Assembly: GCA_039621445.1 (NCBI GenBank)
Contig: CP154954.1
Location: 22,766,954 to 22,830,953 of the forward strand
Direction of reading: 5' to 3'
Source: Euglena gracilis
Taxonomy: Eukaryota
Length of the DNA stretch: 64,000 bases
In this document: positions 1-64,000 of the stretch, piece by piece
How the letters are laid out: each line of letters begins with the position of its first letter
Position numbering within the stretch: the first letter of the stretch is position 1
The notes under the pieces: generated by a model
Database searches by the model: none
What the model saw: only the letters and a program-made list of their open reading frames with translations
Told to the model about the DNA's origin: nothing
Translations under genes and position numbers: made by a program

Positions 1-147
1 ACATCAATGTCAAACGGTGCCAATCAGTACCAACGCCAGAGTAAGTTATTTCCCCCAGGTCCGATTTCAGCAACAAAAATATGGAAGAATAACAAAAAAT
101 CCATGACAAATTTCCAGAAATTTTTTCCAAAAAAATATTTTTTTTTG

Positions 148-1127
148 TCACAAAAGAAAACTGAAAAAGAGGGTCGTGGTGGAGTAATTTTTGACGCCAA
201 TTTTGCCCAAACAATCAGCCTCCACGGAGGTCGGCTTGCCTCGACAAGGGAGGAAGGGACACCGAGGGCTTCCGCTCCCGAAGGCTCCGCACTTTGCCTT
301 TGTGAGGCCAGATTGTGCACTGAAAAAAGGGGGGCCAGGGCATTCTCCAAAGCAGCTTTGGGCACCAAGTCTTTGAAAGTGGGCTTTGAAAGCCTCCACC
401 CCCTTCCGCTGACCAATTTCAAAAACTTCTTGGGCAGAAAAGCCCGATTTTTTGAGTGAACCAACCCCTTCCCCTCTGATGGAGTGGGGTCCCCACACCT
501 GGGGGGATACCACATGCTGGGCCAAAAAGTTTTTGGTTATAGAAGCAATGGCGTCAACCTTAATGTCTTTATGGGGGGTTTTCATGAAATCAGAAGGGGG
601 CCCCCAGGTTTCACAAAGAAACGTGGTGCATCAACATTAGACATCATCAAATGACAGGGACTGATTTGGGGGCACTGGGGAATAGAGACAACCCTCTCCC
701 ACTTGTGAATTTTTTGACCTTTACGTTTGATTTTGATGTAGGGTGCCCCCCCAAACATGCTGGTGGTTCTTTGGACCTGTGCCAAATCAGGAGATCGATA
801 TAAACAGAGGATTCGTGAACAGAAAATGAGTTGTGTACGTAATGTACACATATAAGAGGGCAGGGAGGATTGCGCCAGCCCCAGGAGGATTGGGAGGGGA
901 TCCCAGAATGCACCATATTTTTCCAAATTTTGGTTCCAAAGCCTTTTATAGGGTTCCAACATGGCATGGAACCTCAGGCCACCAAAGCCAGGGATCAAAA
1001 GCATAGCACTGTATGCATTGCGTGCTTGGGCCTTTGAAAAGTGAAACAGTTGAATTAAAGCGTCAACCACTTGGTAAGTGGTGGCTTCAGGGAGGCGGGT
1101 ACCCCCGTTTTGTCCAAAATCACCCAT
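148..1127 (-). pseudogene. Tyrosine recombinase of the DIRS element (frameshifted, ORFs 582..1127 and 148..585)
   Basis: LCLYRSPDL contains the first catalytic R. PHSIRG is the HxxR motif. GQRKGVEAFKAHFQR is a degraded G.W....F..HY.R motif with W and Y lost. Confidence 0.8.
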
Positions 1128-1819
1128 AAAAGCGTAAAGGCGCTTTGATAACGCTTTGAAATGGGGTTTCTTCCCAGGAAATTGTTAATGGTTGTATTTT
1201 GTATTTAATTCCCCTCCAGAATTTGCCTGAGCAAATCATGCAAAGCAGGGGCCACCTGGCGGGTGGCATTTTCTCCCCCCCCTGCAATTGGAGAACATAC
1301 CCATGTTAGGGGTGGTTTTCAGGCAGGGGGTGCCTGGTACTTTCATTTTTGTTAACTGGGGCCACCATGTGGCTGAATCCCAGTAGGGGTGACCATAAAA
1401 ACTTTGGCCTGTGGAAACATTTTTAATCTGGGGAGAAATTTTGGATTACAGACCAGGGGGGGTTTGCATAAAGATCCTCCATGTTGTCCAGTGGACATTG
1501 TAATGCATCTACGGCTGTGGCCACCAAGTGGGGCCACCTGGCCACAAATTGTGGCAGTTTTTTGTTGCCTGGTGAGGCAAAAAGGTCTGTTTTTAGGCTT
1601 ATATATTTTTTGTACTGCTGCCTCAGTTATTGAAAAAGATGGGGGTCCAGGGATTACCCCCCCTGTCCATTTCCCACCTGCTTATGGGGTCTGCCAGGCA
1701 TTCCCTTGAAGGGACCCATTTTACTTGCAGGTTTATGTTGTGCTCCATGCACCATTTGAAAAAGGGTCTTAGCACGGAATTGAAGGGGTCTTTTCTGCCC
1801 CCCCCCCCCCTTTGTTAAG

Positions 1820-2175
1820 TAATAGTAAATTAATTTATTGTCCACTGACAGGGACACAGTTTCTCCTGGTTGGCTGAGACTTTTTACTGTGCTTATTGCT
1901 TCACTTAATTATTTGACGTTCATGTGCAAAATGGAGTGTTCCCTCCAAAATTCCTACACAATTTTGCATGTTCGAATGCCCAGCCCCCCCCCCCCCCAGG
2001 CATGGGTGCTGCTGTCTGAGTGCAACTCCCTGGTTGCACTTTCGGGGAAGGGTCTGCCCCCCAGGTGTCCAGCATATTTTTTTTCTCTCGTAATTGGTCC
2101 TTTATTCTTTGGGAAATGGGGTATTTTGAGTCCCAGGGGGCTGTGGAATTTCCACCAAAAAAATGCCAGGGCATT
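1820..2175 (-). pseudogene. RNase H domain of the DIRS element (disrupted)
   Basis: LHSDSSTHAWGG, HMNVK and LSVDN match the DIRS RNase H motifs D-A-S..GWG, HIN.LE and DN. Confidence 0.7.
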
Positions 2176-2358
2176 CGTAAAGGCCCTTAAAAGGGCAGGG
2201 AAATTAGAATGCATCTTATTTGGCCCAAAATGGCAGCCAGTTGCCTTTTTGACGTGTAATATTTTTTCACCATTTTCCCCAGCTCATTTTTTACTGTTTT
2301 TATTTTCTGGGGGGGCACCTGTAATTTTCCCTCTTGGAAGTTTAGTTGAAATACAAGA

Positions 2359-2949
2359 TTATTTACGATTTGGGTGGGCTGCAGGGTGAACTTTTTTACA
2401 TTTATTTTGAATGCTGATTTTGATAAAATCCCTGAACACTGTGTTCAGGTGATTTTGTAGGATGCTTTGCGCTGGGGCCACAAGTAAAGTGTCGTCCAGG
2501 TAAATAAATACTTGGATGCCCCTTTTCCTCCACAGCTTTTCGAATGTCTTCATTGCTGACATAAAAATTTGGGGCATTACGTTTAGGCCAAAACAGCCTG
2601 CCTGGAATTCACAGGTCTGCCCACCCACCTGATGTCTTAGAAAAGGCCTTAGGGCCTGGCTCACTGGGATGTGGAAGTAAGCATCCTTTACGTCTATTTT
2701 TGCTGCCCAGTCGCTTTTTTCAAATACTGGAAAAATGTGCTGGATGTGATCCAGCTTGAAAGGTTTCACTTGGAACCTTTGATTTAATTCCCTGCAATCA
2801 CTTATTAATCTCCATCTTGTCTGCCCCCCTTCTGGTTTTGAAATCGGAAACCAGGGGATTAGGTGCTGGGTGGTTGAATACCTCACCCTCTTTACGGATC
2901 CAGATTTTTCGTAATCCTGCAGAATTTTTCCTGCTTGGTGTAGGTTCAA
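2359..2949 (-). pseudogene. Reverse transcriptase of the DIRS element
   Basis: Motifs WRLISDCRELN, KIDVKDAYFHIPV, CFGLNVMPQIF and FIYLDD. Confidence 0.92.
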
Positions 2950-3464
2950 ATTTGCCCTGGTTTTTGGCTGGGTGGGTGGACAATTTTGGTGGGTTTAACC
3001 AGGGGGGTTGAATGCCGTCCCTGATGAGTTGACGTGTTGTTGGGGTGGGAATTTTTTGTGCACAATTTCAGGCTTTTTTGCAGCATTTGATAGAGGGGGG
3101 TGTCTCCACATTTTTTCTACATGGAATTTATTTCCTGGATAAGATGATTTTGGGGGGGCTGGGCTGGGGATGTTGGACATTGCACCCCTAGGTCCCCTGG
3201 GGCTTGGGCACTTGGAAAAAGAAATTTTTCCTGGGGGGATGTGCATGCACTCTCTCTCCTCTCTGCTCACATCTCTGGAGGATCTTGTTGTTGAAAGACA
3301 TACTTAATGCTTAATGCCCCTGTTTGCCTATCAAGTCTTCTTCATGTTGATGTGGTTGGTTGACATACCATAGGAGGGCCTCTGTTGGTCTCCCCGTGGT
3401 TGAACAATCAGGACTTGAGAAATTAATGTTGGAGGGGTTCCTGCCACTCCCTCCAAAAGGGCAA

Positions 3465-3605
3465 CCGTGGGTCCCTTTTCCTCTTGGGATTGGGTTATTG
3501 AAAGGGCCACTGTGGGTCCATTTTCCTCCTGGGGCTGGGTGATTGAAAGGGCCACTGTGGGTCCATTTTCCCCCCATTTTGGGCAGAGGGCCTCTGTGGG
3601 TCCCT
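3465..3605 (-). repeat. ~45-bp tandem repeat within the gag-like region
   Basis: Peptide GPTVALSITQ(P/S)QEE is repeated, with degenerate flanking copies. Confidence 0.75.
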
Positions 3606-4811
3606 CGGGGGATTTCTCCAGCAGCTTGGGGATGATGTCCCTTAGCTTCTTTGGTGGCCACTGTGGGTCCACCCTGCTGGCCTCCAAGGCCTCCATGTAT
3701 AAAGACTTTTTCCATCTGTTGGCCTTCCAGGCCTTGAGTTCTTCTTGGCCTGCAACACCACTGGAAATCTGGGGGGGCTGCTGTGGCAGTGTACGTCTGA
3801 TTCCCAATTCCCCTTTCCCAATTCCCAAAAGCCTTCGCTTTCGCCTTGGCACACCTAGTTGGGAACTGAAAATCAGAGTAACAGAAAATCCCTTTTTCCC
3901 ACTTCCCAAGAAGCAAAGCACAGAGCAATGCAGGGAGGACGGACTGGATATCCAAGTCCGGTCCGGAGAAAAGGAAGGAATAAGAATATAAAAGAATACC
4001 ACCTGTGGAGAGAGAAGGGGCACCCATTAGAAAATCCTAATAGGATCTGATTCCATCCTAACTTCCTCAACGGAAGGGGACAGAAGCATACGCCTGGTAC
4101 ACATCCCCCTCCCAGGGCTATGCCAGATTTCCCTTTTGGACCAGGCATTCTGGCCACAGGGATTTCGGACACAGACCTGGTCTGTGGGAGGTGCACCCTG
4201 GCGCATCCACAGGGGCCCTTTCCGTCGCACAGGGGTCCACTCAAAAGGGGGGGGGGCGGAAAGGAGGGGACCCAAAAAGCCCAAAACGCGCAAAATGGTT
4301 TCACCTATTCTGCGGTGGCTTATGGGTATTTAGTATATTATAGCCCACTGGGGAAAATGGGGCTGGCAGGTTTCCTTGCCAAGCAAACCCATCCACCCAG
4401 TTTGGGTGTGCCCAAGGCACTTGGGGTTGGGTCCATGGGCATTCCAGGAAAACCCATGGGGAGGGTGTGGAAGGAGGGGGCCTCTGGCCAGTCAAACCTG
4501 GGCAGGGCGCATGGCCAGTCAAACCTGACCACACAAAAGGAAATCCTACTCTACAAAACCAACTGCCGGCGACAGCATTTGCCCCCGGGGGAAAGTAGAG
4601 AGGAGTGGGGGGTTGGCTTAGGCCAGAAAAGTGGTGCTGTCTGGCAGCCTTAAGGCCTCAAACGGCCGAAAAGAGAAGAAAGGGAAAGGAAAAGGGGCCG
4701 TCGGCCCTGTGCGCTGCGTGTCGCACGCCCGCAAGAGGGGAGAGGGGAGAGGGGTGTGCATGCATGCGCACGGAATCCTGCACATGGCAGCATCCCGGTG
4801 GGAACTTACTA

Positions 4812-4894
4812 GCGGCGAATACCGCAAAGGGTCTTCGAAGGGGTTGTTCGGGCGAATACCCAAACAGGGTGTCAGGCGAATACCTGACGAGGGT
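4812..4894. other. Three tandem stem-loops with an invariant CGAATA loop
   Basis: GCGG-CGAATA-CCGC (4812), GGG-CGAATA-CCC (4850) and GTCAGG-CGAATA-CCTGAC (4871), each followed by AGGGT. Confidence 0.75.
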
Positions 4895-4928
4895 TCTGAA
4901 AGACGCCGCATTGGCGCTTGCAGACACC

Positions 4929-6179
4929 TCACCTGCCTTTATCGGCTGGACGTTCGCGCACCACACGCCAGTAGTCGTGTTGGGGGTCCCCTAATGGGTC
5001 CTCAACCAACTCCAGTTGGCGCGGGGAACGCGGCGGATCTGATTCACTCCGAATGGTGTTGAGCTCCGGATCGTTGGCATCAAAGGAAAGGGTCTCCCAG
5101 TCCTTGATCCAATTATTCGGCAGCTTCTCCCTGGTACGGTCAGCATGATGCTGAAGATACCGTTGGAGCTGCTCCCAGAAAATTCTGGGCAGCATCACCG
5201 GCCAGATGATGTAATTCATCCGGGGGTGATTCGCAGGCACCTGCGGGGGCATCCCCGGGGTCTGCTTGAAGTTGATGTCATACAGCCACCTCGCTGTCCG
5301 AGCTCGTGCGGTATGGGGCCGTAATACAGCCGCCAACCAGCCTCTGAAGTCCACCAACTCGTGTTCTTCAGGAGGCCACAGTGGCAAGGCGTATCCGCCA
5401 TGCTGACGCTTGGAGAACAGGGGGTAAACCTGTGTCTCCCAGTCGCCATCAGTCCAGAGGTAAGGCATTCTTCCCTTGGCGTGTTCCTCGACGGCGAGGC
5501 GCATTGCCCCAGCGTCGATCTGGAACTCACGGGCCATTCCCGTGTGGCGGTAGCTTTCTACCTTTCGGAAGTCGGAGTGCTTCAGGCGGCCTTCCACCTG
5601 TTTGTACTCCTTCTTCCACTTCTCCAGTGTCTCCCAGTGGTGGGGGACAATGGTGGTGACTGCTCCATCAGCAGTCTGCACGAACTTGGACCCTATACAG
5701 TTGATGCACAAGGCAGGGATATCCCTGTCGTGAGCATTCTCACTGTAGGAGTAGTTCAAGCTGTGCTTCCAGGCGTTCAGGCACTCGCCACATACGAGCG
5801 CCACACAGTTCGGCACATATGCCCTGTGGTGGAACGTCGTGGATTGCACCTGCCGCTTGCACACATGCACAAGCGGTTGGTTGTGCCGCACACGGTGGCA
5901 CACGGTGCACGTCCAGGCAAAGGACGTGCCGTGCTGGAAATCCAACACGCAGTCCTCGCCAAAGTACTGTGCCAGTACTCTGGGTGAGCGCCTATTCCAG
6001 AATGTCCAGGTATGTTCCGGGACATAGTGGAAAGGTTCTCCTCGGACGAAGAGGGGTTGAATCCATCGATTCAGTGACCCTTTCTGGTGCCTAATAGCAG
6101 CCAGTTTCTTCGTCCTCTCGTCCACGGTGCCTAGTCTGGTCAGGATATCCTGGGTCCAGAGCTGGGCATCCGCAGACAC
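4929..6179 (-). CDS. Hypothetical 416-aa protein with three CxxC pairs (putative Zn-binding)
   Basis: Long uninterrupted ORF with globular composition and CTVCH, CGEC and CINC motifs. No family recognised. It may be the C-terminal part of a larger ORF. Confidence 0.6.
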   Translation of the reverse strand: MSADAQLWTQDILTRLGTVDERTKKLAAIRHQKGSLNRWIQPLFVRGEPFHYVPEHTWTFWNRRSPRVLAQYFGEDCVLDFQHGTSFAWTCTVCHRVRHNQPLVHVCKRQVQSTTFHHRAYVPNCVALVCGECLNAWKHSLNYSYSENAHDRDIPALCINCIGSKFVQTADGAVTTIVPHHWETLEKWKKEYKQVEGRLKHSDFRKVESYRHTGMAREFQIDAGAMRLAVEEHAKGRMPYLWTDGDWETQVYPLFSKRQHGGYALPLWPPEEHELVDFRGWLAAVLRPHTARARTARWLYDINFKQTPGMPPQVPANHPRMNYIIWPVMLPRIFWEQLQRYLQHHADRTREKLPNNWIKDWETLSFDANDPELNTIRSESDPPRSPRQLELVEDPLGDPQHDYWRVVRERPADKGR

Positions 6180-6457
6180 AGGAGGTGAAGCAGGTTCATC
6201 CTGCTCCTCATCCGTCGATCCGGCGGAAGACTGGGCCTGTCAAACACAAGCCTTACCTTTCGGTTTGCTCTGGACGTACCCGGAGTACGTTTGGTATTTT
6301 TTTTTTTACTTTTTTTTGTTGGGTGGTCCCAGAGCTGGGCATCCGCCGACGCAGGAGGTGAAGGCAGGTTGTCTCCTGCTCCTCGTCGTCGACCTTCGGA
6401 AGACTGTGCCTGTCGACGCACGAGCCTTACCTTTCGGTTTGCTCGGCCGTACCCGGA
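6150..6457. repeat. Diverged ~135-bp tandem duplication separated by a T-rich spacer
   Basis: CCAGAGCTGGGCATCCGC...GCCTTACCTTTCGGTTTGCTC...CGTACCCGGA occurs at ~6155-6285 and ~6328-6457. Confidence 0.85.
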
Positions 6458-6792
6458 CGATGCAACGCGAATAGTCCGTGCATTGTCGTAGGGCCTTTCG
6501 GCTGTCCGCCCAGTCTGACCTCCAGCGCCACCTTTCGGTGGTGGTTTCCCATCACCGCCTTTGGCAGGGGGTCTTAAAGGGTGCAGCACCCGGTTTGCCT
6601 CCTTCTGGCTTCGCACTCCCGGAATCAGGAGGCGACGCCTGCGGCTTACTCCTGGTATCAGGAGCCGATGGTGCCGGAGTAGACGTTTGCCGTCTGGGCG
6701 AAGCGGGCATCCTGACCGCTGGGTCGCGCATGACGCTCCGAGGGGTTGGCACTCGTTCCTGGGGTTGTTCAGCCGGCCGTCGCCGAGCAGGT

Positions 6793-8724
6793 TCATCCTG
6801 TCCGACGAGGCGTGGCACTGTGGTCGTCACCGGAATCGGTGCTTCCACAGGCGCTGGCGCTCCCAGAAACTCTGCCATTGTCCTCGGGACGGCAGGGACC
6901 CTGCGCGGTGTCGGTGGTCGTGGGGGTATCTCCTCCACTTCCATTTCGACATCCGGTCTGGGAGGTTGATCCTCCACAACCGCTGGCGCAGGTGCTAAGG
7001 GAGGTTGATCCTCCGATGCTAGCCGTGCGCACAGATGGCATGTCGGTTGGCTGGCCCCGGCCCCCCTGTAGCCGGCTGTGCGAATCCCATTGGGGTTTCA
7101 TTCCCCTTATGGTGGTTGACAACGTGCCGGAGATGGGGGTGTGGGGGACACCGACATGCTGGTGTCTCCACGACCTCAGCGGCGGAAAGCTTGATGCGGC
7201 TACAGCCTCCACCTCTGTGGCAGTTGGAAAGTGCAGCAGCCACGGCAGTAATAATGCGGTGACTACGGCGCCGAGCACACGGTCTTTCCCCTCACCTCCT
7301 AACAATGAGGTGCGTGCTGTGGGCTGGGTTAGGTTCTTCGACGGATGGGATATCCTCGGACGACCCATACCAGTCACCTCGGGCTGGAGGCTCAGCCGTT
7401 GCGGGATACAGGCGTTTTTGTGCAGCCAACAGGTATATCCCCTGCGGGTGCTTCGTCCTGGCCGAGGGGCTGTGCCGGGAGCAGGCAGAGCAGCGTAGAG
7501 GATATCCTCCACGTTCTCACCTTCCTCCTCAGGAAGTTCCTGGTCTCCACCTACCAGTGGACAGACGGAAGCCGCCGCGGGAGCCGGGGAAACCGATCGT
7601 TCCCCTGCCGCTCGCGGGGCAGAGACGAAGGATACAGCCGTTCCTGTCGGAGACGGCGGCGCTGCCTCCAGAATGGTGACGGACGGGCTGCGGTCGCGTT
7701 CCTCCCGCCGCGGAATCGCGGTGGTGGAAGCGACTGACGCCTCACGTCTCCTTCGCGCCAGAGTTTCATCCTCTGGGGCGATGAAGCCGCGCAGATCCTC
7801 AGGCGAACGAGGATCGTCGGGGTGCCATCGGCATCCCTGGGCATCCGCCAGCCTGTAAAAGGCCAGCGTACGGCTGCTGGCGCTGTTGGGCCAGGGTGGC
7901 GGCCATGATGGCTGCACCCAAGCGTTGGCAGGCCTGTTCGGGCCCAGGAATCCGCGGTAACGCGTATCCTCCCAGACCTCGAAAAAGCCCTCCTCGAACT
8001 CCTGAACGCATGCCAGAATCGGCATACGCTGTTCGAGGATGGCCTGCGGGTGACACATCAGCGGAAGGAATACCTCCCGGTCGAGGGTACCGCCAAACCG
8101 TCGCCGCAAATGTTCTTCCAGGCTGATATCAGCCAGGTGCCAGTTGGGGCGCAGGTGGCCGAGAATTCGACGGCGAGGACTCTCGATGGCGTCACCGTAA
8201 TCCGGTGGCAGGCTTTCCATACCAGGCCTATCGTCCTGGGGATCACGGAGATGTATATACACCTCCATGACATAGGTAGTCCGGGCTCGCCACCAGAACT
8301 GCTGCAGCATAAAAATACGCTGCTTGTGGACGCGGCGACTTTTGCCCTGGACATCCGGGGCGTCGCGGCACACATGCATAAGCATGCGGCGTCCCATCTC
8401 CAGGCCCGGGTTATCCCGAGGCGGTGGAGGACTTCCGCGCACGCCGAATCCCCAGAAGTCGACAGGAAATTCCTGCCGGCAGCACTTACAACAGAGGTCA
8501 TACCTCTGTGGGTAAGCCAGGGAAACTCGCTTAACGCGGAAGGTGGAGCCGTAATGGCTCACCAGCCACACCTGGAGGTTGTTGCACCACAACACCTCGA
8601 TCAGGCGTTCGATGTCGGGGTGTAGTGGGTAGAATTCCCACTGCACGCCGAGGGGTCCGACTGTATGAATACAGTCGAAGATTGCCTTCAGCCTTCGGTG
8701 TGTACCAGGCAGCCGTAAGGCCAC
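6793..8724 (-). CDS. Hypothetical protein (globular N-terminal ~320 aa with CCKCC, then low-complexity region)
   Basis: 643-codon ORF with no canonical ATG at its 5' end. The C-terminal part probably shifts into the Pro/Glu-rich frame 6552..6977. Confidence 0.5.
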   Translation of the reverse strand: MALRLPGTHRRLKAIFDCIHTVGPLGVQWEFYPLHPDIERLIEVLWCNNLQVWLVSHYGSTFRVKRVSLAYPQRYDLCCKCCRQEFPVDFWGFGVRGSPPPPRDNPGLEMGRRMLMHVCRDAPDVQGKSRRVHKQRIFMLQQFWWRARTTYVMEVYIHLRDPQDDRPGMESLPPDYGDAIESPRRRILGHLRPNWHLADISLEEHLRRRFGGTLDREVFLPLMCHPQAILEQRMPILACVQEFEEGFFEVWEDTRYRGFLGPNRPANAWVQPSWPPPWPNSASSRTLAFYRLADAQGCRWHPDDPRSPEDLRGFIAPEDETLARRRREASVASTTAIPRREERDRSPSVTILEAAPPSPTGTAVSFVSAPRAAGERSVSPAPAAASVCPLVGGDQELPEEEGENVEDILYAALPAPGTAPRPGRSTRRGYTCWLHKNACIPQRLSLQPEVTGMGRPRISHPSKNLTQPTARTSLLGGEGKDRVLGAVVTALLLPWLLHFPTATEVEAVAASSFPPLRSWRHQHVGVPHTPISGTLSTTIRGMKPQWDSHSRLQGGRGQPTDMPSVRTASIGGSTSLSTCASGCGGSTSQTGCRNGSGGDTPTTTDTAQGPCRPEDNGRVSGSASACGSTDSGDDHSATPRRTG

Positions 8725-8950
8725 GGTACTGTGTATGTAGGTATAAGCCTACGGCCAGATATAGCTCTGAGCCCCATACACAGTACTGTGCTAGGTGGTA
8801 TTCCTAAAGATGGCCAACGGCCTGAATTAGGAATACCTCACCCATATTCTGGTTCTCCTCTCCACAGGTGGTATTCGTATTCTTATTTTCTTCTTCACTT
8901 GAATATCAAGTTTGATTTGTTTCATTTGAAGTCCGAAACGGACAGCCAAG

Positions 8951-11050
8951 TCACTTGAGGGAGAGGCCTTGCCAGACCTCTGCTTCGGCTTGGCGTTGCT
9001 GCCAACCTTCCCGCTGCCCTAGCAGGGCTTTCAGGAGGGTGGACATCAGTGTGCGGCCTTCCTGCCCCAGTCCCCCGAAACAGTCAAGCACAAAGGCATT
9101 AAGCCGCCATCCCCGCCTTGCACAGGCAGCATCATATTTCCGGTGTTTTTCGGCCTCTTGCCTCTCCTGCCAAGCTTGCAGTTGGGTGGAACGACCTAGA
9201 GGGTTGCTTGGAATTTGGGTGTGGCGAATGGTGACGTCGATTGCCACGGGTCCGTCACTGTCCAGTCGAGGAATAAAAACATCACCGGGGCGGGTGTTGT
9301 CATTAGCCCGTTGCTCTTTCTTGGCTTGGAATCCACATCGTTGCGCAAGGGAAGTGAGAAAGTCTTGGACAGCCGTGGGCCGCTTGTAAAGGTTGTTGAA
9401 TTTGCAGCACAATAGGTGATGACCCGTAACATCCACATTCCCTTGGCATTTAGGACAGAGCAAGCCAGTGGTGGAGGCAACGTCGCTCAATGGCATACCA
9501 ATATTCCACCGAAGGAGACAGCGGAATTCGGCTGAAGGCAAGAGGGTGCGTGTGGCAGTGCTCGGTGTGGCTGCAGCCCACGCCATCGCATGGGGCTGGC
9601 ATTGGCTCGCGAACCGGACTTGATCCTGTGGCGGCAATTGTCGGGTAAGTAGCGCTTGTCGTGCAGTGGAAAATTGGCCGTTCCACCATTTCTGAGATGT
9701 GTGGGGGCTCTGAGCGTTTTGGATTAGAGACAAGTCCTCCAGCCATTGTGGAAGGGGAGTTGTGGTTCCGAGGGTGGTGGAAGCGTCTCGCAAACAATCT
9801 AGGGTGTCTGCAGGAGCACGGGGGAACACTGATGGGATTCCCAGTGTCTCCGGCCCCCGGCGAAAGTAAACAATGATGCCGGCAATTCGAGCGGGCAAGC
9901 GGATGTGGCTGGGGTCTGAAAGGCCAAGTCCTCCCAAGCGAATTGGTAGGCAGATTTGCTCCCATTGTTGTGGTGTGCACGGGCCGCCAAGCAATCCTTC
10001 AAAACAGTTCCGCAGGATTGTGCTGAAAGCTGCACACTCCGGGCGCCCCTGGGTGTATGAGGTTGCTCGTAGAAGGTCGTTTACCTTACCAGAGGTGAGG
10101 CAATAACGTAAAATAGTGAATTGGAGGTGCGCCTGGGGTAGCTTGGAAACAGATTGGCACGCCTCCATAACACCGTTCACACGTTTCCTCCAAATCTGAC
10201 GGGCAAATGCATCGCCTTCTGGATGGCACAGTGGGACCCCGAGAACTTTGAGGCCTGAGTCCTTAAGAAACGGCACAATGGGTACTTGGCGAAGTGGGCT
10301 GTCGCCCGGGATTCCATCTGGCAGTGTGCCTCCGCAACTGGAGGTGAAGGCCGGGCCCCACGGATTGCACTTCGCAAGGTTCACCACCAATCCCCGTTTG
10401 CCTGCTTCATGGATCAGTGTGGAGAGTGCTGTGTGAAGCTGCATCGGCGAACCCAAGAGATGGCCATCGTCCAAGTACCACCCCTGCCATTCGACTTTGG
10501 TGGACAGCTCCTCCAGGACATCATGCAGTCCCCAAGCAAATAGCGCTGGGCCACACGGGTCTCCTTGTTGGGCGCCTCTGGCGGAAGTGAGCATTTGCTT
10601 CCCAAAAAAATGTGTGGAATGTTGGCTGTAGCAGCTCTCGAGCCAAGGCATCGCAGGGGGACATCGGCGACGGACACTGTCCAAAGCGGACCCGCGGAGG
10701 AGGCTGTTGAACGCGTTGCTCAAGTCTATTTGCAGAAGGCCCCACCGATCCTCCTTCTTGCGGAAGAGGTCATCGGTCATCTGTTGCAGGCCAATTGCGG
10801 TGAGGCTACAAGCATTGCGGACCCCTACACCGCTTTGCAAGGGACAGAGGTCTTTGAGGGTCTGTGTGATGGCTTGGTGGTGCATGAGTACCTTGGCCAC
10901 AATTTAAAACTTCTCAAAAAGAAAGACAGGAGCGGCCTAGGAGGGACACTCCGAGACAAGGTTCAACAACAAAGAGACGGTGGTGGGGCGAACCGAATCC
11001 ACCGACCAGTGGCACAGCCTACTGGATTTGAAGAGTGCAGGGGAGTAAGG
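8951..11050 (-). mobile_element. RLE-type non-LTR retrotransposon (CRE/SLACS-like), truncated: RT + CCHC + restriction-like endonuclease
   Basis: Motifs QSGVGV, IDLSNAFN, GAQQGDPCGP, WYLDDG, CPKC...GHHLLCC, RPGD...AIDVT and EAEKHRKY. Confidence 0.93.
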
Positions 11051-11378
11051 CTATGTACAGAGGCAACAGTCTGTGCACGCTGGTGAAGGGAGGGAAGGTA
11101 AAAGCGGCGAGCTTAGAGAATAGTATAAGGCGCGAGGTGCGGGGGCAGGTAAGAGGGGTGAGCTTAGCGAAAAGATCTCGTCATGCTGCGGGTGCACAGG
11201 CGATTTGTAATCCTGTTCTCGACCACCGCAATTCTGATTGGTCATTGAGATCTGGATTGGGTGGACGGGCCCTTCGTTTCCTTCGACACTCCGAGCCGAA
11301 GTACGATTCAGATCGCGAAATGGACGTCATTCCTAACTCGTATGGCCTTCCCAACTGTTCTTATCCTTTCACAGCACA

Positions 11379-11535
11379 ATCCCTGGTGGAAGACCGTCAC
11401 ATGGTATTTGGCATTACTTCATAAAACATCAAGTATTTGATGGACGTACCCGTGCCACTTGCAAGGGGTGCGACGTTGAGATGGCCCCTCTGGTGCAGCG
11501 GATGTGTAACCACACACAACAGTGCAGGGACATTG
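11379..11535 (+). pseudogene. BED zinc-finger exon, probable hAT transposase 5' fragment
   Basis: Own translation: (I)PGGRPSHGIWHYFIKHQVFDGRTRATCKGCDVEMAPLVQRMCNHTQQC, followed by a GT donor. This fits the BED pattern W.YF...C..C...M..H...C. Confidence 0.7.
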
Positions 11536-11544
11536 GTACGTACT

Positions 11545-11657
11545 GGTATTGGAACTGTGCCTGATGCTCGTGTTGAGACTGGTGCCTTGAAGTCTGGTGA
11601 TCAACAACTTGACCACTGAACTCCCTGGGGTGCACCACGAGGCTTTGAGCCTGGTGA
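11545..11657 (+). pseudogene. EEF1A: EF-1alpha fragment 1 (degenerate)
   Basis: GIGTVPDARVETGALKSGD...NNLTTE...HHEAL, with deletions. Confidence 0.8.
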
Positions 11658-11929
11658 AGAACTTTGTGTTGGATTTTTATTGTCAAGCTCCCCATGACAA
11701 AGGTTTGCCAAACAATTCTGTCAGTGATTGTCCATTTTTCTCTTCTGCAGTTGTCGGAAGGGCATGATGATGATTGGAAGGATTGAGAATCTGGACCTGA
11801 GCATTTCCCTGTTAAACTGCTCCATTTGGTTTTCGTTTCGGAGACAACTTGTGTATTTTTTGATTCTGGAAGGTTTTTGCTTGTCTTGTTTGCAACAAAA
11901 TGATTATCTGGTCCTTTTTGGGCTGACCC

Positions 11930-12336
11930 AAAACTGGCCAACACATCTGGCCCAAACCTGGCCAGACGCGGCGGCCAATTTTGGGCCAGACGCGGTGGCC
12001 AGTTTTAGGCCACAAGTCGTGGCCAGTTTTGGGTCACAGGTCGTTGACTTTTCGTTCAGGTCGTGGCCAGTTTTGGGCCACAAAACAGTTTTTGGTCCAC
12101 AGCATGTGGCCAGTTTTGGGCCAGACTCGGGCCAGTTTTGAGGCTGCATGTCGTGGCCAGTTTTGGGTTGCGGGTCGTTGGCTTTGGGTCGGGTCGTGGC
12201 CAGTTTTGGGCCACAGGACGTGGCCAGTTCATAAAACAATTTTTGGTCCACAGATTGTGGTTGGTTTTGGGCCACAGATTGTGGCGAGTTTTGGGGCACA
12301 GGTCGTGGTTGTTGGCAGCTTTGGGTCACAGGTGGC
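11930..12336. repeat. Minisatellite, ~21-bp unit CGTGGCCAGTTTTGGGCCACA
   Basis: More than 15 degenerate tandem copies. Confidence 0.9.
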
Positions 12337-13274
12337 CTGAATTGGGGGTCAAAAGAAAAAAGGACACCTCCCCTCTAGTGGATAATGTCTGCCCCTGGCA
12401 GCCATTTTTTTTTCCGCCTTCAACTCCCTGCGGTTCTCGAAAAGTTTTCATGACCTTTTGCGCCGAAAGGCAGGGCCTTTGCACACCCACCAGTTTGTCC
12501 TTCTGTGTGTGGAAACTGCTGTACTCGCGTTTTTTCAATACGGGTCTTTGACGACGTATGCCGGCTGTTTTATACGTCTCCGGGGCTCGGGTGTTTTAAA
12601 CTGATTTAAATCGCTGTTTTAAACGACCGTTTTTTAAGACGCACATCCCTGGTTGCCAACAAGTGGGCATACTCGACCGGTCCAGTTGAGTCTGCAACTC
12701 GACAGGGGGGTCCCCAAGGCTGACGTTTTTTTTGTTTTAAAACAAAGCAAAAAAAAATTCATGAATAAAAAACGGTTTAAAAACGGTTTTTTGTTTCAAA
12801 AAATAGTGCTTTTTTTAAATAAAACTCTGCAAATAGGAAAAAAACTTGTTTAAAAACACTTGTTTTAAAACAATGCCTCAGCCCTGGGGGTCCCGCGGGA
12901 CCCCCCCCTGTGCCTGGGTCCCAGCAAGGAGGTCATCGTGTGTGAGTGCCAGAGCCCCCCCCCCCCCCAACCGTTCGCCGCAATTCAGGCTTCAATTTTT
13001 GGCACTCCAAGGCACCCAGCCCCCCCCCCCTAGACTACAGTACGGCTATAGTACATTCATGTGTGTGTGTGTGTGTGCATAGTGCACTCAGGGTGGTTAA
13101 AAAAAAAATCCGGGGGGGGCGAGACGGTAGTGCTCTTTTTTGAAGTATGGCATTGATGTGACAAAAACTGTGGCAATTTTTTGAAATCATGGCACAGATA
13201 CATCAAAATTTTTAAAGTTTTCAGGCCGCCCAACGGGCAGCAAGAGACAGCAATGCCTTTTGTGTTTTGGGATT

Positions 13275-13380
13275 TCAAAAAGAATGCGAAAAAAAAAGAG
13301 ACAGCGGTGGTGGGGCGAACCGAACCGACCAGTGGCGCAGCCTACTGGATTTGAAGTGTTCCGGGGGGAAGGCTAGTGTA
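13275..13380 (-). mobile_element. Short second copy of the CRE-like element 5' region
   Basis: GGTGGTGGGGCGAACCGAA...CCGACCAGTGGC.CAGCCTACTGGATTTGAAG is shared with 10979-11032. Confidence 0.75.
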
Positions 13381-13859
13381 CAGATGGGGAAACCCCATGG
13401 AAAGTCAGGGTGTGTACATGCACAACAATGGGAAGGGTGGCGACTGTGTGCAATACAAAGCGGAGAGTCGTGGGCGGAAGGTGTAAAACAAGCAGCGCAG
13501 TGTGAGCAGGCGGTCCCTTGTCCGGGGGGGGGGGTGAGGGGGAGGGTGGGCAGAGAGGAGGGTAGCGTAAGTGAGAACGGGGGCAGAGAGCTCAACGTCT
13601 GGCCGAAGCCGCAGCCAGTACCGGTCTGCCAATTAATGCGCGTTCACTTTAATTGTCGTCACTTTAATGCGCAGGAGGGTGAGCTGCGCATTTTGGTGTT
13701 CACAAATATCCGCGAAATATTCGCGAAATATGGGAGATTCCTAAATTTGTGATCCTAACCAAACAGGATGGGCCGATTTGTTGTGAAGCAACCACGTCCA
13801 AACCCAGAAACCGGTTCTTTTCCAAATTTCGATGCACGACACCCTTTTTCAACTTTTAG

Positions 13860-14295
13860 GTATTGCGACTGTGCCTGTGTGAGACTGGTGCCTTGAAGCA
13901 TGGTGATGTGGTCACTTTCTCACCCAACAACTTGACCACTGAAGTCAAGTCTGTGGAGATGCACCACGAGGCTGTGAGCGAGGCTGTCCCTCGACAACCT
14001 TGGCTTCAACGTGAAGAACGTGTCTGTCAAGTTACATACTTACTGCTGACTTCACTGCCCAGGTAAGCCTCTCTTCAATGTTTTTCTGTCTGGCTTCATT
14101 GTTTCTTGTCCGGCTTCAAAAATGTTTCTGGTTGGTGCCATTCTGTGCCAGAGATGGATAAATCAGCCGTTTCACATTCACATTTCTTCAGGTCATCATT
14201 CTGAACCACATTGGTCAAGATTGGCAAAGATTACGCCCACGTTCTGGACTCATTGCCTGCAAGTTCACCATCATCATTCAGATGAAGATTGACTT
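13860..14295 (+). pseudogene. EEF1A: EF-1alpha fragment 2 with a retained GT-AG intron (14063-14191)
   Basis: [53 protein letters not shown] and IACKF...KID, with frameshifts and deletions. Confidence 0.92.
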
Positions 14296-15453
14296 GGGCC
14301 ATGCGTGGAGGATAATGAGGACTCAGGATTTGGAGAAAGTCCCGTTTCAACACGCCCTGAACCGTTTCTGGCTGACATTCGCTGTTTTTAAATCTTTGGG
14401 GGTTCTTGTTGTGTCTCATGGCTGGCTTCCCCAGAATCAAACCGGTTGGTTGTTGGGCGTGGTTGGTTTTTTTCCCCTCTTGCACCCCCAGGGGGGTCCC
14501 CCTTGGATACTTCGGCGCCTAAAAATTTTTGAAAGTGGGGTGACATTTTTTTCTGAAATTTTTTCTCCTTTTTTTTCACCGACCCCCCCCCCCGGGTTTC
14601 CTGTGAGAGACGGTCCAGGACCTGCTTGCCCGCTGCACGGCTGTGTTTTTTTGGCACGGTCAGCTGGACTTCTTACAACCCTGAACAATTCAGTGAACAC
14701 ATGAAGTCTTTTGTGGCAGTGTCATCTTTAAAAACATTTTGGGAGGTTCTTTTTTTCAAAACCATTGCTCAGAATGGCTTGCGCGGTTCACATTCAGCTA
14801 ATTTTAAGTTTTTTGAGAATTTCAGGTTCAAAACTAAAAAAAATTCAAAAACAGTTTTCGAATTTTTCAAAATTTAAAGAACAAACCGTGCTGAGGAAGA
14901 ACCGGAAGAACCGGAGACTCTAATCTTTGGACCCGGAGGTAAAGAAAAATCTTTCCGACCCCGGCGTCACTCACCCGTCATTCACTCCGAAAAAAACCAG
15001 TCACTGCCCCCGCCCGGGCGGGGGGGGCGGTCAGAGCTTGAGCGGTTGCCTGCTGAGGGCCTTACCGTCGTTAAAAAATACACTTACGTGGAAAAGAGGA
15101 GTGCGCTTCACGTCCGCGGAATCGTCTGTCCCGGCTGCCGAAGACATTTTAATGCGCCGTGGCTTTTCCATACGGCCGCCGGACCTGCGCATTTTGATGC
15201 TCGCGCATTTTGGTGTCGCCCCTTAGAGTGTCTGCCTATTTTTGGGCAGGGAGGTATCGCTGGACGGAGTGGGAAGTGAGCAAGGGTGTAGGAAAACCAG
15301 AGGTAGAGGGTCACAAGCTGGTCATTTACGGATGACCAGCTCAGAAGGCAGCAATGGTGTGACCCAGTTCCTTGGAGGTTAGGCAGGGGTGGGGGGGGGG
15401 TTGGGGGCTTCGCCCCTAAAGGAATTTCAATGGAGAAACTTCACCGGTGAAGT

Positions 15454-16200
15454 TCACCGGTGAAGTTCACCGCCATGTAATTCCAATGAAGACAGGGGGG
15501 GTGGGGGGGGGTCCCGCCCGAAAAACCCAAAGTTCACTGCCTGATCTCCCTTGGTTATGAGCAGAGCACCCAGTTGGGCGGCCACTCCAGAAAACAGGCC
15601 CTGCTGCAGCTCAGCCAGGAAGACGCTCCTAGCCCCGCCGGAGGCGGTGGCGCCGAGGCGCTGTCGCAACTCATCCCATACTCGCTGGCTGTTGCCCCCA
15701 AAGGCTTCCCATACACTGAGGATCAGTGGGGAGAACCGCGCACCTCGGGACTGGCAGCAACCTCCGTACTTGGTGGTCTTTTTAAGGGCTCGGCTGCGAA
15801 GTAGTTCCCACGAGGCGGGTAGGCTCCAGCTAGCACTGGGTGGAGAGGGGTGGTTTATGTCCACATCGATGGCCCAGGATGCTGCGCCTGACCAGTGGGG
15901 GAGGAAGATGTCTGCGTCCCGCTTTTGATCAGCAGCCACCGAGATCTCCAGGGCGTGCGGGATTCCCCTGACCTGAAGCTGAGAACCAAGGAAGTGCTGC
16001 ACCCGGTGGTGTCGTTCCCACAGCTTGTTCTTGTGGCAGCACAGGGTGTGGTCCCCGAAGGGATCAACTACCTGTCCGCAGCCGAGGGGGTAGGGGGAGC
16101 CAGCCAGGCTGAGGGGGATGATGGGCAACCCCAAGTGCCATTTCAGCATGAGGCGGAAGGATACTCCATCGATGGCAAACCCAGCGGCCTTAGATGGGAA
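15454..16200 (-). mobile_element. 3' fragment of an RLE non-LTR retrotransposon (CCHC + endonuclease)
   Basis: CGQVVDPFGDHTLCC, RHHRV, RDADIF...AIDV and KTTKYGGCC. Confidence 0.88.
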
Positions 16201-17575
16201 ACAGAGAAGGAAGAGGACATGGCAAGAGAGGGAAGAACATGAAGAGTTCCTACAGAGAAGGTTTGGAAGAGATTACAAGCCCCCATGGCCAAGAGGTCAA
16301 CCCATTTATCATATATCTCAACAGAGTTCTCCTCAGCCCCAGCTCCATCAGCAAGTGAGCCTGGGGCCCCCCTGTACAGCAAGCCCATCAGTGGGCATTC
16401 CACAAACAGGCCCATCGGTGGGCATCCCAGTGAACAGTCCATTCCAAGGCCCACCAGTGGGCAGAAGCCAAGTATGCCCATCTGTCACATCAATCATACA
16501 CATGTACATTCCATCATAGACCAACCTTTGGGGTGAACCCGAGCAAACCCAGCAACCTCTACAATCAAACTGGAGCAGAGAAGAAGAACAGAGGAAGAAT
16601 TTGAACAGAGAAGAAGAGTAGACAAGAAGAGATGCTGAACTCTTCAGAAGCCTCAGAGCTTTTCTCAGCACAGGCCAGAGTATAGAAGCCCCCCCCCCCT
16701 TCCAACACCATTATACAACCCTGGCCTGCCAGCACCCTTAATCCCAGATGTGGTACTGGCATCACCATCAGTCCTCCACTGTGCTTTTACAGGGGGGAAG
16801 AAAATTCCGCAGCGCTTAAGATGCACGAGACGAACATCGTGTCGCTTTATTCCGCGTGGGGTCCACGGCTCGAAATTAAAATATGGTGGCCAAGAGACTC
16901 GCAATTACCCAACACGGAAAATAAAACTCCGTGCCTCGAAAAGGCAAAAGAAATTACTTCGCTTCCGGCACATACAGTAGAAGAATTTTGGCTTGGCGTG
17001 GATAGTTTTTTTGTGATCCGGATTTTTAAGACGTAGTAGCACACGGCACGGCCCTTCACAATGACTCTGAAATGACCATCCAGAATGACAGTGACGGTCA
17101 AAATTGTCCCCCCCACAGAAGATGGCCTTAAACGGCGTCTCACTTTGTTCCTCGAAAGTGGGCCGTGGCTGCACTCTTTTTTCTTTTTTTTTTCACTCCA
17201 TAATCTTTGCGCCAATCCTGTTGACAGAGCCACTTTGCAACCATGCTCGCCGGTCCAAAAAAAGAACCTGTTGCCCCCCCCCCCCCCTCACTCTCTGGCA
17301 GGAAGGGCACAACAGCACACGGAAAAAGAAGAGGTGTTTTGCTGAGGCAGTTCGCACAACCGCAGCGCTGAAGAACGAACGTGGACATTGCTCAACCCCA
17401 AAAAAAATGCCCATGACGAAAAACGACTCCTCCCCCCCCCCCGTGGCCAGGAAAAAAGAAGATAGTTTTGGACTGCCCAAAATGAGCCTTTCTGCCCTCC
17501 CCCCCCTGGCCCAAAAAAAAAGAAACATTTTTTGAGCCCACCCCCCTGGCCCCAAAAAAATGACACCGTTCTGCC

Positions 17576-18012
17576 CATAGCTGGCACTTCGTTTAAAACG
17601 AAGTCAAAAAAAACACGTTTTTTTTAAAAAAAACATGTTTTTTTTAAAAAAAACAAAAAAAACGCCATTGAGGGTCCAGGGCAAAAAAATTTTTTGCCTT
17701 TAGTTTTAGCTTTTTTTGCCCATCCTCGGTCAGAGAAAGACACCAAATTTGGGATGTTTCAAGTCAGTTTGGAATGGTTTCACGCCAAAACGGCAGAAAA
17801 ATGCCCTATTTTGACCATTCTTGTTGAAGACAACCAAAAGTATTGGTTTTCAAGTCATTTGAGCTAAGATTGGTTCACCCTTGCGATCAAAGGCAAAATT
17901 TGGACCATCATTTTCCCCTTTGTTTTTTTTGCCGTTTTTTTTGCCCGTTTTTTTTAATAAAAAACAAAAAAAACGTTTTTTTTAAAAAAAAACAAAAAAA
18001 ACGCCAGCTATG
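17576..18012. mobile_element. hAT-like MITE with an exact 8-bp TSD
   Basis: GTTCTGCC-CATAGCTGGC...GCCAGCTATG-GTTCTGCC. Confidence 0.9.
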
Positions 18013-18433
18013 GTTCTGCCCCCCCGGCCGAAAAAAAATGTGTTTTTTTTCCCAGACCCCCCGTTCGGAAATCAAAGACACTGTTTCGACCGAATTTTAG
18101 AAAAAAAACGAACAACCCAAACAGAAAGCAGATGGGTCCACCCCTGCTGCCCAGAAAATCACCCCAATGAGCAATGAACTGACCGCTTGCTTTGCGGACG
18201 TAAATAAGGAACTGAACTGGCCTCCGCATGGAACCATGCAACCAAGTAAAGTGAGTCAGTGGAAAATACCACAGACCACAACGCGTACATCATGAGGGTC
18301 TCATCGACACCCGCTGCTGGAAGATCGTGCCGCGCGTGGGCGTAAATAACGATCGTACAAAACCTGCCGCGCTGCTTGCATGCAGCTGGCAGCGCTGTCA
18401 TTTTTTTGGGCAGGGTGGTCGGTCCCCCCTGTT

Positions 18434-19911
18434 TCATCCCTGTTTCATCGCCTGTCCCAGGGCTTCTCTTAGGGTGGTGTCCCCCCAAGGGGAAGCCGAA
18501 ACCCGGAGCCCTGGGGGGGACACACCAGGTGCTGCAGGCTGGTTGGACGACCCCCCTAAATGTCCAATCTCCAAAGAGAAAACCCCCGGCCCTGGCAGGG
18601 TGGTGAAGACGTACAAGGAAGGGTCGGCACAGCTTCGGAACAGGTGTGGTGAGGTGGACAATGGCATCATCAACTCGGCGGTGTTGTGAGCAGGAGCGTT
18701 GTCCAGCACCAACAAGTATGGGAAGCCATCGGGCAACCCATGGGTGCGGCGGTGGGCTGGTAACGGTGTGGAAGGATATTTCATTTCCCCCTCCCCCCAA
18801 TCCCGACCACCCACACCCAATCCAGGGGTCTCGTAGGAACTTCTCTCATGTTCTCGGAGAACCCACCAGGCTTCCGGGGGAATGTGTTGGGGGGAATTTT
18901 ATAAATGCACCGAGACATTGAAATGAAGTACCGCCACAGATCTTGTCCAGCAGGCGACCAAAGGATGCAGTGGTTTGGAACTTTGTGCGTGTGTGGTCAT
19001 GGAAGATTTGGGGTGCTGCATTTGGACAATTGGGGAGGCAGCGGTTGGTGAGGCCGCGCCACAAGCATTGGAAGAGGATGACTTCACCACTTCGTGTCGT
19101 GAGTGGACCACCGGTGAGGCAACGTTTATCTCCTCCCTGGAGCACATGGACTTGCTTCTGTGGGGTAACGTACGTACCACTCACTTGTGGGGCATAGCGG
19201 ACTGGCGTCTCGTCGAATCCCAAGATGGTGCAGTGGGGCAGTGTCATTTGAGGACCAGGAGGTACACTCACCCCGAACTTCACAGGGTCTTCAATAAGAT
19301 TGCAAAGCTCCCGTCTCCATGCATTGTCGCGCATGACGTCGGCGGTAGTGGATTCGGTCCTGTCAGTTGTGGGTTTGCGCAGGTGGCCCAGTTTGTGACG
19401 CCACAGTCGTCCTGTGCGCGGTGCCCAGGAAGACTGTGGTTGGCGTTTTCGAAAGGAATGTGCCCAGTGGCGGTTCAAGGTCGGCATATTGGCTGTGGAA
19501 GGTCGCATTCGCTCCAGGCACCTTTGTCCAAGAAGGACCAATCTGGTTAGGTCAAGCACCGCACCTCGGGATCTGAGCAATGCAGCACTTCCCAGGATGG
19601 CCTGTTCCTCGGCAGCAGTGAGGGTAGTTGGCCTCCCGGCAGATTGGAGGGCGAACCCTGCAAGATGTGCTCTGCTCCACCCCCTCACTGTGCTGTAGGG
19701 TGGACAGCCCATGCCAAGCTCCAGGCGCAATGCAGGGTATCCTGCAGTACAAAGCTGCATGGCGCAGTGCCGCTTACGTTCCAAAGACCAGTCCTGCCAA
19801 CCACCCTTCCGCTTCCTTTTCTTTTCCTCCTTCCAGCATTCTGGAAAATCTTCCAACAGAGACTCCTGGAGTTGTTCTTCTGGTGTCTTCCGAATCAAAA
19901 ACTTATCCATG
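18434..19911 (-). pseudogene. pogo-type DDE transposase (disrupted, probably intron-containing)
   Basis: GRPTTLTAAEEQ and WAHSFRKR (CENP-B-like HTH), ILGFDETPV, DKRCLT and LLVLDNAPAH. Confidence 0.85.
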
Positions 19912-20430
19912 GTGCCTGTGAAAAGAGAAAGAAAGAAAATTTGACCGGTGAACAATGTTGCGGTGGCTGTGTACAATGTTTTCAAAAGTCTGTTGAAAAA
20001 TTTCGTTGCGCCAAATCGCCAATCGCGGTTAATTCCGCGTTTCTGAATCCGCGTGAACTCCATTCCCGCGTAATATAATCGCGGGGTTTTACACACACGG
20101 ATTAAAACGAGCTGGATATAAGCGATACGGAATATTCTTCCCCCCTGTATGCCTGCACCTTTCCCTTTTGACTCACAAAATCCCCCCCAAAGAGGGGAAA
20201 ATTGACCAAAAAAACCCACCCACTAACACAAGTGGATCAGGAATCCCAGCCACAGGTACCTACAAATGAAAAGAAGCCAGATGCAGCCCAAAACCAAAGT
20301 TTCGGTCCCTCAGGGAAGCCGACTTAGTCGGGCCGACCGCCCAAAGTCGACTCGACTACCCGTGCCCAAATGGAGCGAGTCGATTCGACTAGTCGGTCCG
20401 ACCGCCCAATCGACTTGTGCTCATTCCTTG

Positions 20431-20615
20431 CTACCACCCCCCCCCCCTTATTGTCCCCCCCCCCCTTATTGTCCCTGGGCCCCGGCCGACAGGGGATTTT
20501 TTGGCCCGGCCAATGAAAATTCCTTTGGTACCCCCTTATTGTCCCCCCCCCCTTATTGTCCCGTCGGGCCTCCCGGGGAGAGGTGGGTGGGACAATAAGG
20601 GGGGGGGGGTAATAG
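20431..20615. mobile_element. Small MITE
   Basis: TIR CTACCACn TTATTGTCCC / GGGACAATAAGn TAATAG, with internal CTTATTGTCCC repeats. Confidence 0.7.
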
Positions 20616-21049
20616 CCTACCGTTCTGCCAATGTCTGCCCATTTTTTGAATGTTGGCCAATTTTTTTGCGACCCTCTCTTGAAATAATGTGCCTCCTGCT
20701 TGCTGTCTCAATTGCCTTCTCCATAAAAATTCCCCTTCTGATTTTTGGCGCTTCTATAAGGCTGGGGCACAGTTTGACTGAAAGTATCCCCGAAAAATTC
20801 CTTCGAAAAAGGGCAAAAAAAATTTTGCCGCCTTCAGCGCATGAAAAAAAAAATTTTCCCGGACCCAAATGCTCAATTAAGGGGGGGCAAATAAAAAGGG
20901 GGGGTATTGGTTGAAAACGTAATTGTGACACTTTTCCTCATTAGGCGTACACCGTCTTTGTTCTAAGTCGGAGTTGCTTTGGTCTTGGCTTTGCTTGCTT
21001 TGGGTGTGGTCTGCGGTGGAGGCTGGGACTTACCATGGTTGGAGGGCAT

Positions 21050-22560
21050 CCTCCACGCGGTCCTTGGCTGTGAGTTGTCGCGCCACGTGGCGCATGAGTG
21101 TCACCGACAGGCCATTCCGCATCTCTTGCAGGGCCCGTGTCTTTGGCCATCCTCGCACGTCTGCGGTGGCCATTTTGGTGACCTCAAACAACACAGCCTT
21201 GGCAGAGGCCCATGCCCCCCGATGTGCTCAGGCCGAAGGGTGAGAAGCCCCATCCCTTCGCCTGACATGGGGGGGGCATCTGTCTGCACTTTCCGGGGGT
21301 GCTACCCCCGTGACCCCCCCCGTGACCCCCCCCGTGACCCGCCCGTGACCCGAGAATCGAGCCTTCAATTTTCACACAATGCATCAACCTTCATCACTTC
21401 AGCCTTTCTTTTCATTCATCATTTCAGCCTGCTTTTTGATGTAGGTGGCGGTTTTGGTCGCTTTTCATCAATTTTTTGGTTCAAACCATCGAAAGTTTGC
21501 CTTGACATCGTCTAAAAATGGTAAGAAATGCCAAGATTTGAAGTGAAACAATGACACTTCTTTGCCATATGAATTTAACCCAAAACATTGGCAAAAGGGG
21601 AGATTGCGCAAGTTTGAAAGAATTTCATGGCAAAAAGGGGGGAGGGGAAACATGAAATTTTTGTGGAAGAAAACCCCCCCAAAAAAACAGAAAAGAATTG
21701 TCTTCACCCCACCTTCCATTTGGACAACCAAACCCCTTTTTGGCACCCAACGTCCAACGCACCTCCACACCCAAAAATGGCCAAAAACCTTGTCCCCCCC
21801 AAAAAAGTGCCAAAAATTGGTGCATTTCTGCAACCAAAACAGATTTTTTTGGCAAATTTTTCCCCCTTCAAAAATAGCCATTTTGGGCCATTTTTTCAAA
21901 ATGGCCCAAAATGCGTCCCAAAAAAGTGATGGTCAAGAAATTCCTAACAAAATTCCCTTTCAAAAAAAATGAAAAAAATAACCAATTTTGGACATAAAAA
22001 TCACCCAAAAATGACCACTTTCAAACCAAAACGCATCTGGTTTGGCAAATGGCCCAAAAATGGCCAAAAAGATTACTTTTTTGGACCCAAAAATCACCGA
22101 TTTTGGGATGCGTTCTGCCCTTCTCGTGATGGGATGCAACAACATGGATGCTGCCTCCCGACCACCTCCAAAGTGGCATACTTCCCCCGTGACCCCCCCC
22201 CCCCGTGACCCCCCCGTGACCCCCCCGTGACCCGCACCACCCCCTCCGGGTTTCCACCTGGTTGCAATGCCTTCGGGCATTTTCCACCACGAGTGGGTGC
22301 TCTCTGAGCCCCGCTGGGTGGCTGCAGACAAAATCAACTGCCACGTGTTGTTCCCGTGACCATGTGACTGGTTGATGAGGAGAATGTTGGCCGGCCTTCT
22401 GTTCGCCAAACACTCTGCCTCCTTCTCCACCGCAATGTTGTACCGGACACACATCTCCGCAAAGGCGTCTCGGAATGCATTGTGTTGTTGGGTGTTTTCA
22501 TTCTGCTCGCAGCACACAAAGTGATCCCCGAAGGGATCAATGGACCCTCTTGCACACACA
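21050..22560 (-). mobile_element. RLE non-LTR endonuclease fragment interrupted by a 3-bp-TSD element
   Basis: IDPFGDHFVCC..HNAFRD..RRPANIL lies right of the insert. CQAKGWGFSPFGLSTSGGMG continues left of it. Confidence 0.8.
21295..22244 (+). mobile_element. ~950-bp non-autonomous TIR element, copy A (3-bp TSD TCC)
   Basis: TCC-GGGGGTGCTAC...GCACCACCCCC-TCC, with subterminal CCCCGTGAC repeats. Closely similar to 34763-35711. Confidence 0.9.
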
Positions 22561-25039
22561 AGGGGAATCTGTTATTTTGCGCGTTTTGGCCATCCTTGCC
22601 CTGCACACACAAGGGTATTTTGTTATTTTGGCCAGAATCAGGACCCAGAATCAGGACTTACCCAGCTCACGACCAGAACGAAAAAATTTTCCACCGCGGC
22701 CAGCCAGACCTCCTCCTCCTCTTTCAGATCCTCAACACAGAATCCAGCCAGACCTCCTCCTCCTCTAAATCCCCCCAGCCAGCTGTGGCTGGCCATGGCT
22801 GGCCAGACCTCCTGTTTTTTTTTGCCAGCCAGCCAGCCGCGGCTAGCCAGATACCCCAGCACCATTGGCTGGCTGGCTCGTAGGCACGACCCCACTCTCC
22901 TCCGCCACAACAGAGCACCTCCCAACGGTGGTGGGCGGAGAAAGTGGCGGACATGCAGAGCCAGCGAGTCGATTCAGCCAGGGATCGGGTGACGCGGGTG
23001 TGCCAAAAGGACTGGTGGCAACGGGATGGCTACGGACTTTGCCCAACAAGGCACGGCACACAGCTTTCTCGGACACCCAATACCGGCTGCTACTGTGGTG
23101 GTGGTTTGGCTTGCCCATCCTCCCCTCGGGGGTCACGCTACCAGGGTGCCAAGGATGGCCAAAATGCTCACCCTAATGAACTTAGTGGGCAAAAATGAAA
23201 ACTGCCAAAAAGTGTCCAAAATGTTTTGCTGAGATGTAAAAATCATACCTGAGCAGTTTGGGGGGGGGTTCACCTGAAATTGCAGTATTTTTGCACAATA
23301 AATCCCTTTGACAATTTTTGGGGGAATTTAGAAAATAAGAACACCACGCAGTGTGGCTGAAATCTGAGGCCATCTGCTGATTGCCCTTGATAAGAGCTTT
23401 CAATACATGGGCAACATGGCAGGGGAACAGTGGAATTTGGAATTTGCGAAATGGTCGGAACATGTGATGTGCAATTTTCAGAGCCCTATGCAGTGTGGCT
23501 GAGTTTTGTGGGCATCATTTGAAAGGTCTTAGAGAGAGCTTTAGATTGACGCTTTATGGTACTTGAAGTGTGGGATTTCTCAAATTAATATGTCAAATTT
23601 TGGCATTGTGGCTAAATTCTGTGGCCATCTGTCGAAAGCCCGTGAGAAGAGCTTTCGATCGAGGGGCAACATGGAAGGAAACATGTGAAAACTTCAATCG
23701 GTCAAATTTTTTTTCAAGGGGGGGTAAAAAAACACATGGCGGGGTAAGGACTGTGTTGGGCGGTCGGGGGATTTGTCGCCAGTTTTCAAAATTTGCAAAA
23801 TGCGAGGCTATGTCACCACGGATTTGGATGACTATATGGTGGCTTTTTCAAAGTGGGTGCTTTCAGTGCACGCTTTGCATGACACAGAAGCTGAAAAGGT
23901 TGCCACTAAGGCACAAAGGCAGCTTTTGTGTCAAGGCTGGGGTGCCCATGTATGAATGAGCTCCGCAAAACGTTGACAACGTTTGAGACAAAAAATTCCA
24001 TTAACCATGGGTTTTGAGGTGCTCAACATACAGACAATGCATTTCGGGTCGAGGTTTGACACCACAAAATTAAGGGAAAAAATTGCTAAATAATATCCCC
24101 CCCCCCCCTGAGGGTCTGAGGGTGGACTTCGGCTGATCAAATAATATTCCCGGGGGGGATATTGCAAATTTGTTCAAATCGGAAAAATCTGGAAATCGCC
24201 AAAAAACCACACAAAAAAGCGCAAAAGGCATTAATTTTTCCAAAACTGGTTCCGCTCTTACCCATAAAGAAATAAAAGCCCAGGGACCCCAACTTTAATT
24301 TGAGCCGTGACATCAAACACATTTTGGCACAAAACCAGCATCAGCATAATCTTCTTTTTGCGCCTTGGAGTTGGGGAACCGGTCCCATTTCCATTTGTGT
24401 GGGCCGAGGCCTGCTTGTACTGGGACGGGGGTGATCCAATATGCAGGGGGGGGGACACAAGCACATTTTTGTGTTTTGTGTTTTGTGTTTTACGTTTTAC
24501 TAACCACCTTCCCCTTGTGGTGGGTTAGGAGACTGAGGATTCACGGGATAAAATGATTCCCAATGGGAATTTTTTCAACCCATAAATATCCTATTTAGTC
24601 CCGGATTTCTAACTAGGGCTGCATTAATCTTAATTTTGCGTCTTGCCAGAGTTACACCCCGTTTTCTGGGCCCTGGTCCAAAAAACAAACAAACAAACAC
24701 ACAAACAAACAAACTGTAAAACAACAACAAAAAATTTGTCACAAAAAAACAATGGCTTTGGACGTAACTCCCCAAGAAGACAAGTGCACACAAACAAAAA
24801 AACCCAAGCCCAGGCCCTTTGCTTCCATGATGAACAGGCAGAATCAATCTGCAGGCCCTTAGAATCAAAACTCATTTTCCTCATTTTTAGCTTTGTACCT
24901 AAATAAAAGCTTTGGAACATCTAGACATACCTCACAACACCACTGCTTTAAGTCGGTGTACCCCCCCCTCCGACTCAGGACAAAGTCGGTGTACCCTACG
25001 ATGGACTCGGGGATGACAAAGTCCAGGGTTTCCCACTGA

Positions 25040-25725
25040 TTCGTACACGAATAAGTACGAATAATTACGAATAAGTACGAATTGCCGAGATCTGCCAAAA
25101 TACGAATAAGTACGAATAAATACGAATAAGTACAAATGAAAAATTCCCCAGTTACGAATAAGTACGAATTGAAAAGTGGAAAAAGGTACAATTTTCTACA
25201 CCATTGCAATGAGTTGAAGGGCCCTCACACTTCTCTGTATGTGATGCATATCTTATGTTGCAGGATGCCTCATGTCCTCTTTTCCCTCCAAAGATGATGC
25301 AGCTGCCACTCGGAGTCCTGCATGTTTTGCAATGGTGACTACGAAGAACACGTTGCACACCATTGAACAATCCGCTCGTTTCATCTTGAGTATTTGTTCG
25401 TGCATGGCATGCTGGACAACATCAGTCGCAAAGAAGGAATGTGTTTTTCTTGTTCTGTTTTGTATTTTTTTCTCACACCAATTTTCCCCCCACAAATTTC
25501 GCCAGAATGAGTTCGTCACTTAGATAGTTTCTCAAGTGAATGACCTGTTTTCTGTGCTTTTCCCGGTTTCAGAACGTTGAAGGTGTGCCCAAGGAGGCAT
25601 ACCAAATGGTCACCTATTGCTATACATGGCCCTTTTTTGAAGTACGAATAAGTACGAATAAGTACGAATAAGTACGAATAAGTACGAATAAGTGCGAATG
25701 GGCAAGGGAGTCCCCAAGTACGAAT
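25040..25725. repeat. Two clusters of the 10-bp GTACGAATAA repeat (probable subterminal repeats of a non-autonomous element)
   Basis: Arrays at ~25040-25170 and ~25640-25725. The flanks TCAGGACAAAGTCGGTG / CACCGACTTTGTCCTGA are inverted. Confidence 0.75.
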
Positions 25726-26037
25726 CAGTGGGAAACCCTGCAAAGTCGGGGGGGGTCCACCGACTTTGTCCTGAGTCCAAGGGACCCCCTTTCTTCTGGT
25801 GCAATCCATTTTTCCAACCATTACGGGTTGCGGCTGCCATACTCATAGTGTAAAGGAGCAAGGCACAGGAGGGAAGAGGGAGCAGCTACCGCAAAAACCT
25901 GGTCAAGGCATCCACGATGCCACTGAATGTTTCCAGGAGAAAAAACGGTAGCAGACAGTTGGTGCCTCCTCATTGCTTTCGCTTCGCGTTCTGGACACGA
26001 GCTGGCAACTTTAGCATGTCCTCATCGTCGGGGGGTA

Positions 26038-26339
26038 GATTTGGCCTGGGGGGGGGGTTGTGGGCAGACCCTAGGGTCGCCAAAGGTCGCCATGGTCGCC
26101 AAAGGTCGTGGGTGGGTCGATGTCAAAAAATGCGCTCCACGGCAAATTAGCGCAACATACACACAAAAGGTGTTGCACACACAAGGGATTTTTTTTTTAG
26201 GGCCCTGGAACAGTTGCCTACGCCGCTACAATGCAAAAAAGACTGAGTAGGAAATACCCATAGCGACCTTTGGCGACCTTTGGCGACCGTGGGCAGACCC
26301 TAGGGTCTGCCCACAACCCCCCCCCCCCCAGGCCAGATC
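26038..26339. mobile_element. MITE with long inverted ends
   Basis: GGCCTGn TTGTGGGCAGACCCTAGGGTC and its reverse complement at the other end, plus inverted GGTCGCCAAA repeats. Confidence 0.8.
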
Positions 26340-26569
26340 CGGGAGCCCTCATCGTCCATCACACGCACCTCCGGCTCTCGTGCCTTCATCTTTTTCAGCC
26401 GTGATGCTGCTGCGTTCACAAATCGGACAAAATTTGGGAACAGGCTTTTGGCCTTTGGGACGATGGAATGCAATGGTTTTGTTTTTTGTACAGCACAGCC
26501 AATGCGCGGCCCAAAACGGGGCGCTGGCGGGTCGAAAACCGCTCATTTTCGGCTCAAAAACAGTTTTTC

Positions 26570-27520
26570 CGGATACGGGAGGCCAAAAAACATCGTTTTG
26601 GGCAAAAAAAAATTACCCGGTTTTGACCCAAAGTCAATGGGTTGGCGGCCCAAAACGGGGCGCTCGCGGGTCGAAAAACGCTTATTTTCGGCTCAAACCC
26701 AGTTTTTCCAGGTCTGGGAGACCAAAAAACATCGTTTTGGCAAAAAAAATTTTCGATTTTTTCCACTTTTTTGGCCGAAAACGGATAAGTCGAAAAGGGC
26801 GAAAAGTGTACAAAATGGCCTAAATTGGCTGAAAAACGCCCGTATCTTGGGCTAGGCGGTGAGCTGCGGGGAAACCAAAATCCCAGTAGATTGAGCGTTC
26901 CAAGGGCTTCAATTTAGGTCTCCGGACATTTCCTTTGATTTTGCCTCATTTTCGAGAAATTTTGAAAACATTGATTTTTTGACCCCCACCCCCCGAAAAC
27001 GGCTAAGTCGAACAGAGGGAAAAGTGTACAAAATGGCCATCTGCGCCGAAAACGGCTGTATCTCGGGCTGGGCGGGGAGTTGCGGGGAAATCAAAATACC
27101 AGTAGATGGGGCGTTCCAAGGGCTTCAAATTAGGTTGCCGGACACTTCCTTTGATTTTGCTTCATTTTGGAGATATTTTGAAAATTGACATTTTTTTGGC
27201 CGAAATGGCAGAGTCCAAAGGGGGGGGGGCTTAAGGGGGGTTGGCCAATCCTACCCAGTTTGGACCCCTTCGCGCATGAATAACTCAGGCCTGGCGGGGA
27301 GTTGGGGGTCAAACCCAGGTGATTGGGAAACTAGGAATCCAGTCGCTCGCGACTGAAGAAATTTTTTGGGAACGGGGCCGGGATCATGGTGATAATCCGC
27401 CGGTTCCCGAGGTGGCCCCGAGGGGGGGGGGGGGTTCGGGGTTTTCCCCCAGGGGTGGGCTTCGCCCCTACCCATAAAGGGATAAGAGCTCAGCGACCCC
27501 CCCCATACATAAGACCCCCC
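26570..27520 (+). repeat. Dispersed ~0.9-kb repeat, copy 1
   Basis: Near-identical to 29205-30050, with an internal ~180-bp duplication. Confidence 0.85.
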
Positions 27521-27525
27521 ATATA

Positions 27526-29183
27526 CTGTCATAGGAAAAAATAACATCTGGAAAAAATAACATCCGGAAAAAATAACATCTGAATAAATAACATCCAGAG
27601 AGGCTTGTCAAAAGGCACTTAAAGGTTATCTAGTTCCAGCGCTTCAATCGCCCGGACTGCGCCATTGTTTAGGTGGAGGGAGTGCAAGGCATTGCAAAAA
27701 AACTGGAGCGCACACCAGACATATCCCCCCCCCCACGAGTCATTGCCAGTTTCCCCCCCAGGGCCCCCACAGGACAGGGTCCTGGGGGGGACTGGCCATA
27801 AATGCCCCCCACACACCCCACACTTGACCAGTGTGGGCTTAAGGCAGGTGGGAGGGTCGGACTCCCCCCCGGTCCAGGAGGGGGGGTCGGGCATATATTG
27901 CAATAACTGGGTGATCCCAACACAAACAAATAGCATCTGGTATGAGAGTATCCAGAGCATAACCCATGAAACGGAACATTCTTTACTTCAAAAAGGCCAG
28001 TCTACCGTCTACAGTCCTAATCTGGACCTGAGCATGCTGCTAAACTGCTCCATTTTGTTGGGACTAAGCCCTCTTTGGCACCCAACGCCCAACGCACCTT
28101 CACACCCAAAAATGGCCAAGAACCTTGTCCCCTAAAAAAGGTGCCAAAAATTGGTGCATTTCCACACCCAAAACAGCATTTTTTGGCCATTTCTTCAAAA
28201 TGGCCATTTGGGAATTTTATCCTGGACCCAAAAATCACTGATTTTAGGATGCGTGCCGCCCTGCTTGTGATGGGATGCAACATCATGGATGCTGCCTCCC
28301 AACTACCTCCAAAGTGGCATTCTTCCCCCGTGACCCCCCCCGTGACCCGCACCACCCCCGATGGCGGAAGGTGGGGTGAGGACAATTCTTTTTGTTTTTT
28401 TTGGGGGGGGGTTTCTCCATAAAAAATTCATCTTTTTCATCCCCCCCCCTTTTTCATGCCGTTTTTTCAAAATGGCCCAAAATGCATCCCAAAAAAATGT
28501 GACGGTCAAGAAAATCAAAAAAAAAGAAAAAAATAACCAATATCGGACATAAAAATCACCCAAAAATGACCACTTTCGGACCAGAAAGCATTTTTTTGGT
28601 CAAAATGGCCCAAAAATGGCCAAAAATGACCACTTTTTGGACTTGCGCAATCTGCCCTTTTGCCAATAGGACTTTTTTTTGGTCAAATTCATACGGCAAA
28701 AAAGCGCCATTGTTTGGGTCGAAATTTTTTTCACCTCAAATCTTGGCATTTCTTTCCATTTTTTGACCATGTCAAGGCAAATTTCCGATGGTTTCAACCA
28801 GAAAATTGATGAAAAGCGACCAAACCGCCACCTACATCAAAAAGCAAATGATGAATGAAAAGTAAGGCTGAAGTGGTGAAGGTTGATGCATTGTATGAAA
28901 ATTGAAGGCTCAATTCTCGGGTCACCAGGGGGGTCATGGGGGGGGTCACGGGGGTAGCACCCCCATCGTGATGTCCTGCACAAGTAGTTTGCTCCTTTCA
29001 TGCTTCAGATGTTTTGCCTTGTGATGATTGTCACAGTCGTTCGTGTTCTTCATCCCACATCCTATCCACTTTATACATCTTATCTATTTTCGACTTAAAT
29101 GAAGAACAAATAACATCTGACCAAATAACATCTAAAGCGGCTTAGATGTTATTTTTTCCAGATGTTATTTTCTCCTATGACAG
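27526..29183. mobile_element. TA-flanked non-autonomous TIR element
   Basis: TA-CTGTCATAGGAAAAAATAACATCTGG... and ...CCAGATGTTATTTTCTCCTATGACAG-TA, with AAATAACATC subrepeats. Confidence 0.85.
28065..28964. mobile_element. 3-bp-TSD element copy C, internally rearranged
   Basis: The right end at 28359 is followed by GAT. The left end is inverted at 28964 and followed by ATC. Confidence 0.8.
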
Positions 29184-29204
29184 TAAGACCAGGTTTTGAA
29201 TAGT

Positions 29205-30050
29205 GCTCCGGGAGGCCTAAAAACATCGTTTTGGCAAAAAAAAATTTCGATTTTTTTTCGACTTTTTGGCCGAAAAAGGATAAGTCGAACAGTGCAAAAA
29301 GTGTACAAAATGGCCCGAAATGGCCTAAATTGGCCAAAAAAACGCCCGTATCTCGGGCTGGGCGGTGAGCCGCGGGGAAACCAAAATCCCAGTAGATAGA
29401 GTTTTCCAAGGGCTTCAATTTGGGTCTCCGGACATTTCCTTTGATTTTACATCATCTACGAGAAATTTTGAAAACATCGATTTTTTTTACCCCCCCACCC
29501 CCCGAAAACGGCTAAGTCGAACAGTGGGAAAAGTGTACAGAACGGCCATCTGCGCCGAAAACGGCTGTATCTCGGGCTGGGCGGGGAGTTGCGGGGAAAT
29601 CAAAATACCAGTAGATGGGGCGTTCCAAGGGCTTCAAATTAGGTCTCCGGACATTTCCTTTGATTTGGCTTCATTTTGGAGATATTTTGAAAATTGACAT
29701 TTTTTTGGCCGAAATGGCAGAGTCCAAAGGGGGGGGGGGCTTATCCAGGGGGGGGTTGGCCAATCCTACCCAGTTTGGACCCCTTCGCGCATGAATAACT
29801 CAGGCCCGGCGGGGAGTTGGGGGTCAAACCCAGGTGATTGGGAAACTAGGAATCCAGTCGCTCGCGACTGAAGAAAAAAAAATTTCGGGAACGGGGCCGG
29901 GATCATGGTGATAATCCGCCGGTTCCCGAGGTGGCCCCGAGGGGGGGGTCGAGGGGGGGTCGAGGGGGGGGGGGTTCGCCGGGTGTAAGCTTCGCTCTTA
30001 CCCATAAAGGGATAAGAGCTCAGCGACCCCCCCATACATAAGACCCCCCT
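29205..30050 (+). repeat. Dispersed ~0.9-kb repeat, copy 2
   Basis: Matches 26570-27520 and ends in AAGACCCCCCTG. Confidence 0.85.
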
Positions 30051-30987
30051 GGGATTTCGGCTCCCGAGGGGGGTCTTATAATATTGGGGGGGCATGGTAA
30101 ACACACACACACGCACACACAACGCCAATTCCATGAAAATTCCTCCAGGAGCTCTCCTAATCATGATCAACCCAAAATCAAATCAAGATACATCAAAATA
30201 CATTTGAATAGTAAAAAAAATTCCTTGGAGAAGGTGAAAAGTTTTCCTCTCCAGCAGAAAAGTGTACATTCCAGCAAAATGATGCAATGTGTTGGTCACC
30301 AATTTCTTTGCGCAAATTTCACATGAATTCTACCACGGGGGGTCATGGTATTTGCGTTTATTTTTTTTGCTTTTTTTGCACCGCGTTTTTTGAGGGTCAC
30401 ATTGTGTTCCCCCCCTGCAGTATAGGGCTAACAGTTTTGGGAAAGCTATATTTCTTGTGTGTTCTTCATTTCAAAGTTTTGAACTCTCCTGAAAATTTCT
30501 AAAATGAATTGCGATTTTTTAAAAAAAGAATTGACGTTTCTGGCTGCACATTTTGTCCCCCCCCCCCCCGAGTGCTCTGCACCACTCACTGTTCTTTCAC
30601 ACAGAAGTTTGGATCCGCAGGCCCAAGTCCGTGATGGCATCGCTGCCAGCATGCAGGGGAGTGGCCTGGCTGTGGCGCTGTTACGCACGCCGGCCTTCCA
30701 TTTGGTCATCGGCTCGCCGAACCTGACCTGCGAGCCAGCGATGAAGGTTGCACGACCGGTGCCGTCCTGGATCGAGGAGGAGAAAAGCAGGTGTCCCACG
30801 AAGCTGCACCCATTGTGATAAGTGATGGTCCACCACTGGAAAGCCCAAATTGTAGGGCTGGTACTCCTGTGGAAGACCGGCGGTCCTTCTATTGGGGGGT
30901 GTCAACTCTGTTTGCCAGGTTTTTTTTATTGGGGAGTATCTGCCTGCTGAATTTGCTTGCAAGAACCATTAAAGGTCAATAAAGATA

Positions 30988-31185
30988 CCCTCACCCCCCC
31001 TCAGAGTGGCCAAAATGTTTTGGCCAATTTGGTACCCCCCCCCCCCAAAGTGGCCGCTTTATTTTGGCGCCGAAGGCGCTTGAGCCCAAAAATTGACCCC
31101 CCCCCAAAGTGTCCCCTTCCCCAGAGTGGCCGTTTTGGGGTCCCAAGCTGCCTGGAGGGTGGCCACTTTGGGGGGGGGGTGAGGG
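30988..31185. mobile_element. TA-flanked MITE
   Basis: TA-CCCTCACn...AGTGGCC / GGCCACTTTGn TGAGGG-TA. Confidence 0.75.
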
Positions 31186-34100
31186 TAGTAATTTTTTTCC
31201 AATGTGGATGAACATGTTTGAACAGCATTCGTTCTTTTTTTGCCTATGAAACATCAAACAACCCCAGACAACACAATTCTGAATTGCGAGAATGGGAGAC
31301 AGGTTTCAACCAAGAATTTTGCACGTGCCTGTCAACATTTTGATGTTTGTCGAAGGTCTCCAGACGGCCGACAATATGTGAATTACTCCCTTCCTGTAGT
31401 TCAGCGACTTGCTCAGCGCAAGTCGCTGAACTACTAACGACCTCCACGAAGTTGAAATGCAGTTGCATGATATAGCTGATGCCATTCCCGGTAGTGACGA
31501 CCGTGGTGAGTTCTCTATTGTGAAAGGCCGTTATTATTTTTGAAGTAACAAGATCAGGCTTCTGCTTAAGGGTTCACAGCCCCCCCCCCCCCCGGGAGGG
31601 CTGCAGCTAGTCCATATTTGGCTTGTGGAAATCCTAGTGGACCCCCCAGGGGGTCTGCTGGCAGGGCTAACTAGTGGGAAAAACTTCTCAATGACCGGCG
31701 CAAAGCACCGAAATTTTTTGGGACCCCAAACCTGTCCCAAAAATGCCCACCTTTGGTCAGTTTTGGGTTTTTTGGAGCAAAATCAGCCAAAAAAAATATC
31801 AAAACCCTGATTTCCACCTCAGCGCGCAGCGCCGAAGGGCCTTTTTTTCCAATTGGGACGCCTGACCCCATCCCCCCCCCCCAGGGGGAGGGGCATAGTG
31901 GGCATTTTTTTGATTTTTTTTTTAAAAAAAACAACGTGTTTTTCTTAAAAAGAAACATTAAAAAAACATCAAAAAAGCAAAAAGAAAATTTCATTGAAAA
32001 CACTCGTTATGACACTCCCAAACCATGCTTTGAATCCTACTAAGTTCAAAAACTGCCAACTACAACAGAAATGGTCAAAAACGTCCAAAAATGAAACAAA
32101 AATGGAACTTTATGATTTTTATCAGTTTTGTAAAAGGAAGTTTTTTAGCAGAAACTACCCAGAAGTTGCCAAAAATGATTGAAAATGTGCATTCAAAATT
32201 TTTTCCATGCAAAACCTAGTGGGTGTTCTTTTTGTTTAAAAAAATCATTGTTAGAATTTAAAAAAACAAAAAAACAGCGTCAAAAACAGCCCGGCCCACT
32301 ATGGGGAGGGGGTCTAGTTGGTCCAATTTTTCCAGTGTCCCGCAAAATGGCTATCCAATGGACCCCCCCGGGGTCCTTGAGAAAAAGCCCGAAGGAGTAT
32401 ATTTGAATTGCCAGATGTAATAAAGAAGGAACGGGCAAATGTTGGAATTCCTGCTGGGCGAAGCATCCAGCAATGAATGCGTAAATGAGGCAATGAAGTT
32501 TGTGTGTTTCCGCGCACACCCACTTCGTCCCAGGCATCTGCAGAGATTATAAGAATGAGATTTGAGAAATGCCGGAGCACAAATGGTTTGTATTTTTCAT
32601 TGGTAGAAATGAATCTGAAGTCAAGCACAATCAGAAGCAATGAGCAATAAGACGCAATTTTTTATGGTCCAACATTATTAAGTTTTCTGATCTCTTTGCT
32701 CAACCGGTGCCTCATATGCGTTCACAATCTTTCCAGAAGAAAGTTATCGCATGCAGTTTGCTACAAGGTTGGTATCAGTGGCATTGGTGCTGCCCATTCT
32801 CATAGGTGCGTTTATTGGAGGCTGGGCACAGCAGGGGGGGGGGCTGAGGGGGGGGGCGAGCGGCCCCGCGGGCGGCCGCACGGGGGGGGAGGGGGGTCCG
32901 AGGGCGGCCGCGCGGGCGGCACACATCCTAAAATCGGTGATTTTCGGGTCCAAAACGTGGTCATTTTTGCCCTTTTTGGGCCATTTTTGACCCAAAAGGT
33001 GCTTTTTTGGCCGCGCGTAGAGCGCGCGGCCCCCAAATTTGCCATTTCATGTCCGAAAATGGTCATTTTTGGTCATTTTTGGGCGTCAAAAAAAAAGTCG
33101 CAATTTTTTCACAAAAAATTTTTCTTGGCGGCGAGCGGCCGCGCTCAGGGGGGGGGGGGGGGGGGGGGTCCCGGACCCCCCCGAGCGGCGCGCCTAGCTT
33201 CCATTGTATTCTTCTTATGGAATCCTTTTATTGCTAGAAAAGGTATTCTCATTCAGAACCTGTATGTTTACAGTAAAGGCATTGAATACTTGTCAATTTT
33301 GTGGGTGGTGTCACAAAGCCTCCCCAGCCCGTGGGGCATGACGATGGTTTGTGCACACTGGCACACTCCTGCCCCATGTAGCAGTGCAGCATCACTCTCA
33401 AATATTTGGGGTGTACAAATAATTAATACCCCTGCTGGAAACATATATGTTCTTGGAATGTGTATATTCTCATAATCACCCAATTAGATCAATTGAGTAA
33501 CTGGCTAGTTATTTGCACCGAATCATCGTTGCTGACATATCTATTTTGTGGTCTTCGCTTCTTTCTTTCGGCCGGTTCGTGCATGAAACCCAGCGCAGTT
33601 GTAACGAGATGTTTCTGTTTCGGCTGCACTATTGCGATGCAGGAACAGGTCTTTCATGCTTTCCTCAACCATCTGTTCTCTAAGGTTTTTGATTTTCTAA
33701 ATTGACTGCTTCTGAGCTCCTGGTTTGAGGCATTTCTATTTCAAAGCAGTTAAAGTTATTGTTGTATCATGTAGAAACCAATGACCCCTGCAAAGTGATG
33801 TTTTGCCTTCACAACTTGGTGCACAGGCACCCAACGACGAACATTGCTCAAAACAGTTATTGGCTGCTCTGAAGACCAGACCATCGGTGGCAACATGAGG
33901 CCAATGGAACTTTTCCTTTTTTTTTTAGGTCTTGTATTGTCATTTGCGAAACAATTTCGGTGGAACCCTATGCTCATGCGTGCGTGCGTGCATGCGTGTG
34001 TGCGTGTGTGCGTGTGTGCGTGCGTGTTTGTTTCGCGGTTCCACCTGAAACCGACACATAACATCCTCTTCATCACTGCGGGGGTCGTGCTTCACCTGCT

Positions 34101-34762
34101 ACTGCGAACCATAGGAGCCGCCGCTGGGAGCTGGCTGGACCCCGCACTGCGTGTTGGTGTTGGTGTGCCTCACTTGCCGGTGTTGCTTCACGTTGGGCAG
34201 ATGTTTGAGCGGATAGGGGTGCCCTGGCCGCTCTGTAGGTGTGGTGGCAAGAAACATTGATGAAATATTGGCATGCAATAAACAGGATGACATCTTTTCC
34301 CCAACCCCACAAACATATGTAATATTTGCTATGTTATGAATACCCCGGGCAGGGTTCGATATAAGGAGGGCGCACGGGTTTTAGGTGGGGGGTGTCCCTC
34401 CCCCCACCCCTCCCCTCCTGGACGAGAAGAGGGGGTCCGCGAACCCCCCCCCCCCACCTGCCAAGGGAGGTACAGACCGACCCAGGGGGGCGGACCCCCC
34501 CCTAAAAGGTCAAGATTTTTCCTTCGGGTGTTTTGCACTGATTTTTTTTGCATTTTTGACAAAGTTTTGCCCAAAAAGTGAGCAAAATGGCATTTTTGGC
34601 CGTTTGGGGGGGGCAAAATTTTTCCGCCCAGTGCTTCGTGCCGTGCTGAAAATTGGTCACCTGGACCACGCCACTGTTTAGGTGGGGGGGGGCTCCCACC
34701 CCCCACGCCCACCCCCCCCTCCTGGTCCAGAGGGGGGGGGCGACCCCCCACCTGCCTTTTAT

Positions 34763-35711
34763 GGGGGTGCTACCCCCGTGACCCCCCCCGTGACCCGCCC
34801 GTGACCCGAGAATCGAGCCTTCAATTTTCATACAATGCATCAACCTTCATCACTTCAGCCTTTCTTTTCATTCATCATTTCAGCCTCCTTTTTGATGTAG
34901 GTGGCGTTTTTGGTCGCTTTTCATCAATTTTCTGCTTCAAACCATCGAAAATTTGCCTTGACATGGTCTAAAAATGGAAAGAAATGTCAAGATTTGAGGT
35001 GAAAAAATTTTCGACCCAAACAATGGCGCTTCTTTGCCATATGAATTTGACCCAAAACATTGGCAAAAGGGGAGATTGCGCAAGTAGGAAAGAATTTCAT
35101 GGCAAAAAGGGGGGAGGGGAAACATGAATTTTTTGTGGAAGAAAACCCCCAAAAAAACAGAAAAGAATTGTCTTCACCCCACCTTCCATTTGGACAACCA
35201 AACCCCTTTTTGGCACCCAACGTCCAACGCACCTCCACACCCAAAAATGGCCAAAAATCTTGTCCCCCCCAAAAAAGTGCCAAAAATTGGTGCATTTCTG
35301 CAACCAAAACAGAATTTTTTGGCTATTTTTTCCCCCTTCAAAAATAGCCATTTTGGGCCATTTTTTCAAAAATGTCCCAAAATGCATCCCAAAAAATGTA
35401 ACGGTCAAGAAAATCCTAACAAAATTCCTTTTCAAAAAAAATGAAAAAAATGACCAATTTTGGACATGAAAATCACCCAAAAATGACCACTTTCAAACCA
35501 AAAGGTATTTTTTTGTTCAAAAAATGGCCCAAAAAAATGGCCAAAAATGATTGCTTTTTGGACCTAAAAATCACCGATTTTGTGATGCGTGCAGCCCTTC
35601 TCGTGATGGGATGCAACAACATGGATGCTGCCTCCCGGCCACCTCCAAAGTGGCATACTTCCCCCGTGCCCCCCCCCCCCCCCGTGACCCCCCGTGACCC
35701 GCACCACCCCC
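34763..35711 (+). mobile_element. 3-bp-TSD element copy B (TSD TAT)
   Basis: TAT-GGGGGTGCTAC...GCACCACCCCC-TAT. Confidence 0.9.
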
Positions 35712-35993
35712 TATCAACCCTGCTCTGGGCTACAGCCGTGGGGGGCTGTGATGGAGGAAGCTGTGATGAGGGGAAAAAAATGCAGGGATTGGTGAGCTGG
35801 GTAGCCCAATTGGCTGGCCGGCCTTCGGCCGGCTGGGCCGGCCTGCGGCCGGCTGGACCCAACTTTATTTCACTTGACCCCCGGGGGGGGGGGGGGCTCC
35901 CAGTCCGAATTTGGGCTGCTGGCTGGATTTGAGCTGCTGGCTGGCTGGACCCCCCCGGGGGATGGGGTACCCTCCGGCTTACGAAAACCCCTG

Positions 35994-37206
35994 GTGGGGA
36001 CAGGTAAAAAATCTTTTACATCTTTGCCCTCTTTGCCGTATTTCTGCCGTTAATTCAGGTACAAGGCAATATACATACAGCACACTGGGAGTCATGGTTT
36101 GGTGTGGAATCGATAGAACAGGGAGCATCTCCATCAAGGAATGTGACGACAGAATGTATTCTGAGGCATGTATTCGACTCTTGGAATCTGCACTCACATT
36201 CATCACACGAAGGTATGTTAGGGCTGTTTCGATTAATCGATTAATCGATTAATCGTTTGTCATCGCCGATTAATCGAATCGTTCGGCCCATGACGATTAA
36301 TCGTTCATTGTGGATGTAAACCACAATAGACACAATATTTGTTGAAATCAACAAAAATTGGTAGGGTAGTCAGTCAGATAGCACACTACTTGCTGGTACA
36401 CCATGAAACGGTTGTTAAAAGTGGCCAACGAGTCAGCGAACGTGCCCGTGAAACATCGCGCGATTCTGATTAAGATACAGCAGTTCCTAATAAGCTTCGT
36501 TCTGCCAACAGAGAATGAAACAAAAATTCGTCAGCGGGCACACACAGAAATGGTCTATGTTCGATATTAGAATTTCTCAGGCAGATTTCATCATCAAAAA
36601 TCGGAAGGGACCAATTAATAGTCCGAGCCACCCCAATTAATCGCGATAAATCGTTCGCCAGCCCGAAACGATTAATTGGCACAACCCTACCCATGTGAAC
36701 CTTTCTCAGGACAAAATCATACCAACAAGACGGAGCGAGTATTCATAAGGCAAAGGAAACCATAAAATTTCTAAAGGACAAAAAGGTGAAGCTTTTCAAT
36801 CAAGGTATATGGCCACCCATGTTTCCGGACCTAAATTCGGATGAACATGTATGGCCATTGGTGACTAATCAGCTGCAGGGGCGTGTGTTTAATAGCAAAT
36901 CTGACCTATGGGTTGCCTTAAAGGCTGCTTTTGAGGCTATCACATCTGCCGCCATTCTGTCGTTGTATCGTTCCCTTCCTGACCGTGTCGCGGCTGTAAG
37001 AGCAGCTGCTGGCAGTCACACGAAATACTGAGAAGACACTGGAGAGATCCTCTGCCTTTGCCTTGCTGCACACCTGGTCGATGCATCATGTGGATGGATT
37101 CCGCTTCATTGTAATATTGTAAGAAAAGCATTTTGGTTGAAAAAAATTTTTTGGGGTCGTAAAGACTTTTGCACCAGTGTATCGTAAAAACGTATGTACC
37201 GCACTG
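35994..37206 (+). mobile_element. 3' half of a Tc1-like (DD37E) transposon with right TIR
   Basis: Exons VMVWCGI...ITRR and YQQDGASIHKA...WPPMFPDLNSDEHVW...GSHTKY*. The TIR at 37153-37206 ends CACTG-TA. Confidence 0.9.
36218..36689. mobile_element. hAT-like MITE nested in a Tc1 transposase intron
   Basis: TAGGGCTGT...ACAACCCTA ends with CGATTAAT subterminal repeats. No TSD is evident. Confidence 0.7.
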
Positions 37207-38989
37207 TATGTGTGCATATTTCAACGTCCACGCATGCATACTGCATACATACATTTACACAGGATGCACGTAGATCACACCATTGCTTACCAACCCCCAA
37301 GGGGAAGTTTCATTCCATTTTCGGGGAAAAAAAAGTCCGTCATTTTTGAAAATCTGGTGGTCACTCTTAGCAGTCTCTCCTTTCAGTCTGGGGGGGCGAT
37401 CCCTCCAAAGACCCAAAATCCAGAAACCCTAAATATCTACTGGCACGGAGCGAGAATGGAAACTTTCGTTTCTGACGGGATCCCAGGAAGGCATCTTTTT
37501 AACAAACCGGGGGGGGGGGCTTTTGCGATGGGGTGCCCCTCCTCCTTTACTGAAAGGGCGGACCCCCCCCCCCAACCCCACCTGGCCCTATTTCAAACCC
37601 TGCTCCCAGTAATGAAGTTTCTGGGGAACCGGCTGAATTTTAAGGTGTGGTCCACCAAGGGGTGGTCCCCCCCTGCTGCCCGGAGCACACAGCTTTGGGT
37701 CCCAGCCACGGCCCTCCGTCTGGGTCCCACCCAGACGAACCTCTCTTGGAACTGGCCATTTTTGGGCCCCTGGCCCATTCGGTGTCGGGGGGGGGGGGTG
37801 CTAAAGCACTAACACCCCCTGGGTGTGTCAGAATTGTCCCCTGCCCCGGGTTGCGATCTTTCTCAAACGACACCTGATCCCCGCCCCCTCCAAAAAAGGT
37901 GATAACGTGGATTGGGCGGGGGCCACCCAACGGGGGTGGTGCCCCCTCAGACATTGGAGCAGGGTGGAGACCACCGCGTCAACTCGAGCCAAGTGAACAT
38001 AAAAACAACAGGAAAACAAGCACAACACCCAGATATCGTCATGAAACAAATGGTAAGATAAGCCAACGGAAGGAAGACTGGAAAGAGGAGATGTCCAAAG
38101 CTGAGACCTGATGAGTAATGGATGATTAAGGATCAGGATGGAAGTCAAAATCACGAAATATGCAAAAAAACTGGTCAAAAAATTAGTACCAGAAAAAAAT
38201 CACTACCGGGCATCAATGAACTTGAAATAAAATTATATCGCACTGAGAAATAATCATCTTTTCTGTGAGAAATGCCTGATTGCGGGACAAAAACACCAAA
38301 ATCCCCATAGAATGCATCCCTTCAAAATTCAGGCCAGAATAAATTGGGAAGCAATATAAGAGTTATTTTTTGGCCATTAATCCCTTTCATTTGATTTCAT
38401 TTAATTCGACATTTCATCACACTGCAACACCAAATGATTAAGGATGGTGATCAACGATTAAAGTGTTGTGATAAGGCCTCAGCTTCGAGAAACCGGGGGG
38501 GAGGTCCGCTGGCTGGGATTTCCAATAGCTGCAGCCTAAAAGTCACCAGCTGGACCCCCCCGAGGAGGGTCCAAAGTCCTCCCCCAATCAAAGTTCTCCC
38601 CCAATTGGGAAATAATATATCTTCTGCGATTCATGCGGATGTGGAAATGAGACTTCTTACGGGTTTTTCTTGCTTTAATTTTTGTTCCCAAAAATCCAAA
38701 AAATGCAAAGACGGTTTTGTTTGCCAGTTACTGAACAAAACTTCCTCCCCCCCCCAAGTCCAGTCAAAATTGCACTGGCTGATTATGGTCCGCCTTGACC
38801 TAGCTCCATCCATCAAAATGTCGAAAATGCAAAAATGTGTTTTGTTTTTCATCGACCCAGCCCAGCCCAGCCCCCTCCAGCCCCGGACCCCCCCCTGGGG
38901 TCCAGCCAGCAGCTCATTTCCAGCCAGCAGCCTTTTTGCCAGCCGGAGGCTGGACCCCCCCCCCCCCCCGGTCCTTAAGAAAACCCCTG

Positions 38990-39853
38990 GTCCCCACGAC
39001 GCCTCCAAACTCGCACCCGCCCTCCAGGTCGAATTCGAAAGATTTTTTCGTCGCAAAAAATAACTCTTTCCCAGTTGAAATCAGAAAACTTTTCGGCGAA
39101 AGCCATCCTCTTGTTGATGTGGGAGGCAGACAGCAAAGGCTTGTGAGCAGCCCAGCAACTGTAAAACCCATGATTCTTCAACAGCCTGTGAACGGTCCAC
39201 CGAGAAAACTTGTGGGGGACCTGGGATGAAGAAATGAAATTTACCGGTCTCCAAAACCTTGAACACCAGGACTCTTTGGCCTGGACAGGTTTGAACAACC
39301 CCCTCACAAAATGTTTGTGCACGCTGTCCGCGATTCTACGGGAAGACCAAAATGGGTGCTTCTGAGCCACATTGAGTATCTTCCGCCGATACCTGAAAAA
39401 AGATTTTGGTACAAAAAAGGGTAGGAAGGGAATGGCAAAACCTGGCAGTCATTTCTGAAGGTCTGCCACTCCTTGGCTTGTCTTTCACAATTGGACTATT
39501 TTTCGCATCCACAGGCTTATTGTCCGCTTTCCACTTTTTGATTGTGTACTGGACACAGCCCTCCGTTACGCCAAACCTCCTGGATATTTCACAGTTGTTG
39601 CACCCAAGCAAGTGTAGCTCTATAATCTTCTCACGGCGCCTTTCAGCCGCATTTTTTTTTTGCGGAGAAGGCATTCTGTAAATCTGAGAAAGGACGCGGA
39701 GGTATGCGGACATGAAAAAAAATGCACACAAATCCAAACGAGCACACAGCACGCACCCTTACCCCTGGAATTATCCAGCTCAGAAGCCCCCTGTTTACGG
39801 GGGTCGTAAGGACTTTTGCCCCAGTGTATCGTAAAAACTTATGCACCGCACTG
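38990..39853 (-). mobile_element. 5' half of the same Tc1-like transposon with left TIR
   Basis: TA-CAGTGCGGTGCATAAG TIR at 39800-39853. Exons MPSPQ...PRSGRP, ...KPLLSASH..RMAFA and VIFCDEKIF..VWRRRGD, with two short GT-AG introns. Confidence 0.9.
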
Positions 39854-40567
39854 TATATATCTTTAGCTCAAGGGTTGGGATCGTCGCGCCAAAAATTGGC
39901 CTATTTAGGGGCAAAAGTTAGGCCCGACGTCAAGCAAATACCCATCTTTCCATGAACATGTTGGTGGGTTACCGTTGCTTCGGGACTTCACGCGCCCTTT
40001 GGGGACAGACAAAGAAAATCATCGGGCCCTCGCCAAGGGGACCCCCCCTCCCCCGCCAGTCGGCTTGCCCTCAGCGCTGGAGCAATCCCCCTGTGCAGGT
40101 CCCGCTGGGTCGTCCGGTGCGTGGAGCGGCGCCCGCCCAGCCACCGCCCCGCCCTCCTCGTTACGCTGCGCCCGGGGATGAATGGGGGTCCCTGACACCC
40201 TTTGGGTGACGTCAGTAGGATGTCACAGGCTTTAGATGGGCAGGGTCCCCTTTGACCAGGGGGCAGGGCTGTACGGGAATCCCCACAATCCTATGGGTGT
40301 TTGGTTGGCCTTCGACCCCCCAGGCCTTCTCGTATTCCCGAGTGTGCCAATCTTTAGGTCAAAAATTTTCCTTCAGTGCCGAAGGATTTTTTCTTGCGTG
40401 GGTGTTGTGGCGGGCAGGGGGTCGACTTCGCGGGTGCGGGGATCGACCCCCCCCCACCAGGCCTTCCCGTACAGCCCTGCAGAGGGAGGGGAGCTCAACC
40501 CCCCACCTGCCCCACCCCGCCCACCCCCATCCCGAAACAGAGTGAGCCCCTCGCCTTCCCGCACAGC

Positions 40568-40821
40568 CGTGGCTGCGGCTCGCCGAGGCCCTCACGGGGT
40601 GGACGCTGTTCAGCGCCAGCCTCCTGTTCCGCGTCGCCGCCCTGCAGCGGGTGGCGGCCGCCGTGGGCCTGCTGGCCCTGGCCGCCGCGGCCCGGGGCCC
40701 GTGACGCGCCGCCCGGCCCCGCGGCACGCGCGATTTCGACGTCCCAACTCCTTTGTTTTGTTGCAGTTGCCCACCAGCGCAGTGGTCTATCCGCCCGCTG
40801 GCTGTGTCTTGCAGATGCATC
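40568..40821 (+). CDS. Possible exons of an unidentified hydrophobic protein
   Basis: GC-rich AG-preceded segments read PWLRLAEALTGWTLFSASLLFRVAALQRVAAAVGLLAL and LPTSAVVYPPAGCVLQMH. Confidence 0.3.
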
Positions 40822-41824
40822 GTTTGCATTGTGAACCCCCGTTGAATTGCCTGCCGAAATTTTCGGATTGGCGAGTCCCCCCTTTTCCCCCAGCTCACCA
40901 ATCAGGGATTGGTGAGATGCGCACAGGAGGGTTAAAAGACCTATGTGGAATTCCCCTGGGCACCGCCCCCCAGATGAACCGATAATAGAACAATTGGGGA
41001 GAGCATTTCGTCTCGATGTCCCACCTCCTCAACAATACGCGTCCTCACCAGGGCGTCGCGTAAGCCCTGGTGGGCCCATCCCTGGGGCATCCAGCCAGCC
41101 AGCACCCTTTTCCAGCCAGCAGCCATGGACCCCCCTCCCCAGGAATAGATGAGAAGCCCTTCGGTTTTGAGGTAGGTGGTAGGGGGGTACTGACCACCTC
41201 CCCCCCCCCCTAGATGTTGGGAGGGGGTGTCTGGAAACCCCCTCCTCGACAGGTTCCCAAAAAAATAGCGAAAATTTTGCTTCTGGAACAACGCCGGAAA
41301 ATCAGCAAAAAAAGGGATTTTTGACCAATTTTGGCCTGGGATCCTGCCCTTTGTCCGTCCACAAAACCGAAAGTTTTCTGGGCCCACGTCAGTTTCGAGG
41401 TTGGAGGGCGTGTCCGACCCCCCCCAGGGCTCCGCCCCCCCCACCTTCCCAAGGCTTCCACATCTATCCCTGCTCCTCCCCACGACAAGTTTTTTTTCTT
41501 TTTGCAGCTGCAGCTGGATAGTAATGGATTTCTTGCTCCCGGGGTGCAAAAATAGTCAGAGTTCTTTTTGAATAATCAAACCAGCAGAAACGGCCCAAAA
41601 TGGACCTCCCCAGAAACGGGGGGGGGGTCAGGTGAGGAAGCGGAACTCGCTTCCTCCACTCCACTTCAAACCAACAAAAACGTGTGGGTCCTTCTGGTGC
41701 CTGGGTCATAAACGTCGAATTCTGCGTGCCTCACCCAATCCCGAGCCCCAATGCGGGGGAGTGCCGTACTCGGTCGTCAAATCAAGGACCTCAGTGGGTT
41801 CAGCATTCATGTTCACCTCCTGTA

Positions 41825-42052
41825 ACCCCCCCCCCCAAATAACCTGGCGGGGTGCCAGGTAATTGGAGCCAACTTTTGGCCTGCCCCCCCCCTGCCAGGT
41901 AATTTGGGCCCTTTTTTTCAGCGTCATAAACGAATTTTTACCTTAAAGGGGAGGTGCCAAGTAACTGGAACCATCTTTTTTGCCCCTCCCCCCACCAAAT
42001 TATTCGGCCCCCGCCAGGAGCAAGGACCCCGCCAGGTTATTTGGGGGGGGGT
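41825..42052. mobile_element. TA-flanked MITE
   Basis: ACn AAATAACCTGGCGGGGT and its reverse complement at the other end. Confidence 0.8.
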
Positions 42053-43152
42053 TAACGTTTCCCATTTGCGAAAACCTGAGGATGCCTCACCCTCCTTTCT
42101 TGATATCATGATAGGAATGCCAAACTGGAACATGGCTACAATTAACGCTGTTTAACAATTGAGTGCTCGCGAACATCCCCCCCAAATGTTTTGGATTTGG
42201 CATTCGCAAATCCTGATTGATTGGTTGGAGAAATTCCTAATTTGGGCGCCGAGAAGGAACAAAACCAGGGGGGATAGTCCTGGCTCGAGGGTTGCCCTAG
42301 AGAAACAATCAAAATTTGTTGAACATCCATCTACTGATATCTGGACGTTGATGAGAAACCCCTGCCCCCAATAGAAAATAGAAGTGCCAAAAAACATGGG
42401 TAAAATGGATTGGTGTTGGGCTGTCCAGGGCAAATTTTGGTTAAAATCAATTTTCTGAATGATTGGAAGTGTGTGACCCTGGGACCCACGCAGGCAGGAG
42501 GGGGCGGGCTCAGCCAGCAGTCTTTTTCCAGCCAGCCCAAATTCTCCGTCCTCTGATCTGGACCCTCTGGGGGGTCGTTAAGCGACGCCCTGGTACACAG
42601 TGCGCATGCATATCGGATTAAATGGTTTCTAATCAAAAAACCAGAGAGGGCCAAAAGTAGTCACTCACTCACTCACTCAGAAAAAAACCAGTCAGTCATC
42701 CCCCAAGGGGTCAGACACACCTTGGGGTGGGGCTGGAGGGGGGGAACCCATTGGGGGGGGGGGTTCATTTTTTGCGGCCCCAAAATTTTTTTGAGCTTCT
42801 GCTGAAAAATGGCGGGGTGAACACCAGCCCCAGACACTCCCAGACTCCCAGGGGTGGAGTTGGCCAGAACCAGCTGAAAGTGGCTGAAAATGTCCACTCA
42901 GTGCCAAAGTATGTGTGTGTACCCAATACGCACGGAAAATCCCCACTTTTTTCTCCATATCTGCAACACATTTTTGATGCCTGGTTTCCACATGCCGAAT
43001 TTTCCCCAGGTCTCTGCTACTTTCCATTCCATGCGGCATTCCGGTTTGCCATGGGGTGACACGCCTGTTTCCTGGCTGGGCGGGTGAGAGATCCCCAGCC
43101 CTTCACGCCCCACGCCCCGGCCCCCAGGCCCTTCCCCGCGCCCGCATGTTGC

Positions 43153-44794
43153 ATGGATGGGACGCAGTACTTCGTGGGGGGCCTGTCCCCGGAGACAACG
43201 GACGATGACCTGCGGGTCCATTTCGAGGCGTTTGGGGCGGTGTGCCGGGACGGCGGGGAACCCCCATGTCTTCGGGGAGGAGAGTTGGCCTACGCTTTCT
43301 TCCGGAGAATTTGTTGTCTCGGCAGAGTGATCCCGTGCACCCATTGCTTGCCGACCACTGGGGGCAGGGGGGTCACGTTCCCTTTCAAAAAATCCATTCT
43401 AAATCCCCCCAGGTGTAGCGTAAAAAATGGTAATATAGGGTTTAGGGTTAGGGTTTACCGCTCCAGTCATCCAAAATCAACAAATTTCGACCACATTTTC
43501 GAAAAGCCACCGGCGTCTTTGGCAGTGGGCAGCTTAGCTTTGGCAAGTTTCCCCCCCCAACTTGCAGGACTTGCAGGCGGGGGGAGAGGAGCTGTCCATG
43601 CAGTTTGCTGGTGTCTGTGCAGGTGCTGGAGGCAAAGGTCATGCGGCTCAAGGGGACGTCACAGTCGCGAGGCTTTGGGTTCGTCACCGTCCAGGTGTGA
43701 TTCAATTCGCCTTTTCGCAGCACACATTTGAGGGAATCTGGTTTGTGTTTGATATATCTTTCTCAATATTTCAGTCCCCCTCTCGATATAGCTTTTTTCT
43801 GTCGACATTTGAGCCTTTTCGTTTTGGATTCTTAGCGTTTTCACACTCGGTTTTGGTTTGGAATCCAATTTTTTGGCCAAAACCAAAAGAAATTGAACAT
43901 GGGTTCAAGGCAGGGGAAGTTTAGCTACAAAATCTGATGTCTCTACCGATATGCGATAAAAGACGGTGACATCCAAAATCAGGAATTCCCAACCAAAACT
44001 GGGAGTTGCTCGATAAAAAAAAAACTCTGCCCCTAGAACCCCATAATTTTAACATTAGACCAGAAATTTAGCAATTTGCCTCTGAAAATGAAGTGTACAT
44101 CAGATGCACGCATTTTCCACCAACGTAGAGATTCACATTCCCAAATTTTGGTATTGCCCAACAACACTCCAGCTTTAAAATCCACCACCATATTTGCACC
44201 CCCTCCACCATATGTGAAATTGTTATTTCCAGTGATTTTTTTGTTGGCGGTGCCACCGATTTTCCCCCATGCCCAAGGCCCATTCTTGCACTCAGGAACG
44301 TTCAATTACAAAAGTTGTGGCGCTGCCTCTTAGTCGGTTTTGTCGCGCCCCCTTTTGTTTCTCTGTCCTCCCTCCGACAGTTCCTGCTTTCCACAAAGGT
44401 ATTGGCAGTGATGGCAGGTCCCCCTGTCGCGCACAGGAGGATGAACTGGCCCTCACCACCTCGGAGCACTGTATCAATGGCAAGGTGGTGGAGGTCAAGC
44501 TGGCAGTGCCTGGTGCGGGCCTCTCCCGCCCAGGGTCCACGTGGGACGTGGGGGGGGGTTGCATATCTGTGCCCCAACACAAAAGCTGAACCCAAATCCC
44601 CAAAATTTCTGGAGACTGACAGGGATGTCATCACCACACAGTTTTTGCGTGTTGTTTTTCTTTTTTTCAGTTTTTCCTGTCGATGTGTGTTTTGCACCGC
44701 CCTAAGACTTATCCGAAGGGCCTGTGCTGCACTGGCACGCGTGCGCACACTTACACGCACAAACATATAACACGCAAGCACGCACACACACACA

Positions 44795-44829
<35 letters not shown>

Positions 44830-44886
44830 ACCCACCCACCCACCCACCCACCCACCCACACACACACCCACACACACACACACCCA

Positions 44887-44968
<82 letters not shown>

Positions 44969-47900
44969 ACACACGACCACACTCACACACACACACACAC
45001 ACTCAACACACACACACACCCCACACGCACACGCACACACACACGCGCGCATGCTGCATTGCCTGCCACTCTACCCAACAGCCCATGAGATGCACCTGCT
45101 GGTGAAGACTCGACGGTGCTTCGTCGGGGCGCTGCCACGGGATATCCTCGTGGAGGAGCTGGCAGCCCACTTCCAGCAGTTTGGCCGCGTCACCGCTGTG
45201 GAGCTGCTGCACGAGAAGGGCACCGGCAAATTCCTGGTAGCCCCCCCCCCCCACGTGAGGTCGAGTGTCATGGAGGCGGGGTCCCCCGTTACCTGTCGGT
45301 AATGCAGCTTGTTCACATGGAGGAGTTCTCACCAGCTTTTCTGCTATTTGAATTTGAGCGCTTGGTATTTTGTTGTTCGTTGCAGAACTGTGCATTTGTC
45401 ACATTTGAGAACGACGACGGGGCGGATTGCGCGGTGCGCTGCTCAGTGCATGAGTTCCGCGGGAAGCGGGCAGACGTGAAGAAAGCGGACCCCAAGCCCC
45501 AGTGTGCTCCGACCCCCCTTGCGTTCCCTCCTGCCCCGAGGTTGTGAAGTTGCGGGTGAGTGCTTGTGCTGTGGTGGCCTAGCCCCTGGGGCAAACCAGT
45601 TGGTTTCTTGTCATTCACCCGTCAACCACATGCCATGATTTCTCCGCGGCAGTGCGTTGTGTCCGCCTCGCTCCGCCAACTGCCTGCCTGCCACTGCCAT
45701 GGAGGTCCCTGTGCACGTCGATGTCTCTGCAGGCGGGAGACGATGGGGCCCCTCGGCGTGCCCCTTGCTCAGGCCTCGGAGGAGTGTGACACAACCCCAG
45801 ACCAGATGAGGGGGGCCTCCGGCTGGACTGCGAATGAAGGGGTTTGTTCTTGTTCTTTTGGAATGGCCGAAAGAGACGCCCCCCCAGCGGCAAAACTGGC
45901 GCTGTCAGCCACGTTTTGGGCACGGTCGCCCTCTCCAATCCCCCAAATATCACCCTGGTCGCAATTGCAGCACTTTGCACTAGACACAACCCCAAAACGT
46001 TTCAGAGGTTTTTCTGCAGTAAATGGCCTCCACCTGTCAAACAAACCTGTGGTTTCCCCCTTCTATTTTTTGTTTGATGAATCTTGCGTGAAAGACACAG
46101 ACCCATCCGAAGAAATGGATAGCTTCTTTGCGCGTTAATGTCAAGATTATTCGCCCAAGTTCTGCTGTGTTCGCGCGTCCAAATCACACGCCGCACAGGG
46201 CTGCAGTTGTGTCTCGGGGGCGTTCCGCCACCCGACACTCCCCAGCCACCCCGCCTCGATTTGGCACACCTTCTAGTGCAGTGCGGGTGCAGTGCGGGTG
46301 CAGTGCGGGTGCAGTGCGGGTGCAGTGCGGGTGCAGTGCAGGTGCAGTGCGGGTGCAATGCCGGTGCAATACGGGGTCTCACCCCAGACCCCACGGAGAC
46401 CCCCCCCCTCCGGAGGCCACGCCCCTGCTGGGGCCTGCCCCCAGCCCGGACTGGGCGCCCTCCCCCGCTGGGGGCCGGCCCGGTGCGGCGCGTTCCCTGC
46501 CGCTCTCATGGCCGGCCCCCCACCCCCCTATGGCGGTCCCAGCCCAGGGGCGAGGACCAGGGCAGTACGGGAAGCGGCCAAACAGCCAGGGTGGTGGGGG
46601 GCAGTCAATCACTTCGTCACTGGCTGACCCCCCCGGGGGGGGGGGTGGCTGACTGGTTGTTTCAGAGTGACTGACTGGTTTTTGGCCCAGACCCCCTCCC
46701 CCAGGGGGCTCAGCAAAAATCCACTTAAGTGACCCGGCGCTGAAGGCACCGGAAAAAAATGGCTTTTTTTCATGTTTTTGGTCAAATTTCCTTTGGATTC
46801 CAGAGTGGCCGCCCCCCCCCCCCCCCGGGGGTAGTGACTGACTGGTTTCCCAAAAAAGTGACTGACTGGTTTTTCGAGGGGTCGGTAAAAAATTGTATGG
46901 TGGGGGGTCGACCCCCCCCCCCCCACCTCCTGCATTGTGGGTGAGGGGGCGGTCGACCACTCCCCACCACCTCATGCCGTATTTCTGGGAGCACCAATTT
47001 TCGACCCCAAATTTTTTTCCCACTGCCAAAGGCGCCGGGTGGATTTGTAAAAAAAAATCTGTGAAAATGTTGTGGTGGGTGGGGGGGGTCGACCCCCCAC
47101 CTCCAGGTTGGAGGGTGGCCCCCAGGCTGTTTTTTAGTTGGGTGCCGACCCCCCCCCCCGGGGTCCGGCCACCTCCACGTACACAGACAAAAAGGGCCAG
47201 AGGCGAACAACAGCGCCGGGCCAGAAGAAGGGAGCACCAAAAAAAACAGCCACAGTGCACACAGGGGGGGTGCCTGCCTGGGCAGGCACTCACAGGCACT
47301 CCGGACCCCCCCTCCCCCCCCCCGGGTGGGTAAGAAACAGCCTGGTCGCCCCCCCCCCAAGCCACCCCGTACAGCCCTGGGGACGACGCACTGGGACAGC
47401 GCGGCGGCCGCCTTCGGGCCGCCGGCGCCGCTCCCCCTCCCGGGCCAGAAGCCCCGCCGGGCGCAGGACGTCACCGGTCGGCCCCCCTCTTCACACCGCC
47501 GTGCGCTGCCTCCCCCTTCTTTGGGGTCGCACTCAGTGCCCCAAAGTTGGCTTTCTGTGCACAACAACCCCAGTATCGGGGGTTTGTGCCTCACGGGCAG
47601 AGGGTTCCCGCTCCAAGTTCGGCCAGCGGTCCGGTGGCTCTGGGTTTGGACCACACCCCATGGCCAAGTGACGAGGGGGGGGGGCTTTCTGTTCCGAGGT
47701 GGCGGGAGGGCCGAACAGCTCCACTGAAATCAAACGCAGTCCAAGCCTTTAGAGCTGGCTCGGGAGCGGATGGATCAAACCGAAGCAGGGATTTTCCGAA
47801 TCCATTTTCCCGCCGTCTGCCAGGTATGTATTTCGTCGGCGGGCTGAACAGAGCCACCACAAATGAGGACCTCCGGGATTATTTCTTGCGCTTCGGTGAG

Positions 47901-49990
47901 GTGTGTTGGTGATTGCATCTTTTTTTTATTCTATCTCTGGCTGTGCTCATGCCGAGGCCGCAGGCACATGGTTTTTGTCAAGAAAAGAGGGGCATGGGCC
48001 CTCCACCACTCTAAATTTTCAAACCAATGCGGTCCAGTTGGCTATCTTCTTTCTTCACCGTCTCCTGCATTTCGCTGGGCAACGGATTCGGTCGCCTTCT
48101 TGGTCCTTCGACTAACAAGAGGTCAGTGCAAGATTGCCCAACAGTAATGCTCATTGGCTTTTCAAAGGACGCCTTCACCGATGACCCTGTTGCCAACCGC
48201 CAGTGGTTGAGTCCAAAAGGCTGCAAGCTGCCCCCCCCCCCACCCCCCACCCCCCACCCCAGGCAGACGCGTGCATCACCGCCACACCGCCCTGCCCCCC
48301 CAGGTGAAGCAGGCGCGCGTCGTCGTCCAGGATGGCAAGTCGCGGGGCTTTGGCTTCGTGACGTTTACCAGCCCGGAGGAGGCGGTGCGCAACGGACTGC
48401 CCAGGAACGGCTGCGAGGCGCCGTCGTCTGGTCGCGCCCCGATCCCAGGGTGGCACAGGCTTTGAAGGAAAACTTCCGCCGGAGGAGACAATTTTGTTTT
48501 GGTATTTCTGGGCACAGAACTTGGGGCGGGAATGCTCTTTGCCCCTCTCCTTTGCACCCCTGCACCTGTTTTTTGTTGTTTTCTGTGGAAGAAAATTGTT
48601 TCTGGTTTTGGATTGTGAGGACGGATGAAACACACTTCTGATGTTTTTATCGCGTCCAGTTGCACGTAACCCTTTGAGTCAAACCCCCCACCAAATGGTG
48701 CAGCATATGCTTCTAAAAGGTTTCCAAACGGTATAACAGGTTTATCTTTTGTCTCGATTCAGTGGTGGGAAGTGTGTTATTTGCGCGAGTCTAAAGAAAA
48801 TTCTGGCTCCAAGCACTCGAAAATTTGTGGAAATGATAAAAAAAATGATCAATGGGAAATTTTTTTGTTTACTCAGAATGGGGGGGACTGGGGAGTCCAA
48901 GACCCACCTGGGACGGATGAAACAGAGCCCGGGGTGGCACGCCGCTCGTCAACGCCCGTTTCTTGTCGCCGATGGTGCATGCCCACACATTGCAGGGGAA
49001 CACCCTCGACGTGAAGAGTGCAGTCCCTGGTGCGCCTCATTCCCCAGCCTCTGCGCGCTCCCCCCTCGCCTTTGCCTGGTCAACTGGTCCTCCGCCCCCA
49101 GCCAAACGCTCAAAAGAAGAACGAGAACCATCTTTCCATTCCATACAGCCGAGAGTTAACTTGCCTATTGGATGGACGGCTGTCACGCTTCTGCTTTTGT
49201 ATTTGTGTTCCCTTCCGTGGGAATGGGCTGCAGCGAGGCCAAACGTCGGCCAGGGACGGCAAGTGGACCCCCCCCCCATTGCTTTAGTTGGGCAAAGCAA
49301 CTCATCGCACCACCTTCAGCGTCAGTCAGCTCAGAGTTCCCTCCAGGGGGCTGACTGGGCGCTGTAGCCTCTGGGCGGGAAATGGTTGAAGTGCCTCCGT
49401 TCCCGGGCCCCTCCCGTTGCGGGCCCGCAGAGGAGGAGCTGGCGACGGTGATGCGGACGCGGCGGATCTTCATCGGGGCGTTGCCGCCCACCGCCACCAC
49501 AGAGGTCCTGTGGGAGCACTTCCAGCAGTTTGGACGGGTGTGCGCCGCCTTCCGCCGGTGGCTTCGCCATTCAGGGGCGTGGTGCATGCCTGGAGACGTG
49601 CCAGGCGACCGGCCTGTGGGCTGTGAAACTTTATTACCGTTCGACCCCCCGGGGGGGGGGGGGTCCGTAGCCCAGCTACGAGCTGCTGGCTGGAAAGCCT
49701 GGCGTTGTGGTGTGTCGGCCGGGCGGTGAAACCCAATGCCGGTGTCCTCCGCAACGTTGCCCCAGGTCCCTGGCTCAGTGTGGCGCCCCCCCCCCTTTCT
49801 TTCCCACTCCCCGGTGTCCTCGTGCCTCAGCCCCACCCCCTTCCTCCTCCCCACGCAAATGGCCAGCCACCGGCACTGCTTTCCCCACCTGATCCAGCGC
49901 TATACGGAGCTGCTGCCCCTCTGCGATGGGGCCATAGATTCTCTTAAACCCCCAGAGAGTGATCAGTCTGGCCTGGTACAAGTGTTTTCA
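43153..49990 (+). CDS. Multi-exon RNA-binding protein with 3-4 RRMs (Musashi/hnRNP A/D-like)
   Basis: Exons near 43153 (YFVGGL), 43623 (RGFGFVT), 44436, 45081 (CFVGAL), 45387 (CAFVTF), ~46390-46583, 47350, 47824 (YFVGGL), 48304 (RGFGFVTF), ~48970 and 49430 (IFIGAL). Most introns are GT-AG. The 3' end is uncertain. Confidence 0.85.
44780..45050. repeat. (CA)n/(CACC)n microsatellite (intronic)
   Basis: Visible directly in the sequence. Confidence 0.95.
46277..46360. repeat. 11-bp tandem repeat GTGCAGTGCGG
   Basis: About 7 copies. Confidence 0.9.
46584..47349 (+). other. Non-conventional intron (AGC-CAG...CTG-GTCGC)
   Basis: Removal joins GQYGKRPN to PPPKPPRTALG in the frame that leads into RRM3. 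The interior is MITE-like. Confidence 0.65.
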
Positions 49991-50361
49991 AGGGTTTCGG
50001 GCAATTGGCACCCCCCCCCCCAAGAGAAGCACGGGGCCACCACAAGCGCAGGGTCCAAATAAAAGCGCCTCCCCCCTACGAAGGTGGCGGTCCAGCACCC
50101 CCCGTTTATGATAAGATATCTGAAGGAAACCAACAAAAATCACACGGCTTGGGTCCAAATACCAGCGCACCCCCCCCCCTCGCCGCCAGAGGCGGCGGTC
50201 CGCGCACCCATGCTTCTATTAGGCTGGGGTGGGAGGTTAGGTTTTGGTGGGTGAATGGGTGGGTGGGTGGATTGATCTCCCTGGGGGGTCGTGCGTGGGT
50301 GGGCACCTGAAAGAAGGTGGGGTTGGGCCCAAGGAAATGCGTATTCACGAAGGGAATGCCT

Positions 50362-51991
50362 ATGGGCAGGGCCACCCTCATCGTGTGGGACGTGGACGAC
50401 ACGCTGCTGTGCACCACCGCCACCGCCGGGCCCCGCAGCGCCCAAAGGCCCCCTGGCTCCCGTTGCATGACGTTCACCGGCCCCGTCCGACCCGCCCCGC
50501 CGGGCGCAATCCTCCAACGTTTTACGCGGAAGGTGGACACCACACTGGCACACTTTGCACCGGCGCGTTGTTCGCTGTCCAGTGAGGCATCACACGTTCC
50601 ATCCCTTCCATCCCTGGCTCGCCTGAGGCAAATCTTTGCCCGGTGGGGTGAGGCAGCGGTCGCATTCAGGCTGTTTCTCACCGCCAAAGAACACCCCCCT
50701 CCAGGCAGGGATGTCTGGGAAGCCTGTCGGTGTCCGGTATAGGTGGGTTGTTGGGGGGCCCGGACCCCCCCCCCCCGGAAGGGTGCCCGGACTCCCAGCC
50801 CCCCTTTTCAGGTTCCAAAAATAGCGAAAAATTTTGCGGTGCTGCGCACCTTAAAATGCGACGTTTTTTATCTTTTGGTGTTTCCCACATAAAATTTTTT
50901 CGAAGAATTCGAAAACTGAGCTTTTTGGGGTTTTTTCTTAAAGAAAAACCAGGGACCTTTCAACGATTTTGGCTGGTATCCAGCCTTTTGACCGTCCACA
51001 GAACCGAAAATTGTCCCGGCCCCTCACCTTTTTGAGGTAGGAAGGGGTCCGACCCACCCCTCGTTGGGGGAGGGCTTGGACCCCCAGGGCTTCCCATACA
51101 ACCCCCACCCACCCCCCCCCCCCCCCGGGGGGGACTACAGCACAATTGTGAACAGGTTGTTCACGACACTGTCGGACTCCGTGGGTTAGCCAACAACAGC
51201 GTTGTTGCCCTCTGGCCGCTGGGACTTTCCCCAGAGGAGTGTTTGCCTGCGGCCTGGTGGACGAGCAGGGGCTGGCCGACCTCCTCGCAGCGTGCCGGAA
51301 CCTCCCCGCCCAGGCTCCTTTTTCCCTTGGAAAGCCCCCCACCCAGGGGGTGGGTGGTTGGGTGGGTGGGTTTCGACACAAAGTGCAGGAAAACTGTTAG
51401 AAATGCCGGGTTCCTGCACCCCCCCCCCCCCGGAGTCCCGTGGTCTTAAAACCAGCCTGACCCCCGACCCCACCCACCACCTACTGCTGACCGCCGGCTC
51501 TGTCACGGACCTTTTCATACGGCAGAGCGACCGCCACGTGCCGCGCCTCCGTCCCTTCCGCCGGCATTTCGGCGTTCCCCCCAGGCCCCCACCCGCTCCC
51601 CTCCGTGTGCTGAAGAGCCCCTCCCATCCTGAGAGCTGTCTTTTTTTGTCATAGTTTAGTGTAGTTCAGTGTTTTGTTCACCGGTGGCCTTCTAATTTGA
51701 TGAGCGGACTCCGGCTGTACTTTTTGAACCGAGGACCTGTCTCTGACCCTGGGCAGTCACATCTTCCAATCAGGGTTGTTTCTGATTTGCTGCATGTGTT
51801 TGGGAGGGTGGTACGCTCCGGCCCTCCTTCCAATGGCCAAAGGAACAACCCTGCTCCAGCTGCCCGACAGTCGTCATTTCACGCTGGATGGGGCCGTTGG
51901 CATATCGACGAAACGGGACGCCCTCCCGCCCTCTTCCCTCTGCATCCACCTGGAGGATGCCTCAAAGTTGTGTGTGTGTTTGGGTGTGTGT

Positions 51992-52069
<78 letters not shown>

Positions 52070-54000
52070 CAAAGCGCTGGTGATGGTGGGGGTTTTGTGG
52101 ATTGAGTAATGTCAGGGGGATTTGGCTTCTGGGGACCACACCAACCACACAAGGTGAGTGTATGTCCCCACAGCACTGGAATAACACCAGAGTTACTCAC
52201 CTGGCCAGGGGGAGCAACAAAGGAGTACTGGTGTAAGGGGTCCCTGGCCACTCACCACACAACTGGGCCAGAGGCGAAGTCAGCGAAGTCAGACAAGAAG
52301 CCTTAGTGCAACTTAAGGGGGGATTTGGCTTCTTGTCGCCCAATGGAGAGCACTCTGACTCACAGAAAACACGTAAATTATTGCTCGGTCAGGAAATGGC
52401 TCCAAACAAACGCCACAACGCACCTCGCGGGGACAGCGGGGACTCCCCATACCACACCGGCCCGTGCGCTGTGCTGCGCGCGCTGGCCGGCGGCGGCGCG
52501 GTCGGCCGGGTGCTGCTGGTGGACAACTCGCTGCAGGAGCTGGGGGTGGTCTGCCCGGCCTTCCCTGCCGCGGCCAGGGCGGGGGGGGGGGGCGGCAGCC
52601 GCGGACACGGCCATTCGTATCGTGGCCGTGGCTGTGGTCCAGGGCATACCATTGCTTAAGGTGTGTCCGCCCCCCCCCCCGGGTGACTGACTGGTTTTTG
52701 GCTTCCAGACCCCCCCAAGGGGGTCGGCCAGGATTCGCTGAAAGTGACCACCCAGCGCCAAAGGCTCCGGAGTTTTTATGGCCAAGGTTCTTTGATTTTC
52801 CGACATTTTTGGCCGAGTGGCCAAAGTGATCGACCCCCCTCCCGTGGGGGGAGAAAGTGGGTGACTGGTTTTTGAAAAGTGACTGACTTTTTTGAAAGTG
52901 GAAACCCCCTCCCCCCCCCTCGGGGGTCGGTAAGCAATGGTATGGTCCAGCCAAGCCCCGTCTCATTGGGTTCGGATTGACGCTTGCCTTGGGACACAGG
53001 GGATTGCCATGCACCCTCTGGGATGGCGGCATCGCAACCGTCAGGGGTCGGGGTGAACTGTGAAGCCCGATTGAATACGCCGTGGTGTTGCGACGATGCT
53101 CCGGTGTCGGGGGCGCCGGAAACCTGGTCCTCGCCGCCCTGGATGCGACGTACGCCGACCCGGGGTGGCGGGGGTGCATCGCCGCCGAGGGCGTCCATGC
53201 GGCGCACCCTCTTCTGGGCCGCCGGGGCCGGCGTTGGCTGCAAGGGTTTTGCATTTTTATGGCGACATGGTTTTATCTGAATACATGCATACGTACATTT
53301 ACAAGTGCATCCCCTGTCAGAAAATTTGTGAACCTTTTTTTTTGTTCTCTTTTTTCGAGTTTCGCCAAAGTCCTTGGGGGGACCCTAATGGAGTCAACCC
53401 CTTGCATTTCACAGCGTGGCTACCCCTCGGTACTTGCAGACAAAAAACCATAATCATGTTATCCTTGATAACCCAAAGAAGCATGGAAGGTTGTTCTCTC
53501 CCACTGAACACTGGCCCCCTCCCCATCGGGCCTCAGACGTGTTCAGCGGGGACCTCGTGGCATTCTGACCAAAGAGTCCCTGAAGCCCGTGTTACCCCAT
53601 CCTCTTGGCTTGGGGGGTGGGGTTAGTAGGTGCATCCAGCCAAATCTTGGCCTGAAAAAAGCATTTTTAGGGGTTTCGGCCTATTTTTGGATTTGGCGGG
53701 CTCCCCCCTGAGGGTGGGGGTACAGGTGGGTGGGGTTTCAAAAGTAGGTGGGTGAGTCTGGGGCGCTGGGAAACCTGCCGCCCGGAGGGAAATCGCTAAG
53801 CGAATCGCTGGCTCCGGCAGCGCCTCCCGCCCGCCCCCGCCCCCGCCGCCCGCGTGACGCTGGTCCATTTCCGCCCCGCCGCCCCCCACAAGGTGCTGCC
53901 CAGGGAGCAGCCCGCCACGGACGAGCAGTACGCCGCCCTCCGCGAGAACTGCGAGGCGTTCGGGGCCGCGCTGTGGGCAACCTGGCCCTCGCCTCCCACC
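50362..54000 (+). CDS. Multi-exon HAD-superfamily hydrolase-like protein
   Basis: LIVWDVDDTL (motif I), LLLTAG (motif II), ISTKRDAL (candidate motif III K) and VLLVDNS..E (motif IV) fall on successive exons. The 3' end is approximate. Confidence 0.7.
50703..51464 (+). other. Non-conventional intron (AGG-CAG...CTG-ACCCC)
   Basis: Removal gives in-frame LFLTAKEHPPPDPTHHLLLTAG. Confidence 0.65.
51968..52067. repeat. (GT)n microsatellite
   Basis: Visible directly in the sequence. Confidence 0.95.
52645..52944. mobile_element. hAT-like MITE with a degenerate 8-bp TSD
   Basis: GTCCAGGG-CATACCATTGCTTA...TAAGCAATGGTATG-GTCCAGCC, with GTGACTGACTGG subterminal motifs. Confidence 0.8.
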
Positions 54001-54537
54001 CCTGCCGCGCACCCTGCCGCCGCCTCTGCCCCCCCCCCACCCCCCCTCCCTCTGGGGGTCATTGGGGGTTGGTAATCAGTTGTATGCGCTGGACTCCCTG
54101 ATTTGTCCTCACAGGGACCTTGTGCCCAATTATTTTTCTGGAAACAGTGTCGGGGGAGGGGGAAATGTCTGCCTTTCCTGCGTTGCTGCGCTGGTGGGCA
54201 GGGCTGAGGCCAGGGCTGAACGGGCATCCTGGCAACCCTATGGGTGGTGGGTGGGGGTCGACCCCTCGCCAAGCCTTCCCATGTGCCCTGGCTGGGACAT
54301 GTCGAGGGGCTTTCCTGTCCCATGAGCGTATGCTCCCCTCCTGTTGTTGCGTCAGCTCCGTTGGAGGTGAGCCGGTGGCAGGCACCACACCACGGCCAGC
54401 CCCACCGCCCGGGACCTGCTGGCCCGCCACCAGTCTGCAGCGCAGCTGGTTAGCCGCCCACAGCCCTCCCCCCCCCCCCCCCCCCGTCCCTAAGGCTGTG
54501 GGCCCCCCACCCCCCCCCCCTGCGCCAGAGAGTGGTG

Positions 54538-63061
<8,524 letters not shown>

Positions 63062-63214
63062 GTCGGCCGGGGCGTGGCCAGGGCTGACTGGGGCTGCGGG
63101 GGGGGGGGGGGGCTGCCTGGCGCACACCCCCTCAGAATGGTGGTTGAAGGCATTCTGCAACTGGTACTGTGCCATCTCTGTCGAGTGCCTCGCCCCCTTT
63201 GTGCTGCACGCTTT

Positions 63215-64000
63215 CTGTGTGTGCGCACTTGCGCGCGCGCATGTGTGTGTGTGTGTGTGTGTGTGCGTGCGTGTGTGCGTGCGTGCGTGCGTGCGTGCGC
63301 GTGCGTGTGTGTGCATGGGTGGGTGGGTGGGTGTGCGTGCTCACGCGTGTTGGTGGGCGTGTGGTGTGTGTGGGTGTGGGTGGGTGGGTGGGTGGGTGGG
63401 TGGGCATGTGTATGTGTGTGTGTGTATGGGTGTGTGCATGCGGGTGGGTGAGTGGGTGGGTGGGTGGGTGGGTGGTTGCATGCAGGCACGTGCGAGTGCA
63501 AATCGAAACAACACGCGCGAACTCCGCCCCTCTGTCACATGCGCCCACTCGCACCCAAAGATGCATATGCGCACGCACGCGTACAGGTGCGCACACAACA
63601 AGCGTGACGCGCACGCACACCCACCCACCCACCCACACCCACACCCACACACACGTTCGTGCGCCAACCCACCCACCCACCTACACACGCACACACACAT
63701 ACGCGCTCGCGAAACACCCACCCACACACACACGCGCGCGCGCACGCGCGCACCCACCCACCCACCCACACACGCACGTGCGCACACACCTACCCACCAC
63801 CCACCCACCCACCCACCCACCCACCCACCTACACACACGCGCGCGCGCGCACGCGCGCGCAACCGCACACTCGCGCACCCACCCACCCACCCACCCACCC
63901 ACCCACCCACCCACCCACACACACACACACACACGCACATGCATACACCCATACACACCCACACCCACCCACACCCACCCACCCACACACATGCGCGCGC
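63215..64000. repeat. Complex GT/CA microsatellite arranged as inverted halves
   Basis: (GT/GGGT)-rich to ~63480, then (CA/CACC)-rich to the window end. Confidence 0.9.

Follow-up and report, generated by a model that had tools for sequence, protein, structure and literature searches.

Termini of a candidate hAT-like transposon family at an 8-bp duplication in an inverted Tc1/mariner pseudogene of Euglena gracilis, and their relation to non-conventional introns

Within a 64,000-nt window of Euglena gracilis nuclear DNA (contig CP154954.1, positions 22,766,954 to 22,830,953), a left and a right terminus of one transposon family were found joined to a Tc1/mariner pseudogene at a cut staggered by 8 bp, and each terminus adjoins one copy of GTGGGGAC. 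The two 16-nt sequences at these junctions are left-type and right-type termini of a non-autonomous family of cut-and-paste DNA transposons. The locus is probably best explained by hAT-like termini, an 8-bp target duplication, an inversion, and related elements that are spliced as introns. Although it is an inversion and no simple insertion, the locus supports a transposon origin of Euglena's odd introns. The origin of euglenid non-conventional introns, which make up 71.8% of the introns in E. agilis, is openly called unclear. Derivation from MITEs has been suggested in the literature since 2014, on the strength of their inverted repeats and 'TSD-like' repeats; a mobile copy outside a host-gene intron was not found described in the literature searched. 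At the present locus the sequence before insertion can be reconstructed, two identical copies of an 8-bp target are present, and the ends are like those of a verified intron 12 kb away. The features of the locus are as follows.

35783..35993, minus strand: TE1, a short element of 211 bp with a left-type terminus ending at 35993 (terminal 16 nt at 35978-35993)
35915-35944, minus strand: CCAGCCAGCAGC subterminal repeats of TE1
35994..36001, plus strand: first copy of the 8-bp target duplication, GTGGGGAC, part of the Tc1 codons R-G-D
36002..37208, plus strand: 3' half of the Tc1/mariner pseudogene, with a frameshift near 36090; GT-AG intron 36004-36058, exon 36059-36213, and an exon from about 36709 to the stop codon, whose open reading frame is listed as 36699-37031
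37206, plus strand: end (CACTG) of the Tc1 right inverted repeat, with TA at 37207-37208
37209..38862, no strand: DNA inside the inverted interval, either former Tc1 flank or the interior of the element that bears the right end
38863..38989, plus strand: TE2, a right-type end region whose inner boundary is not defined; its CCAGCCAGCAGC repeats (38902-38931) are followed by 15 consecutive C and, last, by the terminal 16 nt (38974-38989)
38990..38997, minus strand: second copy of the 8-bp target duplication, reading GTGGGGAC on the minus strand
38998..39855, minus strand: 5' half of the Tc1/mariner gene, with HTH domains and two short GT-AG introns read by eye
39853, minus strand: start (CAGTG) of the Tc1 left inverted repeat, with TA at 39854-39855

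Both junctions quoted in an earlier, sequence-only reading of this DNA are present. The first, CTTACGAAAACCCCTG|GTGGGGAC at 35978-36001, consists on the plus strand of CTTACGAAAACCCCTG (35978-35993) and GTGGGGAC (35994-36001), followed by AG|GT. The second, CTTAAGAAAACCCCTG|GTCCCCAC at 38974-38997, consists on the plus strand of CTTAAGAAAACCCCTG (38974-38989) and GTCCCCAC (38990-38997), followed by GACG; GTCCCCAC is the reverse complement of GTGGGGAC, and the minus strand here reads CGTC-GTGGGGAC-CAGGGGTTTTCTTAAG. The repeat is exactly 8 bp long, because the bases next to the two 8-mers differ on either side (C/G before, C/A after). In all three public Tc1 relatives compared (tblastn), the R-G-D codons occur a single time: P0001 reads ...WRRRGDR and then YKAKY, P0002 reads RRKGERYNPKY, and the stretch in P0003 is likewise unduplicated. 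The eight bases, which adjoin CAGG...CCTG termini as had been claimed, have therefore genuinely been duplicated within Tc1 coding sequence. Read in the orientation of the element, each flank is GTCCCCAC, which makes a direct repeat and not an extension of the inverted repeat. By itself GTGGGGAC is not rare (4 sites in the window, 4.97 expected), so its weight comes from its position in the Tc1 reading frame. The 16-mer, with one position left free, has zero-mismatch matches in the window only at these two sites, and at up to 3 mismatches it matches 5 sites against 3.45 expected.

All of the features that define Tc1/mariner elements were found in the target: an HTH and DDE_3 transposase, CAGTG-type inverted repeats, and a TA duplication. 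The 5' half matched Pfam HTH_Tnp_Tc3_2 (E=1.1e-12) and a PAX-like HTH, positions 86-145 of the 146 in Pfam DDE_3 were matched in 36699-37028 (E=9.7e-07), and the terminal repeats read CACTG|TA at 37206-37208 and TA|CAGTG at 39855-39851 of the minus strand.

The earlier reading had described a 3-kb MITE simply inserted into the Tc1 gene, a picture that fails on the orientation of the two halves, which lie on opposite strands. For each of the three relatives, tblastn aligned the N-terminal part to the minus strand, with its end at 38987-39005, and the next part to the plus strand at 36061-36219. It follows that the 16-mers are direct repeats on the plus strand and that the 8-mers are in inverted orientation. 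Both termini face the same direction, and the interval between the cuts, 35994-38989, includes the Tc1 3' half itself. Nor is 35975-38997 an inserted element, since the Tc1 3' half lies within it (36002-37031, with the right end at 37206), along with about 1.8 kb of other DNA. The segment 37209..38862 showed no similarity to the interior of the complete family member described below, only short G/C-run repeats.

One left and one right terminus, probably not from a single freely excised element, were thus joined to the Tc1 pseudogene at its R-G-D codons, where the cut had an 8-bp stagger. Two neighbouring elements may have moved jointly by the ends that faced each other, in reversed-ends alternative transposition, inverting 35994-38989; or a normal insertion may have been inverted afterwards. 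The geometry, as analysed here, would fit either an inversion by reversed-ends transposition, as in maize Ac, or a later inversion. In maize, the inversions described from reversed-ends transposition have a transposon at both breakpoints, and the two termini carry an 8-bp duplication (PMC8225341); the Tc1 locus shows the same arrangement.

The assignment of left and right ends was made by reference to a complete family member, E3; a further element with inverted termini lies within an intron.

41049..42592, plus strand: E3, complete family member of 1544 bp with termini CAGGGCGTCGCGTAAG and GTTAAGCGACGCCCTG and flanks GTCCTCAC and GTACACAG
47123..47344, plus strand: element of 222 bp with inverted termini CAGGCTGTTTTTTA and TAAGAAACAGCCTG and flanks GTGGCCCC and GTCGCCCC

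The family is characterized by CAGG...CCTG tips and by a conserved subterminal stretch of about 90 nt that contains CCAGCCAGCAGC repeats and long C/G runs, and the interiors of its copies are unrelated; a sensitive blastn search of the Tc1-associated pieces against E3 found no shared interior. In E3, the CCAGCC repeat module points away from the tip, into the element, at the left end, and towards the tip at the right end. Of the two junction termini, the one at 35993 shows the left-end arrangement, and its surroundings (35914-36006) match 41036-41124, at the left end of E3, at 76%. The one at 38989 shows the right-end arrangement, with the repeat module oriented to the terminus as it is at the right end of E3. 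35881-35961 matches the reverse complement of 38889-38971 at 74%, because the repeat module is present at both ends of the element. The far boundary of TE1 at 35783 (CAGGGATTGG) is putative, being drawn only from similarity to 49572-49708, and it is doubtful because that supposed fourth copy is itself a doubtful family member, overlapping a GT-AG intron and an exon of an RRM gene. Local-alignment searches for partner ends were dominated by G/C runs.

Clean 8-bp duplications, which the earlier reading expected of other copies, were not seen around the other family copies in the window. The flanks of pairs with family-type tips match at 7/8 positions for 47123-47344 and at 5/8 for E3 (each with terminal inverted repeats alike at 13/14), at 4/8 for 40264-40479, where 6/7 is a better fit, and at 1/8 for 13089-14683. 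Across the window, 8-bp repeats around any CAG...CTG pair showed no excess and no peak at k=8. Exact flanking repeats numbered 15 at k=7, 6 at k=8, and 0 at k=9; none of those six, from 82,230 CAG...CTG pairs, had inverted termini. Requiring terminal inverted repeats of at least 6/10 and at most 1 mismatch left four pairs (9811-10051, 41140-41472, 47123-47344, and 57756-60860), and with the terminal-repeat filter CAG ranked 32 of the 64 trinucleotides. The exact 8-bp case at the Tc1 site is the only one in the window, and it lies in a rearranged locus. Two further candidates were discarded. The boundary of 41140-41472 (flanks 7/8) is wrong, as a homologous copy at 50693-50837 includes the 'flank' itself, and the apparent 7-bp duplication (CAAAGTC) of 25024-25740 is a subterminal repeat of a larger palindromic element at 24976-25773.

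The strongest competing history, which we judge rather unlikely, is the ordinary insertion of one element of about 1.5 kb, similar to E3, into an intact minus-strand Tc1, followed by inversion through recombination with a second, inverted family copy or through unrelated breakage, with one breakpoint within or at the element and one past the right end of Tc1. It would leave the same product at both Tc1 junctions as the reversed-ends mechanism. Recombination between inverted transposons also inverts internal duplications (PMC8225341), and the repeat module is present in direct orientation at both ends of the complete element. If inverted copies had recombined, however, the two resulting chimeric elements should have outer flanks that are reverse complements of each other, and those at the putative boundaries 35783 and 38863, AAAAAATG and ACCCAGCC, are not. 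An assembly error at repeats could mimic an inversion. We consider it very unlikely that the inversion is such an artefact of a repeat-rich spot, with a real element colinear between the Tc1 halves: short repeats, inverted and direct, and long G/C homopolymers crowd the region and are error-prone for assemblers, but both junctions are clean to the base, each has a different (left or right) end, and the 1.2-kb Tc1 3' half is intact in the flipped part together with its own terminal repeat. Least probable of all is that two different Tc1 copies lie tail to tail, each derived from a Tc1 that already bore the insert and each with its other half deleted. The window contains no proof that both halves come from one copy, and the two terminal repeats are only 85% alike over 72 nt; this history, however, requires deletion to have occurred twice independently, both times stopping at or close to the distal end of the insert, and the missing halves were not found in the window by tblastn or blastn.

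The sequence features point to a hAT-like DDE transposase as the enzyme that would have moved these termini, on the basis of the 8-bp duplication, tips of which some match YARNG, an nTnnnnAn target, and asymmetric subterminal repeats. hAT elements make 8-bp duplications and have a terminal motif YARNG, which CAGGG fits (PMC3014272), and Hermes targets follow the pattern nTnnnnAn, with T2 and A7 (PMC10368747, PMC2803484). The 8-bp length was found for one event only, at the Tc1 site. CAGGG is present at 41049, 40264, and 46558 and, as the reverse complement, at 35993 and 38989, while CAGGC at 47123 and 51311 (intron I3) misses position 5 of YARNG. GTGGGGAC, GTCCTCAC, and GTACACAG all fit nTnnnnAn and GTGGCCCC/GTCGCCCC fit only T2, in a very small sample; GTCCTCAC, the left flank of E3, is identical to the Tc1 target at 7/8 positions. 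A Pfam scan of 150 of the 158 open reading frames of at least 135 aa in the window (2 of the remaining 8 were scanned separately) found no hAT or other DNA transposase besides Tc1. A different superfamily with 8-bp duplications, P-like (7-8 bp) or Merlin, is an unlikely but appreciable alternative. P-type elements have 7-8 bp duplications and CANRG tips and would fit equally well; CANRG would suit intron I1, with its CATAG...CTATG termini, and introns whose spacers add up to 7 (I5) or 8 better than YARNG does. Two Merlin families with 8-bp duplications are reported in E. gracilis (PMC8101967). Merlin elements combine an 8-9 bp duplication with family-specific termini, and while the length fits, the copies aligned in supplementary file 4 of that paper end in ...cagacaagtac, unlike CAGGG. 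Targets of the form nTnnnnAn and asymmetry of the subterminal repeats have both been documented for hAT elements and argue against a superfamily other than hAT.

The link to introns was examined with two spliced proteins (P0005, P0007), by which 19 introns were mapped, 8 of them GT-AG compatible and 11 not. Two of the latter bear directly on the comparison.

46555..47388, plus strand: non-conventional intron R7 of a 4-RRM gene, core 46558-47379, CAGGGCAGTACGGG...CCCGTACAGCCCTG
51305..51466, plus strand: non-conventional intron I3 of a HAD-like gene, core 51311-51459, CAGGCTCCTTTTT...GGTCTTAAAACCAGCCTG

R7 is 830 nt long, an 822-nt core plus 8, and P0007 matches at 48/48 residues over the junction, with 5 equivalent junction positions; I3 is 158 nt long, a 149-nt core plus 9, and P0005 matches at 54/55 residues. 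The earlier reading had likened the Tc1-associated terminus to two intron 3' ends, TAAGAAACAGCCTG at 47331-47344 and TTAAAACCAGCCTG at 51446-51459. The resemblance stands for the latter, which ends the real non-GT-AG intron I3, but not for the former, which ends the 222-bp element, nested inside R7 with its termini paired in a fold. The 3' end of I3 and the right end at the Tc1 locus (38955-38989) have in common a C run, GG, TTAA, an A-rich stretch, and CCTG. A pattern of this form, C{7,}GG-N0-14-TWAR-N4-9-CCTG, gave 4 matches against 0.02 in shuffles, a figure that is illustrative only, since the pattern was devised after three of the four matches were known and shuffling breaks C runs. Two gene models were set aside: position 50668 (CAGGCTGTTTCTCACC) as the 5' partner of 51459, since P0005 shows the short intron, and the RRM region as two tandem genes with 47123-47344 between them, since P0007 represents one 4-RRM gene with the element in R7.

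CAGG... and ...CTG termini (TTG in R10) are present in 7 of the 11 non-GT-AG introns, and all seven introns of this CAG...CTG type start with CAGG. Their length minus core is 8 in five, 9 in one, and 7 in one; it is also 8 in an eighth intron, I1. The published splicing code is N3-CDG...CHG-N5-6|R (PMC12501133). R6, R7, I4, and I7 follow it, as does I3 in its N6 form and R10 except for TTG, while I5 deviates with spacers that total 7; hypothetical colinear Tc1 junctions would also follow it, as GAC-CAG...CTG-GTGGG|G. A newly gained intron of E. agilis is described as carrying 8-nt direct repeats (PMC4770533). In the six introns with a spacer sum of 8, the flanks match at 24 of 48 positions, compared with 12.4 +/- 3.2 in a shifted-position control (P about 0.0005) and 19.0 +/- 2.6 when flanks were re-paired among introns (P = 0.054), so the greater part of the signal may come from a consensus common to the junctions and not from a duplication specific to each pair.

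These data suggest that in expressed genes the same kind of element may be removed from RNA as a non-conventional intron. The RNA would lose the core and one copy of the duplication, and the introns would for that reason read N3-CAG...CTG-N5 (3 + 5 = 8). The Tc1 copy cannot itself be a removed intron; its halves are on opposite strands, so no one transcript can span both. Judged from its sequence, it probably works like an intron precursor and is not an intron.

An 8-bp duplication would account for the spacers of 3 and 5 in the splicing code, and the MITE-origin hypothesis becomes countable in duplication length (8), tip (CAGG), and candidate superfamily (hAT-like). Alternative transposition may also contribute to the rearranged, repeat-rich Euglena genome. 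A broader proposal can be offered only tentatively: that the whole class of euglenid non-conventional introns goes back to insertion of a single hAT-like kind of transposon with 8-bp duplications, that the N3...N5 code and the purine-A-C start of the exons downstream are a fossil of that duplication and its nTnnnnAn target, and that the family was active so recently that it struck a transposon pseudogene and drove reversed-ends inversions, its transposase thereby reshaping the E. gracilis genome as well.

Reversed-ends transposition of maize Ac/fAc (PMC8225341, PMC1592236) likewise involves one left and one right end; both breakpoints of the resulting inversion have a transposon end, and the copies of an 8-bp duplication are divided between them in inverted orientation. 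In contrast, the Euglena event is deduced from one static sequence without a progenitor allele, the inverted segment is only 3.0 kb, and the target is the gene of another transposon. With non-autonomous hAT elements (maize Ds1-type; Hermes/Ac ends), the family shares the 8-bp duplication, CAGGG (which fits YARNG) at some of its tips, the T2/A7 target, dissimilar left and right subterminal regions with short repeats, and copies that are alike only at their ends. It differs in having no transposase partner in the window, several relatives with CAGGC tips, extreme C/G homopolymers beside the tips, and a euglenid host; hAT elements in a euglenid were not found described in the literature searched. 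Like the euglenid non-conventional introns (Milanowski 2014/2016; Nomura 2025), it has CAG/CTG near ends that pair with each other, 3-nt and 5-6-nt spacers, and direct repeats at the junctions. The Tc1 copy, however, is no intron of a host gene and cannot be spliced out in its present inverted state, and its two 8-mers are identical, unlike the flanks of the introns mapped here, which agree at 2-6 of 8 positions. Introners are removed by the spliceosome at GT/AG sites co-opted from the element or the duplication, whereas euglenid non-conventional introns, without GT-AG, are released as circles by unknown machinery (PMC11282704). In the introner or MITE-derived introns of Micromonas and dinoflagellates, as proposed here, short elements with terminal inverted repeats and target duplications turn into introns, and one copy of the duplication goes out with the element (PMC11282704).

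The stretch at 35975-38997, which a sequence-only reading had taken for a MITE inserted in a Tc1 transposase, is instead an inverted segment with half of the Tc1 element inside it, and the locus has the structure of an inversion that carries the signature of alternative transposition. The parts of the Tc1 element were located as follows.

36699-37028, plus strand: ORF with the terminal part of DDE_3 (Pfam, positions 86-145 of 146)
37206-37208: end of the Tc1 right terminal repeat, CACTG|TA
38978-39448, minus strand: ORF with HTH_Tnp_Tc3_2 (Pfam, E=1.1e-12)
39339-39758, minus strand: upstream ORF of the Tc1 5' half, with a paired-box-like HTH (Pfam)
39853, minus strand: start of the Tc1 left terminal repeat

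A search in which the query was the C-terminal 81 residues of the 5' half returned three Tc1 relatives (P0001-P0003). In tblastn, the N-terminal part of all three aligned to the minus strand, ending at 38987-39005, and the part that follows aligned to the plus strand at 36061-36219. Along the plus strand, the element end at 35993 is followed by GTGGGGAC and the forward Tc1 3' half to 37208, then by about 1.65 kb of other DNA, the element end at 38989, GTCCCCAC and the reversed Tc1 5' half; both element tips point rightward, and the two 8-mers are mutually inverted. Similarity searches (tblastn and blastn) found no second Tc1 copy in the window.

The junction sequences first quoted are real, and both 35978-36001 and 38974-38997 are present as stated. 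Plus-strand positions 35978-35993 are CTTACGAAAACCCCTG, followed by GTGGGGAC at 35994-36001 and AG|GT, and positions 38974-38989 are CTTAAGAAAACCCCTG, followed by GTCCCCAC at 38990-38997 and GACG; the 5' junction had been quoted as the minus-strand reading of 38974-38997 with the GACG stretch. A 16-mer with one free position had zero-mismatch matches in the window only at 35978-35993 and 38974-38989. Because the bases beside the two 8-mers differ from each other on either side, the repeat is exactly 8 bp long. In the element's own orientation GTCCCCAC stands on both flanks, and this is a direct repeat, not an extension of the inverted repeat.

Comparison with the relatives showed the same duplication in the protein. 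The Tc1 5' half in the window ends in VWRRRGD, and the 3' half begins with (R)GD-R, a GT-AG intron (36004-36058) and then YKAIY. All three relatives cross the junction once: P0001 has ...WRRRGDR, a retained short intron and YKAKY...GVMVWC, P0002 has RRKGERYNPKY, and P0003 has ...VWIPANEDRYVARY... at the corresponding stretch, without the repeat. The R-G-D codons are present twice in the window and once in 3/3 relatives (a protein-level comparison only), as expected of a target-site duplication. The 8-bp duplication claimed for Tc1 is therefore exact and well supported, and from the sequence an empty site would be expected to carry a single GTGGGGAC between ...AGGCGTC and AGGTAAAA.

Inside its second intron, the Tc1 3' half also holds an unrelated TIR element of 471 bp (36219-36689), with arms TAGGGCTGTTTCGATTAATCGATT and AAACGATTAATTGGCACAACCCTA (19/24 complementary), many CGATTAATCG palindromes in its interior, and TA at the start and end of each arm; a TA duplication, as in a Stowaway/Tc1-like MITE, is possible.

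Several further elements with related ends were found in the window.

41049-42592: complete relative, 1544 bp, tips CAGGGCGTCGCGTAAG and GTTAAGCGACGCCCTG, 13/14 complementary
47123-47344: nested element, 222 bp, TIR 13/14, flanks GTGGCCCC/GTCGCCCC matching at 7/8
40264-40479: extragenic copy of a second terminal sub-family, 216 bp, perfect 17-bp TIR, flanks matching at 4/8 as an 8-mer and 6/7 as a 7-mer
13089-14683: candidate element, 1595 bp, family-type tip CAGGGTGGTTAAAAAAAAAATCC and then a G run, TIR 11/14

In the complete relative, two CCAGCCAGCAGC-like repeats form a module that reads inward and lies about 45 nt in from the left tip; a second copy of the module, reading outward, lies 55-80 nt before the right tip. 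The left arrangement was found at the 35993 end, where 35914-36006 and the reverse complement of 41036-41124 share 76% identity, and the right arrangement at the 38989 end; these tips are one left end and one right end. No relatedness was found among the element interiors by sequence comparison. Non-autonomous elements usually retain only their ends.

A common repeat of about 950 bp (34773-35712 and 21317-22245, 91.6% identity; partial inverted copy at 28641-28966, 90%) directly precedes the region with the left-type end. At 34333-34366 a right-type-like tip, GTTATGAATACCCCGG, faces a left-type-like tip, CAGGGTTCGATATAAGG, 1 nt away, and these could represent either a pair of neighbouring elements or a joined-ends product.

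The transposase would be hAT-like, making a staggered 8-bp duplication. The 8-bp duplication and the target with T2 and A7 match hAT features, the latter being the Hermes target nTnnnnAn (PMC10368747; PMC2803484 Table 8, examples GTGTGAAC and ATGCGGAC). The CAGGG tips fit the hAT terminal motif YARNG (PMC3014272), but the CAGGC tips at 47123 and 51311 do not. GTCCTCAC, which flanks 41049-42592 on the left, has 7/8 identity to the Tc1 target, and this may be read as target preference. No hAT transposase was found by Pfam in 150 of the 158 ORFs of at least 135 aa, which matched only reverse transcriptase and RRM fragments; two of the other eight were covered by a separate Pfam scan. Two minus-strand RVT_1 ORFs (2362-2994, E=6.7e-17; 8954-10903, E=6.1e-12) adjoin long ORFs of 436-651 aa and are probably retroelements.

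The inversion would have arisen by reversed-ends transposition, in which one left and one right tip take part, both breakpoints are left with a transposon, and the two copies of the 8-bp duplication end up one at either breakpoint. Such geometry is described for maize Ac/fAc inversions (PMC8225341, sections 12 and 15), which share all three features with the Tc1 locus. Recombination between inverted copies may instead lie behind the inversion, since it gives a similar picture according to the same source; the outer flanks AAAAAATG (35775-35782) and ACCCAGCC (38855-38862), however, are not reverse complements, a weak argument against recombination, and the boundaries at 35783 and 38863 are themselves uncertain. 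That the apparent inversion is an assembly error is very improbable.

Introns were mapped with two spliced proteins. P0007 (472 aa, eukprot: EG_transcript_8216) matched the exons from 43153 to 49540 at ~100%, so the window is from Euglena gracilis or something very close; 8 of its 11 mapped introns were GT-AG compatible and three (R6, R7 and R10) were not. This 4-RRM gene accounts for residues 1-361 of P0007, whose final 111 residues matched nothing in the window, the next gene being an unrelated HAD-like one that begins at 49859; at residues 194-199 the genome has 14 nt (46485-46498) versus the 12 needed by the transcript. P0005 (224 aa, HAD-like) matched exons from 49859 to 53571, and none of its eight introns (I1-I8) was GT-AG compatible. 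Long microsatellites of the (TG)n/(CA)n and related ACn types, translating as PTH/THTH repeats, lie at 44780-45060, 51990-52060, 56175-56450 and 63480-64000; one forms the 5' end of I6, so the I6 borders slide over 7 positions.

CAGG... and ...CTG termini were found in seven of the 11 non-GT-AG introns (TTG in R10). Intron length minus the core between these termini was 8 in five of them (R6, R7, R10, I4 and I7), 9 in I3 and 7 in I5; I1, with CATAG...CTATG termini, also gave 8, and I2, I6 and I8 were outside this classification. This pattern is in line with that of published euglenid introns in the splicing code N3-CDG...CHG-N5-6|R (as given in PMC12501133) and in CAG at +4..+6 and CTG at -8..-6 (PMC4770533), and we infer that the 3 + 5 = 8 spacers are the duplication.

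The proposed link between transposon ends and introns held in part. In addition to the spacer arithmetic, 51446-51459 is the 3' terminus of I3 (mapped with P0005), whose end shares with 38955-38989 a C-run, GG, TTAA, an A-rich stretch and CCTG. In contrast, 47331-47344 is not an intron end but the right tip of the 222-bp element, whose ends pair in a fold and which sits within R7, 35 nt ahead of its terminus; it is a second instance of insertion into non-coding DNA. R7 itself (46558-47379) belongs, with 40264-40479, to the sub-family CAGGGCTGTACGGGAA...TTCCCGTACAGCCCTG, a further pairing of extragenic copy and intron.

The Tc1 site is the sole clean case (n=1) of such elements making an 8-bp duplication: flanks of other family-type pairs matched at 7/8, 5/8, 4/8 and 1/8, and a window-wide count showed no excess of 8-bp repeats. 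The 1/8 match is that of AGTGCACT and AACAATTC at 13089-14683, the left flank being a perfect palindrome. Flanks of the six spacer-8 introns matched at 24/48 positions, versus 12.4 +/- 3.2 at shifted positions and 19.0 +/- 2.6 after re-pairing flanks among introns (P = 0.054), so a shared junction consensus may account for most of this signal.

The proposal that euglenid non-conventional introns originated from MITEs goes back to 2014 (PMC3935182) and was repeated in 2024-2025 (PMC11282704, PMC12501133, PMC12621601), and the parts available of these four papers call the repeats 'TSD-like'. One newly gained intron of E. agilis carries 8-nt repeats, which the authors ascribed to double-strand-break repair (PMC4770533). 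In the literature covered, largely outside the subscription journals and in part as partial text, no duplication-length rule, superfamily or extragenic copy was found for these introns. The find is no new kind of thing, but a useful and testable sharpening of the published MITE hypothesis.
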